From an uncultured Candidatus Saccharibacteria bacterium (lineage in GTDB: Bacteria > Patescibacteriota > SICC01): 58,799 nucleotides of DNA. The translations under genes were made by a program, and so were the position numbers. Every line of letters begins with the position of its first letter. Position 1 is the first letter of the stretch. The DNA lies in contig CAZGHP010000003.1 of NCBI GenBank assembly GCA_964525455.1, forward strand, positions 1 to 58,799, given 5' to 3'. The notes beneath the pieces were generated by a model. The model made no database searches, was not told the origin of the DNA, and was given only the letters and a program-made list of their open reading frames with translations. Positions 1 to 58,799 of the stretch are shown here, one piece after another.

Positions 1-249
1 GGCGCGGGCCTGGGCGGCGTGCTCGCGGCCTCGGGCCGCGTCGGTGCGTTCGGCTGGACGGTGCTGACCGGCTTCGCGCTCGGCATGATCATCGGGTCGG
101 TCAAACCGCCGAATCTTGCGGCATACGCAAGCTACGCTTCCGCCTCCGTGAAAGGCATCATCATCATCCTGATGGTACTCGGGGCGCTTATCGTCGGCAT
201 ATTGTTCGGCGCGGTCGTCGGCGCGGATCTCTTACCAGCCGGAGAGTGA
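1..249 (+). CDS. Small hydrophobic membrane protein, probably 5'-truncated by the window edge
   Basis: Frame 1 is open from base 1 to the TGA at 247-249. The track ORF (19..249) starts at an internal GTG. Two hydrophobic helices are present (GWTVLTGFALGMIIG; IIIILMVLGALIVGILFGAVVG). No family recognised. Confidence 0.35.
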   Translation, partial: GAGLGGVLAASGRVGAFGWTVLTGFALGMIIGSVKPPNLAAYASYASASVKGIIIILMVLGALIVGILFGAVVGADLLPAGE

Positions 250-252
250 CGC

Positions 253-281
253 CTGACTGCGCCGTGATTATTCCGTAGACT
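253..281 (+). promoter_or_regulatory. Possible sigma70-type promoter for dnaJ (CTGACT-17-TAGACT)
   Basis: Hexamers are at 253-258 and 276-281 with a 17-nt spacer. The -10 ends 9 nt before the dnaJ ATG (291) and there is no Shine-Dalgarno sequence, so the transcript may be leaderless or near-leaderless. Confidence 0.3.
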
Positions 282-290
282 GGATACGTT

Positions 291-1442
291 ATGCCTACGA
301 ACAAGGACCATTACGACATCCTCGGCGTTCCGCGACAGGCTTCCACTGGTGACATCAAGAAGGCCTACCGGAAGCTGGCGCACAAGCACCATCCCGACAA
401 GGGCGGGACGCGGGAGGACGAGGAGAAATTCCGGGAAGTGCAGGAAGCGTACGAAGTGCTTTCTGATGACCAGAAGCGGGCGGCGTATGACCAGTTCGGC
501 CACGCCGGCGCGGCGAACGCCGGGGCGGGTCCCGGCTTCGGTGGCGGGAGCGGCTTCAGCGGCTTCCAAGGCAGCGCCGAAGGGTTCGATTTCAATTCGT
601 TCGGCGACATCTTCGAGCAGTTCTTCACCGGCTTCGGCGGAGCCGGCACGCGCCAACGGGGACCGTCGCGCGGTTCGGACCTCCAGGTCAGCGTGACGGT
701 GGAGTTCGAAGAAGCGGTCCGCGGCGGCCAGAAAGAGGTTTCGCTGACCCGTCGAGCCACCTGCGGGACTTGTGACGGCGGCGGCGCGGCCAAGGGGGCG
801 AAGATCGTCACCTGTCAGCGCTGCGGTGGACGCGGCGAGGTGCAGGTCACCCGGCGGACGGTCCTCGGCACGATGGCACAGGTGGCCCAGTGTCCGGAGT
901 GCCACGGGCAAGGCAAGCGCCCGGAGAAGGCGTGCCCGACCTGCGGTGGCGAAGGCCGGGTACAGAAGAAGGAGACGCTGTCGGTGAAAATCCCGCCCGG
1001 AATCGATGACGGCCAGACGATCCGCGTGCAAGGTGCGGGCGAGGCCGGCGAACGCGGCGCGCCGTCCGGCCACGCCTATGTGATCATCCGGGTGAAGCCG
1101 TCGAAAGTGTTCGAACGCGACGGCGCGGACCTCCGGCTGGTGGTCCCGGTGAGCTTTCCGCAGGCTGCTCTCGGTGATTCGATCGAAGTGCCGACGCCGA
1201 CCGGCGGCACGACCACGCTCAAGATACCGGCCGGCACGCAGAGCGGAGCCTCCTTCAAGCTCAGGGGCGAAGGCATGCCGAAGCTCGGTTCCGCCGCCCG
1301 CGGGGACCTCACCGTGACGGTGCAGGTCGTCGTGCCGAAGAAGCTCTCCGCGGAGGAACGGAAGCTCGTGGAGGAACTTGCCCGGCGGACCGGGAAGGCC
1401 CACGGCGGCAAATCGGGCCTGTTCGGCAGGCTCGGGCTATAA
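291..1442 (+). CDS. dnaJ: Molecular chaperone DnaJ (Hsp40)
   Basis: J-domain with HPD motif (DHYDILGV...[13 protein letters not shown]). Gly/Phe-rich linker. Four CxxCxGxG zinc-finger repeats ([32 protein letters not shown]). Typical C-terminal domains. Confidence 0.95.
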
Positions 1443-1509
1443 AAACAGCTTGTCGCCCGCCTGTGGAAGTAGTACGCTCTTCACAGGAAACCAAAATTAA
1501 TACACCACC

Positions 1510-2028
1510 GTGGAACTTTTTACCGGACTCGATGTGAACAGCCCCAGTTGGGACTTGTTCATCTTCCTTTTCTTCATCGTCGCGACGTTCGTCTACGGCT
1601 TCACGCTGGGGCGTTCGCGGATCATGGTGCTCTTGGTCAGTACCTACATGGCGTTGGCGCTCACGCAAACGGCGCCGTTCCTGGGCGGGACGGAGGGAGT
1701 GACCGTCGGTTCCAGTCCGTTCTTCGTGGTGCAGATCACGGCGTTCGTGGCCACGATGCTGCTGATCTTCTTCTTCCTCTCGAACTCCGCGCTCCGGCGG
1801 GCATTCGCCGCGACCGAGATCCAGGGCAAGGCCTGGCAGATCATCGTCTTCTCGATCCTCCACGCGGGGCTGCTCGTTTCCGTCGTGCTTTCGTTCGTAC
1901 CGCCGGACCGCCGGGCCGCGTTGCTCGATGGCACCCAGAACTTGTTCGCGACCGAGACCGCGCTGTTCGTGTGGACGCTCCTGCCGGTCATCGTGATGAT
2001 GCTCGTACGGGATCCGGAAGAAGACTAG
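1510..2028 (+). CDS. Hypothetical multi-pass membrane protein
   Basis: GTG start. 172 aa with 4-5 hydrophobic segments and coding-like composition. No recognisable family. Confidence 0.55.
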   Translation: MELFTGLDVNSPSWDLFIFLFFIVATFVYGFTLGRSRIMVLLVSTYMALALTQTAPFLGGTEGVTVGSSPFFVVQITAFVATMLLIFFFLSNSALRRAFAATEIQGKAWQIIVFSILHAGLLVSVVLSFVPPDRRAALLDGTQNLFATETALFVWTLLPVIVMMLVRDPEED

Positions 2029-2076
2029 TTTCGCCTAGCCAGCCGGCATGAAGTTTGCCCGTTTTTTCGCGTTCAG

Positions 2077-2105
2077 TTGCAAAAGAAGCTTAACTATGGT
2101 ATTAT
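2077..2105 (+). promoter_or_regulatory. Sigma70-type promoter (TTGCAA-17-TATTAT)
   Basis: -35 at 2077-2082 and -10 at 2100-2105, in an AT-rich island within otherwise GC-rich DNA, upstream of CDS 2131. Confidence 0.45.
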
Positions 2106-2130
2106 TCTTCCCTATTAATCGGAGAATGTA

Positions 2131-2439
2131 ATGAATCGAGCTGAACAATCGGGCGTAGACTCAGGTCCGGAAACCCCTCGGGAAATCGTAGATGCCGCGA
2201 TCGAAGGCGTGGAAAGCGAGGATACTCGGGGCCTCTTGGAAGACCTTCGGGATGTGCAGATTGAGATTGGCCAGAACTTGGGAGATCGTGGCGGTAGAAC
2301 GACGCCCGATAGCGAGGATCGTTTCCGCCGGTCGCAGGAGATCCTGCACGCACTCAGCACTCGCGTAGAGGAGCCTGGTGTGCGCGACGCAGTCGGAGCC
2401 ATTAGGGAAAACCTCATGACCTTCGCTTCGGCTGAATGA
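2131..2439 (+). CDS. Hypothetical acidic soluble protein (102 aa)
   Basis: ATG preceded by GGAGAA. Asp/Glu-rich helical-looking product. No family recognised. Confidence 0.5.
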   Translation: MNRAEQSGVDSGPETPREIVDAAIEGVESEDTRGLLEDLRDVQIEIGQNLGDRGGRTTPDSEDRFRRSQEILHALSTRVEEPGVRDAVGAIRENLMTFASAE

Positions 2440-2513
2440 TCTTGCCGTTTTGAAACGTAAGATTATTTGGTGACTTCGCGCATCTTGGTCCGTCACAGTA
2501 CAATACGTACGCT

Positions 2514-2586
2514 GCCCCGGTAGCTCAGTTGGCAGAGCAGTGGGCTTTTAACCCATGTGTCGGGGGTTCGAGACCCTCCCGGGGCA
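2514..2586 (+). tRNA. tRNA-Lys (anticodon UUU)
   Basis: Hand-folded cloverleaf. Acceptor stem GCCCCGG/CCGGGGC with discriminator A. D-arm TAGCTCAGTTGGCAGAGC. Anticodon stem GTGGG/CCCAT around loop CT-TTT-AA. T-arm GGGGG-TTCGAGA-CCCTC. CCA is not encoded. Confidence 0.9.
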
Positions 2587-2610
2587 CAGTTGCATAACGC
2601 GTTTCTTTTT

Positions 2611-3183
2611 TCAAAGAGGGCTGAGCGAATCGGAACCCTGCGAAATGTCCATCGGCCGCATACCGAGTCCTTTCGCGGTTTCCAGGTGCGCCGGCCTTAT
2701 ATCCACGAATGGCAGGCCTTCCCGTGGGTGTTGCAGCCGCTCGGCGGCAAGCTTCAGTAATCCTGCGTAGTCGCGGCGCTCATCCAGCTCGGAGCCGATC
2801 ACATGCACGTGGAGCAGTTCATCGAGCTGGTAGCGTTTCCGGAAGTGGGCGACGAAGTCCGGCGTGGCGTCGGAGACGAGTCCCAGCACGTGGGTCGGTG
2901 ACTGCACCCGGATCCGACCGAGTACCGATTGCTCCACTTCCGCGCCGTTGATCGCGAACATCGAGAGCGTCTCGATTTCCTCGAGCGCAAGCCGCATCGC
3001 GACGCGTCCCCAATGCTCGCTCTGGGTAATCTCACCGCGGTCGTAGGCCGGTTGGGAGTCGGCGATCGCGGCAACCACGTCCTCTTCGGAACGCTCCAAC
3101 CCCTCGGCGATGCTTTCCGTGGCCTGGCCGAGATCGTCGCGCACGATCGCGCCCAAATCGTAGAGAATGGTCGGTTTCTGCAT
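2611..3183 (-). CDS. HAD-superfamily-like hydrolase (YihX-like, motifs partly degenerate)
   Basis: Motif I-like ILYDLGAIV (compare FDLGNV in YihX-type HADs). Motif II-like GLVSDATP. C-terminal VDIRPAHLETAKGLGM resembles motif III/IV. I prefer the start MQKPT at 3183 over the ORF-track start at 3207. Confidence 0.5.
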   Translation of the reverse strand: MQKPTILYDLGAIVRDDLGQATESIAEGLERSEEDVVAAIADSQPAYDRGEITQSEHWGRVAMRLALEEIETLSMFAINGAEVEQSVLGRIRVQSPTHVLGLVSDATPDFVAHFRKRYQLDELLHVHVIGSELDERRDYAGLLKLAAERLQHPREGLPFVDIRPAHLETAKGLGMRPMDISQGSDSLSPL

Positions 3184-3230
3184 ACGCGCAGCATAGCAAA
3201 CCGGCATGTCCCCGCGACACGCTCCGGCAC

Positions 3231-3259
3231 TTGACAGATGGCTGTTTTTTCGCTATGAT
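3231..3259 (+). promoter_or_regulatory. Sigma70-type promoter (TTGACA-17-TATGAT)
   Basis: Consensus -35 at 3231-3236 and -10 at 3254-3259, 23 nt upstream of the S8-SpoIID CDS. Confidence 0.55.
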
Positions 3260-3282
3260 TAGACAATTTTTCAGATATACCA

Positions 3283-6200
3283 ATGACACGCAGCCTCAAG
3301 AGAATCCTCCTTTCCACCGGCCTGGTCGCGCTCGGCGTGACCGCATTGACGTTGGGCGGGGCCTTTTCACGTCCCGCCGCACCGGCGGCACTCGATACGG
3401 CGGAACGGATCGATTCGGTCAGCGAGGTGGCGGGCAAGCCCGTCGAGACCGTCACGGTGGATGGCCGTAAGACGAAAGCGGCGGCGGGGCATCTGGTCGT
3501 CGTGCTTGAGGACACCGCCGCCAAAGCGCGGTTCGGTGACCGTCTTACGCCGACCACCATTCCCGATACCTACCTGCTGGCGATCGACGGCCCGGTCGAG
3601 GCCGAGCGGCGACGCGTGGCCGCGCTGCCAGGCGTGGAGCGGGCTGCCCCGGACTACGTCGTGACCGCGACCCGTACCCCCGACGACCCGCAATACGCTA
3701 CCCATCAGTGGAACCTTTCGAAGATTTCCGCGCCGCAGGCCTGGGACCGCACCGTCGGCGATGATTCGGCGCTGGTCGCGGACATCGACACCGGCGTCAA
3801 CCGGAATCACCAGGATCTCGCTGCCCGGATGTGGACGAACGAGGAGGAGATACCCGGTAACGACCTGGATGACGACGACAACGGTTACATCGATGACGAC
3901 ACCGGCATGGACTTCGTGCACGCGACCCAACCTGGCGGCGTTTTCAAGAACGACGGCAACGGTCCGCTCGATGATCACGGCCACGGCACCCTGACGGCTT
4001 CCGTCACCGGCGCCGCGACCGACAACGCGACGGGAATCGCCGGCGTGGATTGGCGGGCCAAGGTCGTCGCGGTCAAGGTGCTCGACGAGGACGGCTTCGG
4101 CCTGTTCTCTGACGTGGCGGAAGGCATCCGCTACGCGTCCATCGTCGGCGCGGAGGCTGCCAACCTGAGCCTCGGCGCGTTCGGCGTGAGCAGCGATTTC
4201 ATGACCGACGAAGCGATCGAGTTCGCGACGGACCGCGGGACGGTGGTCATCGCGGCATCCGGCAACGACGGCTCGGCGAGCATCGTGGATTACCCGGCCA
4301 AGCATCCCGACGCGATCGCGGTCGGTGCTACCACCTCGACCGATGCGCGTGCCGGATACTCCAACGGCGGCGCGGAACTGGACCTGGTGGCGCCGGGTTC
4401 CGGTATCCGCGGCGCGGGACTCGGCAGCACCAGCTATATCAACGCCAGCGGGACGTCGCTCTCTACCCCCGAAGTCACGGGCGTGGTCAGCCTGCTCAAA
4501 AGCATGAAACCGGAGCTGACCACGGCGGAGGCCCGCGAGATCCTTCATGAGTCGGCGGACAAGGTCTCCGGCATGGGCGGCGCGAACCGGACGAACGGCT
4601 ACGGTTACGGCCGGCTCAACGCCAAGCGGGCGTTGGACCAGGTCAAGCCGTACTCCGCGCAATGGGCCGGCCAGTCGGCCCCTCCGGCCGTCAGTTCCGG
4701 CGAAGACTCCTCGGTCTACGTCGACTTCAAGAACAACGGCACCCAGGCCTGGTCGAATACCGGAGCGAATCCGGTACGGCTCGGTACCAGCCACCCGCGC
4801 GACCGTCAGTCGCCGTTCTATAACTCGACCTGGCTGGCGCCGAACCGCGTGGGAACCTTTACCGGCCGGCTCGAGGCGGGCGGCGACGTTACCACGACCG
4901 ACACGATCGAGCCCGGCGAGACCGCCCGTTTCGTCTTCACGATGACGGCCCCGCCCCGTTCCTCCGCCGCGAACCTTCGGGAATACTTCCAGCCGGTGGT
5001 CGAAAGCATCACCTGGCTTGAGGACTGGGGCGTCTATCTGGAGGCTTCAGTACCGGCTCGCACGTACGCTTACCAGTACGTCGGCCAGACCAGCCTCACC
5101 GGCGTGATGCAGCCGAACGAGCGCCAGGAAGTGACGATTGACCTAGAGAATACCGGTACCGCCACCTGGCGCAACGATACCTCGTACGACTTCAAGCTCG
5201 CCACCAGTCACGCGCGGGATCGATCGAGCGGCGCGTACAACGACACCTGGCAGGCTCCCAACCGCGCCGGTGCGTTCAAGGGGACGGTAGCCGTCGGCAT
5301 CCTGACGGAGACGAACCAGGTCGAGCCCGGCGAGACTGCCCGTTTCAGTTTCGACATCAAGGCGCCGTCCGGTGGAACGAACCATAAGGAATATTTCCAG
5401 CCGGTAGTGGAACGGTTCGGCTGGCTCAACGACATCGGGATCTACTGGCCGGTGGTCGTGCCCTCCAAACCGTACGATTATGCCTACGTCAGCCAGACCG
5501 GCTTGAGCGGCGTCCTTGAGCAGGGCGAGACCGGAACGCTTAAACTCCGGCTCCGCAACACCGGTTTCTCGGACTGGGAATCGGCTGGCGGCACCCCGTT
5601 CCGCATCGGCACCGACCGCCCGCGGGACCGCGCCTCGGGCTTCGCGGACGGCGGATCGGCGGCCGGCTGGATCGGTACGAACCGGGTGAAGCTCACGCGC
5701 AACCTGACGGATCCCGCCAAGGACGTCGGCGGGGAGACGACAGTGGCGCCCGGCGAGACCGGTGAGTTCGAATTCGAGGTCGTCGCGAACCCGGCCCCGG
5801 GAACCTACAAGGAATACTTCCGGCCGGTAGCAGATGGCGTCGGCTGGCTCAAGGATATCGGTATCCATTGGAGCGTGGGTGTCAGCCACCCGATCGATGT
5901 CGGCCTGGCCCAGCAAAGCACGGCGACGTTCACCTCGAACGGCACCGTGACGATCCGCGACGTCCTCGGCGCGGTCCGCGGTACGGCCGCCGCGGGACAG
6001 ACCGTCACGCTCCGCCACACCGGCACGTCCTACCAGGCGGTATTGCCGAGCGGGACGATCACCTCGTGCTGCGCGCTGACCGCGGAGCAGGGTGCTTCGA
6101 ACGTCTTCACCGTCTCCAATCTCGCTGACGGCGGGTCCAACAATCGGTTCCGCGGCGCGTTCTCCGTGCGGAACGGGAACGTGGGGGCGTGGCTGGTGAA

Positions 6201-6963
6201 CACGATCAATCTTGAGGAATACATGCGCGGCCTCGGGGAGGTGCCGGATTCCTGGCCGATCGAGTCGATCAAGGCCCAGGTCGTGGCCGCTCGGACCTAC
6301 GCGGCCCGGAAGGTCGAAGCGCCGAAGACGAACATCTTTGACCTCTACGACGACACGCGCGACCAGGTCTACCGCGGATACAACCGCGAGATCATCCAAC
6401 CGAACCACGTGAGCGCGACCAACGCGACCAAGGGCAAGGTGGTCAAGCGGAGCGGCGCGCTGATCCAGGCGTTCTACAGCTCGAACGCCGCCGGGTTCAC
6501 CGCTTCTAACGAAGAAGTCTGGGGTGGCTCACCGATCAACTATCTGCGCGGGAAGGCGGACAGCTATTCGCTGGCGTCCGACACCGACCACCTCTGGCCG
6601 GACACGACCGCCCGTGCCACGATCAAGGCGAACTACGGCTACGGCTGCACGGTGACCGGCGTGAGCATTCCGGCAAAGTACGTCTCGGGCCGGATGAAGA
6701 CAGTGCGGCTCTCCGGTAGCGGCTGCGCCACCAAGGACTATACGCTTGCCGCCGACACTCACCGGAGCCGGCTGGGACTGCCGTCCTCACAGGTGACGGG
6801 CGTTAGCAAGAGCGGGACGAACTTCGTGTTCGCGGGCAAGGGATTCGGACACGGCATCGGCATGAGCCAGTGGGGGGCCAACCGCCGCGCGGCGGAGGGT
6901 CAGAGCTACTCGACGATCCTCGGGTTCTACTACACCGGCGTGTCGATCGGGAACCTGTACTAG
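3283..6963 (+). CDS. Secreted multidomain cell-wall protein: subtilisin-like S8 protease, three Ig-like repeats and a SpoIID/LytB domain
   Basis: Signal/anchor segment (ILLSTGLVALGVTALTLGGA). S8 catalytic triad motifs VADIDTGV (Asp), HGHGTLTAS (His) and SGTSLSTPEVTG (Ser). Three repeats of about 135 aa. C-terminal SpoIID motifs (EEYMRGLGEVPDSWPIESIKAQVVAARTYA, FYSSNAAGFT, GHGIGMSQWGA). Confidence 0.9.
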   Translation: MTRSLKRILLSTGLVALGVTALTLGGAFSRPAAPAALDTAERIDSVSEVAGKPVETVTVDGRKTKAAAGHLVVVLEDTAAKARFGDRLTPTTIPDTYLLAIDGPVEAERRRVAALPGVERAAPDYVVTATRTPDDPQYATHQWNLSKISAPQAWDRTVGDDSALVADIDTGVNRNHQDLAARMWTNEEEIPGNDLDDDDNGYIDDDTGMDFVHATQPGGVFKNDGNGPLDDHGHGTLTASVTGAATDNATGIAGVDWRAKVVAVKVLDEDGFGLFSDVAEGIRYASIVGAEAANLSLGAFGVSSDFMTDEAIEFATDRGTVVIAASGNDGSASIVDYPAKHPDAIAVGATTSTDARAGYSNGGAELDLVAPGSGIRGAGLGSTSYINASGTSLSTPEVTGVVSLLKSMKPELTTAEAREILHESADKVSGMGGANRTNGYGYGRLNAKRALDQVKPYSAQWAGQSAPPAVSSGEDSSVYVDFKNNGTQAWSNTGANPVRLGTSHPRDRQSPFYNSTWLAPNRVGTFTGRLEAGGDVTTTDTIEPGETARFVFTMTAPPRSSAANLREYFQPVVESITWLEDWGVYLEASVPARTYAYQYVGQTSLTGVMQPNERQEVTIDLENTGTATWRNDTSYDFKLATSHARDRSSGAYNDTWQAPNRAGAFKGTVAVGILTETNQVEPGETARFSFDIKAPSGGTNHKEYFQPVVERFGWLNDIGIYWPVVVPSKPYDYAYVSQTGLSGVLEQGETGTLKLRLRNTGFSDWESAGGTPFRIGTDRPRDRASGFADGGSAAGWIGTNRVKLTRNLTDPAKDVGGETTVAPGETGEFEFEVVANPAPGTYKEYFRPVADGVGWLKDIGIHWSVGVSHPIDVGLAQQSTATFTSNGTVTIRDVLGAVRGTAAAGQTVTLRHTGTSYQAVLPSGTITSCCALTAEQGASNVFTVSNLADGGSNNRFRGAFSVRNGNVGAWLVNTINLEEYMRGLGEVPDSWPIESIKAQVVAARTYAARKVEAPKTNIFDLYDDTRDQVYRGYNREIIQPNHVSATNATKGKVVKRSGALIQAFYSSNAAGFTASNEEVWGGSPINYLRGKADSYSLASDTDHLWPDTTARATIKANYGYGCTVTGVSIPAKYVSGRMKTVRLSGSGCATKDYTLAADTHRSRLGLPSSQVTGVSKSGTNFVFAGKGFGHGIGMSQWGANRRAAEGQSYSTILGFYYTGVSIGNLY
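4651..5883 (+). repeat. Three tandem protein-level repeats of about 135 aa (possibly NBR1/FW-type Ig-like fold) inside the S8-SpoIID CDS
   Basis: Units start at 4651, 5065 and 5473. Shared pattern: Y.Y..Q...(V/L)..GE......L.N.G...W......(R/K)(L/I)(G/A)T..PRDR.S.F.....W...NR......V.PGETA.F.F.......G...EYF.PV.....W(L)(E/N/K)D.GI(Y/H)W.V.V. Confidence 0.75.
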
Positions 6964-7030
6964 CGGGTTAGCAACCCACTGATACCTACGCTGCTGGCGT
7001 AAGCAGGCGAGCTTATGATATTCTGGCTAC

Positions 7031-8413
7031 GTGAAGCAACCGACCTTTTTATTGGCGGCCGGCTTCATCGCCGGGATTGGTATGGTCTCGTGGCTACCGA
7101 CCGTCTGGGTCCTGGTGGTGTGTGCGGTTTCCCTGTTGTTACGGGCGCCGCTGGTAGCGGTAGGCTTGGCGTTCGGCGGGATTCGCCTGCTGTCCGCACC
7201 GCTCGAGCCGCCTCCGGACGATCTGGTCGCGCTGGCCGGGCAGACGGTGGAAATCAGAGGATCGATCGTCGGCTTTCCGGAACAACGTGACGGTTACCAG
7301 CAATTCGTCATGGAGGGACGCTCGGGCGTGTTCCATGGCAAAACGTTAGTCCGTACAGATCCCTTGCTTGCAGCGACGCCGGGTGATGAGGTTACGTTAT
7401 CCGGCAGCCTGAAGGCCCCGGAGCCGTCTCCGGACTTCGACTACCGCAGCTACCTTGCCAAGGACGGGATCCACTCGCTCACCTCCTATGCCGAAGTCTC
7501 GGTGATCGGTCGGGAGCGGACGCTGACAAGGCTCTTTTGGTCACTCCGCCGGACGTGGGTGAGCCAGCTCGAGCGGCAGTTCCCGGAACCGACCGCGGGG
7601 TTTCTGTTGGGTATCCTGATCGGTGAACGCTCGAGCCTGTCGGACGGACTAATCGAAGCATTTCGTCGGACCGGCACCACCCATATCCTGGCACTGTCCG
7701 GCTTTAACGTAAGCATCATCGTGGCGGGGATCATAGCCGTGTTAGGTCGCCGCCCGCCCGCCGTGATCGTGGCGCTGGCTTTCATCGCGGGCTTCGTGTT
7801 CCTGGTAGGCCCGGCGGCGTCGATCATCAGGGCGGCATTGATGGGCGGATTCCTGTTGCTCGGCCAGTTGCTCGGCCGGCCGCAACTGGCGACGTATGCG
7901 GCGATAATCACGGCTGCAGGAATGCTCGCGATCAATCCGCACGCGCTCCGCTATGACCTGGGCTTCGACCTTTCGTTCCTCGCCACGCTGGGAATCCTTC
8001 AGCTTGAGCCGGGACTGAACGACCGCCTACCGCGCCTGCCGGACGGTATCCGCGGCATCGTCGCGGCGACCTTGGCGGCGGGGCTTGTCACGGCGCCAGT
8101 CATCGCCGCCTCGTTCGGTTCGGTCAGCTTGGTGGCGCCGATCGCGAACCTGGTCGTCGTACCGATGATCCCCTGGCTGATGCTGGGCGGATTCGTCAGT
8201 ACCGTCCTCAGTTTCGTCGGTGAACCGGTGGCGGCGCTGCCCGCCCTGCTGACGGCGTGGGGTACCGTCTTGGTGCTGGAAGCCGTGACGGCGCTCGCGG
8301 AAATGCCACTCGCGGCGGTGTCGGTCGAGGCGGCTAAAGGGCCGGTGGCGGCGGGCCTGGCCGTTATCTGCGGAATCGTGGCGTTCCGACTGAGACGTCC
8401 GGCGCATGCGTAG
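7031..8413 (+). CDS. comEC: ComEC/Rec2 DNA-uptake channel: N-terminal OB-like (DUF4131-type) region plus polytopic Competence domain, with no MBL domain
   Basis: GTG start. Competence-domain signature (TGTTHILALSGFNVSII) and about 10 hydrophobic helices. Ends 8 nt into the next gene. Confidence 0.85.
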   Translation: MKQPTFLLAAGFIAGIGMVSWLPTVWVLVVCAVSLLLRAPLVAVGLAFGGIRLLSAPLEPPPDDLVALAGQTVEIRGSIVGFPEQRDGYQQFVMEGRSGVFHGKTLVRTDPLLAATPGDEVTLSGSLKAPEPSPDFDYRSYLAKDGIHSLTSYAEVSVIGRERTLTRLFWSLRRTWVSQLERQFPEPTAGFLLGILIGERSSLSDGLIEAFRRTGTTHILALSGFNVSIIVAGIIAVLGRRPPAVIVALAFIAGFVFLVGPAASIIRAALMGGFLLLGQLLGRPQLATYAAIITAAGMLAINPHALRYDLGFDLSFLATLGILQLEPGLNDRLPRLPDGIRGIVAATLAAGLVTAPVIAASFGSVSLVAPIANLVVVPMIPWLMLGGFVSTVLSFVGEPVAALPALLTAWGTVLVLEAVTALAEMPLAAVSVEAAKGPVAAGLAVICGIVAFRLRRPAHA

Positions 8414-9239
8414 GCCGGTCATCATCGTCGGCCTGCTCATCGCGGCGTGGGCGGCCGTATCTCTCTCGGCCGTTCCATCGGGCCTGACCGCTCGCGTGGA
8501 CTTTTTCGATGTCGGGCAGGGGGATGCGGCATTGATCAGCGCAGGGAACCAGCAGGTCTTGATCGACGGCGGCCCCGACCAGTCGGTGCTACGCGGTCTT
8601 GGTTCGGCGATGCCGCGTTCTGACCGCCGGATAGAACTGATCATCCTGACCCACCCGCACCTCGATCATTTCGGCGGGTTGATCCGGGTACTGGAACGCT
8701 ATGCGCCACCCATCTTATTGGTACGCCAGGGAAGTGACGATCCGGCGTATGCGCGGCTCCTCGAGACGGCGCGCGAGCATGGCACGGCGGTGCTTCCCGC
8801 GGCCGGACAGCGAATCCCGCTTCCCGGCGGTTCGCTGGATGTCATCGATCCGAGATCAGGATCCTCCCCGGAAGTGGCGAACCCGAATGATGCGTCGGTC
8901 ACCGTGCGGCTTACGCTGCGAGGAACGACATTCCTTTTTCCCGGAGATGCCGAGACGGCTCAGGAGCGGCGCCTGGTCTCGGCCGGCACCCTCGGCGCGA
9001 CGGTCCTGAAAGTACCCCACCATGGCAGCCGTACGTCTTCCACGCCCGCGTTCCTCGAAGCGGTGTCTCCGGCGGTGTGTGTCGTGTCGCTGGGCACGGA
9101 TAATCGCTACGGGCATCCGGATCCGGAGACGATGCGTCGGTTGGCGGACCACGGCTGCCGTGTCCTGCGCACGGACCAGCAGGGTACGGTATCGGTATCG
9201 CTCACGGATCGCGGTGCTTCGATCCGGACGGAGCGTTGA
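8406..9239 (+). CDS. ComEC-type metallo-beta-lactamase domain protein with its own N-terminal TM helix
   Basis: VDFFDVGQGDAALI, ILTHPHLDHFGGL, LFPGDAE and LKVPHHGSRTSS are the MBL motifs normally found at the C-terminus of full-length ComEC. The ATG at 8406 overlaps the upstream TAG (8411-8413). Confidence 0.85.
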   Translation: MRRPVIIVGLLIAAWAAVSLSAVPSGLTARVDFFDVGQGDAALISAGNQQVLIDGGPDQSVLRGLGSAMPRSDRRIELIILTHPHLDHFGGLIRVLERYAPPILLVRQGSDDPAYARLLETAREHGTAVLPAAGQRIPLPGGSLDVIDPRSGSSPEVANPNDASVTVRLTLRGTTFLFPGDAETAQERRLVSAGTLGATVLKVPHHGSRTSSTPAFLEAVSPAVCVVSLGTDNRYGHPDPETMRRLADHGCRVLRTDQQGTVSVSLTDRGASIRTER

Positions 9240-9911
9240 CTACTCGAACTCCCGCGGCAGGCCCGACGCCGGCGGGGGCGGGTCCTTCGGCTTCTGCTCA
9301 TCCGGTTTTGCCGGCTGCGGAGGTGCCGGTGCCGGAGACGGCTGCGGTCCTTGTGGCGCCGCCGCGGCTTCCGGCTTCGCCTCTTTCTCCGCTTTCTTTT
9401 CTTCCTGCGCCCCCTGGGCCTTGGCGATCAGGTGCTGGACCTCCTCCGGCTTCGGGATGCCCTTGAACTCGAAGTTCCGCCGCTCGCCGGCGGTCTGGAT
9501 CTCCAGGGTGCCGAAGTTGAAGAGCGTCTGGAAGATCCCGTGCCGGGTCACGGCGACGTCCTGCACCATCTTGCAGTCCAGCTCGTCCACGTTCCGGCGG
9601 AACAGCCCTAGCTGGTCGATGTCCACGATCCGGCTGTCGGTGACGATTCCTACGTCCAGGTAGTAGTCGACCCAGCGGATGTAGAAGTAAGTCACCAGCG
9701 TGAGGTAATAGGCCGAGACCAGCGCGGCTGCTGCCGCCGTTCCCAGGTCGCTGATCGTGATATCCGAGACATCCATGACCGCGAAGACGATCGGCGGAAG
9801 CAGGGACAGCAGAACGGTCAGGATGATCGCAGGGAGCAGCATCAGCCAGTGCGGCCGGACGATCAGCAGGACCTGCTCGTCCGGCCGCTGGTCAGGGAAC
9901 CGGACGGTCAT
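9240..9911 (-). CDS. Membrane protein with bacterial PH domain (YdbT/bPH_2-like) and a Lys/Pro/Ala-rich tail
   Basis: The N-terminus (EQVLLIVRPHWLMLLPAIIL) and two TM helices are followed by a ...TDSRIVDIDQLGLFRRNV...GTLEIQTAG pattern typical of bPH_2. The C-terminal tail is low complexity (EEKKAEKEAKPEAAAAPQGPQPSPAPAPPQPAKPDEQKPKDPPPP). Confidence 0.6.
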   Translation of the reverse strand: MTVRFPDQRPDEQVLLIVRPHWLMLLPAIILTVLLSLLPPIVFAVMDVSDITISDLGTAAAAALVSAYYLTLVTYFYIRWVDYYLDVGIVTDSRIVDIDQLGLFRRNVDELDCKMVQDVAVTRHGIFQTLFNFGTLEIQTAGERRNFEFKGIPKPEEVQHLIAKAQGAQEEKKAEKEAKPEAAAAPQGPQPSPAPAPPQPAKPDEQKPKDPPPPASGLPREFE

Positions 9912-10111
9912 GCGATCCCCGTTACTTCAAGTCCTGCGAGGACGACGAACGTAAAGGCGATGATGACCACGACGGCCAGCAGGTACGTGCCGGTCGCCAG
10001 CGTGGTGCGGTCCCCGGGAAATCCGAACCGGCGGGCGTGGTAGATCGCCGCGACGGCGAATCCGCCGATGACGAGGAGGTAGAGCAGGTAGGCGATGATA
10101 ATCGTAGTCAT
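9908..10111 (-). CDS. Small two-helix membrane protein (67 aa)
   Basis: Two clear hydrophobic helices. Its stop overlaps the start of the downstream bPH gene by 4 nt (ATGA), which suggests translational coupling. Confidence 0.5.
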   Translation of the reverse strand: MTTIIIAYLLYLLVIGGFAVAAIYHARRFGFPGDRTTLATGTYLLAVVVIIAFTFVVLAGLEVTGIA

Positions 10112-10150
10112 GGGGTATTGAACGTAGCGCTGCCGACGCTCCGATGCAAG

Positions 10151-11176
10151 CTACAGTAGTTTTTTCTGAGGCGCGGGTGGCTCGGCTCCCAGGTGCCGGT
10201 ACGCCGCATCGGTCGCCTTCCGCCCGCGCGGCGTGCGCTCAAGCAGTCCGAGCTGGATCAGGAACGGCTCGTAGACGCCCTCGATGGTCTCGGCCTCGTC
10301 GCTGACCGCGGCGGCCAGGGTACCGAGCCCGACCGGGCCGCCCTTGAACTTCTTGACGATGGTCTCAAGGAGCCGTCGGTCGGTAGCGTCGAGTCCCAGC
10401 TCGTCCACGCCCTCGAGCCGCAGCGACTCGCTGGCCGCGTGTCCGTCGATGTCGCCGGTACCGCGGGTCTGCGCCCAGTCGCGGGCGCGCTTGAGCAACC
10501 GGTTGGCGACACGCGGCGTACTGCGGGAGCGTCGGGCCAGTGCGTCGAGCGCCGCCGCATCGGCCTTCACGGACAGGATCTTCGCCGAGCGGGAGAGGAT
10601 CTTCCGCATCTCTTCGTCGGAGTAGAACGCGAGCTGGTAGGTCGCCCCGAACCGGTCGCGCAGCGGCGAGGAAAGCGCCCCCACCTTGGTCGTCGCACCG
10701 ATGATCGTGAACGGTTCGAGGTCCAGCCGCACGGAACGCGCACCCGGGCCTTTGCCGATCACGATATCGATCTTCCGGTCTTCCATCGCCGGGTAGAGCA
10801 TTTCCTCAACGATCTTGGGCAGCCGGTGGATCTCGTCGATGAACAGCACGTCGCCCGGCCCGAGGTTGGTAAGGATTGAGGCGAGGTCGCCGGCCCGCTC
10901 GATCGCGGGACCGCTGGTGGTCTGGATCGTCGCCCCGGTCTCATGGGCGATCACGCCAGCCAAAGTCGTCTTCCCGAGCCCGGGCGGTCCGTAGAGCAGG
11001 AGGTGGTCCACGGCTTCTTTGCGTTTCGTCGCGGCCTCGATCAGGATACCGAGCGATTCCTTGATGTCGCCCTGGCCGACGTATTCCTTGAGCGCCTTCG
11101 GCCGGAGCGCCACGTCGAGCGCCACGTCGGCCTCGGTCGTCGAAGAGGCGATCAGCCGGTCGGGGGCGTCGCTCAT
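10151..11176 (-). CDS. ruvB: Holliday junction branch migration ATPase RuvB
   Basis: Walker [16 protein letters not shown], Walker [11 protein letters not shown], and RuvB-typical segments ([22 protein letters not shown]). Confidence 0.95.
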
Positions 11177-11739
11177 TTCGCCAGTTCCTTCAAGGCCGCC
11201 TTGATGGCTGCCTCGGTCGAGTCGGCGCTGCCGACGACCGCTCCCACGGCCTTCCGCGCCTCCGCCGTCGAATAACCGAGCGAGACCAACGCCTCGACCG
11301 CCTCTTCCTGCCCTCGCGGCGCGCCGTCGCTCGTGACCATTTCCATCTTGTCCTGCAGGTCGACCACCACGCGTTCCGCCGTCTTCCGGCCGATGCCGGG
11401 TACCGACGCGAGGAAGGCGGCGTCGCCGGCCGCGATCGCGGCCCGGATGTCGTCCGGCGATGCCAGCGAGAGGATCGCCAACGCGACCTTGGGGCCGATG
11501 CCCGACACCCCGATCAGCTGGGCGAAGAGCCGGCGCTCCGCCTTGGTGGCGAACCCGTAGAGCGCCAGTACGTCTTCGCGGACGTGCTGGTGGGTGTGCA
11601 GGGTCACCTCCGTGCCGATCTCCGGCAGCTCCGTCAGCGTGGAGACCGGCACCGTCACCAGGTATCCGACGCCGCCGGCCTCGACGATGAGGCCGGGCGG
11701 TTCCTTTTCGGTCAGGGTGCCCGTCAGTGTAGCGATCAT
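11173..11739 (-). CDS. ruvA: Holliday junction DNA-binding protein RuvA
   Basis: MIATLTGTL...GGVGY N-terminus, HhH motifs ([29 protein letters not shown]) and a C-terminal domain III. Overlaps ruvB by 4 nt. Confidence 0.9.
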
Positions 11740-11757
11740 TACTTACCAGTATACGGG

Positions 11758-13008
11758 TCAGGCCGTTTCAAGCACGGCAGCGATCAGCTGCAGGTCGTCG
11801 GCCGTGAGACGGGGTAGTAGGAACTTCTGCCGGACGGTCTTCCGCCCGGCGGCACCCATCCGCTTTGCCAGGCGCGGGTCGGCCGCCAATTCCACGATCC
11901 GGTCCGCGGCCTCGGAGACCGTCGATACCAGGTAGCCGTTCCGCTCGTTCTCGATCTGCAGGGTGATGCCGCCGACGTCGCTCCCGATCACCGGCGTGCC
12001 GGCCCATAGGGCCTCGGTCACGGTAAGCCCGAATCCCTCGCGGAGCGATTTCTGGATCGCGACCGTCGCCAGTGTCAGGAACGCCTTGACGGTCCGGTCG
12101 TCCGCCTCGTCCGCAAGGATGCAGAGGCCCTGGTCGTCCTTCGCCGCTTCCCGGAGCCGCTTCAGGATCATCGGTGACTGGGGATCGTCGTCCGCGGTAC
12201 CGCCGATCAGGACGAACTGCAGTGACGGTATCTTCTGCTTGGCGAGCCGCCACGCCTCGAGCGTGCCTAGCGGGTCCTTCCACTGGTCGAAGCGGGAGAC
12301 TTGGACCAGGTAGGGTTGCTCCGGGTCCACGGGGTGTCGGCTGACGATCTTCCGCGCCTCGGATGCCGACATCGCCCGGTTCTTCTCGGAAAGCGGATCG
12401 ATTGCCGGAGGGATGATCGCAGTATGGTCGGGCGCGAAGCCGGGCAAGCGGAACTTCTCCAGGCTGAAGATGCCGCCGGCGTACGGTTTCAAGTAGCGGA
12501 CGAAGCGTTGCTGCGTGGCACGGAGCGGTTGGGAGCTGTCGAGGTGGCACCGCCAGATCCACCGGGTACCGCCGGCGTCCGGATGGAAGAAAGGGATCGC
12601 TGCCGGCTGCGGGTCGTGCACGACGATCGCGTCCCAAGCTGCCGGGTCGAGTTCCCGGGCCAGTCGCGCACTGACGGCCTCATAGCGTTTCCATTCGGCG
12701 TCCGTCAGGCCGATCTGTTCGCCCTGCAGGGCGTTATGGATCTTCTTCGTGATCTCGAAGAAGTCCGGACCGGGTTCGATGACCTGCCACTCGGCCCGGA
12801 TGCCAAGGTTTCGCATCAGCGGGACTTCCGACCGCAGGATCTCTGCCACCCCGCCGCCGTTGGCAGCGGAGTTGAGGTGGAGGATGCGCGTGCCGCTGAG
12901 CCGGCTGCCCAACGCCCGCCCCCGCTTGTCCTGGAACGGCGCGTAATCGGTGAGTCCGTGTCTCGTTTCGAGCCTTTGTGTTTCCACTGCGATACCTTCG
13001 GTTGACAC
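11758..13008 (-). CDS. treT: GT4 glycosyltransferase of the trehalose glycosyltransferring synthase (TreT) type
   Basis: Blocks I recall from archaeal/bacterial TreT: [80 protein letters not shown] and [22 protein letters not shown]. The assignment is from memory of the family, not a search. Confidence 0.65.
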
Positions 13009-13041
13009 TACTGTAGCAAAACGCGGGTATACTCAGACGAG

Positions 13042-14169
13042 ATGAAGCGGCGAAAACTCCGAATCGCGGTCCTTGATTCCGTACGCAATCCGACTCCCGC
13101 GAAAGGGGTGATCCAGGCGAGCGGCCAGCTGGCTGCCCGGATCGCCGATGGCATGGCCGCGCGCGGCCATGCGGTGACGTTGTTCGGCGCCACGGGATCC
13201 CGGAGCAAGGCGACGGTGCATACGGGAGGCATCCCGCCCGCTTCGCGTACCTCGCTCTTCACGCTGATCGACCATGAGCCGCCCAGCGCCCGGGCGCGCG
13301 AACGCGAACGGTCCGTCAACCTGTACGAAGGGCTCGGCCTGGTCGAGCTGTACCGTGAACACGTGCGGCGGCCGTTCGACATCGTCCATCTGCACCGGGC
13401 GCACCACGCGCTTCCCCTGGCGGCGTTGTTTCCCCGTCTTCCGCATGTCTTTACGTTCCATGACGAAGCGACGCCCCTGCGGCGCTTCACTTATAAGCGG
13501 TATGCCTTTCCGAACATCCACTTCGTGGCGTTGAGCGAGCGCCAGCGTCAGCTGGGAAAGGACATTCCCTGGGCGGCCGTCGTACCGAATGGGATCGACC
13601 TCCGGCGCTACCGCTTCTCCGAGCGGGCAGGAAAGCACCTCCTGTTCGCGGGACGGCTGGTCGAGGAAAAAGGTGCCCATCTTGCGATCAAGGCCGCCAA
13701 GCAAGCCAAACGTCTGATCCGTATCACCGGTTCGCGGACCTTCCAGACGCTTGCGGATACCGGCTACTGGGAGCGGGAGGTCGAACCGCTGCTCGACCGT
13801 TCGGCCAGGTACGTCGGGTATCTCACGCCGGCCCAGCTCGCCGACGAATATGCACGGGCCGCCGCGGTACTCATGCCGATCAAGTGGGAGGAGCCGTTCG
13901 GCTTGGTAAGTATCGAAGCGATGGCGAGCGGCACGCCGGTAATCGGATTCCGACATGGTGCGTTGCCCGAGATCATCGAGGACGGCACGAACGGATTCCT
14001 CGTGAATGACGTGCGGGGGATGACCCGCGCGATCAATCGGATCCATGAGATTGACCGGGCGGCCTGCCGGAAGCACGTCGAACGGCACTTCACCGCGGAG
14101 CTGATGGTCGAGCGGTATGAGAAGCTTTACCGGGTCTTGGCGGCCACGCGACGGAATAGCCGCTCGTAG
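13042..14169 (+). CDS. GT4-family glycosyltransferase
   Basis: GT-B fold signature EEPFGLVSIEAMASGTPVIGFRHGALPEII.DG.NGFLV. The 3' end overlaps the convergent GT4 gene by 43 nt. Confidence 0.85.
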   Translation: MKRRKLRIAVLDSVRNPTPAKGVIQASGQLAARIADGMAARGHAVTLFGATGSRSKATVHTGGIPPASRTSLFTLIDHEPPSARARERERSVNLYEGLGLVELYREHVRRPFDIVHLHRAHHALPLAALFPRLPHVFTFHDEATPLRRFTYKRYAFPNIHFVALSERQRQLGKDIPWAAVVPNGIDLRRYRFSERAGKHLLFAGRLVEEKGAHLAIKAAKQAKRLIRITGSRTFQTLADTGYWEREVEPLLDRSARYVGYLTPAQLADEYARAAAVLMPIKWEEPFGLVSIEAMASGTPVIGFRHGALPEIIEDGTNGFLVNDVRGMTRAINRIHEIDRAACRKHVERHFTAELMVERYEKLYRVLAATRRNSRS

Positions 14170-15167
14170 TCGTCGACCATCCGTTCGTCGGAAAAACGTT
14201 CCACGACATCCGCCCGGACCGCGATGCGGGCGAGGCCGCTGACGCGCTCGACGTACCGTCCGAGCGCGGACGGGGTCGGGGCGAGGAACCCGGAAACACC
14301 GTCGGTAATCAGCTCCGGCATCGCGCCCCGGCTGACCGCCAGCACCGGGGTGCCGCACGCCATCGCCTCGGCTACCACCAGGCCGAACGGCTCCTCCCAC
14401 TTGATAGGATTGAGCAGCGCGACGGCGTTGCGATAAAAATCGACTTTCCGCCGCCCGTCGATCTCGCCAAGGAACTCGATGCGCGAGGAAAGGAACGGCC
14501 GTACCTGCTTCTCGAAGTACTCCCGGTTTTCCTCGGTGACCAGGCCGGCGATCTTCAGATGCAGCCGGTGCCGGCGCGCCAACTGGATCGCTTCGGCGGT
14601 ACCTTTCTTCTCCGAGATCCAGCCGATCCAGGCGAAGTAACCGTCTTCACCGCGACCGAGCGTGAACCGCTCCATGTCGATGCCGTTATAGACCGTCCCT
14701 GCGAAGCGGACGTTCCCGAACTGGCGGCGTTGGGATTGGGAGATGCTCACGAAGCGGGAGTATTTCGAAGCCGTGGCGTAGGTGCGTTCCTTAGTGGCGG
14801 AATGGGCGCCGTGGATGGTCGTGAGCAAGGGCGCACGGAGGGCCGGTGCCAACGCCATGGCTCCGTAGTAGAGGTGGTTCGACCACACGTCGATGCGTTT
14901 GGTCGTACCGACGACATCGAGTAATTGTTTCGTCGTGGCGAGTTCCCGCATCACCGGACTCTCGCCCTTGAGTTGCTTTGGCCAGGAAGGAACGAGCGTG
15001 GCCGGGGTCCGCGAGTCGCCGGAGGCGAAGAGCGTTACCAGGTGGCCGCGCTTGACCAGCCCTTCCGCGAGCGCTGCCACGATCCGTTCCGTCCCGGCAT
15101 GGCCGCGCGGCGGAATCGTCCGGTCGAGCGGCGCGATCAGGCCGATGCGTAGCCGTCGCCCTTTCAT
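14127..15167 (-). CDS. GT4-family glycosyltransferase
   Basis: EEPFGLVVAEAMACGTPVLAVSRGAMPELI.DG.SGFL. I place the start at MKGRRLRIGLIAP (15167), where the ATG overlaps the upstream stop (ATGA). The ORF-track extension to 15338 is Arg/Pro-rich and overlaps the upstream gene. Confidence 0.8.
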   Translation of the reverse strand: MKGRRLRIGLIAPLDRTIPPRGHAGTERIVAALAEGLVKRGHLVTLFASGDSRTPATLVPSWPKQLKGESPVMRELATTKQLLDVVGTTKRIDVWSNHLYYGAMALAPALRAPLLTTIHGAHSATKERTYATASKYSRFVSISQSQRRQFGNVRFAGTVYNGIDMERFTLGRGEDGYFAWIGWISEKKGTAEAIQLARRHRLHLKIAGLVTEENREYFEKQVRPFLSSRIEFLGEIDGRRKVDFYRNAVALLNPIKWEEPFGLVVAEAMACGTPVLAVSRGAMPELITDGVSGFLAPTPSALGRYVERVSGLARIAVRADVVERFSDERMVDDYERLFRRVAAKTR

Positions 15168-16456
15168 CGCTTCCTGGTCCTCACGCCATATGTCTTCTTG
15201 TCTATGTCGAGCTCGTGCTTGCCCCGCTCGGTATCGCGGGAACCGAGGTGAGGAGCCTGTTTGCGGACGTGACGCCGGCTGGTCTGGTCCGCGACGGCCC
15301 GGTAGTGGCCGATGAAGCTGTCCGCGATCAACCGCCAATCGAACCGCTCCTCGACCATCCGGCGGGCGGCGCGGGACATCCGCGTGCGCATGGCATCGTC
15401 GGCGAGCAGCGTGTTGACCGCCCGGGCGATCGCGGCCCCGCTCTTGGCCCGTACCAGGAAACCGTTTTGGCCGTGTTTGACGACCGAGCCGATGCCTCCG
15501 CGTTTGCTGGCCACGACAGGGGTGCCGCTCGACATCGCTTCCAGGGTAATCAGGCCGAGCGGTTCATCCCAGATCGAGGGGACCACCATCACGTCCGCCC
15601 GGCGGTAGAACTCCGCGATGGCATCACCCTTGATATAGCCGGGGAAGTGCACGCGGGGATTGTCGGCCGCTTGGCGCATCAGGGCCGCCCGGTCCGGGCC
15701 GTCACCGAGGATGAATACGTCCGCCCGGATCCGTTTCGCGGCGCGGATCAGGTACGGCACGCCTTTGGTCGGGATGAGTTTTCCCGTGAAAAGGACCACG
15801 TGCTTTCCCGCCAGGTTGTAGCGCCGCTCGATCCGGCCCACCGGAGCGTCGGCCGGATACAGGCGTGAGTCCACGCCGCCGGTGATCGTCCTGACCTTAT
15901 GATGGAAACCGCGGCCGTACACCCTGAACATCCATTTCCTGGTCTGCCGGGATACCACGCTCACGATGTCGGCGTGGTTGAGGGCGTCAATCGTCGGGAC
16001 TACGTACCGGCGGTCAAGGGTCGCGTTGTATACGTCGGTGCCATGGACCGTGACCAGGTAGTTGATGCGGTATATCGCGCGGAAGAGGTTGGCGATCCAC
16101 GCGGTATGGGCCGCGTGATGGGCGTGGATGACGTTCGGCTTGAAGCTATCCACCGCTTTCGCGAATCCCTTCAGGAAGGCCTGGTACAGCTCGTTGATCT
16201 GGTCGGCAGTGAGCTCCGAATAGCGCTTTGCCCGCGGGTGCTCCGGATGACTCGTGAAGGCAGCCATGAACGGGAGGTCGACGTGGAACACCTTGACGCC
16301 GGGTACCTTGCGTCGGTCCGGGCAGGCGATCGCGACCTCGTAACCTTTCTCAGCCACTGCCTGTGCCAGTTTTCTCGCATACACGCCGCTACCCGATCCC
16401 CAGAGCGGGTACATCAGGAGCATCAGGATACGTGGTTTCGGTTTACGTGCGACCAT
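15164..16456 (-). CDS. GT4-family glycosyltransferase with a basic C-terminal tail
   Basis: DEPLGLITLEAMSSGTPVVASKRGGIGSVV..G.NGFLV. About 50 aa of Arg/Lys-rich C-terminal extension. Confidence 0.85.
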   Translation of the reverse strand: MVARKPKPRILMLLMYPLWGSGSGVYARKLAQAVAEKGYEVAIACPDRRKVPGVKVFHVDLPFMAAFTSHPEHPRAKRYSELTADQINELYQAFLKGFAKAVDSFKPNVIHAHHAAHTAWIANLFRAIYRINYLVTVHGTDVYNATLDRRYVVPTIDALNHADIVSVVSRQTRKWMFRVYGRGFHHKVRTITGGVDSRLYPADAPVGRIERRYNLAGKHVVLFTGKLIPTKGVPYLIRAAKRIRADVFILGDGPDRAALMRQAADNPRVHFPGYIKGDAIAEFYRRADVMVVPSIWDEPLGLITLEAMSSGTPVVASKRGGIGSVVKHGQNGFLVRAKSGAAIARAVNTLLADDAMRTRMSRAARRMVEERFDWRLIADSFIGHYRAVADQTSRRHVRKQAPHLGSRDTERGKHELDIDKKTYGVRTRKR

Positions 16457-16497
16457 CGCAACCAGTGTAACCGAAGTGAGAACGGTCGGCGCGACTC

Positions 16498-16526
16498 TTG
16501 ACTGAGAGTCCTTTTTGTGTTATGGT
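16498..16526 (+). promoter_or_regulatory. Sigma70-type promoter (TTGACT-17-TATGGT with TGn extended -10)
   Basis: -35 at 16498-16503 and TGT-TATGGT at 16518-16526, 18 nt upstream of the galT-like ATG. It shares a TGTTATGGTT-N4-AATTTT block with the promoter at 19213-19241. Confidence 0.5.
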
Positions 16527-16544
16527 TGAGCAATTTTCAAACAT

Positions 16545-17549
16545 ATGGACACCTATCCCTCAGAACTGCGCCGCGAATTACTCAGCAAACGCTGGGTGCT
16601 GATCGCCGCCGGCCGGGCCGAGCGGCCGTACGACTGGAAGAAGCCGCCCGTGAAGACCGGGCGGCGGGACCCGTTCCGTCCGGAGAACATCCGGCCGGAG
16701 GATGTGGTCGACCGGATCGTCAACGCCGACGGCACCGTGTACGCGGTGGAGAGCGACTGGAAGGCACTTTCCATCGCCAACGCATATCCCCTGGTATCCG
16801 TCGCGCCGGAAAAACCACGCCTGTCCGGCAATACGGTCGACGGGTACGGATACCACGAGATCGTCATCCACTCGCCGGAAGCCGACAAGGATTTCGGGGA
16901 ATTCTCCACGGAGCAGGCCCAGGCCGTCCTCGAGCTTTATCTCAAGCGTTACAACCACCTCGCGCACCGGCCGAACATCCAGTACGTGCAGATCTTCACC
17001 AACCGGGGACTGGAGGCGGGCGCGTCGGTGGAACACCCGCACAGCCAGATCGTCGCCTTGCCGCTGGTACCGCCGTACATCAAGGAGCTGGTCACGCAGG
17101 CCCGGGAACGATACGACCGGAGCCGGTCGGAAGTCGGTCAGCACGAGATCGAGAAGGAAACCCACGATGCGAAACGGATCATCTACGAAAACTCGAAGTT
17201 CCTCGTCTACTGTCCGTTCGCGCCGCAGGCGGATTACCACATCCGGATCATGCCGAAACAACCCGGCCCGCACTTCTACGAGATCACCCAAGAACAGCTC
17301 GAACACCTGGCGCGGGTACTCAACCTGGCGTTCCGGCGCCTCAACCGCATCGCCGGACTCCCGCCGTACAATGCATACGTCCGCACCGCGCCGGTGCATG
17401 CGGCGGAGGAAATCCTGCGCGGGTTCCGCTGGCACGTGGACATCGTCCCGCACCTGGCGATCCCGGGCGGCCTGGAGATATCCACCGGCTTGGATGTCGT
17501 CACCGTATTTCCGGAAGATGCCGCGCATGCCCTGAGACAGGATTCTTGA
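16545..17549 (+). CDS. galT: GalT-family (HIT superfamily branch III) hexose-1-phosphate nucleotidyltransferase / ADP-glucose phosphorylase-like
   Basis: N-terminal ELRRELLSKRWVLIAAGRAERP, active-site H-x-H motif VEHPHSQIVA, and a second half-barrel (FAPQADYHIRIMPK). Substrate specificity cannot be read from the sequence. Confidence 0.75.
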   Translation: MDTYPSELRRELLSKRWVLIAAGRAERPYDWKKPPVKTGRRDPFRPENIRPEDVVDRIVNADGTVYAVESDWKALSIANAYPLVSVAPEKPRLSGNTVDGYGYHEIVIHSPEADKDFGEFSTEQAQAVLELYLKRYNHLAHRPNIQYVQIFTNRGLEAGASVEHPHSQIVALPLVPPYIKELVTQARERYDRSRSEVGQHEIEKETHDAKRIIYENSKFLVYCPFAPQADYHIRIMPKQPGPHFYEITQEQLEHLARVLNLAFRRLNRIAGLPPYNAYVRTAPVHAAEEILRGFRWHVDIVPHLAIPGGLEISTGLDVVTVFPEDAAHALRQDS

Positions 17550-17551
17550 TC

Positions 17552-17938
17552 ATGGCAGACAAAGGAAAAAAGCCGATGAAGAACGAGGCCACGCTTGAAC
17601 GGGACGGCATTCTTCGTATGTACTACCGCGGTCCGCAGACGGCGGAAGGGATCGTAGCCCTGAGCGAGCAGGCCGATGCATTCGCCGAGCAGGTGCAGGA
17701 GCGGGGGGACGCGATGCTTATCCTCGTGGACCTGGGTGATCTGGGAACCTTCGGCCAGCCGGAACTCCGGGCCTGGCGCCGCCTGATGGCCACCCGGGCC
17801 TACGAGCGCATGGCAATCGTCCGGCTCAACCCGGCGTTGCGGGTCGTCCTGCACTTCCTGGTCAAGATGGCGAACCGGCAGGACCAGGTCGAGGTGTTCG
17901 AAGACGAGGCGTCCGCCCTGCAGTGGCTCAGGGGGTAG
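17552..17938 (+). CDS. Small STAS/SpoIIAA-like domain protein (128 aa)
   Basis: The ATG lies 3 nt after the galT stop, in the frame of track ORF 16517..17938. Only this C-terminal part has normal composition. The pattern LILVDLGDLGTFGQPELRAWRRL...MAIVRLNPALRVVLHFL resembles STAS-fold proteins. Confidence 0.5.
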   Translation: MADKGKKPMKNEATLERDGILRMYYRGPQTAEGIVALSEQADAFAEQVQERGDAMLILVDLGDLGTFGQPELRAWRRLMATRAYERMAIVRLNPALRVVLHFLVKMANRQDQVEVFEDEASALQWLRG

Positions 17939-18443
17939 CCGTGCGACTCCGTGGTCGCGGAGCCGGCCGTTGCATCGCATGACACAGCGCCACGGCGATC
18001 GCGTCAGTCACGTCGTCGGGGCGGGGCGGCTCTTTGAGGCCTACCAACCGGCAGACCATGTGTGCGACCTGCTCCTTGCCGGCCTTGCCGTAACCGGTCA
18101 GTTGCTGCTTTACCGTTCCCGGGCCGTACTCCGAGACGGCGAGTCCGGCGGACGCGATCGCCGCCATGATCACGCCGCGTGCCTCGGCCACCCGCATCGC
18201 GGTGGTGATGTTCTTGGAAAAGAACAGCTCTTCGACCGCCGCATTTTCCGGGTGGTGGGTCTTCAGGACCCCCGCCACTTTCCCGGACAGGATGCGCAAC
18301 CGTTGTTCGGGGGCATCCGTCGCCGCGGTAGTGATCAAGCCGGCTTCTACCAGCCGGAACTCCCGGCCGACGGTTTCGACGACCGCATAACCGGTCCGTG
18401 CCGTACCGGGGTCGAATCCCGCCACGCGGCGCGACTCAGCCAC
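17928..18443 (-). CDS. ruvC: Crossover junction endodeoxyribonuclease RuvC
   Basis: GFDPGTARTGYAVVE (catalytic Asp), AVEELFF (Glu), GYGKAGKEQV, and C-terminal DVTDAIAVALCH (catalytic Asp/His region). Confidence 0.9.
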   Translation of the reverse strand: MAESRRVAGFDPGTARTGYAVVETVGREFRLVEAGLITTAATDAPEQRLRILSGKVAGVLKTHHPENAAVEELFFSKNITTAMRVAEARGVIMAAIASAGLAVSEYGPGTVKQQLTGYGKAGKEQVAHMVCRLVGLKEPPRPDDVTDAIAVALCHAMQRPAPRPRSRTATP

Positions 18444-19182
18444 CGACCGACTCCGGGCTGATATCCGCGTTGGTGAAGACGTCCGTCACGTCGTCCAGGG
18501 ACTCGAGGTCGGTCACCAGGCCGATCACCGCTTCGGCGACCTTGGCCTCAGTGACCGGGATCTCGGCTTTCGCGACCTTGGCCAGCTCGGCACCATTCAC
18601 CGCGTAGCCGGCCGCTGCCAATGCGTCACGGACGCTGGCCAGCCGCTCCCGATCGGTCTCGATCTCGAACGCGGTGCCGCCGTCCGACACGTCGTTCGCC
18701 CCGGCATCCGCCGCTGCCAGGGTCAGTTCGTCTTCGTCGGTACCTGCTTTCGGAACAGCCAGGATCCCCTTGCTCTCGAAGAGGTAGCTTACGGAACCGG
18801 CTTCCCCGAGCGACCCGCCGCGCTTGGTCACCGCCGCGCGGACGTCGGACACGGTCCGGTTCTTGTTATCGGTAAGGCAGTCGATCAGGAGCGCCACGCC
18901 GCCGGGTCCATAGGCTTCGTAGCTCACCGGCTCGGGCGGATTCTCGCCGGCGAGTTCACCGGTCCCGCGCTTGATCGCCCGCTCGACGTTCGCGTTCGGC
19001 ATGTTCGCCGCCCGTGCCTTGTCGGTTGCCATCCGTAGCGTGAAGTTGGTTTCGGGGTCGCCACCGCCTTCGCGGGCGGCCAGGCTGATGACGTTCGCCA
19101 GCTTGGTGAAGACCACCCCGCGCTTGGCATCGGCTGCGCCTTTTTTCCGCTTAATGGTGCTCCATTTACTGTGTCCGGACAT
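18436..19182 (-). CDS. yebC: YebC/PmpR-family DNA-binding regulator
   Basis: MSGHSKWSTIKRKKGAADAKRG...FTKL....AAREGGGDPE.N..LR. Start chosen at this conserved N-terminus (19182), not at the ORF-track 19263. Overlaps ruvC by 8 nt. Confidence 0.9.
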   Translation of the reverse strand: MSGHSKWSTIKRKKGAADAKRGVVFTKLANVISLAAREGGGDPETNFTLRMATDKARAANMPNANVERAIKRGTGELAGENPPEPVSYEAYGPGGVALLIDCLTDNKNRTVSDVRAAVTKRGGSLGEAGSVSYLFESKGILAVPKAGTDEDELTLAAADAGANDVSDGGTAFEIETDRERLASVRDALAAAGYAVNGAELAKVAKAEIPVTEAKVAEAVIGLVTDLESLDDVTDVFTNADISPESVGG

Positions 19183-19212
19183 ACTAAGGCCATTGTACCG
19201 CAGCGGGGATGG

Positions 19213-19241
19213 TTGACGGGAGCATCGGATTATGTTATGGT
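19213..19241 (+). promoter_or_regulatory. Sigma70-type promoter (TTGACG-17-TATGGT with TGn extended -10)
   Basis: -35 at 19213-19218 and TGT-TATGGT at 19233-19241, in the divergent yebC/pilN-like intergenic region. Confidence 0.5.
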
Positions 19242-19277
19242 TATCTAATTTTTGGATAAGCACACCACCCGCATCAT

Positions 19278-19871
19278 ATGTATTCCCACTCGTTGAACTT
19301 GCTCCCCGCCCGCGAACTGTTGAAGCGTCGCACCGACGCCCTCAACTACTACACGCTAGTGGTCGGCGTCGTGACGGTGACCGGAACGCTGGTACTGGCG
19401 GGCGTGCTCCTGCTCTTCGACCAGGTGTATCGTGCGAACCTGACGAACCTCGCGGAGGAGAAAGCGCTGACGGAAAGCCAGGCGGCGGCATATCTCGATA
19501 TCGAGAAGGAAGCCGAGGGCCTGGAGCTCCAACTGACGAACCTCCAGAAAGCGAACCAGCAGACCACCCACTGGGCGTCACTGATCGCGGCGCTGCGTTC
19601 GTTGACCCCCCCGCCCGTTTCGATCAAGTCGCTGGAATTCCAATCCCGACCGGCCGCGGGCGCGGCTCCGGCGGGGGGACAGGAAAACCGCAGCAAGATC
19701 ACCGGTGCCGCCGACAGCCGGCGGAGCCTCGGCCAGTTCCAGTTGGCGCTTTCCGAGTCGCCGTTCCTGGAAGACGTGGAGATTGAGACGACTACGCTGA
19801 ATGGCAAGTTCGTGGAATACGCGATCTCAATGACCGTGGATTACCGGAAACTCGAAGGACCGGCGACATGA
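19278..19871 (+). CDS. PilN-like bitopic protein (second copy)
   Basis: N-terminal LNLLPARELLKRR (PilN INLLP-type motif), one TM helix, then coiled-coil-like and ferredoxin-like regions. The downstream gene overlaps by 4 nt. Confidence 0.6.
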   Translation: MYSHSLNLLPARELLKRRTDALNYYTLVVGVVTVTGTLVLAGVLLLFDQVYRANLTNLAEEKALTESQAAAYLDIEKEAEGLELQLTNLQKANQQTTHWASLIAALRSLTPPPVSIKSLEFQSRPAAGAAPAGGQENRSKITGAADSRRSLGQFQLALSESPFLEDVEIETTTLNGKFVEYAISMTVDYRKLEGPAT

Positions 19872-20467
19872 AAACCGATGCGCACATCTCGCTGGGTTCG
19901 CTCCGCCCGCGGCGGGAGCGACTCTACTACTACCTGATCGCCGGGAACGTGGTGGTCCTGGCGCTGATCGGCCTGTTCGTACTCCGGCCGGTCTTCGGCG
20001 TCCTCGGGACCCACGCCGACGAGATCGCGCGGACCAAGGGCGAGATCACCACGCTTCACGAGAAGACGGATCGGCTCCGGGAACTCAAGACCACCCTTCC
20101 GGCGACCGAAGCCGTCTATGGCGGCGTGATCCAAAACGCTCCGAAGACCAGGGATATCGCGGGGTACCAGACCGAGCTCGAGGAACTGGCCGCGCTGACC
20201 AAGACCACGCTGGTGACGATCGACACTACCGGTACGGGCCCAGACGGGTCCGCGGCAGCGGCGCAGGGGAAGCAGACGCTCGCCGGGTTTCCCACGTTTC
20301 CCGTGAAGCTCGACGTGGGCGGTTCGTACGCCTCGGTGCTCGACTTTCTACACCGCCTGGAGACGATGGATCGTTTCACGCGGGTGACGGGGGTGACCAT
20401 CAACCAGGCGGAAGACGGAGCGGTACAAGTGACCATTAATGCGCAATCGATCTACTTCGGGAACTGA
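19868..20467 (+). CDS. PilO-like bitopic protein (second copy)
   Basis: A short cytoplasmic N-terminus and one TM helix are followed by a coiled coil (HADEIARTKGEITTLHEKTDRLRELK). The C-terminal core (FPVKLDVGGSYASVLDFLHRLETMDRFTRVTGVTI) is typical of PilO. Confidence 0.55.
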   Translation: MKTDAHISLGSLRPRRERLYYYLIAGNVVVLALIGLFVLRPVFGVLGTHADEIARTKGEITTLHEKTDRLRELKTTLPATEAVYGGVIQNAPKTRDIAGYQTELEELAALTKTTLVTIDTTGTGPDGSAAAAQGKQTLAGFPTFPVKLDVGGSYASVLDFLHRLETMDRFTRVTGVTINQAEDGAVQVTINAQSIYFGN

Positions 20468-20468
20468 C

Positions 20469-21710
20469 ATGCAAAGCATCCTAGCCATCATCGAAATCCT
20501 GCTCGAACACCCGGTCCGGGCGATCCGGTGGGGCGTCCGCACCACCGACCGCGCGATCATACGGATCGTGAAGGCCGCCGATCACGGCGTGGCCGGGTTC
20601 GTGCACGGCGTCGAACGGCGCGTATCCACCGGCACGGAACGGACGCGACGGGTCTTCGGGGGTATCAGCGATGCGGCAGGTGGGCTACTCCATGCGGTTT
20701 GGCGCGGCGTTACCTGGCCGCTACGTGCGGCAGTCCGTTGGACCAACCTGGCCGTCGCGCATATCTCCCGTGCCATGCGGAACGCATCACGAGGATCCCT
20801 CCGGGCGATCCGGACGTTGGCCGCCGACGTGGCGTCACTCTCCGGTGCGTTCTTCGGCGCTCCGGGCCGGTCGGCCCGGGCGGTCGAGGGCGTCGTCTAC
20901 TATTGGCTGGACGGCATCTGGCGCCTGCTGGCCCGGGTAGTGCGCTCGGCGCTCCGTCCGATCCGGAAACGCCAGGCCGAGCGGGCCCGCCAGGAAGCCG
21001 GCCTTACCGCGGCCATGACACCGGACCACCATGCGCACCGTGAGCTGTTATTGCTCGGCGCCGTGGCGGCATTGCTCGCGGCCGGTGCTTTCCTGCTCCT
21101 CGGCGGGCGCGAGATAATCCCGGACGGCGTCTCACAGGGGTTCCGCGGAATCTCGCTGGAAGCCGCGCTCGACACGTTCTCCGCGATCTCCCCGCTCCGG
21201 CTGATCATCCTGGTGGCTTCCCTGGTATTGTCCGGTGTCGCCACGCTATTCTGGCTCCGGATGCTCCGCGACAGTTACCGGCGGGAGTATCCGACGGCCA
21301 TCGAACGGACACAGTGGCGGATGGTGACGACACTCTTTTTCATTCCCGGCGCCGTGTGGTACTTCTTCAAGCAGTACAATCGTCTCCCGCTCCGGCGCTT
21401 CGCGGCCCGGCACGTATTGTCACTGATGGTCACGGGGATGGCGGTGCTGGTCGCGACCTCGACCTATGGTTCGCTCTGGTACCTCAACCAACAGGCCGAG
21501 GCCGACGTGTCGGGAGCCGGCTACCAAGCACCCGACCTACAATTGGATCCGGATGACCGGCAGGAGATCCTTTCGCGTGACAAGTACGGCGCGCCGCTCC
21601 GCCGCGCGACGGACGGCCGCCCCGATCCGTTTGCCCCGTTGCCGGGGGAGGGACAGGAAACGCCGACGCCTGGGGCCTCACCGAGCCCAAGTCCATCGCC
21701 GCAGCCGTGA
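20469..21710 (+). CDS. Hypothetical membrane protein: Arg-rich amphipathic N-terminal half, four TM helices, Pro-rich tail
   Basis: Start at MQSILAII, immediately after the pilO-like stop. The N-terminal 200 aa contain repeated R/A/V amphipathic helices. The C-terminus contains ...RPDPFAPLPGE...SPSPSPSPQP. Confidence 0.5.
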   Translation: MQSILAIIEILLEHPVRAIRWGVRTTDRAIIRIVKAADHGVAGFVHGVERRVSTGTERTRRVFGGISDAAGGLLHAVWRGVTWPLRAAVRWTNLAVAHISRAMRNASRGSLRAIRTLAADVASLSGAFFGAPGRSARAVEGVVYYWLDGIWRLLARVVRSALRPIRKRQAERARQEAGLTAAMTPDHHAHRELLLLGAVAALLAAGAFLLLGGREIIPDGVSQGFRGISLEAALDTFSAISPLRLIILVASLVLSGVATLFWLRMLRDSYRREYPTAIERTQWRMVTTLFFIPGAVWYFFKQYNRLPLRRFAARHVLSLMVTGMAVLVATSTYGSLWYLNQQAEADVSGAGYQAPDLQLDPDDRQEILSRDKYGAPLRRATDGRPDPFAPLPGEGQETPTPGASPSPSPSPQP

Positions 21711-21711
21711 C

Positions 21712-22278
21712 TCAGTCGTTGAACGGGCCGTAGTAATCCACGGGGTCGATTCCTGGCACGGTCTGGCCGCTTCTGACCCTGACCTGCAGGATGGAACGGT
21801 CCCCGCATCGTGACGGGTCATATCCTGGGCGGGCTGCCAATTGCCGTTCACAGCGTGCGCCTGCGGTGTAATACCCTCGAAATTCGGGGTTGTTGGCTTT
21901 CGAGACGCTATAGACCCGGTACGATCCAGCAGGGACGGTGAGGCGATACCCGATTCCGTACCAGTGGTGGTCTCCTCGCTGGACTTTCGAACAGGTGACC
22001 TGCGGACCCTTTACCGCCTCGGCGCAGACTTCCAGGTCAGCTGGTGTATCACCGGCTGGGTAGGCTGCCGAACCGACGATCGTTCCCGGTGCGGCCAGCG
22101 TGGCGTGTTGCGCCGGTGACGCAGGAATGTAGGAAACGCGCGGTTCATGGGAAGCCGGGAGGTTTGGTACTGCAACGGTAGACCGCCCGTCGGTCTGTCC
22201 GAGCACGAAGACGGAAGCAGTGATACCGATCAGGACCGTGGAGGCCGCGATCGCGGTAATGGTTTTCAGACGGTTCAT
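21712..22278 (-). CDS. Hypothetical secreted protein (188 aa)
   Basis: Signal-like N-terminus (MNRLKTITAIAASTVLIGITASVFVLG), four Cys residues and beta-rich composition. No family recognised. Confidence 0.55.
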   Translation of the reverse strand: MNRLKTITAIAASTVLIGITASVFVLGQTDGRSTVAVPNLPASHEPRVSYIPASPAQHATLAAPGTIVGSAAYPAGDTPADLEVCAEAVKGPQVTCSKVQRGDHHWYGIGYRLTVPAGSYRVYSVSKANNPEFRGYYTAGARCERQLAARPGYDPSRCGDRSILQVRVRSGQTVPGIDPVDYYGPFND

Positions 22279-22326
22279 CCCAGCCTTTTACTGTTAGTTG
22301 CTAATGTAAAGCCAGCATATCGTCGT

Positions 22327-22356
22327 TTGACAAAGCAGTCAAGCATTGTATATGAT
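22327..22356 (+). promoter_or_regulatory. Sigma70-type promoter (TTGACA-16/18-TATATGAT)
   Basis: Consensus -35 at 22327-22332. Overlapping -10 candidates TATATG (22349-54) and TATGAT (22351-56), upstream of the M23 peptidase gene. Confidence 0.45.
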
Positions 22357-22416
22357 TGTTGCGCAAGGTTGCTTGCTCATTAACAGGCAGCGGATTTCTC
22401 ACCGAAAGGACGTACC

Positions 22417-24132
22417 ATGATTGGAGCGTTAATCCGCGGGCTGTTCTGGTTCGTGGTGATGATTGTGGCATTTGCCCTGATCGTCACCGAGAGTCAGGCA
22501 CAGCCCCCGACGTACCTGCCGTGGGATTACGGCACGGCCTACCGCATTACCCAGGGCAACGGGTACGGCGGACATGCATTTCCTTACGACTACTACGCGT
22601 GGGATTTTGCGATTCCGACCGGCACGCCGGTCAGGGCCTCGGCCGCCGGCACCGTCCGGGAGGCGGGGTTTGCTTTCGGACGCGGCTGGGGTAATACAGT
22701 GCTGGTGTGTTACGGCGATGCGACGTGTTCCCGATACGCCCACCTCTCCTCAATCGCGGTCCGGGTCGGCCAACGGGTCGGCCACGCCGCGGTGATCGGG
22801 CGGGTGGGTTCGACCGGGAACTCTTCGGGACCGCATCTCCATTACCAGCTCGAGCGGTTGAGTCATCGGGACGTAAGCATTGCTTCGCGTTTCGCTGAGG
22901 CCGGCGTGCCAGGATCCTGGCAGTGGGTGACCAGTCGCAACCGGCCGGCTCCGGCCGGGCTGGCATTCACCCAGGCCCGGACATACTCGTCTCCGACGGT
23001 ATCCGTCGCGGCGGGCGGTGCGGTCGGGGTGGTAGTGACCGCACGGTACGTCGGAAGCTGGCGAGTTCCGTGCGGGCGGATGAACCTCGGCGTCCGGGGA
23101 GATGCACCGGCCCGATTTGCCGATTACCGGAGCGGGTGGTGGCCACACTCCACCTGGCGTTCGACCAACCGCGTAGCGGCGGTCGGGTGTCTCGGACATC
23201 TGGACCCGGGTGAGTATGCCCGGTGGGATCTCCGGTTCCATGTGCCTGCCGACACGCCGGACGGGACGTACCTCACCGGCGTGTATGCGCCGGTGCACGA
23301 GGGCAAGGCCTGGTCGGCCCACAGGATCCCGATCCGTCTGCGGGTGTCCGGGGCATATCAGGCCCGTTACGAGAGCCAGTCGGTCACGCCGTTGGTCGTA
23401 CCCGGCCAGTCCGGGGCCGTCCGGGTCACGCTCCGTAATGTCGGGCGGGCGACCTGGCGGCGCGGCGAAGTGAACCTCGGCACGGCCGGAGACAAGCGGT
23501 TTCCGTTTGCCGACGGGAGCTGGCATGGTCAGGGTAACCGACTGCTCCTCCGCGAGCAGACGGTGCCGCCCGGGGCGGTAGGGAATTTCGAGGGGACCTT
23601 CCGGGTTCCTGCGGGATCTCCGCCCGTGCGGTATCGCCAGGACTTTGCACCCGTCGCGGAGGGCAAGCAGTGGTTCGGAAAAGATATCGGAATCTACCTG
23701 ATGTTTTACGCCGGTGATGCGGCACGGTTGCCGTATCTCGCCAGTGACTATGGAGCCACCTGGCTCAGTCAGACCGGTCATATAGAGTCACTGTCCCGCG
23801 GTGACCGGTCGACGGTCACTATGACGCTCCGTAATACGGGACATGCTGTCTGGTTTCCCGACGGAGCGTTTCCGGTACGGTTGCGTGCCAGCCAGCCGGA
23901 GGACCGCCAGAGCGCCTTCATCGATCCGGATGCCGCGTCAGTAGTCGGAGACCGTCAGGGTGTCCGGGTACCGGATCGGGTGGATCCCGGTGAAGCGGTA
24001 ACGTTCACCCTGCCGGTTCTTGTCGCCGGTTCGGTGCCACCGGGCAGCTACCAAGAGTATTTCCGCCTGGTGGCCGAGCGGAAGACCTGGTTCGGCCCGA
24101 TCGATACCTACTGGTCGCTGACCGTGCGGTAA
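22417..24132 (+). CDS. Membrane-anchored M23/LytM peptidase with three C-terminal Ig-like repeats
   Basis: N-terminal TM helix. M23 motifs (YAWDFA..TGTPVRA, GRVGSTGNSSGPHLHYQLE). These are followed by three repeats of about 125 aa, related to those in the S8-SpoIID protein. Confidence 0.9.
   Translation: MIGALIRGLFWFVVMIVAFALIVTESQAQPPTYLPWDYGTAYRITQGNGYGGHAFPYDYYAWDFAIPTGTPVRASAAGTVREAGFAFGRGWGNTVLVCYGDATCSRYAHLSSIAVRVGQRVGHAAVIGRVGSTGNSSGPHLHYQLERLSHRDVSIASRFAEAGVPGSWQWVTSRNRPAPAGLAFTQARTYSSPTVSVAAGGAVGVVVTARYVGSWRVPCGRMNLGVRGDAPARFADYRSGWWPHSTWRSTNRVAAVGCLGHLDPGEYARWDLRFHVPADTPDGTYLTGVYAPVHEGKAWSAHRIPIRLRVSGAYQARYESQSVTPLVVPGQSGAVRVTLRNVGRATWRRGEVNLGTAGDKRFPFADGSWHGQGNRLLLREQTVPPGAVGNFEGTFRVPAGSPPVRYRQDFAPVAEGKQWFGKDIGIYLMFYAGDAARLPYLASDYGATWLSQTGHIESLSRGDRSTVTMTLRNTGHAVWFPDGAFPVRLRASQPEDRQSAFIDPDAASVVGDRQGVRVPDRVDPGEAVTFTLPVLVAGSVPPGSYQEYFRLVAERKTWFGPIDTYWSLTVR
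22966..24129 (+). repeat. Three tandem protein-level repeats homologous to the repeats at 4651-5883
   Basis: Shared pattern, for example YGATWLSQTG...GDRSTVTMTLRNTGHAVW....FPVRLRASQPEDRQSAF........V.DRVDPGEAVTFTLPV.....PGSYQEYFRLVAERKTWFG....YWSLTV. The first unit is more diverged. Confidence 0.65.
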
Positions 24133-24160
24133 CCATATGGCAAGCGACCGTTAACACAAA

Positions 24161-24248
24161 AGCGAGGATCGCGCGGTTGGGGATGATATGTATTCCGGTA
24201 CTCTCCGGAATGCCCCTCGTCCCCAGCCGCGCTCCTCGCTCTTTTTTT
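24161..24248 (+). terminator. Long compound hairpin followed by a T7 tract (intrinsic terminator or structured 3' element)
   Basis: AGCGAGGA (24161-68) pairs with TCCTCGCT (24233-40). GCGCGG (24171-76) pairs with CCGCGC (24227-32). TGGGG (24178-82) pairs with CCCCA (24221-25). Inner hairpin TTCCGG-tactct-CCGGAA (24193-24210). Then C-TTTTTTT (24241-48). Confidence 0.55.
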
Positions 24249-24282
24249 ACTGTCTGCCGGCCGCCCACACATGACTCCCGGT

Positions 24283-24291
24283 TGGTACAAT
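24283..24291 (+). promoter_or_regulatory. Extended -10 promoter element (TGgTACAAT)
   Basis: TGG-TACAAT ends 7 nt before the GTG start of the ABC permease (24299). No good -35. The AGGA lies only 2 nt from the GTG, so a leaderless transcript is possible. Confidence 0.4.
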
Positions 24292-24298
24292 AAGGAAC

Positions 24299-25459
24299 GT
24301 GAAAGAAGCGCTGCGAAACATCTGGCGAAGGAAGGCCCGTTCGGCCCTGACCATCTTCGGCGTGGGCATCGGCATCTTCGCCTTCGTCACCATGGGTGCG
24401 CTCTCCCAGAGTCTCAGTAAATCCATCCAGGTTGGCATCGATTACTTCAGCGGCCGCATCCTGATCACCAAGGACACCGGCGGCTTCGGCGGCGTGTTCG
24501 CCAGCGGCCCGCAGATTCCGGCCGACCTTACCGAGCGGATCGAAGTGATCGACGGCGTGGAGCGGGCATACCCGACTCTCTCGCTGACCGCCGAGGAGGG
24601 AGAGTTCTCCGTGCTTTCCAGTCCGGAGATCATGCAAGGCGTGCCGCCCGCCGAGGCGGCCCAGGACGAGAACAAGCTTGCCCTGAGCGAGGGCCGCGAA
24701 CTCAAGGCGAGTGACCGCGGCAAGGCGGTGATCGGTTCCGGTATCGTCCAGAAGAAGGGCCTTGGCATCGGCGACACGGTTGAGATCCGCGGCAAGGAAT
24801 TCGAAGTCGTCGGTATCCTCGTGCGAACCACCTCCGATCCGGACCAGATGTATTTCGTGCCGCTCGACGACGCGCTCGAGTTGTCGCGGGGCATCACCCA
24901 GTTCACGTCCAGCACCGACGAGCTCGTGACCAACATCAACGTCTTCCCCGAAGAAGGCGTTGATTCCACTGCGTTGACGGAACGGATCGAATCCACGATC
25001 AGCGGCGTGGACGGCACGCCGCCCGAACAGCTTAAGAAGACGCTTGAGGAGGCTTCCGCCGTCTTCAACCTGATCGTCCTTGGCAGCGCGTTGCTTGCCG
25101 TCCTGGTCGGCGGCCTTTCCGTAATCAACACCATGGTGATGAGCGTCGCGGAACGCCACAAGGAGATCGGGATCAAGCGCGTGGTCGGCGCCCGGGCCCG
25201 GCACATCCTCCGCGAGACCGTTACCGAGACGGCGCTGATTGGCCTGTTCGGTGGTATCCTCGGCTTCGCCGGCGGAGGATTGCTTACCTCCATCATCAAC
25301 GCACGGACGCGGAAGGACGGACTCGAGCTCTTCCTGATCACGCCGGAACTGGTCGCGGCCGCGTTCGGTTTCGCGCTGTTGCTCGGGATCGTCGCCGGGC
25401 TGTATCCGGCCTGGCGCGCTACCCGGGTCAAGCCGGTAAAAGTCTTGAGGGAAGAATGA
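24299..25459 (+). CDS. ABC transporter permease, MacB/FtsX (type VII) fold
   Basis: N-terminal LRNIWRRKARSALTIFGVGIGI, a large extracytoplasmic domain of about 210 aa, then three C-terminal TM helices with the FtsX-domain signature (VMSVAERHKEIGIKRVVGARARHIL). Confidence 0.85.
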   Translation: MKEALRNIWRRKARSALTIFGVGIGIFAFVTMGALSQSLSKSIQVGIDYFSGRILITKDTGGFGGVFASGPQIPADLTERIEVIDGVERAYPTLSLTAEEGEFSVLSSPEIMQGVPPAEAAQDENKLALSEGRELKASDRGKAVIGSGIVQKKGLGIGDTVEIRGKEFEVVGILVRTTSDPDQMYFVPLDDALELSRGITQFTSSTDELVTNINVFPEEGVDSTALTERIESTISGVDGTPPEQLKKTLEEASAVFNLIVLGSALLAVLVGGLSVINTMVMSVAERHKEIGIKRVVGARARHILRETVTETALIGLFGGILGFAGGGLLTSIINARTRKDGLELFLITPELVAAAFGFALLLGIVAGLYPAWRATRVKPVKVLREE

Positions 25460-26304
25460 TCCGATTCCGTAAGAAGCGACCGCAGAAGGCCACTGGCGGG
25501 AAGTTCTTCACCAAGCAGGAGACGAAGGACCTGCCGCCGATCGTCGAACTCAGGGATGTGCACCGGAACTACGAGGAAGGCACCCGGCCGGTAAAGGCAC
25601 TGCGCGGCCTCAACCTCAGTATCGACCGCGGTGAGATGGTGGCGATCATGGGGCCGTCCGGTTCCGGCAAGACGACGCTGCTCAACATCATCGGGCTGCT
25701 CGATTCACCCGACTCCGGGATCGTGAAGTTCGCCGGGGTGGACCTCACCGAGCTCAAGCGGCGGAAAGTGCCGGTCTTCCGGCAGAACGAAGTCGGGATG
25801 ATCTTCCAGCAGAAGAACCTGATCCCGTCCCTGACCGCGTTCGAGAACGTCTACCTCCCGTTCCGCTACGCCCGCGGCAAGCGCGCACAGGGAAAGGAGC
25901 AGGCACGCGAGGCCCTCCGGTTGGTGGACATGGTCGACCGGGCGGATCATCTGCCGCACCAGCTGTCGGGCGGTGAAAAGCAGCGCGTGGCGGTGGCCCG
26001 GGCATTGGTGCTTTCGCCGGCCGTGGTACTGGCCGACGAGCCGACCGGCGAACTGGATTCCATGAACAGCCATCACGTGATGACGCTGATGGATGAACTC
26101 AACAAGCGCACCGGCCAGACGTTCATCATCGTCACGCACGACCAGGCGGTCGCGGACGTATGTCACCGGACGTTCCACATGGAAGACGGCAAGCTCAAGG
26201 AGACCGTCCGGAAACGCCCGCGACCGGCGTCAGGGCCAGCCCGGCCGGCCGCCAAGCAGCCGTCCGCGCGCCGCGCCAGACCGACGGGGAGGAAACGGAA
26301 ATAA
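25456..26304 (+). CDS. ABC transporter ATP-binding protein (MacB/LolD/FtsE-like) with a basic C-terminal tail
   Basis: Walker [14 protein letters not shown]-loop, signature [15 protein letters not shown], Walker [13 protein letters not shown] and H-loop VTHD. ATGA overlap with the permease. Tail [31 protein letters not shown]. Confidence 0.95.
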
Positions 26305-26525
26305 TGTTCGGTTACTCGTTCCCGCTGCTCTTCGGCCGGCTCTTCGGGGTCGGCCTGTTCGTGCTGGGACTGATCTTCCTCAAACGGTACCGCCGCGACG
26401 ACGATCCGGTGGCCGTACTCAAAGGCGCGCTGAAAAGCCCTTGGGTCTGGTTCTTCACGGTACTGGCCTGGGTGGCGTTCGCGTTCGAGATCATCTATCT
26501 CCAGAACCAACCCGCGGTCTCGTAA
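26304..26525 (+). CDS. Small two-helix membrane protein (73 aa)
   Basis: Its ATG overlaps the ABC ATPase stop (TAATG) and its own stop overlaps the murD ATG (TAATG). Hydrophobic helices LFGVGLFVLGLIFL and VWFFTVLAWVAFAFEIIYL. Confidence 0.5.
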   Translation: MFGYSFPLLFGRLFGVGLFVLGLIFLKRYRRDDDPVAVLKGALKSPWVWFFTVLAWVAFAFEIIYLQNQPAVS

Positions 26526-27904
26526 TGGCGCCGCCGGTGACCGAACTTCGGGGACGGCGGGTAGCCGTGGTCGGCGCGGGACGGGAGGGCGTCTCGTCGG
26601 CGGCCTGGCTCATCCGGCAGGGCGCCCGCGTGACGGTCTGTGACCGCCAGGATCGCCGTGCGCTGGGCGACACCTATCGGAAGCTTTCCCGGCAGGGCGT
26701 TACCGACTGGCGCCTGGGGCCGAAGTACCTCGACGGTCTCACCGGCTTCGACGTCGTCGTGCGGACCCCGCTTCGGCCGTACCTGAGTCCGGAGATCCAG
26801 CGGGCGAAGCGCGCGGGGGTTACGGTCACCTCCCAGACCAAGCTGTTCTTCGAGCGTTGTCCGGCACCGATCATCGGCGTGACCGGGACCAAGGGGAAAG
26901 GCACGACCGCCTCGCTGCTGGCGGCGATGCTCAAGACGGCGGGTAAACGGGTCCACCTCGGCGGCAATATCGGAACGCCGGCCCTGGGTTTCCTCGGCCG
27001 GGTGAAGCGGGGAGACATCGTCGTCCTGGAACTCTCCAGCTTCCAGTTGCAGGACCTGGACCGTTCGCCGGCCGTGGCCGTGGTGACCAACGTCACCGCG
27101 GACCATCTCGACTATCATGCGACCGTCCGGGAGTACCGGAGCGCCAAACGGGCGATCACCAAGTACCAACGCCGCACCGACATCGCGGTCCTTAACGCGG
27201 ACGACCCCGGCAGCCGTCCCTTCGCCAGGGACCCGGGGCGTGTGCGATGGTTCTCGGCGCGGAAACCGCAACGCGGCGGCGGGGAGTTACGGGATGGGTG
27301 GATCACCGTACGCGGCAAGCGGGTGCTCCGTGCGACCGAGCTGCTCCTCCCCGGCGAGCACAACCTGCAGAACGCGCTAGCCGCTTGCCTGGCCGCCGAG
27401 GCGTTCGGAGCGGGACCGCGGGCGATGGGGAAGGCGATCAAGGCGTTTCGCGGATTGCCGTATCATATGGAATACCTCGGCACCAAGGGCGGCGTACGGT
27501 ACTTCAACGATTCGTATGCGGCGCACCCGGTAGCGGCCATTCCGGCGATCGTCAGCGTGGACACGCCGCTGGTATTCATCGCCGGCGGAAAGCACAAGAA
27601 GCTCGACTTCGGCGAGCTGGCTCGGACGTTGTTGCGCAAGGAAGTCCGGGCCGTCCTGCTGATCCCGCCGGAAGGCCGGCGTATCGCGACGGCGATCCGG
27701 CAGGCGTATCAAGCGTCCGGAAGGCCGGTGCCTCCGTTGGTCCCCCTTGCCCGGAAATCACGGATCGTGCCGGAGGCACGACGCCACGCCCGTCCCGGCG
27801 ATACAGTGCTCTTCTCGCCCGCTACTTCGAGCATGGGGTGGTTCACCGATTTCATCGACCGGGGCGAATATTTTTCCCAGCACGTCCGAGGGCTTCCGCG
27901 CTAG
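26525..27904 (+). CDS. murD: UDP-N-acetylmuramoyl-L-alanine--glutamate ligase (MurD family)
   Basis: Rossmann N-terminus (RRVAVVGAGREGVSSAAWL), Mur ligase P-loop GVTGTKGKGTTASLLA, and central/C-terminal Mur ligase domains (NVTADHLDYH, PGEHNLQNALAA). Start set at MAPPVTEL. The ORF-track N-terminal extension is Arg/Pro junk in the same frame. Confidence 0.9.
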   Translation: MAPPVTELRGRRVAVVGAGREGVSSAAWLIRQGARVTVCDRQDRRALGDTYRKLSRQGVTDWRLGPKYLDGLTGFDVVVRTPLRPYLSPEIQRAKRAGVTVTSQTKLFFERCPAPIIGVTGTKGKGTTASLLAAMLKTAGKRVHLGGNIGTPALGFLGRVKRGDIVVLELSSFQLQDLDRSPAVAVVTNVTADHLDYHATVREYRSAKRAITKYQRRTDIAVLNADDPGSRPFARDPGRVRWFSARKPQRGGGELRDGWITVRGKRVLRATELLLPGEHNLQNALAACLAAEAFGAGPRAMGKAIKAFRGLPYHMEYLGTKGGVRYFNDSYAAHPVAAIPAIVSVDTPLVFIAGGKHKKLDFGELARTLLRKEVRAVLLIPPEGRRIATAIRQAYQASGRPVPPLVPLARKSRIVPEARRHARPGDTVLFSPATSSMGWFTDFIDRGEYFSQHVRGLPR

Positions 27905-29202
27905 CGTTTCAGGAAACGCTTGAGCGAAGCGAGGTAAGGAGGCGGCATCGCATGGGGACGGAAACGGCGGTAGTCATACCGCGGCGGTGGGAAACGGAAA
28001 CGGTCCAGCTCGGGGTAGTTCCCGCTCCGTCTGGCGAACGTGACCGCTGCCCGCACTTCCCGGATCTCGCCGACGCACTCGAACGGCTTGGTGCCCGTGA
28101 TTCCCAGCAGCTCCCGGAACGTCGTGTCCAGGGCCGGCTGCTCGAACAGGTTACGACCGCCGAACAGCGCGAGGAGGCGCTCCCGCGTTACGAAGGGTGA
28201 GAAAAGCGCGAAGACGAACGCGCACTTGGGACATTCGCCGCACCACCCGAGGGATTTCCTGCGGCCGGACAGTTTGAAGTTGCGGTTGCAGGAAGAGAAA
28301 GCGCCGGCGTAGGTCTCCAGGTACCGTTCGCAGAACACTTCCGCGATCGCCAGTTCGCTGAGCGGCCGCAGTACCGAGAAGCAACGGAGGTCGGGGGACA
28401 CGTACCGGCGCAGGTATTGCTGGAATCGCCGCTCGTATACGAGTGATTTCGAGTACTGGTGGTTGATCGGCCGTCCACGGTAGGTGAGGTTCGGTTCGTT
28501 CGCGGAGGATTCGTTGGCGAAGACCACGTCCTTCCGGCCGGTAAGGATGGCGGTGACCGTCGCCAGGAACATCAGGATACCGGTGATCGGGACGTGGCCG
28601 TTATAGGCTCCCTGGCGGTTGGCCGCGCCGATGTTCGGGGCGACCGTCCGGTCGACGTGGAGGTGCGGTGCACCGATGGCTCGTACCAACGGGGCGATCC
28701 GGCCTCCCGTACGTACGTTCCAGGTCGCGAATTCCCGTCCGGAAGACCGCATCAACTCCGCCGCGACGATCGAATCCTTCCCGCCGCCGATCGGCACCAC
28801 GGCCCCCTTCAATCCGGGCAATCGGACCGGCCGGTCCGGCGTGCGTGCCGATCCTTCGAAGGCCGGCGCCCGCGGGCGGAGCCGGTTCCGGTAAAAGAAT
28901 TCTCCCAGCCCGTGTTCGTAGGATTCGGCGAAGAAGGCGGCCTGGCCGGGCGACAGCCGGCCTTCCCGCAGCCGGATCTTCGGCGGTACGTACGTCTTGT
29001 AGTACGAGACGCCGGCCATCAGGAAGAGACCGAACAACGCCCGCTCCAACGCCGGCCGGGAGTAGCCGGCCACGAAATCAAAATCGAACCGGAACGATTC
29101 GGTGAACCGGACGGAATCATCCAGGGCGTACTGCAGCGTCAACCGGCGGCTGTCCGGGTCGAACCGGTATCGCTCGAAACTGAATGTCTGGAACCGCGGC
29201 AC
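27901..29202 (-). CDS. PP-loop (adenine nucleotide alpha-hydrolase)-like protein with a C-terminal Cys cluster; possible MurL-type UDP-MurNAc-L-Ala-L-Glu epimerase
   Basis: PP-loop-like AVVPIGGGKDSIVAAELM, then C-terminal CNRNFK...WCGECPKCAFVF. Convergent with murD, overlapping it by 4 nt. The MurL assignment is a hypothesis based on domain logic and gene context. Confidence 0.5.
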   Translation of the reverse strand: MPRFQTFSFERYRFDPDSRRLTLQYALDDSVRFTESFRFDFDFVAGYSRPALERALFGLFLMAGVSYYKTYVPPKIRLREGRLSPGQAAFFAESYEHGLGEFFYRNRLRPRAPAFEGSARTPDRPVRLPGLKGAVVPIGGGKDSIVAAELMRSSGREFATWNVRTGGRIAPLVRAIGAPHLHVDRTVAPNIGAANRQGAYNGHVPITGILMFLATVTAILTGRKDVVFANESSANEPNLTYRGRPINHQYSKSLVYERRFQQYLRRYVSPDLRCFSVLRPLSELAIAEVFCERYLETYAGAFSSCNRNFKLSGRRKSLGWCGECPKCAFVFALFSPFVTRERLLALFGGRNLFEQPALDTTFRELLGITGTKPFECVGEIREVRAAVTFARRSGNYPELDRFRFPPPRYDYRRFRPHAMPPPYLASLKRFLKR

Positions 29203-29296
29203 CGCCCCAGTGTAGCAGCGATTCCCGGCAGGAATGGTTGTTCAGGCCGTACAATAGATACCGGGATCAGGGCGGTATCGCCCCCCGCTGTCCAAC

Positions 29297-29325
29297 TTGC
29301 TTATTCGAGATTCACTGAGTATGCT
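29297..29325 (+). promoter_or_regulatory. Possible sigma70-type promoter (TTGCTT-17-TATGCT)
   Basis: Hexamers at 29297-29302 and 29320-29325, 21 nt upstream of CDS 29347. Confidence 0.3.
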
Positions 29326-29346
29326 ACGGTGTCGTAGGTACGACCG

Positions 29347-29979
29347 ATGACGAACGAACAACTCACCATCCTCTTCGGTTCCAAGACCCGCGTGAAGCTC
29401 CTTCGGCACTTCCTGAAGGACCCCGGGCAGAAGTATTACGTCCGTGAACTGACGCGGATGCTGGCGGACCACATCAACGCGATTCGGCACGAGCTCGGCA
29501 ACCTCGAGACCGCCGGCTTGGTGACCAAGAAGAAGAGCCAGGGCAAGCTCTACTACCGGCTCGACCAATCCGCACCGGGGATTAACGAGCTCCGGCTGCT
29601 GTTCGCCGGTGAGAGTCGCCCCGCGGAACGCGAGGACGTCGCGCAGCGGCAGGTTCTCGGTACCCTGCCGGGCGAACCGACGCCGCCGCCCTCGATCGGC
29701 AGCGTCAAATTGCTGGTCCAGAACGGCAAATTCGTAAGCTCCAAGGAGGCCCCGGCCGACCTTCTGGTGGTCGGCGAACCGGACGAGGACCTCTTCTCCG
29801 ATTACCTCAAGGGACTTCAGAAGAAGCATGGTGAAATCCGCTATACGATCATGAGCGAGACGGAATTCGCCTACCGTACCCAGCTGTTCGACCGCTTCCT
29901 CACGCTGATGCTCTCCGATCCGAAGAAAGTCGTGATCGACGAGCTGAACATCCAGATCCGGCAGCTCGTCAAGAACTGA
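29347..29979 (+). CDS. Winged-helix (ArsR/MarR-like) DNA-binding protein with an uncharacterised C-terminal domain
   Basis: The N-terminal 75 aa (LFGSKTRVKLLRHFLKDPGQKYYVRELTRMLADHINAIRHELGNLETAGLVTKKKSQGKLYYRL) have a classic wHTH pattern. Confidence 0.6.
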   Translation: MTNEQLTILFGSKTRVKLLRHFLKDPGQKYYVRELTRMLADHINAIRHELGNLETAGLVTKKKSQGKLYYRLDQSAPGINELRLLFAGESRPAEREDVAQRQVLGTLPGEPTPPPSIGSVKLLVQNGKFVSSKEAPADLLVVGEPDEDLFSDYLKGLQKKHGEIRYTIMSETEFAYRTQLFDRFLTLMLSDPKKVVIDELNIQIRQLVKN

Positions 29980-29980
29980 A

Positions 29981-30406
29981 TCAGAGCGCAGTCAGGTACC
30001 ACGCCGCCGCCACCGTCACGGCGAGCTGCGGCCAGAGCCCGTACCGCAGCGGCACCTCCCAGTGGAGCGCGCCGTGGAAGCGTTCGTATCCGCGGAGCCA
30101 GCGGACGCGGAACAGGAACCGGATGCCGAGCAGGATGTCCGGGGCCGTACCGGCGAACGCCCCGATCGCGATCTCCGGCCGGTCGGGGAACGCGAACCAC
30201 AGGAACACGGCCACGGCTTCCGCCGCGACGAAGTCGGCGATCACGAACGCGTAGAGCGTCTTGGAGCGGAACGGGAAGTTCGGGTTCCAGTGCGGGAGGA
30301 CGTCTCCCGCGAAGTGCGAGGCGAGCGCGGCCGGCACCGCCGCCGCCGGATTGCCGGTAGCCGCCCCGACGGCCGCGCCGACGACGCTGTGGGGCGTCTC
30401 AAGCAT
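29981..30406 (-). CDS. Hypothetical membrane protein (141 aa)
   Basis: Four hydrophobic segments with conserved-looking His/Asp residues (HFAGDVLPHW). Possibly YdjM/DUF457-like. Weak call. Confidence 0.35.
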   Translation of the reverse strand: MLETPHSVVGAAVGAATGNPAAAVPAALASHFAGDVLPHWNPNFPFRSKTLYAFVIADFVAAEAVAVFLWFAFPDRPEIAIGAFAGTAPDILLGIRFLFRVRWLRGYERFHGALHWEVPLRYGLWPQLAVTVAAAWYLTAL

Positions 30407-31118
30407 TCCGTGCGGTTCGCGTGAGCATCACGTACGACAGCAGGCGGTGGTCATGGTTCCGCCGGCTGGAGAAGAGGTCGTCGCCGTGGTAGGTGCAGCG
30501 GGCATCTGCCTCGATCCGGCGGATCCCGACCGAGCCGGCCTGGTCGGTCAACAGCCCGAGCAGCGAGTAGAATTGCCTGTCGCCGCGGGTGCTGAGGTGC
30601 TGCTTGGCGTCGGGGTAGGACTCCAGGAGCCGCAGGTTCCGCTCGGACATCGTGTAGCAGGAGGAGCAGATGTGCGGCCCGAAACGGACATGGAGGTCTT
30701 CGGGACGGACCTTATAGTGCCGCCGCATCGTCCGGACGGCGCGCGGGAAGACCTGTTTGAGCGCTCCCGCCATGCCGGCATGGACGATTCCCACCGCCTC
30801 CGGGGACTCCAGGAACACCGGTACGCAGTCCGCCGTGCGGACGGTCAGCAGTACGTCGGGCCGGTCGGTGACCAACGCATCGGCACGTCCCAGGTTTCCG
30901 GTCTCCGAGTCGCCGACCACCAGGACCTGGGCGCCGTGCACCTGCTCCGTCCAGACGGTGCGCTCCGGCCGTTGCCCGTGGCGTCGGGCGAGGAGCGAGC
31001 CGAGCCGCTCCAGCTGTGCCGGGAGCCGTTCCAGCGACCAATCGCCGTCGGAGCGGCTGGTCGTGCCGGAGACCACGTGGCTGGTTGATGTCGCGATAGT
31101 CATGGTTCCACGATACAT
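30399..31118 (-). CDS. YfiH/PgeF (DUF152, laccase-domain) family protein
   Basis: ADALVTDRPDVLLTVRTADCVPVFL, GIVHAGMAG and C-terminal CTYHGDDLFSSRR match the family's His-Cys-His site. The start is uncertain (31118 or 31103). The track start at 31202 would overlap the divergent neighbour. Confidence 0.7.
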   Translation of the reverse strand: MYRGTMTIATSTSHVVSGTTSRSDGDWSLERLPAQLERLGSLLARRHGQRPERTVWTEQVHGAQVLVVGDSETGNLGRADALVTDRPDVLLTVRTADCVPVFLESPEAVGIVHAGMAGALKQVFPRAVRTMRRHYKVRPEDLHVRFGPHICSSCYTMSERNLRLLESYPDAKQHLSTRGDRQFYSLLGLLTDQAGSVGIRRIEADARCTYHGDDLFSSRRNHDHRLLSYVMLTRTARNA

Positions 31119-31151
31119 CAGCCGGGAATCCGCGATATACTGGGCGGTGCG

Positions 31152-31793
31152 ATGGATATCACCTGGCACGGCCATTCCTGCTTCACGGTCAAGGACAAGC
31201 ATGTGGCGGTGGCGATCGATCCGTTCACCGATATCGGCCTGAAGGATCCCGCGCTTACCGCCGACATCCTGCTCGTCTCACACGACCACTTCGACCACGC
31301 CAATACGGCGGCGGTCGCTGGCGACCCCTACGTGGTGGACACGCCGGGCGAATACGAGTCGCACGGCGTGATGATCGAGGGAATCCCGACGTTCCACGAC
31401 GCCAAGCAGGGCGCCGAACGCGGGCGGAACACCATCTTCTCGTTCCGGATCGGCGGGACGCACCTCGTGCATCTCGGCGACCTCGGGCACACCTTGGGCG
31501 AGGATACCGTCGAGCGACTTGGCGACGTGGACATCCTTTTCGTCCCGGTCGGCGGTCACTTCACGATCGACGCGAAAGCGGCCGCGGAAGTGGTCAAGCG
31601 GGTCCAGCCACGGATCACGATTCCCATGCACTACCAGGTACCGAAACTGAAGGTCAAGGAGCTGAAGCCGGTGGACGCGTTCCTCAAGGAAGTCGGCGGC
31701 AAGGTGCGGAAACTCGATCAGAAACTCTTCAAATTGAAACCGGCAGACCTACCCGAAGACGATTCGCTGGTAGTCGTTTTCCCGAACCCTTAA
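31152..31793 (+). CDS. MBL-fold metal-dependent hydrolase (UPF0173-like)
   Basis: ITWHGHSCF...IDPF...ADILLVSHDHFDH...HLGDLGH pattern. A TATACT -10-like box lies 10 nt upstream of the ATG. Confidence 0.75.
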   Translation: MDITWHGHSCFTVKDKHVAVAIDPFTDIGLKDPALTADILLVSHDHFDHANTAAVAGDPYVVDTPGEYESHGVMIEGIPTFHDAKQGAERGRNTIFSFRIGGTHLVHLGDLGHTLGEDTVERLGDVDILFVPVGGHFTIDAKAAAEVVKRVQPRITIPMHYQVPKLKVKELKPVDAFLKEVGGKVRKLDQKLFKLKPADLPEDDSLVVVFPNP

Positions 31794-31815
31794 TCGGTTA
31801 CAATCGAAAGCACAG

Positions 31816-32487
31816 ATGAACCACCCGCATACCAATCCGACGCCTCCGAGCCAGCCGTCCGTCACCCAGCATGCCGTCGAGACCTGGAAGCTGGCGCACC
31901 GGTTCACACTCGACCTCTACAAGGTCTCCGGGCGGTTGCCGCACGACGAGCGGGACGGCCTGGTGCGTGCGATCCGGACGAACGCGGTCAAAGTCGCTTC
32001 GAACATCGTAGCGGGACATGCGAGGAAACAGGATGTGTCGTTCGCCGGGCATGCCACTGATGCGGCGGCGGCGCTGGAAGAGACCAAATACGTCTTACTG
32101 GTATGCCGTGACCTCGGCTACCTGGCCGAAGTGACCTATGACCGGCTGATGACGGATGCGGAACTGCTCACGGAAGGGCTCGAGGAGCTGAGGAACCGCC
32201 TGGAATCGGGCGGTGCCGCGCCGACCGCCGTGCCATCTGCCGCCGCACCCGGATCCGCCGGGCCCGCGTCGGCCGGCGATGAGCTGCCGTTCATGCCGGC
32301 GGACCGTCGTACGTTCGCTACGACCAAAGGCGTCGGTTCCGCGGTGAAAGACCTATGGGGGTGGCTCCGCGGCGCATCCGGGCGGATCTCCGGTAAGAAC
32401 GAGAACCTCGAAGGCCGTATCTGGACGGAAGATGCGGGCACGCCGAACTACCTCGAGCAGCCCGACGACGAGCTGGCACGACGGTAA
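31816..32487 (+). CDS. Four-helix-bundle protein (23S rRNA intervening-sequence protein family) with an Ala/Pro/Gly-rich C-terminal extension
   Basis: WKLAHRFTLDLYKVSGRLPHDERDGLVRAIRTNAVKVASNIVAGHARK...LEETKYVLLVCRDLGYL is the family pattern. Confidence 0.7.
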   Translation: MNHPHTNPTPPSQPSVTQHAVETWKLAHRFTLDLYKVSGRLPHDERDGLVRAIRTNAVKVASNIVAGHARKQDVSFAGHATDAAAALEETKYVLLVCRDLGYLAEVTYDRLMTDAELLTEGLEELRNRLESGGAAPTAVPSAAAPGSAGPASAGDELPFMPADRRTFATTKGVGSAVKDLWGWLRGASGRISGKNENLEGRIWTEDAGTPNYLEQPDDELARR

Positions 32488-32530
32488 GAAGTCACGCCGG
32501 AAAAATCCTCGCCGGCGCCTGCCAGGGGCG

Positions 32531-32869
32531 CTATTTCTTCGCGGCAGGTTTCTGCGCGGCGGTCTTCGCGACCACGCTCTTCTTCGCCGGCTTCGCCACC
32601 GGTCGTTTCTTCGGTTTGGTTTCCGGACGCGGCTTGCCCAGCTTGGTGAGGGTCCGTATCGTCTTGGCGTCGAGCTTCACGCGAATCAGCTTGCCGTCCA
32701 CCAGCAGCCGGGTCTTCTGGAGATTCGGCCGGAAGAGCCGCTTGGTCTTGTTCTGGGCGTGCGAGACGTTGTGGCCGGACCGCGGCCGTTTCTCGACGAC
32801 GCCGAGCTTGGCCAACGCCCGCCGCTTGGCGGGACGCCGGTTGTTCCGCGGATGTGCTGAAGTACGCAT
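32531..32869 (-). CDS. rpmB: 50S ribosomal protein L28 with N- and C-terminal basic extensions
   Basis: Core RPRSGHNVSHAQNKTKRLFRPNLQKTRLLVDGKLIRVKLDAKTIRTL matches L28 (G.NVSHA.NKTKR.F.PNLQ). Lys/Ala/Pro-rich tail of about 40 aa. The start at 32869 is uncertain. Confidence 0.8.
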   Translation of the reverse strand: MRTSAHPRNNRRPAKRRALAKLGVVEKRPRSGHNVSHAQNKTKRLFRPNLQKTRLLVDGKLIRVKLDAKTIRTLTKLGKPRPETKPKKRPVAKPAKKSVVAKTAAQKPAAKK

Positions 32870-32916
32870 ACCGGAATAGTATACCGTGCCGGTAGCGGAC
32901 AGGTACACTGGAACCC

Positions 32917-33594
32917 GTGACCGGCATCTTCATCCTTGATTACCTGACCGCTGCGCCCCTGGACGCGCTGTTCGTGCTGATCGCGATCATTATCGCACTC
33001 ACCGTGCATGAGTTCGCGCACGCTTGGGTGGCGTCGCGGCAGGGCGACCAGACCGCGCGGATGGCCGGCCGCGTCTCGCTGAACCCGGTGGCGCACCTCG
33101 ACGTAGCCGGCTCCTTCCTGTTCCTGGTGGCCGGGATCGGGTGGGGCAAGCCCGTGCCGGTGAATCCGTACCAGCTCAAGGACGGCCGGCTCGGCGACTT
33201 CTACGTCTCGATCGCGGGCATCGTCACGAACCTGATCGTCGCGTTCATCTTCGCGATCCCGTTCCGGCTGCTCGATCTCACCGGCGGTGACCTCACCGCG
33301 GCGAACGAGGTGTGGCTCCGGTTCGCGACGATCGTCACGGACATCAACATCCTGCTGGCGGCGTTCAACCTGCTGCCAATCCCGCCGCTCGACGGTTCGA
33401 AGGCGATCGGCATCTTCGTGCCGCGGCGGCTCCAGCCGGCGTACCAGGAGTACCTCCGCGTCGGGCCGGTGCTCCTGGTCGGTATCTTCCTGTTCGCGAT
33501 TGCCTTCAACTCGCGGATTCTCGGCGTGATCCTGGATCCGATCCTCGCCGTCTTCAGCTACTTCGTGAAGGCGTTCCCGGCGGGGTTGGTGTAG
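32917..33594 (+). CDS. Site-2 protease family (M50) zinc metalloprotease
   Basis: HExxH in a TM helix (LTVHEFAHAWVA), NLLPIPPLDGSK (the LDG motif) and six hydrophobic helices. GTG start with a TACACT box 7 nt upstream. Confidence 0.85.
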   Translation: MTGIFILDYLTAAPLDALFVLIAIIIALTVHEFAHAWVASRQGDQTARMAGRVSLNPVAHLDVAGSFLFLVAGIGWGKPVPVNPYQLKDGRLGDFYVSIAGIVTNLIVAFIFAIPFRLLDLTGGDLTAANEVWLRFATIVTDINILLAAFNLLPIPPLDGSKAIGIFVPRRLQPAYQEYLRVGPVLLVGIFLFAIAFNSRILGVILDPILAVFSYFVKAFPAGLV

Positions 33595-33597
33595 CGA

Positions 33598-34482
33598 TCA
33601 GTTCTGGCGGGCCTGTTCCGTGTGGTCGGGTTCGGTCACGCGTTGCAGGATAGCAGCGACAAGCTGCTCGGAATCACTCTGTCCTTTGCCTTTCTCATAA
33701 TCCCGAATAACGAGGGCCAAGTGCGCGGCGAGGTCGGGTCGACCAGCTTCGACCAGCCGTTTCCCGATAAAGCATACGTTCCCCCGGGTTTCTTCTGGCT
33801 CCATCCGATGGATGGCGATAAGGTGGCCTACCGCTTCTTCCTCAGTAAGCGGTGTACGCGCTATCTCGCTTACGAATGATCGGGCGAGGTGGCTGACGTA
33901 TCGCTCGCGGCCGTGACGTTCCAAGATAGAGCCCGCGGCTTCCGCCGTCCGGGCATCCAGGCAGTCTCGGGCTTGTAACCTATCCAACAGGCCTTTCCCA
34001 TTGCAGATGATGATGCCGCGGGGCAGCTTGTCTTCGAGAGCGTCGAACGGTACCGGGCGGTATTGGCTCTTACCGAAATACATGCCGGCCGCCTGAAGCC
34101 TGTAAGTAACTGCCCTTTCTTCATCCAATTCACGAGAGCCTATCACTTCGGCCGTAGCCGCAGCGTACAGCCTCCTCCATTCCTCATTCCGCTCCAATGT
34201 GGGAGGGCTACCCTGCAACCAATCCACGCAGCGGTAGCTCCCGACGAGGCTTTCGGCAAGGGTGAGATCTCGCTCTAGTTCTCCGAAAGGAACATCGTTC
34301 ATCAACCGTTGGTATAGAATGCCGAGTCTGGCATCTAGTTTTTCAGCCAGTTCTTCCTCTAACCACTGCGCTTCTCCGGGCTCCAGAAACTCTCCATTCA
34401 AAGCATGAGCGCGGGTCTCAAGTTCCTGGAGGATTGCCTCAGCGTCTGTGCCGGCGGATGGGGTGTCTACTGGAGGAGCCAT
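33598..34482 (-). CDS. Hypothetical protein (294 aa), orphan
   Basis: Long ORF with ordinary, helical, acidic composition in lower-G+C DNA. No motif recognised. Confidence 0.55.
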   Translation of the reverse strand: MAPPVDTPSAGTDAEAILQELETRAHALNGEFLEPGEAQWLEEELAEKLDARLGILYQRLMNDVPFGELERDLTLAESLVGSYRCVDWLQGSPPTLERNEEWRRLYAAATAEVIGSRELDEERAVTYRLQAAGMYFGKSQYRPVPFDALEDKLPRGIIICNGKGLLDRLQARDCLDARTAEAAGSILERHGRERYVSHLARSFVSEIARTPLTEEEAVGHLIAIHRMEPEETRGNVCFIGKRLVEAGRPDLAAHLALVIRDYEKGKGQSDSEQLVAAILQRVTEPDHTEQARQN

Positions 34483-34728
34483 GTTATGTACGGTCAGTTA
34501 ATTAGCCGACCAATGTGTCACTACGGACAGCATAATCAAAATGTCTTTTGTAAGGAAATCCATAGGACATCGGCGGTGTCTGGCGCTAGAATGACCTTGC
34601 CCGACCGGTTGTATTGAACCTTCGTCAATACAACGGGAATCCTAGATTGTCGGTCGCCGTGGCGGCTACGACTGCGGACACCCACCTGGTCGCACCAGGT
34701 CTTCAATACCCGGTCCAGGGCACAAGGA

Positions 34729-34760
34729 AACCCCGGCGCTTCGCGAGAGGCGCCGGGGTT
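34729..34760 (-). terminator. Hairpin terminator downstream of tRNA-Pro
   Basis: Perfect 11-bp stem AACCCCGGCGC / GCGCCGGGGTT with a 10-nt loop. On the minus strand it follows the tRNA 3' end by 14 nt and is followed by TTTCCTTGT. Confidence 0.5.
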
Positions 34761-34774
34761 ATAGTTCCATGCTG

Positions 34775-34848
34775 TCGGGGCGGCCGGATTCGAACCGGCG
34801 ACCTCACGGCCCCCAGCCGTACGCGCTGCCAGACTGCGCCACGCCCCG
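34775..34848 (-). tRNA. tRNA-Pro (anticodon GGG)
   Basis: The reverse complement reads CGGGGCGTGGCGCAGTCTGGCAGCGCGTACGGCTGGGGGCCGTGAGGTCGCCGGTTCGAATCCGGCCGCCCCGA. Acceptor stem CGGGGCG/CGCCCCG. Anticodon stem TACGG/CCGTG around loop CT-GGG-GG. T-loop GGTTCGAATCC. CCA is not encoded. Confidence 0.9.
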
Positions 34849-34976
34849 TGCGTCCCATTATTGCACGGTTGATTGACGGCGGCCGTCTGCCCGCGTTACG
34901 CTGGTAACCTTTCGCGCACCGCGAAGGGCCGGACGGAAATCCGGAATCGGACCTCGACAGACGGGAGGAACCATCC

Positions 34977-35126
34977 ATGCCGGAGCGCGGTCACCATGAC
35001 GACTCCGAGACGGGCGCCGCGAACGTGAAGAAGACCATCATCCTCTTCGTGCTCACTGCTCTCGGATCCATCATCGTCTACGTCGCCCTGCTGCTTTCAG
35101 GTGCCATCAGTGTGTACGGCACCTAG
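34977..35126 (+). CDS. Candidate small membrane protein (49 aa), below the ORF-track size cut-off
   Basis: ATG preceded by a strong SD (GGGAGGA, 7-nt spacing). Product MPERGHHDDSETGAANVKKTIILFVLTALGSIIVYVALLLSGAISVYGT has a polar head and one long TM helix. Confidence 0.4.
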   Translation: MPERGHHDDSETGAANVKKTIILFVLTALGSIIVYVALLLSGAISVYGT

Positions 35127-35245
35127 GACACCCGCCACCCAGTCGCGTCGCGTCGGTCAGGATAGGAGATTTCGAAAGACTTCCACCCATCCTTACCCGC
35201 GACGCGACGTTTCACCTTCCGGCCATCGCGGTCCCGGTACGTCGG

Positions 35246-35686
35246 TTAGCTGTGACGAGTCGGCCCCACAGGCCGCGCGTCGTCCGGGAGTTGTCTCTGT
35301 ACGTGCTCGAAAAAGACCGCCTCCCAGGCGGCCTTGTCTCGAAAGTACGTCTCGCGGTCATGGTTCGGGAAACGTCGGACGGCCGGGCTGTCCACAAACC
35401 CGAGCGTGTCCCACATCCGCTTGACGGCTTCGGCGGCCGTGAACGGGAGTGCGGTCTCGGCGACCCGGATGAACCCCCGCCGGCAGAGGGCCGCCAGCTC
35501 TTCCGATCCGACTCCTCGTGCGGCGGCGACTTCGACGGGGTCGACCCGGATGTCGATTTCGCGGTATGCGTCTGCTAAGACGCCACGCGGCACGTGGTCC
35601 AAGTGGCGCTCGGGTGAATCCGCCTCCGGGGATTCCAGGATCCGCTCGGCCATTCCTGCCATCCGGGCCAGTGCGTTACGCTCCAT
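35246..35686 (-). CDS. Hypothetical protein (146 aa), orphan
   Basis: Balanced amino-acid composition, unlike the overlapping Arg/Pro-rich + strand ORFs. No motif recognised. Confidence 0.45.
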   Translation of the reverse strand: MERNALARMAGMAERILESPEADSPERHLDHVPRGVLADAYREIDIRVDPVEVAAARGVGSEELAALCRRGFIRVAETALPFTAAEAVKRMWDTLGFVDSPAVRRFPNHDRETYFRDKAAWEAVFFEHVQRQLPDDARPVGPTRHS

Positions 35687-35834
35687 ACCTAATTCTAGCG
35701 GGTAAACCGCGGTCTTAGGAAATTCGGCCGGTCCCGGTCGGCGTTACCGATATGTACCGAGTCCGCAAGCCTCGATTTTGGAGGAAATAACCACATAGTG
35801 TTGTAAAAAAGTACCTTGGTTATGGGTTTTCCCC

Positions 35835-35862
35835 TTGACAAGCGTGGATTCCTCCCTATAGT
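35835..35862 (+). promoter_or_regulatory. Sigma70-type promoter (TTGACA-16-TATAGT)
   Basis: Consensus -35 at 35835-35840 and -10 at 35857-35862, in an AT-rich intergenic region. It would give a leader of about 250 nt before CDS 36118. Confidence 0.55.
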
Positions 35863-36049
35863 GGACAAGCAATCTGGCTGCGACTGTCGAAACGATGCTC
35901 GCCGGCCGGTGCGCGCACCTTAGCAACCAGTGACTGCGACTTGACCAGGACTCTTTGGTCTCCTCGTGCGTGGCGGTGCTGCGTTCTTTTGGGCGTTGAG
36001 CGTGATTGTCCCACATGCCCGATGCGCCGCCGGCAGGAGGAGGCCAAGG

Positions 36050-36121
36050 ATGTTTCTCGGTTTCGACAAAACAGGCCCGCCGACCGGCGAGCCGCGGATA
36101 CGAAAGGGTGATCCCCTATGA
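36050..36121 (+). CDS. Candidate upstream leader peptide (23 aa)
   Basis: ATG at 36050 is preceded by AGGAGGAGG (36035-43, 6-nt spacing). Encodes MFLGFDKTGPPTGEPRIRKGDPL. Its TGA overlaps the ATG of the main CDS (ATGA at 36118-36121). There is no conservation evidence. Confidence 0.2.
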   Translation: MFLGFDKTGPPTGEPRIRKGDPL

Positions 36122-37017
36122 TTACGAAGCTCATGATGAGCCTGGTGCTGGGGGTAGTCATCCTCGGTACCGCAGGTGTTGGGTCGGCGAATGCCCAGTA
36201 TTTGCCGCCGCCCCTCTTCTATTGCGACGGGCGCTCGCTTGATCCCAATGACTCCTCGAAGGAGTGCCGGGTGGGCCAGGAGGTGGTGGCGGTAACGCGC
36301 CAGAATCTCCTCGATCCGAATGATACGCCGGTCCCGGCCGATTGGGACCCGGACTGGCACTTGGAGTACGTCGACGGAAAGCCCGTCGACACGTTCGCCC
36401 CCGAGCAGTTCGACACGACCACGTTCCGGTACGTGTATACGGTGCCGGGCACTTACAGCATTGAGTTCCGCACCGACGATGGTCGGCGCGGAGGTACGGG
36501 AGTCACCATTCTCGATTCCTCCATCCTGACCCGTGAGCCCGCCTTCAAGGTGACGGGTACGGGGTACAAGGCCGAGGGTGAGGACGGAAGTTGCTCGATT
36601 ACCCGGAGGCTGTATTACCGGGCGTATCGGGATCACAGCTACCGTTACGGCTTGAGGCTGAGCTACCGGTCTAAGTACCGGAAACAAGTGTCCGGATCGA
36701 AGCGGTACCGCCGCATCGTGCAAAAAGGCCGGGTAGCGGCGGTGCAGCAGCCGTGGATTGCCGATACTGCGTCCGAGCGGATCCGGATTAAGCAGTTCGG
36801 TCTGTCGTTCGATTCCGATCGAAAGATCCGTCTTTTGATCAACCGACGTGCCCGAGCCATCCTGACCCTCCGTGAGCGGGCCGTTGATGCCAATGGCACC
36901 CTCTACTACAAGTCGAGCAAGCGTTTCTTCAACCTGGAGAAGTGTAAGTTCGGCCGGAAGGTCGGAGCAACAACGCAGTCCAAGACAAGGTCAACGAAAC
37001 GATTGTCCCGTCGTTAG
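36118..37017 (+). CDS. Secreted protein with a PKD/Ig-like segment and a very basic Arg/Lys/Tyr-rich C-terminal half
   Basis: Signal peptide MITKLMMSLVLGVVILGTAGVGSANA. PKD-like stretch (FRYVYTVPGTYSIEFRTDDGRRGGTGVTILD). C-terminal RRLYYRAYRDHSYRYGLRLSYRSKYRK... Confidence 0.65.
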   Translation: MITKLMMSLVLGVVILGTAGVGSANAQYLPPPLFYCDGRSLDPNDSSKECRVGQEVVAVTRQNLLDPNDTPVPADWDPDWHLEYVDGKPVDTFAPEQFDTTTFRYVYTVPGTYSIEFRTDDGRRGGTGVTILDSSILTREPAFKVTGTGYKAEGEDGSCSITRRLYYRAYRDHSYRYGLRLSYRSKYRKQVSGSKRYRRIVQKGRVAAVQQPWIADTASERIRIKQFGLSFDSDRKIRLLINRRARAILTLRERAVDANGTLYYKSSKRFFNLEKCKFGRKVGATTQSKTRSTKRLSRR

Positions 37018-37033
37018 ACGTTTCGATCGTAAG

Positions 37034-37096
37034 ACGCCGCCCTACTATCTATGCCCTTCGGGGAATCACATAGGTACGGGCGGCGTTTTTTGTTTT
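37034..37096 (+). terminator. Strong intrinsic terminator
   Basis: Outer stem ACGCCGCCC (37034-42) / GGGCGGCGT (37078-86) encloses an inner CCC-TTCG-GGG tetraloop hairpin, followed by TTTTTTGTTTT. Confidence 0.75.
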
Positions 37097-37110
37097 CTTC
37101 CTACTAAGGA

Positions 37111-37139
37111 TTGACAGAATCCCTTAATAGTGGTACTAT
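37111..37139 (+). promoter_or_regulatory. Near-consensus sigma70 promoter (TTGACA-17-TACTAT with TGn)
   Basis: -35 at 37111-37116 and TGG-TACTAT at 37131-37139, about 33 nt upstream of the giant CDS start. Confidence 0.6.
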
Positions 37140-37171
37140 CACGTAATTTTGAATAAACATCTAACAAGCCT

Positions 37172-40100
37172 TTGGCCGTGCAAATAAATATCACCAACCG
37201 ATTCTTGCGATACCTGCAGATTGCCGCCGTGCTATGTGCTGGGTTGATTGGCGGTGCGACCGGTGGGGCTGGTGAGGCAGAGGCGTATCGCTACGTGGTG
37301 CCGACCACATCACACGGTGGCGAAGTGCATATCCGGACGACCGTTAACCAGGCGTATGTATCGCCCGACCCGGGATTCCCCGATGCTCCATCGGTCGGTT
37401 CGGCTGAGGACTCCATATCTTACATGCCCACCCAGTACCTGATTTTTTCCAAGAGCCCTCACATTCCCATTGAAATTAAGGGAGGGCGTTGGACGGGCGA
37501 GGGTGGTGATTGGGGCGATCAAGCCCGTAATGGGTCGATCCAAAGTGGGCATCGATTTGTCTATGAACTCTACCAACTGGGAAACTTGAACCGGGCCAGT
37601 GCGCGCAATCAGCGTTTAGCGGCAGTAGGCTCCCGCGATGGTTCTCATCCGGCTACTGCGAACGAGAATCACCATGCTGCTGATGGTGATTTCCACCAGT
37701 TATTCAATACGGGGTCGGTGAGCAATTCAGGGCTGACTTTCTTTGACCCTAATTACCCCCAATGGAATGGCTACTATGTGTTCCTCGTGAAAGTGGTTCA
37801 CGATCAGGATCAGAATAAGGGATATGTCGATCATGCCGATCGGTATATTAGGAGCTGGCCTCTCGACCCATTTTTTAACGGTGGAGCCACACGACCCTTC
37901 AGTGAATATGTCTATGTGCGTGGTTGTGCCGTAATCGGTGGAATTTATCCGACCCACCCCGATTCTTTGGTGGATTGTCCTGATAATTGGCGTCGCTCAG
38001 TCGCAGTTAACTTCCAGGGATTCGAAGTGGCGGGTAATGCTCACTGGCTCCGCGTTCCGGATACCGCCGGAGGACTTCCGACCCACCTGGCCAGTGCTCC
38101 TTCGCATCTCGCCTTCAATGTCCGGCAGAACTTTTACGGTGTTGCTTCCATACCTAGCAATCACGCGCAAACCTCTACCGGACTACACATCAACACGACT
38201 GCTCTGGAATGCCAGAACGCACCCAATGATTACATAACGAATACAGACTGGGACCGTTCCGCAGAAGTGCAGCCGGTAAACGCCCCTGAAGCAGAAATAC
38301 GGTTCCCGGGCCGGGGATCCGTCCAGATAGATCCTGGCGCCAATGATGGAAATCCGAACTGGTTTCCCAGTGGGCTGGGGCATGTCGGAGTCTTTCCCTT
38401 GTCCGCGGTTGGCATTGGACCCAATGTCGGATCTGCCGTGAACCTCTTTAGCTTTGGGAAAAGGAACCAGCTCTACATAGGCGGTACCTGGTTCACCACG
38501 GGACCATTAGTGGGCTGCCAGCCCAACAACATGCTCATCAATCCGTTAACCCCTCGGAATGTCTTTTCCGGCAATTACTACAACGGCCGCGATTCGTTCT
38601 CGGTCACGTCCGGCCATACGCAAGGACAGCTGAACTTCTCATTCCAGTACCACCCGCAGAACCCCTCCTTGGGTCGGGCGGACTGGCGCGTCGAGATTGC
38701 CGGCGTCGGTACAGTCGGCAGTGGCGTCGATGTCTTCCACGACACCGTAGGTCCGAACCAATGGAACACCCGTACCGCGAGCAATGTGGACGTGGGTGGC
38801 CTGGCCGGCGGGGTCCAGAACTGGCGTGCCTGTGTCGTAGCCACGAACCGGACATTCTGCTCCGGGTACATACCGTTCTGGGTCAATAACGGTCCGACTG
38901 CTCAGGTCCTCTCCCCGGGGAACGGCGCGAACGTGAATCACAACCAGTGCACCGCGTTGACTGCCCGTGTTACCGATACCGATACCGGCCAACGCGTCGG
39001 CACCCGCTTCAACCTCGTTTGGAACGACAGTCGTGGCTCGAACGTAGTCTACACACGGCTCTATGACTACTCGAGGATCAAGGCGAGTGGTTCCACGTTC
39101 TCGGCCGATGAACTCCGGGTCGAAAGCTGGCAGACGAACGGTAGCAATCAATCGTTCCCGGGAAACATCATCCTGACGAACTTCATCCGGCAGTACATCC
39201 CGGACGGTGCCAATGTCACCTGGAACGCACGGGGATATGACGTCCTCGGTGCATCTGACCTGACTGACGGCCGGCGGAACGATGCCGCTTTGCTTGGCGG
39301 ATTCGTCGCGCTGCTCGATAGCCTACAGCCGCGGACCGGCAACTTCCGCTGGGGCATGGCCGCTTCCGCCTCCTTCCACCGCAACACCCGTCCGAACCTG
39401 GCCGGAAACCAGACCTCCAAACAGCTCTTCGACCTGAGTGACAGCGGGTTCGCGACACCGCTGACCCATGCCACCGACGGCCAGACCGTCCGGGTGCGGA
39501 CGACCATCACCAACTCCGGTGAGACGCCGACCCCGTTCTATCAGATTTACGACTACCTCGGCAGTACGCGCGACTTCGAACGGCCGAAGAACGTGAATAT
39601 CCGCAAGGGCGCGGGCGGCACCAAGGTCGCCATCCCGGTCAATCAGCTCAACAGCCTGGTCCGGCAGGTAAAGGTCAACAATGCCGACAACCCCGGTGCG
39701 GACAGCTTCGGTCCGTTCCCCACGGACAGCGCGGACTACCGCAACTCCGCCTGGCGGATCGACTTCGGTACGAACACCGCTGCCGGATCGCTGCTCAACC
39801 GGGCCGCCGGCTCCGGTCAGCTGAACCCCGGTGAGCAGATCATCATCGAGTACACCGTACGGGCGGACCGCAACCAGGACATCACCGACCCGCGGCTGGA
39901 TCCGGATGCTGCCGACCAGGAAGGAAACTTCCAACGCCGCCAGCCGGTGGGAGGCGTCCGCGGCGGAGTGATGCCGTCCGACACCCACACCCACCTCTAC
40001 TACCAGGAGGACTTCTGCAACGCTGCGGTCCGGGTCCGCAAGAACCCGGAATTCCGCCAGGGTGACGTACTGGCACCGTGGCTGCGGGCCGGACGCGGTT

Positions 40101-40885
40101 CGGTGCACTCCAACCAGGGTATCTTCGGCTACGACAACGCCGGCGAGAACAACGCCACCTTCACGGTGACGGCGAACGGAGCGATCTTCCACTTTACCGG
40201 CCAGAATGCGTTCGCCGGCTACCGGGCCGCGAACCAGAAGTGTCGCCAGGACGGAGGCGTGGACTGGCGGAAGGAGATGTCCGGCAACGCGCAACGCCTG
40301 ATCAACGACCCGCACGAGACCAACGTGCAATCGTTCAACAACGCCGGGAACGTCGTGAACCTCCAAGGTCGGACGTACGTGACGAACGACCTCACTATCG
40401 GATCCGATAAGGAGATTCGGGGCACCGGTACGCTGGTGGTCCGCGGTACCCTGCGGATCAACGGCGACCTCCGGTATCGTGCCAGCGGCGGGACCGGGAT
40501 CGATTCGTTCGGCGTGATCGTGCTCGGTAACCTTGAGGTCGATTCGGACGTACAGAACCTCGTAGGCAGCTACTACGTGTCGGACGTCGAGCTTGACGGC
40601 GGGAACATCGAATTCGACGACGACCAATGCCCGGTCTACAACCCGGCCGCCACGAACCGCGGCGTCATCACGACCGGCCGCTCCGCGCAGCAACTCGATA
40701 TCCAAGGACTGATGGTGGCGCGGCGGTTCGACTTCCAGCGCTACTTCGTGAACCCGGGAGCCAACCCGGATGCGCCGGCCGATGCCGCGGAGAACGTCTA
40801 CTATGACGGCCGAGTGGTCGCCAACACGCCGCCGGGATTCGGTACGTTCCGAAACACCGCCGCCTGGTATGAAATCGCACCGTAA
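37172..40885 (+). CDS. Large orphan secreted/surface protein (1,237 aa), first gene of the pilMNO unit
   Basis: TTG (37172) or GTG (37178) start. Signal-like segment IAAVLCAGLIGGATGGAGEAEA. Asn/Gly/Thr/aromatic-rich with spaced Cys pairs. C-terminal beta-helix-like run (GTGTLVVRGTLRINGDLRY...GVIVLGNLEVDSDV). No catalytic motif recognised. Confidence 0.85.
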   Translation: MAVQINITNRFLRYLQIAAVLCAGLIGGATGGAGEAEAYRYVVPTTSHGGEVHIRTTVNQAYVSPDPGFPDAPSVGSAEDSISYMPTQYLIFSKSPHIPIEIKGGRWTGEGGDWGDQARNGSIQSGHRFVYELYQLGNLNRASARNQRLAAVGSRDGSHPATANENHHAADGDFHQLFNTGSVSNSGLTFFDPNYPQWNGYYVFLVKVVHDQDQNKGYVDHADRYIRSWPLDPFFNGGATRPFSEYVYVRGCAVIGGIYPTHPDSLVDCPDNWRRSVAVNFQGFEVAGNAHWLRVPDTAGGLPTHLASAPSHLAFNVRQNFYGVASIPSNHAQTSTGLHINTTALECQNAPNDYITNTDWDRSAEVQPVNAPEAEIRFPGRGSVQIDPGANDGNPNWFPSGLGHVGVFPLSAVGIGPNVGSAVNLFSFGKRNQLYIGGTWFTTGPLVGCQPNNMLINPLTPRNVFSGNYYNGRDSFSVTSGHTQGQLNFSFQYHPQNPSLGRADWRVEIAGVGTVGSGVDVFHDTVGPNQWNTRTASNVDVGGLAGGVQNWRACVVATNRTFCSGYIPFWVNNGPTAQVLSPGNGANVNHNQCTALTARVTDTDTGQRVGTRFNLVWNDSRGSNVVYTRLYDYSRIKASGSTFSADELRVESWQTNGSNQSFPGNIILTNFIRQYIPDGANVTWNARGYDVLGASDLTDGRRNDAALLGGFVALLDSLQPRTGNFRWGMAASASFHRNTRPNLAGNQTSKQLFDLSDSGFATPLTHATDGQTVRVRTTITNSGETPTPFYQIYDYLGSTRDFERPKNVNIRKGAGGTKVAIPVNQLNSLVRQVKVNNADNPGADSFGPFPTDSADYRNSAWRIDFGTNTAAGSLLNRAAGSGQLNPGEQIIIEYTVRADRNQDITDPRLDPDAADQEGNFQRRQPVGGVRGGVMPSDTHTHLYYQEDFCNAAVRVRKNPEFRQGDVLAPWLRAGRGSVHSNQGIFGYDNAGENNATFTVTANGAIFHFTGQNAFAGYRAANQKCRQDGGVDWRKEMSGNAQRLINDPHETNVQSFNNAGNVVNLQGRTYVTNDLTIGSDKEIRGTGTLVVRGTLRINGDLRYRASGGTGIDSFGVIVLGNLEVDSDVQNLVGSYYVSDVELDGGNIEFDDDQCPVYNPAATNRGVITTGRSAQQLDIQGLMVARRFDFQRYFVNPGANPDAPADAAENVYYDGRVVANTPPGFGTFRNTAAWYEIAP

Positions 40886-40943
40886 GGTAGTATCAACGAA
40901 GTAAAGGGGATATGACACAAACACGAGAACGAAGGGGAAAGCG

Positions 40944-42032
40944 ATGAGTCTGTTCGGTCAGCAGAAACAGTTCTTCGGGCTGGACATCTCCGGCACCTCG
41001 GTAAAGGTGGTGGAGCTTAAGCAAGGCCCGTCCAAGCCGACGTTGGTCGCCTACGGCGGCATGGTGTTGCCGGTCGGTTCGATGCAATCGGACTCGGAAG
41101 TGGATCTCCAGAACGTGTCCAACGCGATCCGCCAGGTCGTGAAGAAGGCGAAGATCCAGGCGACGCACTGCGTGGCGGCCCTGCCGGGATCCGGCGTCTT
41201 CACCAGCATCATCCGGTTGCCGGAGATGCCGAAGGGCGAGCTGGCCGACTCGATCCGCTGGCAGGCCAAGCAGTACGTTCCCTCGCCGCTCGAAGAGGTC
41301 ATCCTCGACTGGCATGTCGTCGGGGAAGCGACCCACCCGGCGCTGCCGAAAGGCCGTCCGGGAAGCACGGAAGACCAGGCCAGCGGCAACAAGGAGATCG
41401 AAGTGATGATCATCGCCGCGCCGATCGCCCTGGTCAAGAAGTACGTGAAGATCATCACCGGCGCCGGGCTGAAGCCGCAGGCGCTGGAGATCGAGCCGCT
41501 TTCGCTGGCGCGTTCGGTAGTCGGCATCCGCGAGGAACCGGTGGTCGTGCTCGACATGGGGCAGGCTGGTTCCGAGATCTCGATCGTCCAGAACGGCGTG
41601 ATCCGGCTCAACCGGAACACCACCGCCGGCGGCGGGGCGCTGACCCGTGCCATTTCCCAGAGCCTCGGCGTCGACGCCAACCGTGCCGAGCAGTTCAAGC
41701 GCGACTTCGGCCTGCGCGCCGACAAGCTCGAAGGCCAGGTCCCGAAGGCGGTCAAGCCGGTGCTCGACACGCTGATGGCGGAAATCCGCCGTTCGCTCGA
41801 GTACTACCGTGAGCAGCCGCATTCCCAGATGGATATCCGCGAGATGATCGTAGTCGGCGGCACGGCCCGCATGCCGGAACTGCTGGCGCTGCTTTCGGGC
41901 ACGTTCGGCCTGGAGACCAAGATCGGCGACCCGTGGGCGAACGTGAACTACGCGTCCGGACTCAAGCAGCAGCTTTCCGAATTGGCACCGTCGTTCGCGG
42001 TCACCGTCGGACTGGCGATGCGTGAGGAATAA
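40944..42032 (+). CDS. pilM: Type IV pilus assembly protein PilM (actin-like ATPase fold)
   Basis: FFGLDISGTSVKVVELK phosphate-1 motif, VLDMGQAGSEISIV and MIVVGGTARMPEL. SD AAGGGGA upstream. Confidence 0.9.
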   Translation: MSLFGQQKQFFGLDISGTSVKVVELKQGPSKPTLVAYGGMVLPVGSMQSDSEVDLQNVSNAIRQVVKKAKIQATHCVAALPGSGVFTSIIRLPEMPKGELADSIRWQAKQYVPSPLEEVILDWHVVGEATHPALPKGRPGSTEDQASGNKEIEVMIIAAPIALVKKYVKIITGAGLKPQALEIEPLSLARSVVGIREEPVVVLDMGQAGSEISIVQNGVIRLNRNTTAGGGALTRAISQSLGVDANRAEQFKRDFGLRADKLEGQVPKAVKPVLDTLMAEIRRSLEYYREQPHSQMDIREMIVVGGTARMPELLALLSGTFGLETKIGDPWANVNYASGLKQQLSELAPSFAVTVGLAMREE

Positions 42033-42051
42033 ACCGAAGCTACGAGGACCC

Positions 42052-42780
42052 ATGCCGACACTCAACATCAACCTCCTGCGCAAAGAGCAGCGGCAAGTGG
42101 ACCGCCTCTCGCAAGCGACGATCATCGTCAGCGTGGTGTCCGGCTCGATCGTGGTGCTGACGCTCCTGGTCGTGGTCTTCCTCTACACCACGATCGCGAT
42201 CCGCGACGGCCAGAAGAACGGCCTGATCGAGGACCGGCAAGGGTTTGCGAAAGAGACGGAACAGCTTTCCGACCTTGACCAGCCGTTCTACCCCGAGATG
42301 TCCCTGGCAGAGCAGGCCAAGGCGTACCAGCAGCAGGTGGACGGACTCCGCGAACTGATCGACAACCACAAGTACTTCACGCTGTACCTCTCGGAGATCG
42401 CCGTGAACACGCCGCTTTCGATCATCTACGAATCGTTCTCCTCGGAGAGCAACGACCGGCTGACCGTGACCGGTCGCGCCAAGACCTACGGCGACCTCTC
42501 GAAACTGGCGAAGAAGTTCGAAAACCTCTCCTTCGCCCGTTCCGCGAGCATCCAGGATGCGCAGCTTGATCGGACGAACCGCACCTACCCGGTGCAGTTC
42601 ACCCTGATCATCGAACTGAAGACCGCCGCGGAGCTCAAGAAGCTGCCTGCCCCGGACCGGGGAGAACGCGGAGCCACCGCGACGCCGCGACCGAGTCCTA
42701 ACGCTTCGCCGCAGAGCGGCCCGTCCACCGCCCCGCCCGGATCCACATCCGACGTTCCATTACCGCTGGGGGCTCCCTGA
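42052..42780 (+). CDS. pilN: Type IV pilus assembly protein PilN
   Basis: MPTLNINLLRKEQRQ (INLLP-type N-terminal motif), a single TM helix, a periplasmic-type domain and a Pro/Ser-rich tail. Start set at 42052, after the pilM stop. Confidence 0.8.
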   Translation: MPTLNINLLRKEQRQVDRLSQATIIVSVVSGSIVVLTLLVVVFLYTTIAIRDGQKNGLIEDRQGFAKETEQLSDLDQPFYPEMSLAEQAKAYQQQVDGLRELIDNHKYFTLYLSEIAVNTPLSIIYESFSSESNDRLTVTGRAKTYGDLSKLAKKFENLSFARSASIQDAQLDRTNRTYPVQFTLIIELKTAAELKKLPAPDRGERGATATPRPSPNASPQSGPSTAPPGSTSDVPLPLGAP

Positions 42781-43436
42781 TGGCCAAGTCACCGTTCAGC
42801 CTGAGCAGCCGGTATAACGTGATCGCGGCGGTCACCGCCGGGTCGTTGGTAGCCGTCATCCTGATCATCAGCCTGTTGGTCGCGCCGGCGTGGAACCGGC
42901 TGCAGGAACTGGGACAGGAGATTCCGGTCGAGCAGCAGAAGCGCGACCAGGCCGAACGGGACCTGGAGAACCTGAAGGGTGCCAAGGAGTTCTTCGAACA
43001 GCAGGCCTCAGCCGTGGAGACCGTGAATACGGCCCTGCCGGTCCGCGCCGAAGTACCCGGGATCCTGGTTATCCTGGAAGGCCTCGCGATCGATTCGGGT
43101 GTGTTCCTCGATGGATTCACGCCGCAGCAGCTCGGTCCTGATGCCGTCGCCGCGGCCGCTGGTACGCCGGAAGCCGACGTGGCGCCCGGCCAGGTGGATT
43201 CGCTGGAGGTCACCGCGAACTTCAGCGGCACGTATCCCGCGCTCCTGAACTTCCTCTATAGCCTGGAGCGGAGCCTGCGGATCGTGGACGTGAAGGTCAT
43301 CAACGTGAATGCCGTTGAAGAGACCGGCGCGATCACCGGCAGTATCTCGTTCCGTACCTATTACAAGACCGTCGAAGGCGGCCCGGACCAGCCGGCCCCC
43401 GCCGCGAGCGGCGCACCCGCGGGAGGAGGCACCTGA
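42780..43436 (+). CDS. pilO: Type IV pilus assembly protein PilO-like
   Basis: Single TM helix, coiled coil (QELGQEIPVEQQKRDQAERDLENLK) and core LEVTANFSGTYPALLNFLYSLERSLRIVDV. 1-nt overlap with pilN (TGATG). Confidence 0.7.
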   Translation: MAKSPFSLSSRYNVIAAVTAGSLVAVILIISLLVAPAWNRLQELGQEIPVEQQKRDQAERDLENLKGAKEFFEQQASAVETVNTALPVRAEVPGILVILEGLAIDSGVFLDGFTPQQLGPDAVAAAAGTPEADVAPGQVDSLEVTANFSGTYPALLNFLYSLERSLRIVDVKVINVNAVEETGAITGSISFRTYYKTVEGGPDQPAPAASGAPAGGGT

Positions 43437-43720
43437 TGAAAGGCTTACGGAACCTGGCACCCTGGCAGATCATCCTGACGGCGGTCGGCGTACTGACGGT
43501 CGTCCTGGTCGGCGGGTACTTCTTGGTGACCATGTTGACGACCACGCCTCCGGCTGAAGAAGTGACGGCGACCGTACCGGGCGACCTGGGCGGGGAACCT
43601 AACGCCGAAGTGCTCAAGGCGCTGGAGGTGTTCGAGGAGCCGCGGGAGCTTCCGATCGTGCCGGAACCGGTCCAGACCGTCGATCCCAACGCGCCGAGTA
43701 CCGTCAACCCGTTCGAGTGA
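43436..43720 (+). CDS. Small bitopic protein (94 aa) in the PilP position
   Basis: One TM helix and an acidic/Pro-rich ectodomain ending ...TVNPFE. TGATG overlap with pilO. Confidence 0.5.
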   Translation: MKGLRNLAPWQIILTAVGVLTVVLVGGYFLVTMLTTTPPAEEVTATVPGDLGGEPNAEVLKALEVFEEPRELPIVPEPVQTVDPNAPSTVNPFE

Positions 43721-43748
43721 CCCGTTCCGGATCCCGCGCCCCGACCCC

Positions 43749-43777
43749 TTGACGATTGGGCATTTTTATGCTATATT
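43749..43777 (+). promoter_or_regulatory. Sigma70-type promoter (TTGACG-17-TATATT)
   Basis: -35 at 43749-43754 and -10 at 43772-43777, in the AT-rich gap upstream of pilB. Confidence 0.55.
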
Positions 43778-43812
43778 GAGGTAATTTTCGTGGAAACAAT
43801 ATATACAAATCA

Positions 43813-45579
43813 ATGCTGAACAGTGCTACCAACCCGGTCCAGTCGTCCGCCACGAAGTTTCAGGACGCCCTCGTCGAGCTGAAGCTGTTGACGCCCGAAC
43901 AGGCCAAGAACCTGCGGCTGCAAAGCATCAACTCCGGCACGCCGCTGGAACAACTGGCCAGGGACATGGGGCTGGTCGACGACGAAGGCATCGCCAAGGC
44001 CAAGGGGCTCATGCTGGGCCTCCCTTACGTCGACCTGCGGAACGAATCCGTGTCGCGAGAGGTCCTCCAGGCGGTCCCGCAGCAGGTCGCCAAGAACTAC
44101 GCCGTGGTCGCCTTCGCCAAACGCGGCAGCCGTTACCAGATCGCGCTACAGAATCCGAAGAACGTACAGGCGCTCGAAGCGCTTGAGTTCGTCACGAAAC
44201 GTTCCAAGCTGGCGGTAGACCTCCACATCGCCTCACGGGCGAGCGTCGAGCAATTGGTCAGTCAGTACGGTTCGCTTTCCGGCGAAGTCACCGAAGTGCT
44301 CAAGGAGACCGGTCCCGACGACCTCGCGATCGAAGACGTCGAAGAGGATCTCGGCTCCGCGCGGATGCTGGAAAAGGTCGTTTCCGAAGCGCCGATTGCC
44401 AAGGCGATCGGCGCGATCCTCAAGTACGCCGTGAAGACCAATGCCTCGGACGTCCATATCGAACCCACGGAAAGTGACATCAAGGTCCGCTATCGGCACG
44501 ACGGCGTGCTGGAGAACACCCTGAACCTGCCGCGCAAGACGTTGCCGGCGCTGGTCTCGCGGATCAAGATCCTCTCCAACCTGAAGATCGACGAGAGCCG
44601 GATTCCCCAGGACGGCCGTTTCAACTCGAAGTTCGAGGGACGGGAGATCGACTTCCGGGTCTCGACGTTTCCGACCGTGCATGGCGAGAAGGTCGTGATG
44701 CGCTTGCTCGACAAGGCCCAGGGCCTGAAGACGCTCGAGGAAATCGGCGTGTCCGGCCGCGGTTTCGACAAGATGGTCGAGGGGCTCGAGGAGCCGTACG
44801 GTATGACGCTGGTGACCGGCCCGACCGGTTCCGGTAAGTCGACCACGCTCTACGCCTCCCTGAGCCGGCTCAACAGCGTCGGCGTGAACATCGTGACGTT
44901 GGAAGACCCGGTGGAATATTCGGTCGACGGCGTGAACCAGTCGCAGATCAACCCGCAGATCGGATACAGCTTCGCCTCCGGCTTACGGAGTATCCTCCGC
45001 CAGGACCCGGACATCGTGATGGTCGGGGAAATCCGCGACGGGGAGACCGCCGACATGGCGGTGAACGCCTCGCTGACGGGACACATCGTCCTCTCCACCT
45101 TGCATACCAACGATGCGGCGGGCGCGCTCCCGCGGCTCGTGGACATGGGCGTGGAGCCCTTCCTGCTCGCCTCTTCGATCAACACCCTGATCGCCCAGCG
45201 GCTGGTACGGAAGATCTGCGACGCTTGCACGCAAACGGTCGAGATTTCCGCCCCCGAGCGGAAGACCGTCGAAGAGACGGTCGCGTCCATGCCGAAACAG
45301 ATCCGCGACGAACTCAAGCCGCTCAAAGACTACAAATTCCAGAAAGGTGCCGGATGTGATAAGTGCGGCAAAGGCGGCTATCGTGGCCGGATCGGCATCT
45401 TCGAAGTGCTCCCGATGTCGGACGGTATCAAGGAGCTGTTGCTCGGCAAGGCTTCCGGCACCGCCATTGCCAAACGTGCCATCGAAGAGGGTATGGTGAC
45501 GATGCAGATGGACGGCGTGCTGAAGGTCCTTGCAGGTATCACCACGATTGAAGAAGTCATGCTGAGGACAAAGGAGTAA
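43813..45579 (+). CDS. pilB: Type IV pilus extension ATPase PilB (GspE family)
   Basis: N-terminal T2SSE_N-like domain, Walker A GPTGSGKSTTLY, Asp box, Walker B, His box, and tetracysteine motif (CDAC...CDKCGKGGYRGRIGIFE). Confidence 0.95.
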   Translation: MLNSATNPVQSSATKFQDALVELKLLTPEQAKNLRLQSINSGTPLEQLARDMGLVDDEGIAKAKGLMLGLPYVDLRNESVSREVLQAVPQQVAKNYAVVAFAKRGSRYQIALQNPKNVQALEALEFVTKRSKLAVDLHIASRASVEQLVSQYGSLSGEVTEVLKETGPDDLAIEDVEEDLGSARMLEKVVSEAPIAKAIGAILKYAVKTNASDVHIEPTESDIKVRYRHDGVLENTLNLPRKTLPALVSRIKILSNLKIDESRIPQDGRFNSKFEGREIDFRVSTFPTVHGEKVVMRLLDKAQGLKTLEEIGVSGRGFDKMVEGLEEPYGMTLVTGPTGSGKSTTLYASLSRLNSVGVNIVTLEDPVEYSVDGVNQSQINPQIGYSFASGLRSILRQDPDIVMVGEIRDGETADMAVNASLTGHIVLSTLHTNDAAGALPRLVDMGVEPFLLASSINTLIAQRLVRKICDACTQTVEISAPERKTVEETVASMPKQIRDELKPLKDYKFQKGAGCDKCGKGGYRGRIGIFEVLPMSDGIKELLLGKASGTAIAKRAIEEGMVTMQMDGVLKVLAGITTIEEVMLRTKE

Positions 45580-45583
45580 AACC

Positions 45584-46732
45584 ATGAGCCCCGCCAATCC
45601 CAACCAGTCGAGCCGCGAGTCGTCCCCGGGCGACCCTGTCAGCATCGGTGCGCAGGTACCGAGCGATCCGGAACAGCAGATGGGGCAGTTGCTCCAATTG
45701 GTCGTGGAGCACGACGCTTCCGACCTCCACCTGACCGTCGGCGTCCGGCCGACCATCCGGATCGACGGCGTCCTGCATGAGGTCGACGACCACCAGGCGC
45801 TGACGCCCGAGCGCGTCGAAGGACTGCTCAACACCGTCCTTAACGCCGACCAGAAGAAACGCCTTAAGGAGGAGAAGGAGATCGACCTTTCGTTGCCGTA
45901 CGAGGACAAGGCCCGTTTCCGCGTGAACATGTTCACGCAGCGGGGCTACCTGGCCGCGGCCTTCCGCCTGATCCCGATGACGCTCAAGAGCTACAAGGAA
46001 CTCCAGCTTCCCGGGGAAATCGGCGGGTTCGCGCAGGCGAAGCAGGGCCTGGTCCTGTTCGCCGGCCCCACCGGCCACGGTAAGTCGACCACGCAGGCCG
46101 CGATCATCGACGACATCAACACGAACCGGGCCGAACACATCATCACGATCGAGGACCCGGTGGAATACACGCATGCCCACAAGCAGTCGATCATTGACCA
46201 GCGCGAGGTCGGGCAGGACACCAAGAGCTTCGCCAAAGCGCTCCGCTCGGTGCTTCGCGAGGACCCCGACGTGGTGCTGATCGGTGAGATGCGCGACCCG
46301 GAGACCATGGCCGCGGCGATGACGATCGCGGAGACCGGCCACCTGGTGTTCGCGACCGTCCACACCAACGACGCGCCCCAGACGATCGACCGGATCGTCG
46401 ACAGTTTCCCGAGCTACCAGCAAAGCCAGGTACGTTCGCAGCTGTCGCAGGTACTGTCCGGCGTGGTCAGCCAGCGCCTGCTTCCGGCGATCGGCGGCGG
46501 CCGGGTACCGGCGGTCGAGATCATGATCTCGACTTCGGCGATCCGTAACCTGATCCGTGAAAAGAAGACGCACCAGATCCCGAGCGCGATCCAGACCAGC
46601 TCCGAACAGGGCATGGTCTCCATGGAGAAGGCGCTTGCCGAACGGGTCCAGCAGGGGCTCGTGAAGTACGACGATGCGGTTCTGTATGCTAACGACAAGC
46701 GGACCCTGGGCAAACTGGTGAAGGGATACTAG
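45584..46732 (+). CDS. pilT: Type IV pilus retraction ATPase PilT
   Basis: ASDLHLTVG, Walker A GPTGHGKSTT, TIEDPVEY, VLIGEMRD and FATVHTN, of PilT length, with the AIRNLIRE motif. Confidence 0.95.
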   Translation: MSPANPNQSSRESSPGDPVSIGAQVPSDPEQQMGQLLQLVVEHDASDLHLTVGVRPTIRIDGVLHEVDDHQALTPERVEGLLNTVLNADQKKRLKEEKEIDLSLPYEDKARFRVNMFTQRGYLAAAFRLIPMTLKSYKELQLPGEIGGFAQAKQGLVLFAGPTGHGKSTTQAAIIDDINTNRAEHIITIEDPVEYTHAHKQSIIDQREVGQDTKSFAKALRSVLREDPDVVLIGEMRDPETMAAAMTIAETGHLVFATVHTNDAPQTIDRIVDSFPSYQQSQVRSQLSQVLSGVVSQRLLPAIGGGRVPAVEIMISTSAIRNLIREKKTHQIPSAIQTSSEQGMVSMEKALAERVQQGLVKYDDAVLYANDKRTLGKLVKGY

Positions 46733-46744
46733 TACCGGAACGAC

Positions 46745-47959
46745 ATGGCTGATTACCTCTACAAAGCACGAGACGCCGCCGGACGGCCCAAGACCGGCGA
46801 GATTTCCGCAGCGACCGAACAAGCGGCGGCGGAGTTGCTGGCGGAACACCAGCTGATCCTTACCAAGCTCCGACAGAAGAAGGAGCGTGGCTTCGATGTC
46901 TCGCGGCTGGTGACGGCTCTCAACCGGGTCGGCATGAAGGACAAGGTGATGTTCACCCGGCAGCTCGGGACGATGATCCGGTCCGGCTTGCCGATCGTCC
47001 AGGCACTGAACATCCTGGCGGAGCAGACGCAGAACCAGAAGTTCCGCAGTATCATCGAGGACCTGGCGGCCGGCATCGAGGGCGGCGCGAGCTTCTCGGC
47101 GGTGCTTGCCAAATATCCGAAGGTGTTCGACCGGGTCTTTATCAACTTGATACGTGCGGGCGAAGCCTCCGGCCAGCTCGACGAGACGCTGGATCGCCTG
47201 GCGACCCAGCAGGAAAAGTCCTACGGCATCGTCAAGAAGGTCCGCGGAGCCATGCTGTACCCGGCATTCGTGATGGTGGCGTTGGTAGCGGCGACCATCC
47301 TGATGCTGATCGTGGTCATCCCGCCCCTGAAGACGATTTTCGAAGGTGCCGGCGCGGAGCTGCCGTTCGCGACCCAGGTGCTGATCAAGATGTCCGACGC
47401 GCTGCGCGCGTACTGGTACCTCTTCCTGCTCGCGGCCATCGGCCTGGTCATCGCCGGCCGGCAAACGTTGAAAAGCGAAGGCGGCCGCACGATGTTCGAC
47501 CGCCTCAAGCTGAAACTCCCGATTTTCGGCGGCCTTTTCAAGAAGATCTACATCTCGCGGTTCACGCGTACGCTGGCGTCGCTGGTCGGCGGTGGCGTAC
47601 CGATCATCCAGGCGCTTGAGATCACGGCGGATTCGATCGGCAACGGCGTGTACCAGAAGGCGTTGCTCAAGGCCGCCAAACAGATCGAAGGCGGCGCCCC
47701 GCTCTCACAGCCGATCCGCGCCAACCCCAACTTCCCGCCGTTGGTACCGCAGATGATCTCCGTCGGTGAGCAGACCGGGAAGATGGAAGAAGTGCTCACG
47801 AAGCTCGCCGACTTCTATGAAGAAGAGGTGGATAACCTGGTCAAGAACCTGTCGACGCTGATGGAGCCGATCCTGATGGTCGTGATGGGCATCGCCGTGG
47901 GCGGGCTCCTGATCGCGATCCTGCTGCCGATCTACAACCTCGGAAGCGTAATCCAGTAG
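46745..47959 (+). CDS. pilC: Type IV pilus platform protein PilC (GspF family)
   Basis: Two T2SSF repeats ([19 protein letters not shown] / [19 protein letters not shown]) and three TM segments. Confidence 0.95.
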
Positions 47960-47967
47960 GCGGGCCC

Positions 47968-48420
<453 letters not shown>

Positions 48421-48609
48421 GCATTTGACGCGTATAGGGGTCTCCGCTACGCTGAGGCCAGTTTAGGCGGGATTCCGCTTAGGCACGTCGAAACAAAAAA
48501 CATAATGTCCTGTATCGGAATACGCACGAGACGTGAATCGCTGGCTTGCCGGCGGTAATTGAGCATGTTCGTAGACACTCAAATAAACCATGGAAGGGGG
48601 TGATATCAC

Positions 48610-49080
48610 ATGACACACGCCATCAAATCCTTGACGACGCGCAGTCAGCGGGGCTTCACCCTGATCGAACTGCTCGTGGTCATCGCCATCATCGCGATCC
48701 TGGCGGCATTGATCCTGGCGGCGCTCAACAGTGCCCAGCAGGGCAGCCGTGACTCGCGGCGGAAGAGCGACCTCAACCAGTACAAGACGGCGCTGGCCCA
48801 GTTCCGCTCGGACGAGGGGACCTACCCGGTCTCCGCGAACGTAGCCATGACATCCACGGCCGCCCCGTACGCGGGGACCCCGGCCCTCGATGACGGCTAC
48901 ATGACTGCATTCCTGTCGGATCCGACGAGCGGTCAGTCGTACTACTACATCGGTTCGGCTAACGACTTCGGCGTCTGCACGAACCTCGAACGTGGCGCGG
49001 CTGATTTCGCAGTCGGCCCGACCTACGCCGGTGACCCTCGTAATGGGGCCACGGCCACGGTCTGCACCGTCCAAGGCTAG
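48610..49080 (+). CDS. Type IV pilin (major-pilin candidate 2)
   Basis: Class III signal peptide with G|[16 protein letters not shown]. Strong SD (GGAAGGGGGTGA). 156 aa. Two Cys in the C-terminal region. Confidence 0.9.
   Translation: MTHAIKSLTTRSQRGFTLIELLVVIAIIAILAALILAALNSAQQGSRDSRRKSDLNQYKTALAQFRSDEGTYPVSANVAMTSTAAPYAGTPALDDGYMTAFLSDPTSGQSYYYIGSANDFGVCTNLERGAADFAVGPTYAGDPRNGATATVCTVQG
48652..48743 (+). repeat. Copy 2 of the 92-nt pilin 5' block
   Basis: See 48004-48095. Confidence 0.8.
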
Positions 49081-49091
49081 CTTTCCTTTCC

Positions 49092-49121
49092 GGCCTCGGG
49101 CGGCACGAACCGCCCGAGGCC
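49092..49121 (+). terminator. Perfect 12-bp GC hairpin after the second pilin gene (terminator/attenuator)
   Basis: GGCCTCGGGCGG-cacgaa-CCGCCCGAGGCC, 12 nt after the pilin stop. There is no adjacent T tract (the nearest TTTTT is about 25 nt downstream), so this may be partial termination or an mRNA-stabilising 3' end. Confidence 0.5.
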
Positions 49122-49164
49122 CGGCGAAGGGCCTTCCACTCCAAGGTTTTTCGCCACGAACGAC

Positions 49165-49995
49165 ATGTATACGATTCTTGTTTTCATCTTCGGACTCATT
49201 TTCGGCAGCTTCCTGTCGACGGTGTTCCATCGTCTTGAGATAGGCGATGTGGGAACGAAACGCCGCCGCCGGAAAGCCGCGCGAGAAGGGTTGGCATCGG
49301 GACGCTCCCGGTGCGACCACTGCAAACGCCAGCTCGACTGGCACGATAACATCCCGCTGGTCTCGTTCCTGTTGCTGCGCGGCAAGTGTCGGCACTGTGG
49401 CAAACGGATCAGTGAGTATCATCCGGTGCTTGAGCTGACGGCCGGCCTGGCGCTGGTCGCGGCTTGGCTGGCGTACGGTTTCTCCTGGCAGTTCGCGGTC
49501 TCCGGCTTCTTCGGCCTGGTGATGACGTTCCTGTTCGCGTACGACCTCAAGCACCAGATCATCCCGAACGTGGTCGTCGTGCCGGCCATCGCGGCCGCGC
49601 TGATCGTGATCCTCTTCCAGTACGCGCTGTTCCAGCAGGGCATTCCGATCCCGATCGGGCTCTGGTCGAGCGATCCGGACACCTACCTGCTCGGCGGCGG
49701 TGCGGCCGGCCTGTTCTTCCTGACGCTTTCCGCCGCCTCCGGCGGACGGTGGATCGGCGGCGGCGACGTCAAGCTCGCGGCGCTGATCGGGCTGGTGGTC
49801 GGCTGGCCGGCGGTATTGGTGGCTGTCTTCGCCGCGTACCTGGTCGGCCTGGCATACGCCCTGGTCCTGCTGCTGACCCGTAACGCCACTTTGCAAAGCT
49901 CCATCCCGTTCGGTCCGATGTTGGTGGCGGGTTATTTCATCGCCGCGTTCTATGCCGATTACTTCCTGAGTTGGTACGAAGGACTGGTGTTCTGA
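49165..49995 (+). CDS. pilD: Prepilin peptidase / N-methyltransferase PilD (A24 family)
   Basis: N-terminal Cys motifs (CDHCKRQL...GKCRHCGKRI), catalytic Asp regions (FAYDLKHQIIPN; GGGDVKLAALIG) and multiple TM helices. Confidence 0.9.
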   Translation: MYTILVFIFGLIFGSFLSTVFHRLEIGDVGTKRRRRKAAREGLASGRSRCDHCKRQLDWHDNIPLVSFLLLRGKCRHCGKRISEYHPVLELTAGLALVAAWLAYGFSWQFAVSGFFGLVMTFLFAYDLKHQIIPNVVVVPAIAAALIVILFQYALFQQGIPIPIGLWSSDPDTYLLGGGAAGLFFLTLSAASGGRWIGGGDVKLAALIGLVVGWPAVLVAVFAAYLVGLAYALVLLLTRNATLQSSIPFGPMLVAGYFIAAFYADYFLSWYEGLVF

Positions 49996-50606
49996 TGTTC
50001 CGGCGATCCATCAGGCAGGTGGCAGGGACGCTTCGCGACCAGCGCGGTTTCACGCTGCTGGAAATGATCACGGTCCTCTCCATCATCGGCATCCTCTCGG
50101 GATTGATTATCGCCAATACCGAACTCGGCGACCGCCGCCAGGTGCTTCGCGACTCGGCTTCCCAGTTCGTGACCCTGGTGCGCAACGTCGAGGCCCGGGC
50201 CGCGGCTTCCGAGACCGTGACCGATGATGAAGGCGTCGATTCGCCCCGCCGCGCGTACGGGATATGCATCTCCACCAGTGCGAACGCGAATCCCTGTGCC
50301 CAAGCAGCCGCGAATCAGTTGGCGGACGAGTACCAGCTCTACGCGCGGAAGACGACCGACACGGACTATACCAATCCGCCAGCCGACCCCGACATCCTGC
50401 AGACGGTGACGCTCCCGAATGACGTGATGTTCAGCTGGTCGGGCCATCTCGACTTCCTGCCGCCGCAACCGGCGTTGCTGGTGCTCGGCACTACCCAGGA
50501 CCGTTTCGTCAGGCTGCAGTTTACGGACGTGGAGAATTGCGCTGGCAGCAAGGATTGTGCGACGGTACGGTTTCGGCCGCGGGCGGGGGTAGTCTATGTC
50601 GAGTAA
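49995..50606 (+). CDS. Minor pilin / pseudopilin-like protein
   Basis: DQRG|FTLLEMITVLSIIGIL class III signal. TGATG overlap with pilD. Confidence 0.8.
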   Translation: MFRRSIRQVAGTLRDQRGFTLLEMITVLSIIGILSGLIIANTELGDRRQVLRDSASQFVTLVRNVEARAAASETVTDDEGVDSPRRAYGICISTSANANPCAQAAANQLADEYQLYARKTTDTDYTNPPADPDILQTVTLPNDVMFSWSGHLDFLPPQPALLVLGTTQDRFVRLQFTDVENCAGSKDCATVRFRPRAGVVYVE

Positions 50607-51267
50607 ACGCGACCAGCGCGGTTTCACACTGATCGAGATCGTCGTGATGATGGCGGTGGTCGTGATTGGCGTGCTGGCCACGCTGTCGGTGGCGAACCTG
50701 GCGGTCCGCACCAGCGAGTCCAACGAGCAGCGGGTGGCGGCCGTGAACCTCGCCCGGGAAGGGGTCGAGCTGGTCCGGGCGATCCGTGATTCGAACTGGG
50801 CGGCCACGGCCCAGGAGTCGGGCAGCCCGTGCTGGGATTACTATCCGATTTCCACTGCCCAACGCGCGGCGGTGCCCTACACGGCAAGCTGTGCCGACCA
50901 ACGCTGGTCCGCCCCTGCCTTTACGACCCCCCAGCACTTCGTGGTACATCCGAACGTAGGTAACGGTATGCCGCACCTGGCGCCCCAGTCCGCGGCCACC
51001 ACAAGCAACTCCGTCTACCGGCTGTGCCGGAACGCGGGTACCGGATTGTACACGCCGAGCGCCCTCGTCTGCACGGGTGCGGGCGCCGTGAACGCCGACA
51101 CGTTCTACCGGCGGGTCACCATCACTCGCGGCAAGAGTCTCGGGAACGATCCGGTCGATAGCCAACCCCGATACAATATCCGGGTCCAATCGTTCGTCAC
51201 GTGGTCGGGACACGACGGGCCGGACATGATGGTGGAGACCTACCTTACGGACTGGAGGAAGTTCTGA
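50596..51267 (+). CDS. Minor pilin-like protein (PilV-like)
   Basis: DQRG|FTLIEIVVMMAVVVIGVL class III signal. 11-nt overlap with the upstream gene. Confidence 0.8.
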   Translation: MSSKRDQRGFTLIEIVVMMAVVVIGVLATLSVANLAVRTSESNEQRVAAVNLAREGVELVRAIRDSNWAATAQESGSPCWDYYPISTAQRAAVPYTASCADQRWSAPAFTTPQHFVVHPNVGNGMPHLAPQSAATTSNSVYRLCRNAGTGLYTPSALVCTGAGAVNADTFYRRVTITRGKSLGNDPVDSQPRYNIRVQSFVTWSGHDGPDMMVETYLTDWRKF

Positions 51268-52532
51268 TGGGCCGGCTGCGGAAGATCTGGCAGGACCAGC
51301 GGGGCTACACCCTGGTCGAACTCATCGTCTCCTCGATGATCTTCATCCTGATCTCCATCGTGGCGGTGGGGGTATTCGTGAGCGTCTCGCAGACTTCCAG
51401 CAAGACCGCCGCGCAGCGCAAGGTCCAGCAGGATGTGCGGGTGAACATCGAGGAAGTGGCCCGGACGATCCGGTCATCCAAGGTCGACTACGCGTTCTAT
51501 CGGGAATCCAGCTCCGACCCCCGGTGCCGGTTGCCGACGGACGGCACGGGCAGCCGGGCGGTCTCGCTCATACAGACCCAGGCCGGCCCGTCCAATACCC
51601 CGGTGGATACCCGCATCATCTTCTTCTACGACCCAGGGAGCACGCCGGCCCAAGGCACGGGCGCGCTGTATCGTTATGAGACCAGTGCCGATGCACCGAC
51701 TCCCGCTTGCGGCGACCTCTTCGCCGCGGACAACGGAAAGGTGCGTCTGACCGCCGACAACGTGGCGGTCACCGGTACGCGCTTCTTCGTGAGTCCGGTG
51801 GTCGATCCGGCCGGCCCGGCGTGCGCCAACCCGGCGAACCAGGCGTGCCAATTGCCCAAGAACACCCACCCGCGCGTCACCGTCAGCGTGACGGTCCGCA
51901 CGATCGGCGTGTTCGCGACTAACGTCAACGAACAGTCACAGTTCAGCGAGACCACCCTGCAGACGACGGTCGGCAGCCGTGCCTATCCGATCAGCGGCCT
52001 GGTCGGCCAGCCGGAAGGGGGGACGCCCACCACTCCGACCCCCACCCCCGAACCAGCACCGGAGATAATCGTCCGGGACGGCAACGACTTCTTCCTGTGC
52101 CAGGTCACCGGTCGTTCCGATTACTGCCAGGACGATCCCGGCCACCTGACCGCGGTCTATGCGCTCAGCGGAGGCACCGGAGGAAATCCGCCGTTCCGCG
52201 TAGCCTATACGTTCGCGGTGCCGTCCGCTGGCACCTACGACCTGAAGCTGTCGTACTACAACTTCCCGCTCGGGAACCTGAACCCGCCTTCCGGGTACGG
52301 GTACCGGCTCACGGCCCGGGCGCTCTCGCCGAACGGGACGGTCCAGGACACGGTCAACGTGCCGATCGAGAATGCGAGTTCCGCCGCGAACCCGCGTGTC
52401 GGCCTGCTTCTCTCCGACCTCAACCTGCCCGTCGGGACGGTCACCGTCGTGATCGACTGGACCAACGACTCATACAGCCCGGGAGTGTTCGACGCGAACC
52501 TCGGCATCGTTAACGTATTCCTGGAGGGGTGA
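51267..52532 (+). CDS. Modular minor pilin (PilW-like N-terminus, Pro/Thr linker, C-terminal beta-sandwich-like module)
   Basis: DQRG|YTLVELIVSSMIFILISI class III signal. Linker GGTPTTPTPTPEPAPE. The C-terminal 130 aa (YTFAVPSAGTYDLKLSYYNF...VTVVIDWTNDSY) look like a carbohydrate-binding-module-type jelly roll. Confidence 0.75.
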   Translation: MGRLRKIWQDQRGYTLVELIVSSMIFILISIVAVGVFVSVSQTSSKTAAQRKVQQDVRVNIEEVARTIRSSKVDYAFYRESSSDPRCRLPTDGTGSRAVSLIQTQAGPSNTPVDTRIIFFYDPGSTPAQGTGALYRYETSADAPTPACGDLFAADNGKVRLTADNVAVTGTRFFVSPVVDPAGPACANPANQACQLPKNTHPRVTVSVTVRTIGVFATNVNEQSQFSETTLQTTVGSRAYPISGLVGQPEGGTPTTPTPTPEPAPEIIVRDGNDFFLCQVTGRSDYCQDDPGHLTAVYALSGGTGGNPPFRVAYTFAVPSAGTYDLKLSYYNFPLGNLNPPSGYGYRLTARALSPNGTVQDTVNVPIENASSAANPRVGLLLSDLNLPVGTVTVVIDWTNDSYSPGVFDANLGIVNVFLEG

Positions 52533-54226
52533 TGAGAAAGCTCTGGCACAACCTGAAGGACAGCACGGGCAACGCCGTTCTCTTCTCGCTGGTCATCATG
52601 GGATCGGCGCTCACCGCCAGCCTCGGGATGGCCACGCTCGTGACCGGTGAGATCCGCAACGTCGCGCTGATCCCGCCGTCGGAGCGGGCCTACTACAAGG
52701 CCGAGAGCTACATTGAGCAAGGCCTGTGGGAGAAGAAGCAGGACGCGGATTTCCAGTTCCCGTCCCTGGAGGACCCGGACGCGGCCCTGCCTGCGGACTT
52801 CCTGTGTCCCGGCGGTTCCTGCTTCACGACCGATCCCGGGCAACAGACTGATTTCCTGATCGATTTCCTGGCGACCACCTCGCCGACCAGCGACGACCTT
52901 CCGTTGCCGCAGGATGAGGTCAGGCAACTGGACGTCGCCACCACGCCGACCACATCCGCCTCGGGCTGCCTGACCTTGGGAGAGGTCGTGGGAGAGGCCG
53001 GCTTCAACGGCGTGGAGGTGACGATCGTCGCGTTCTCGAATACCGATTCCACCAACCGGTTCCCGACCGACGACCCTTCGACGCCGGTCTTCGTGGAGAA
53101 ACGGGTGGTTCCGGCGGGTACGAGTCCGAGCGTCCTGCTCGGCGCCGGGACCGTCAATGCGCTCGGGGAAGCATCCCCGCCATTGACGGACTCCACGTTC
53201 CGCCTGCGCCTCAGGGCGCTCGGTTCGGACGCCACCGTCACCCCGCGGGTCACCACGGGCGGCTGCGGCAGCGGCAACCCCTTGGTACTGCGCAGCCCTG
53301 ACTTCACGGTCCGGGCGGTGGCGCGGGACGACAACGCGCAGCGGGGGATCCAGGTACTGACGCCGGCCTCCCAGGAGATCGTGAACGTCTTCGACTACGT
53401 CTTGTTCTCCGACCTCGACCTCTCCAAGCTCGATGCCAAGGTGCCGGAGACCGCTACGAGCCAATCGGTCGTCGTGCCGGTGCGAATGGTCAGTGGCTGC
53501 AGTTCCGGCAGCGAACAGCCGATTCCCGGTGTCGACCACAACCAGACGTCGAGACTGAACATTACGATCGATAACGGCCAAAGCGCGCCGGTCAGCGTCG
53601 GCAGCAGTGCGATCTTCACCAACCTGGAGCCGGGCGTGGAGTACCGGGTCAGCGCCTTCTCGTCTCAGGGCTGGTATCACGCATGCAACAGCCCTCAGGC
53701 GGTGATAACGGAATCGAATCAGCAAGTGACTTCGCCGACGCTGCGGATGGTACCGCAACCACGGATTCCGCTGTACCGGCTCTGGAGCCTTTCCCACTTC
53801 GCGGACCACTTCTATACCATCAACGTCAATGAATACATCCAACGGCGGGACTTCATATCGGGAGCCGCGCCGTATAATTCGCAGGAAGGAATCACCGGGT
53901 ATGTCTATCAGATCCAGATGCCCGGTACCGGCCCGTTCTACCGGCTCTGGAGCCCGGGTGCGATGGATCACTTCTACACGATGAGCGCGGCGGAGCGCGA
54001 CAGCGCCATCGCCGTACATGGGTACGTATACCAGAACATTTCCGGATACCTGTGGCCGTACAACGGCACGTGTCCTGCCGGTAGCGGCCCGCTCTACCGG
54101 AGTAACCGCGGCGATGACCACTTCTATACCGCCAGCGTGGATGAGTGGAACTCAGCGGCAGCGGCTAGTCCGCCCTGGGTAAAAGAGGGTATCGCGGGCT
54201 GCATCTGGTCTTCGCCGCCCATATGA
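52529..54226 (+). CDS. PilX-like pilus protein with C-terminal DHFYT-type repeats
   Basis: N-terminus (STGNAVLFSLVIMGSALTASLGMATLV) resembles PilX_N: a hydrophobic helix without Glu5. Large beta-rich middle region. Three C-terminal repeats containing (L/F)YR(L/S)...DHFYT. Confidence 0.65.
   Translation: MMRKLWHNLKDSTGNAVLFSLVIMGSALTASLGMATLVTGEIRNVALIPPSERAYYKAESYIEQGLWEKKQDADFQFPSLEDPDAALPADFLCPGGSCFTTDPGQQTDFLIDFLATTSPTSDDLPLPQDEVRQLDVATTPTTSASGCLTLGEVVGEAGFNGVEVTIVAFSNTDSTNRFPTDDPSTPVFVEKRVVPAGTSPSVLLGAGTVNALGEASPPLTDSTFRLRLRALGSDATVTPRVTTGGCGSGNPLVLRSPDFTVRAVARDDNAQRGIQVLTPASQEIVNVFDYVLFSDLDLSKLDAKVPETATSQSVVVPVRMVSGCSSGSEQPIPGVDHNQTSRLNITIDNGQSAPVSVGSSAIFTNLEPGVEYRVSAFSSQGWYHACNSPQAVITESNQQVTSPTLRMVPQPRIPLYRLWSLSHFADHFYTINVNEYIQRRDFISGAAPYNSQEGITGYVYQIQMPGTGPFYRLWSPGAMDHFYTMSAAERDSAIAVHGYVYQNISGYLWPYNGTCPAGSGPLYRSNRGDDHFYTASVDEWNSAAAASPPWVKEGIAGCIWSSPPI
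53762..54208 (+). repeat. Three tandem repeats of about 45-55 aa with a P(L/F)YR...DHFYT....E......Y..EGI(T/A)G(Y/C) pattern
   Basis: PLYRLWSLSHFADHFYTINVNEY...QEGITGYVY; PFYRLWSPGAMDHFYTMSAAERD...VYQNISGYLW; PLYRSNRGDDHFYTASVDEW...KEGIAGCIW. I believe this corresponds to the repeat family catalogued as DUF5648. That assignment is from memory. Confidence 0.7.
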
Positions 54227-54624
54227 TCACGATTCATACCGACGGCGGCGCGCGCGGCAATCCCGGCCCGGCGGCGATCGGCGGGGTGATTGCGCGTGAC
54301 GGCGAAACGCTGGAAGAATTCTCGACGTACATCGGCCGGGCGACCAACAACCAGGCTGAATATCAGGCGCTCCTGGCCGGGCTGGATCGGGCGCGCAAGC
54401 ACACCGACGAGGACGTGCGCTGCATGCTCGATTCGGAGCTGCTGGTGAAACAACTGAACGGTGAGTACAAGATCAAAAGCCCGGAATTGAAGAAGCTCGC
54501 CCATCAGGTGCGGGGGCTTGAGGAGCACTTCCGGAGCGTTCGCTATGAACATACGTACCGGGAGGATAATACGCGAGCCGACGCCCTGGTGAACCAGGCG
54601 CTCGACCGCGAGCTGGCCGGTTGA
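54223..54624 (+). CDS. rnhA: Ribonuclease HI
   Basis: HTDGGARGNPGPAAIGGVI (Asp), NNQAEYQALLAGL (Glu), DSELLVKQL (Asp) and REDNTRADALVN (Asp). ATGA overlap with the last pilus gene. Confidence 0.9.
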   Translation: MITIHTDGGARGNPGPAAIGGVIARDGETLEEFSTYIGRATNNQAEYQALLAGLDRARKHTDEDVRCMLDSELLVKQLNGEYKIKSPELKKLAHQVRGLEEHFRSVRYEHTYREDNTRADALVNQALDRELAG

Positions 54625-54649
54625 CGCGGCCGCCCGCATCGGCTACAGT
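54621..54649 (+). promoter_or_regulatory. Sigma70-type promoter for rnpB (TTGACG-17-TACAGT)
   Basis: The -35 at 54621-54626 contains the rnhA stop codon (TGA, 54622-24). The -10 is at 54644-54649. The predicted TSS at about 54656-58 coincides with the 5' end of the RNase P RNA P1 stem. Confidence 0.6.
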
Positions 54650-54657
54650 TCGCGAAC

Positions 54658-55009
54658 GGTCGGCAGGCTACGCAGCCGCCGGGCACCTTATCAGATGCCG
54701 GGAGGAAAGTCCGAGCACCACAGGGCAGCGCGGTCGGTAACACCGACCCGGGGCGACCCGAGGGATAGTGCCACAGAGACTATACCGCCAACCGCCCGCA
54801 AGGGTAGGGGCAAGGGTGAAAAGCGTGCGGTAAGAGCGCACGGCCGTCGCCGGTGACGGCGGCGGGAGGTAAACCCCGCGCGGTGCAAGGTAAACAGGAC
54901 CAGGACGGCCCGTCCACTACGGTCCGGGTTACCGCTCGATCCCGCGGGCAACCGCGGGACTAGATGGATGGTTGCGCACGACAGAACTCGGCTTATCGGC
55001 CCGCCGGCC
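54658..55009 (+). ncRNA. rnpB: RNase P RNA, bacterial type A
   Basis: Universal P4 halves GGAGGAAAGTCCGAGC and ACAGAACTCGGCTTAT. AGGGTGAAAAGCGTGCGGTAAGAGCGCAC (P10-P12 region), GTGCCACAGAGA and GGTAAACCCC. P1 pairs GGTCGGCAGGCT (54658-69) with GGCCCGCCGGCC (54998-55009). Confidence 0.9.
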
Positions 55010-55103
55010 AGGATACATCGCGAGGCGCTCCCCGACGGGAGCGTTTTGCGTATCCGGAGGCGGCAGGACAGGCCCTGGTGGTCGCGGTAAGCTTGAGAGG
55101 AAC

Positions 55104-56501
55104 ATGAAACGTTCGGAACTGGCCATTTCCGCTTTGCTGGTGCCGCTTGATGCGCTTGCGGTCTTCGCGGCGTTCCTGCTCTCGTACTATGTCCGGGTAG
55201 AGTCCGGCGCGCTGTCGGTGGCGACGGTCCTTCCGTTCGACCGGTACCTGGCGGTCACGGCGGGTATCACCGCCGTCTGGCTGATGATCTTCGCACTGCT
55301 CGGGATGTACCGCCAGCAAAGCACGCGGCGCGGCCTTAGCGAGTTCGCCCGCATCCTGGCGGGGTCCACGATCGGCACGCTGGCCGTGGTGGCGCTGATC
55401 TTCTTCCTGCGCGAGGATTTCTTCTCGCGATTCGTGATCCTCTTCGGACTCGCGGCGAGCATCCTGCTCGTGACGCTGGTCCGCGGCATCGTCCGTCTGC
55501 TGCAGCAACGGCTGTTCCGGTACGGCATCGGCGTCCGCCGGGCCGTGATCGTGGGGACGGGACCGGCCGCACGCACGTTGGCCCGCGGACTGGCAGCGGG
55601 CAATCGCGGGTACCGGATCCTCGGGTTCGTAGCGACCAAGGGCCCGGCCCGCGGCAAGGACGTGCTTGGCCGGCAAGCGGACCTACCGCGCATCCTCAGA
55701 CGTTTCCGGCCGGACGAACTGATAGACGCGGATCCGGACTTGCCGGACGGCCGGAAGCTCTCGCTGTTGCACGCGGCCGAGGATGCCCACGTGGATTTCC
55801 GCTTCGTGCCAAGCACGCCGGAGTTGGCGACCGGCCGGGTCGGGGTGGCGGCTATCGCCGGGATTCCGGTGATGACGCTGCTGCGCACGCCGCTCGAAGG
55901 CTGGGGACGGATCGCCAAGCGGTCCTTCGACTTGGCGGGCGGCGTCCTGATACTCCCGTTCTTCCTCTTGCTGTTTCCGTTTATCGCCGCGGCGATCAAG
56001 CTGGATTCGCGTGGCCCGGTGCTTCTCCCGCAGGTCCGTGTGGGTCGCGCGGGAAAGTCTTTCAATTATCATAAATTTCGCAGCATGGTTGATAATGCCG
56101 AGAAGCAATTGCCCAAGTTGCTGAGATATAACGAAGCGAACGGCCCGGTCTTCAAGATGAAAGACGACCCGCGGGTGACCCGGGTAGGGCGCTTCCTACG
56201 GAAGACCAGCCTGGACGAATTGCCGCAGATCCTCAACGTGCTCAAGGGCGACATGAGCTTGGTGGGCCCGCGGCCGCCCTTGCCCCGGGAGGTCAGGCAG
56301 TACACTCGCGAGCAGCGCCGCCGGCTCACCATCAAGCCGGGTATCACGGGGCCGTGGCAGGTGTCGGGGCGCAGCGACGTGGGTTTCGACGAATGGATGC
56401 GGTTGGACCTCTACTACATCCAGCACTGGTCGCTGCTGCTCGACCTCACGATCCTCCTGAAGACCGTCAAGGTCGTGTTGAGTCGCAAAGGGGCGTACTA
56501 G
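55104..56501 (+). CDS. Polyprenyl-phosphate hexose-1-phosphate transferase (WbaP/Bac_transf family)
   Basis: Four or five N-terminal TM helices, a CoA-binding-like central domain, and C-terminal KFRSM......GPVFKMKDDPRVT..G..LRKTSLDELPQILNVLKGDMSLVGPRP. Start set at MKRSELA (55104), because the track start overlaps rnpB. Confidence 0.9.
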   Translation: MKRSELAISALLVPLDALAVFAAFLLSYYVRVESGALSVATVLPFDRYLAVTAGITAVWLMIFALLGMYRQQSTRRGLSEFARILAGSTIGTLAVVALIFFLREDFFSRFVILFGLAASILLVTLVRGIVRLLQQRLFRYGIGVRRAVIVGTGPAARTLARGLAAGNRGYRILGFVATKGPARGKDVLGRQADLPRILRRFRPDELIDADPDLPDGRKLSLLHAAEDAHVDFRFVPSTPELATGRVGVAAIAGIPVMTLLRTPLEGWGRIAKRSFDLAGGVLILPFFLLLFPFIAAAIKLDSRGPVLLPQVRVGRAGKSFNYHKFRSMVDNAEKQLPKLLRYNEANGPVFKMKDDPRVTRVGRFLRKTSLDELPQILNVLKGDMSLVGPRPPLPREVRQYTREQRRRLTIKPGITGPWQVSGRSDVGFDEWMRLDLYYIQHWSLLLDLTILLKTVKVVLSRKGAY

Positions 56502-56517
56502 TGTTCCGCGGCAGCCC

Positions 56518-57645
56518 ATGAGCCGAGTCGCCCGTCCCCGAGTCGCCCTGGTGCACGACCACCTGGTGCAGGACGGCGGCGCCGAGCAGGTGCTCCGCGT
56601 GCTGATGCGGATGTGGCCGGAGGCGCCGGTGTACACGGCGTATTTCGACCCGGCCAGGATGGGAAAGGACTTCTCCGGCAAGGACATCCGGACGAGTTTC
56701 CTGCAACGCATCCCGCTGGCGCGGCACTACTACAAATGGACGCTGACGTTCCTGGATGCCGCGTTCCGTCGGTTCGATCTGTCGGACTATGACATCGTGC
56801 TTTCCTCGGCGTCGGGGTGGGCCAAATCGGTCCGGACCGGTCCGGAGACGATCCACGTCTGCTACTGCCACACCCCGACCCGCTACATCTGGAGCGACGC
56901 CGGCCGTTACATCGCCGAGACCGGCTACCCGGGTATCCTCAAGCGGTCGTTCCGGTACATGATCGGGCGGTTCCGCCGAAAGGACCTGCGCGCTGCCGCG
57001 GGCGTGGACGAGTTCGTCGCCAATTCGGCGTACGTGCGGCGGCGGATCAGGCGGTACTACGGGCGTCCGTCCGCGGTAATCCACCCGCCGGTGGACGTTT
57101 CGCGATTCGGCCCTTCCCGGCGAAAGGGCGATTACTTCTTGCTGGCGGGGCGGCTCGAACCCTACAAACGGTGCGATATCGTCATCGAAGCGGCGAACCG
57201 GTCAGGCTTTCCGCTGGTCGTGATGGGCGACGGCACGGATCGGGCCCGGCTGGAACGGCTGGCGGGACCGACGGTCCGATTTACCGGACGGGTACCGGAC
57301 GCGAAGCGCCGGCAGTTGTTCGCCGAAGCGAGGGCGCTGGTGAACCCCCAGGAGGAGGATTTCGGGATCACGGCCGTGGAGGCCCTGGCCTCGGGGACGC
57401 CGGTAATCGCGTACCGGAAGGGCGGCGCGGCGGAAATCGTCACGCCGCGGACCGGCCGGTTCTTCGACCGGCAGACCCCCGAGGCGGTCGTCCAGGCGAT
57501 AGCCGCGTTCGGCCGCCGGGCGTATGTCCCGCGGGACCTGCGCGCTCGCGCCCGCACCTTCGCGGCCCCGCGGTTCGAACGGGAACTCTGGCAGCACGTC
57601 AGCGAACGATACGGACGGTTCAGGCGACATGCGGATCGCGGTTGA
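56518..57645 (+). CDS. GT4-family glycosyltransferase
   Basis: EEDFGITAVEALASGTPVIAYRKGGAAEIV signature and GT-B architecture. Confidence 0.85.
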   Translation: MSRVARPRVALVHDHLVQDGGAEQVLRVLMRMWPEAPVYTAYFDPARMGKDFSGKDIRTSFLQRIPLARHYYKWTLTFLDAAFRRFDLSDYDIVLSSASGWAKSVRTGPETIHVCYCHTPTRYIWSDAGRYIAETGYPGILKRSFRYMIGRFRRKDLRAAAGVDEFVANSAYVRRRIRRYYGRPSAVIHPPVDVSRFGPSRRKGDYFLLAGRLEPYKRCDIVIEAANRSGFPLVVMGDGTDRARLERLAGPTVRFTGRVPDAKRRQLFAEARALVNPQEEDFGITAVEALASGTPVIAYRKGGAAEIVTPRTGRFFDRQTPEAVVQAIAAFGRRAYVPRDLRARARTFAAPRFERELWQHVSERYGRFRRHADRG

Positions 57646-58750
57646 TGCGAGGAGCCTGGCCGCGCCGGGCGGCCGGGGAGTGAGTCATTACGCCGAAGCC
57701 TTGCTGGCGGAATTGGTCCGCCGGTATCGCCGGGACGAATGGGTATTGCTGCAGACCGGCCGCCGGCCGTGGCGCGTCCCCCAGGCACTCCGGCGTGCCA
57801 ACGTCACCGTGCGTCACCGCCATGTTCCGAACAAGCTACTCAATGCGTCCCTGGCCGTAGCCGGACGGCCGTCGCTCCGGTCCCTGGCCGGGGGTCCGGT
57901 CGATGCCTTCTTCATGCCGAACCTGGGATTCCTACCGCGGCTCGGCAGCGTGCCGCTGGTCCTGACGGTGCATGATTGCTCGTTCGCTTCGCACCCCGCG
58001 CTCTATTCCCGCCGGGAGCGGTTATGGCACGCGGCCGTCCGGCCGCGCCGGCTGATCGGGAACGCCAGTCGGATCGTCGCCGTCTCCACCCAGACCAAAC
58101 GCGAGCTGAACCGTACGTTCGGCGTGCCGGACTCACGGATAGCCGTGGTCCCGCCGGGCGTCGATCCGGCTTATCGGAAGTCCCCGCGGCGGGAATTGGA
58201 ACGGGTCCGCCGCCGGTACCGCCTCCCGGAGCGGTATTTCCTCTACGTCGGCGCCTACGAACCCCGCAAGAACCTGCCGCTCCTCCTCGACGGCTACGCC
58301 CGGGCGCGCTCGGAAGGCCTTACCGCCGGACTCGTACTGGTCGGCCCGGGAACCGGCGGGGCGGCGGACCGGGCGCGGGAAGCCGGCGGCCAAGTGCTCG
58401 GGTACGTACCGGAGCGCGACAAGCCGGGACTGTACGCCGGCGCCTTGGCGAACACGCTGCTGTCTCATCACGAAGGATTCGGGTTCCCGCCCCTGGAGGC
58501 GCTGGCCTGCGGGACGCCCGCGGTGGTGAGTCCGCTGCGGATCTTCGAAGAGACGGTCGGCCCGGCAGCCCGGCGGGCCGGCACGGCTCGGGCTTTGGCA
58601 CACGAGCTGCTACGCTTGGAGCGCAGTCCCGCGTTGCGCCGCCGGCTGGTCAGCCACGGCCCCTCCCGGCTCCGCCGTTTCCGCTGGCCCGCGGCTGCGC
58701 GGGATACCTACGAAGTAATCAGCCACACGGTCCATGAGCATACGCGATGA
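57629..58750 (+). CDS. GT4-family glycosyltransferase
   Basis: MRIAVDARSL... N-terminus typical of GT4, and HEGFGFPPLEALACGTPVVVS signature. The start at 57629 overlaps the upstream gene by 17 nt. Confidence 0.8.
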   Translation: MRIAVDARSLAAPGGRGVSHYAEALLAELVRRYRRDEWVLLQTGRRPWRVPQALRRANVTVRHRHVPNKLLNASLAVAGRPSLRSLAGGPVDAFFMPNLGFLPRLGSVPLVLTVHDCSFASHPALYSRRERLWHAAVRPRRLIGNASRIVAVSTQTKRELNRTFGVPDSRIAVVPPGVDPAYRKSPRRELERVRRRYRLPERYFLYVGAYEPRKNLPLLLDGYARARSEGLTAGLVLVGPGTGGAADRAREAGGQVLGYVPERDKPGLYAGALANTLLSHHEGFGFPPLEALACGTPAVVSPLRIFEETVGPAARRAGTARALAHELLRLERSPALRRRLVSHGPSRLRRFRWPAAARDTYEVISHTVHEHTR

Positions 58751-58799
58751 CATCCGGCCCCGGCGCCGCCCACCCGTCTCCCGCCCGGCACCGGTCCGT

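Follow-up and report, generated by a model that had tools for sequence, protein, structure and literature searches.

Directly in front of the type IV pilus (T4P) genes pilM, pilN, and pilO, the DNA analyzed here (58,799 nt, referred to as the window) carries a gene for a 1237-aa secreted protein, designated X (37172..40885, + strand). This arrangement raises the question whether X is a part of the pilus and, if so, which part. The window belongs to a high-GC lineage of Saccharibacteria/Patescibacteria. Cultured Saccharibacteria cannot attach to their hosts without T4P, but little is known about the adhesins involved (PMC11623550, PMC10633639, PMC9894109).

The ORF at 37172..40885 (+ strand) is the sole long one in this region with coding-type GC3. 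Its start is probably the GTG codon at 37178, which would yield 1235 aa, because the database gene call begins there and a 65% identical homologue, aligned residue by residue, has its start at the same place. X contains one hydrophobic segment only, which is located at the N-terminus and followed by AEA|Y, and its composition is rich in G (11.2%), N (8.6%), and T (6.9%) but low in K (only 1.2%). Five of its 11 cysteines (Cys252, 269, 347, 449, and 1153) are invariant among 18 homologues, and Cys563 and Cys1024 are nearly so. The signal-like N-terminus and the Asn/Gly/Thr-rich, Cys-containing composition that had been read from the sequence alone are thus borne out. The segment at 37178..37285 (+ strand) is a Sec-type signal peptide and not a prepilin leader, with predicted cleavage after the AEA at aa 38 (counted from TTG 37172); the homologues have equivalent AxA sites, behind which the motif Y-x-Y-[IV]-[IV]-x-P is conserved. 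Among 120 full-length family members, 106 possess an N-terminal hydrophobic segment, one has a further transmembrane-like segment, and none has a prepilin (class III) motif. Inspection of the sequences of X and its family revealed no membrane anchor, lipobox, or wall-sorting signal. The whole protein has no match in Pfam or NCBIfam. A pilin-like protein of the PilX_N, TadG, or GspK type was considered and rejected, as the signal is of the cleavable type, the prepilin motif is missing from all 120 members, and no PilX_N, TadE, or N_methyl helix was matched by Pfam at the N-terminus.

The pilus transcription unit is bounded at its 5′ end by an intrinsic terminator with a long GC-rich hairpin and a U-tract (37031..37096, + strand), which ends the upstream gene (36118-37017). 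In the folding calculation, the hairpin (37031-37090) with its U-tract reached −36.4 kcal/mol (z = −3.8). A promoter-like site of the sigma-70 type follows at 37111..37139 (+ strand; TTGACA-17-TACTAT with an extended −10 TG), which matches the consensus at 10 of 12 positions. Both the hairpin sequence and the −35 box and TGgTAnnAT of the predicted promoter are kept in two related loci, L006 and L007, in which the X protein is only ~65% identical. Between X and pilM lies a spacer of 58 nt (40886..40943, + strand) with GGGG Shine-Dalgarno-like runs; it holds neither a terminator-like site nor a predicted promoter, its folding is unremarkable (z = +1.3), and its mean column identity over four loci (95%) is similar to that of the flanking conserved sequence. 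The sequence-only reading had described exactly these elements, a strong terminator, a near-consensus promoter of X, and a terminator-free spacer, and it had named a terminator or an independent start in the spacer as an argument against a shared unit; neither is predicted between X and pilM. By this layout, X would be co-transcribed with pilMNO.

The genes downstream encode pilus proteins on the + strand. They begin with pilM (40944..42032; PF11104, E = 1e-46; TIGR01175, 208 bits, above the cut-off), a pilN-like gene (42022..42780) whose PF05137 score of 22.1 bits is just below the cut-off of 22.8 and whose position is conserved in all loci, and pilO (42780..43436; PF04350, E = 1e-7). A small single-pass membrane protein of 94 aa (43436..43720), which follows pilO in the inspected CPR loci and in most of them carries an NPF motif near its C-terminus, comes next; its equivalent SEML1_0107 is essential in S. 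epibionticum (supplement of PMC10633639). The genes pilB (43813-45579), pilT (45584-46732), and pilC (46745-47959) then occupy 43813..47959. The subsequent block (47968..52532), which is covered by N_methyl, T2SSG, and Peptidase_A24 matches, comprises two pilins (47968-48420, 48610-49080), the prepilin peptidase gene pilD (49165-49995), and three minor pilins (49971-50606, 50596-51267, 51201-52532). The final gene of the minor-pilin block (52529..54226) encodes a protein of 565 aa that begins with a hydrophobic segment and carries at its C-terminus DUF5648, a glycan-binding propeller (E = 9e-44). In two other loci, L008 and L010, a D-Ala-D-Ala carboxypeptidase is the last gene of the operon. 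Searches with Pfam and NCBIfam found no secretin and no PilY1 domain in the pilus cluster, in agreement with the initial impression. The operon could be read as X-pilM-pilN-pilO-(94 aa)-pilB-pilT-pilC-pilins, transcribed from the promoter of X.

X had been taken for an orphan, and this view has to be abandoned: a profile search recovered 432 relatives. Twenty-four of these (representative clusters) match strongly over most of X or a large C-terminal part of it and are the only ones with a strong match to its N-terminal region; in the others, the shared part is confined to the last ~270 residues (window aa 969-1237). The proteins range from 469 to >2,057 aa, and the family, though large, is undetectable by word-based search and by Pfam. 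No description of it was found in the literature searched, and so far its members occur only in loci labeled or looking like Patescibacteria. An unbiased metagenome scan keyed only on the C-terminal peptide YDGR[VIL][LVI]ANT gave 44 loci with enough downstream sequence to be informative. In 43 of them the next gene on the same strand is pilM, followed by pilN, pilO, and pilB, and the median gap between X and pilM across the metagenome loci is 61 nt. Close relatives, including three genomes of the window lineage, keep the order X-pilM-pilN-pilO-94aa-pilB-pilT-pilC. Six distant relatives were also looked up without regard to gene context: in four the next gene is pilM, and in one X immediately precedes pilN-pilO; the downstream gene of the sixth (L014) is cut at the contig end. 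The suggestion that X is the first gene of the pilMNO unit, for which homologues upstream of pilM were to be sought and a consistent lack of linkage to T4P genes would have counted against it, is therefore strongly supported by comparative genomics, as is an association of X with the pilus. Judged from these sequence comparisons, X represents a large undescribed family of secreted CPR/Patescibacteria proteins whose gene is almost always located directly before pilM-pilN-pilO.

What unites the family is a C-terminal domain (aa 969-1237; 40076..40882, + strand) of an alpha-helix and a small beta-solenoid, which in X ends in ...AENVYYDGRVVANTPPGFGTFRNTAAWYEIAP. The window protein matches the domain HMM over its full length with 266 bits, and in each of the 133 full copies at most 5 residues follow the domain before the protein ends. 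Its conserved pattern is an invariant G...Y...G...G...R...E..YDGR...PPG. The AF2 model (pLDDT 79.3, pTM 0.81) shows a small beta-solenoid with a flanking helix and strands at approximately residues 96-222 of the domain; the invariant R225, E242, D247, and R249 belong not to the solenoid core but to the YDGR...PPGF motif at the end of the domain. No significant family match was obtained for the domain in Pfam, NCBIfam, or the PDB sequences, and Foldseek found no significant match to the model in the PDB and viral fold libraries. The top hits in these libraries were ice-binding beta-solenoids of the DUF3494 type (PF11999; best E 0.08 in PDB and 0.058 in the viral library), with TM scores of 0.34-0.40 and ~10% identity, which is below significance. 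ComZ (PDB 6qvi) was among the best neighbors, likewise not significantly (prob 0.77-0.91, E 0.14-0.29, TM 0.26-0.33). Of 39 relatives, two matched TIGR04215 weakly (E = 0.0095), and five matched DUF7305 (PF23981) over the solenoid, with a best E of 6e-4; the window protein itself matched neither. Membership of X in DUF7305 was rejected, since the window domain has no match and no relative reaches the cut-off of 27 bits. The Gly/hydrophobic repeats noted earlier at the C-terminus are real and correspond to the modeled solenoid, but no confirmation was obtained for their supposed likeness to proteins of the PilX/TadG type, at which only the weak ComZ similarity and the sub-threshold DUF7305 matches hint. 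Structure prediction produced a confident C-terminal model without a significant Foldseek match, and a structural match to an intracellular enzyme, which would have spoken against a pilus role, was not found.

The region between signal peptide and C-terminal domain (aa 39-968; 37286..40075, + strand) is beta-rich, lineage-specific, and contains conserved cysteines; its AF2 model (pLDDT 30) is unusable. In the window protein it has no recognizable binding domain, Pfam providing only sub-threshold hints of Big_7 and SusE. The corresponding region of relatives spans 200 to >1,800 aa and includes DUF5648 (P0012 and P0018), a beta/gamma-crystallin domain (P0007), an Ig-like domain (P0032), and DUF4215 (P0031). 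DUF5648 has been reported as a glycan- or receptor-binding domain, and an endolysin also contains it, putatively for binding to the wall. Variability is not universal in the family, because the commonest forms, which are ~530 aa long (56 of 120), have a fairly conserved N-terminal region of GWxWSxxxGWISLN repeats. Between the window and L007, whose own 1267-aa homologue shows ~66% identity, X is 60-74% identical as measured on P0002, which with 1267 aa equals the L007 ORF in length. Between the same two loci, PilM is 92%, PilB/T/C are 85-87%, and the pilins 69-71% identical. The evolution of X keeps pace with that of the exposed pilins, and its N-terminal part changes faster than the pilins, whereas the machine proteins are 76-92% identical. 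We propose that the N-terminal region is the exposed, adhesive part of X.

Several known pilus proteins invite comparison. The PilY1 and PilC1/PilC2 tip adhesins of the type IVa pili of Pseudomonas, Neisseria, and Myxococcus are, like X, large Sec-exported non-pilin proteins encoded in T4P clusters that combine a conserved C-terminal domain with a variable N-terminal region carrying binding modules. However, their C-terminal domain is a beta-propeller without sequence or fold similarity to the small helix-plus-beta-solenoid domain of X. PilY1-type adhesins are usually encoded with the minor pilins and not with pilMNO, whereas the X gene precedes pilM ~9 kb upstream of the minor-pilin block. 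Membership in this tip adhesin family was rejected on the grounds of this gene position, the lack of a propeller match, and the lack of a Pfam or NCBIfam match. Assignment as a secretin (PilQ/GspD) failed too, as Pfam and NCBIfam matched neither a secretin domain nor N0/N1 in X and the C-terminal model has no fold similarity to secretins. ComZ, a competence-associated minor pilin found at the pilus tip of Thermus thermophilus, has a beta-solenoid domain, as does the modeled X. It belongs to the true pilins, however, with their class III signal and N-terminal helix, in contrast to the Sec signal and missing prepilin motif of X. The ice-binding-like DUF3494/'choice-of-anchor A' proteins also have a beta-solenoid with a helix alongside in secreted surface proteins, but only X has the YDGR...PPGF motif and the linkage to pilM. 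In Nanosynbacter lyticus TM7x, the large T4P-locus proteins PilX1 and PilX2 have lectin-like C-terminal domains, and PilX2 contributes to host binding (PMC11623550). They differ from X by their pilin-like N-terminal helix, globular pilin domain, and location among the pilins. Rather than X, their likely counterparts in the window are the 443-aa minor pilin (51201-52532) and the DUF5648 protein (52529-54226).

Taking these features together, X could be a Sec-exported non-pilin accessory subunit of the Saccharibacteria/Patescibacteria T4P. Its constant C-terminal module of ~270 aa would dock to the pilus machinery or to a minor-pilin tip complex, and the large, fast-evolving N-terminal region would be exposed and, in a form particular to each lineage, bind to the host cell surface. 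X would then follow the adhesin logic of PilY1/PilC, although its fold is unrelated and its gene lies elsewhere in the cluster. The chances that X is such a pilus-associated adhesin or host-recognition factor, comparable to PilY1 by analogy only, appear about even; the variable modules, the linkage, and the fold have lent this idea indirect support, from which we infer docking, location on the pilus, and adhesion. Against it speak the lack of a recognizable binding domain in the N-terminal region of the window protein, the fairly conserved GW repeats of the ~530-aa forms, the gene position away from the minor pilins, and the fact that the similarities to ComZ and ice-binding proteins are below significance. 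X adjoins the genes of the alignment complex, a position that a structural envelope component would fit equally well. Such a component, for which there is a lesser but appreciable probability, could be a collar or guide that spans the wall or S-layer and stands in for PilP/PilQ in a secretin-less CPR pilus machine, with the C-terminal domain bound to the PilN/PilO ectodomains or the 94-aa membrane protein and the N-terminal part in or on the wall. The head-of-operon position, strictly kept with pilM-pilN-pilO and the small membrane protein in 43 of 44 loci, would suit this role, and pilP and pilQ of diderms occupy the same neighborhood. CPR lack a secretin (PMC6744442), as does the window cluster as far as searched. 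In addition, the GW repeats of the ~530-aa forms could bind the cell wall, and the carboxypeptidase closing the L008 and L010 operons hints at machine-coupled wall remodeling. A fixed conduit, however, would not be expected to vary so widely in length and domain content, to carry glycan-binding modules, or to evolve at the rate of exposed pilins, and X has nothing that would anchor it. Against both this reading and that of an adhesin, neither T4P locus of the cultured S. epibionticum has an X gene next to pilM, yet its T4P genes are essential; X must be dispensable there, encoded elsewhere in the genome, or replaced.

The combination of variable binding modules with one conserved domain is also the architecture of endolysins and depolymerases, and DUF5648 occurs in an endolysin. 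X might thus be a glycan-degrading or wall-remodeling enzyme with a catalytic beta-solenoid, comparable to tail-spike or pectate-lyase-type depolymerases, whose variable N-terminus directs it to the wall of its own bacterium for pilus passage or to the host envelope. We consider this improbable despite the solenoid fold and the invariant charged residues near the C-terminus: searches of Pfam, NCBIfam, and the PDB (both sequences and folds) found no significant glycosidase or lyase match, the solenoid is short, its nearest fold neighbors (the DUF3494 proteins and ComZ) are non-enzymatic, and the invariant residues lie outside its core. Finally, some bacteria are known to secrete operon-encoded proteins in a T4P-dependent manner, such as TcpF by TCP, and an anchorless protein with a Sec signal could be cargo of this kind or a surface protein without a direct role in pilus function. 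This is the least probable explanation, since in a monoderm Sec alone suffices for export, and a direct physical role is suggested by the fact that highly divergent CPR lineages, despite their tiny genomes, have retained both the first-gene position and the C-terminal domain.

On balance, it is rather probable that X is a hitherto unrecognized core constituent of the Patescibacteria T4P, distributed over much of the radiation, either as a host-range tip 'barb' with a hypervariable N-terminus or as the missing extracellular part of the secretin-less machine. If so, its C-terminal beta-solenoid would be a new pilus-docking domain without counterpart in the T4P systems studied. Patescibacteria account for a large share of bacterial diversity, and every member cultivated so far is, to our knowledge, attached to another bacterium. 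Where Saccharibacteria can be manipulated genetically, which is the case for a few, T4P have proved essential or important in locating the host and keeping hold of it, whereas little is known about the host-recognizing molecules. For genome annotation, a YDGR...PPGF C-terminal domain followed by pilM offers a marker of pilus operons that lies outside the Pfam and NCBIfam models. Because its gene almost always directly precedes pilM-pilN-pilO, X is a strong candidate for a host-recognizing pilus part, and the family provides a concrete, testable candidate for a determinant of host specificity or for the extracellular part of a secretin-less pilus machine.

The open reading frame at 37172..40885 (+), which precedes pilM-pilN-pilO and encodes a secreted protein of 1237 aa (here called X), has a coding-type composition, with a GC3 of 0.72 versus a GC2 of 0.47. 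In the public database the identical protein is called from a GTG at 37178, two codons past 37172, and from there X pairs residue for residue with the beginning of a homologue of 65% identity; on these grounds GTG 37178 is more likely to be the true start. X has one hydrophobic segment, located at the N-terminus and followed by AEA/Y, and no second membrane-type segment anywhere in the protein. Gly, Asn and Thr are enriched, Lys contributes just 1.2% and there are 11 Cys, several of which are invariant in a comparison of 18 homologues. Searches against Pfam and NCBIfam gave no match. Pfam searches with the N-terminal region cut into four overlapping fragments (E ≤ 10) yielded only sub-threshold matches to Big_7, FlgK-D2 and SusE, and BLASTP against every other ORF of the window found neither a paralogue nor a common module. 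Codon composition, residue composition and domain searches thus bear out the sequence-only reading, which had described a gene whose product has a signal-like N-terminus, is rich in Asn, Gly and Thr and could not be placed in any family.

That reading had also taken X for an orphan, which it is not. An exhaustive HMM search, run with a trimmed profile of three sequences against 1.84 billion representatives, recovered 432 related proteins at E ≤ 1e-3. Word-indexed searches had returned three clusters with the whole of X and two with the three-sequence profile; their outcome was misleading, and the exhaustive search was needed. The strongest relatives, 24 of the 432 (E < 1e-30), match the profile over most of its length or over a large C-terminal part; complete members measure 1,200–1,870 aa and several are shorter or fragmentary. 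The remaining members align solely to the last ~270 profile positions, corresponding to a C-terminal domain (aa 969–1237 of X) that defines the family. According to a domain HMM made from 20 diverse copies, this domain ends at most five residues from the protein C-terminus in all 133 full copies. Among 120 full-length-looking members, which span 477 to 2,492 aa, an N-terminal hydrophobic segment occurs in 106, a prepilin motif in none and an additional TM-like segment in one, and 56 carry GWxWSxxxGWISLN-type repeats within a ~230-aa N-terminal region. The family architecture therefore combines a Sec signal with a variable region and a single constant C-terminal domain. In relatives, the modules in the variable region include DUF5648 (homologues P0012 and P0018), a beta/gamma-crystallin domain (P0007), an Ig-like domain (P0032) and a Cys-rich DUF4215 repeat (P0031). 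DUF5648 has been described as a three-bladed propeller that forms the receptor-binding domain of the O-antigen-targeting BSAP toxins, and as a putative wall-binding domain in an endolysin.

A full-length AF2 model of X from three sequences had a pLDDT of 30 and was discarded. The C-terminal domain, modeled from a 39-sequence alignment, reached a pLDDT of 79.3 and a pTM of 0.81, with values mostly above 87 for domain residues 62–265. It is predicted to consist of an alpha-helix (67–80) and a short beta-solenoid with strands at 96–222, and ends in a segment bearing the invariant YDGR...PPGF motif. Foldseek found no significant match to this model in the PDB or a viral library. Its nearest neighbors, none of them significant, were the ice-binding DUF3494 solenoids (E 0.06–0.2, TM 0.34–0.40), and the beta-solenoid of the Thermus competence pilin ComZ also appeared below significance (probability 0.77–0.91, E 0.14–0.29). 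Profile matches of the same fold class, all sub-threshold, occurred in 5 of the 39 relatives for DUF7305, of which no mention was found in the full-text papers searched, and in 2 of the 39 for TIGR04215. Since all these matches are non-significant or sub-threshold, the model allows us to name the fold class, a predicted beta-solenoid, and the domain is placed in none of the known families. PDB sequence searches with three profiles (A1, A5 and A7) gave nothing significant; we regard the T4 gp5 beta-helix (E ~0.2) and 3esm (E 0.73) as fortuitous hits.

Upstream of X, a 299-aa ORF (36118–37017, +) stops at 37017 and is followed by a strong hairpin with a U-tract (−36.4 kcal/mol, z = −3.8) and by a promoter-like site, TTGACA-17-TACTAT with an extended −10 TG (37111–37139, +). 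Hairpin and promoter are both kept in genomes whose X protein is ~65% identical, in agreement with the earlier proposal that a strong terminator and a separate promoter precede the gene. The absence of a terminator from the 58-nt spacer between X and pilM, likewise proposed, also holds: neither a terminator-like nor a promoter-like site nor unusual folding was found there. The spacer is 95% conserved, which is on a par with the C-terminal codons of X on one side and with pilM on the other, and for this reason no RNA element is claimed. Rfam searches of 34400–44000 returned only a tRNA gene in a stretch of low coding content that precedes the pilus region (34775–34848, −; RF00005, 57.6 bits) and a sub-threshold GlmY match on the terminator hairpin, taken as chance. 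The secreted 299-aa protein carries a signal peptide, is extremely rich in Lys and Arg in its C-terminal third, and has no Pfam match. It was dismissed as a further conserved partner of X, being found in the closest relatives only (39–51% identity at loci L002, L006 and L007) and absent from distant loci.

In the window, X is followed by pilM, a pilN-like gene, pilO, a gene for a 94-aa single-pass protein, pilB, pilT and pilC, and then by two pilins, pilD, three minor pilins and a DUF5648 protein. Close relatives keep the full order from a ~320-aa ORF through X, pilM, pilN, pilO, the 94-aa protein, pilB, pilT, pilC and the pilins to pilD. Distant members, individually looked up, are merely 28–45% identical in the C-terminal domain. 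Four of them (P0153, P0152, P0090 and P0025) are each encoded immediately 5′ of pilM-pilN-pilO-(~96 aa)-pilB-...-pilC, and the contig of P0154 (L014) ends within the downstream gene. P0125 (L013, 3581–7081) lies immediately 5′ of pilN-pilO-(93 aa)-pilC-pilins, and pilM is found several genes further on, in what looks like a rearranged second pilus locus. P0125 represents a distinct subfamily of the domain, which ends in ...WN[DE].VPRN in proteins of ~1,200–1,750 aa. A metagenome scan keyed on the C-terminal motif YDGR[VIL][LVI]ANT alone, derived from a seven-sequence alignment, gave 55 confirmed loci, in which PilM, PilN, PilO, PilB and PilC were annotated by local HMMs. In 43 of the 44 loci with ≥1,300 nt of sequence after X, X is followed directly by pilM on its own strand, and then by pilN, pilO and pilB; the X–pilM gap was 2–544 nt (median 61). 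The sole exception, L058 (5191 nt), has none of pilM, pilN, pilO, pilB and pilC in the 4.8 kb after the X domain. Homologues thus do sit upstream of pilM in relatives, the check that the sequence-only reading had called for, and the gene order in relatives and metagenome loci strongly supports the proposed membership of X in the pilus operon. No X gene adjoining pilM was found at either type IV pilus (T4P) locus of S. epibionticum (PMC10633639 supplement).

The 94-aa protein (43436–43720, +) has a single TM helix at the N-terminus and, close to the C-terminus, an NPF motif. A like-sized and like-built protein follows pilO in all five loci of Patescibacteria (CPR) inspected individually (L008, 98 aa; L009, 96 aa; L010, 97 aa; L012, 94 aa; L013, 93 aa), four of which share the NPF motif. 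Its equivalent SEML1_0107 was scored essential in S. epibionticum (PMC10633639), and the protein may be a PilP-like partner of PilN and PilO. The 92-nt gap 5′ of pilB holds a promoter-like TTGACG-17-TATATT with TG (43749–43777, +), and the operon may therefore have an internal promoter. The 443-aa minor pilin (51201–52532, +) has a long extra C-terminal region beyond a Pro/Thr-rich linker and resembles the large “PilX1”-type minor pilins of TM7x in position and layout. The minor-pilin block ends with a 565-aa protein (52529–54226, +) with two C-terminal DUF5648 stretches (E = 9e-44) and a hydrophobic N-terminus lacking a clear prepilin motif. It shares the DUF5648 module, reported to bind glycans or receptors, with X relatives P0012 and P0018 and is a candidate second pilus adhesin of the locus. 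A small RNase H gene (RVT_3/RNase_H) lies just past the cluster (54223–54624, +); others are found on the strand of X and just upstream of it, with 0–1 gene between, in the distant CPR loci L008 (8389–8793), L009 (4299–4700), L010 (396–797) and L014 (1978–2376). A Peptidase_S11 gene (D-Ala-D-Ala carboxypeptidase) right after the pilins ends the operon in two of these distant loci, L008 (19007–20266) and L010 (9281–10501), which suggests wall remodeling coupled to the pilus. GC content is ~64%. The remainder of the window is ordinary chromosome (dnaJ, comEC, ruvB, glycosyltransferases). It encodes further large secreted wall-active proteins, namely a 1226-aa protein with subtilase (S8), Ig-like and SpoIID domains (3283–6963, +) and a nearby M23 peptidase (22417–24132) with the same Ig-like domain.

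The function of X is inferred. A role as a pilus-associated adhesin or host-recognition factor, to which we give an even chance, would fit best, because X is exported without a pilin domain, because a constant C-terminal domain is combined with a variable, module-swapping N-terminal region, and because membership in the pilus operon is fixed. X would share this logic with PilY1/PilC, from which it differs in its unrelated fold and its gene position; neither a secretin nor a PilY1 domain was found in the pilus cluster of the window with Pfam and NCBIfam. The main rival, a structural extracellular part of this secretin-less machine, agrees with the pilMNO neighborhood and the conserved GW-repeat form of the family. 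We regard it as possible but rather doubtful, as the family varies in size and modules, X lacks any anchor, and S. epibionticum has no X beside pilM yet its T4P genes are essential. The fast evolution of X also speaks against it. Between the window and L007, identity is 92% for PilM, 85–87% for PilB, PilT and PilC, 76–77% for PilN and PilO and 69–71% for the two pilins; the segments of X, compared with P0002 (a 1267-aa homologue with the length of the L007 ORF), are 60–74% identical, lowest at the N-terminus, so that X evolves as fast as, or faster than, exposed pilus subunits. That X is an enzyme appears unlikely, and that it is a passenger or cargo slightly less likely still.

A conserved gene before pilM is mentioned neither in work on CPR protein families (PMC6744442) nor in studies of Saccharibacterial T4P (PMC11623550, PMC9894109, PMC10633639) or the cryo-ET of M. 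amalyticus (PMC11880426), a silence on the X family that is no proof of novelty. The M. amalyticus study reports that pili anchor to the host and that a lance-like structure is tipped by an unidentified “barb” density (PMC11880426); linking this density to X is pure speculation. The closest relatives in a genome-collection scan are MAGs labeled Candidatus Saccharibacteria or Patescibacteria group, and context and labels point to a family belonging to the CPR. X is one large member of this broad, unannotated, pilus-linked family.
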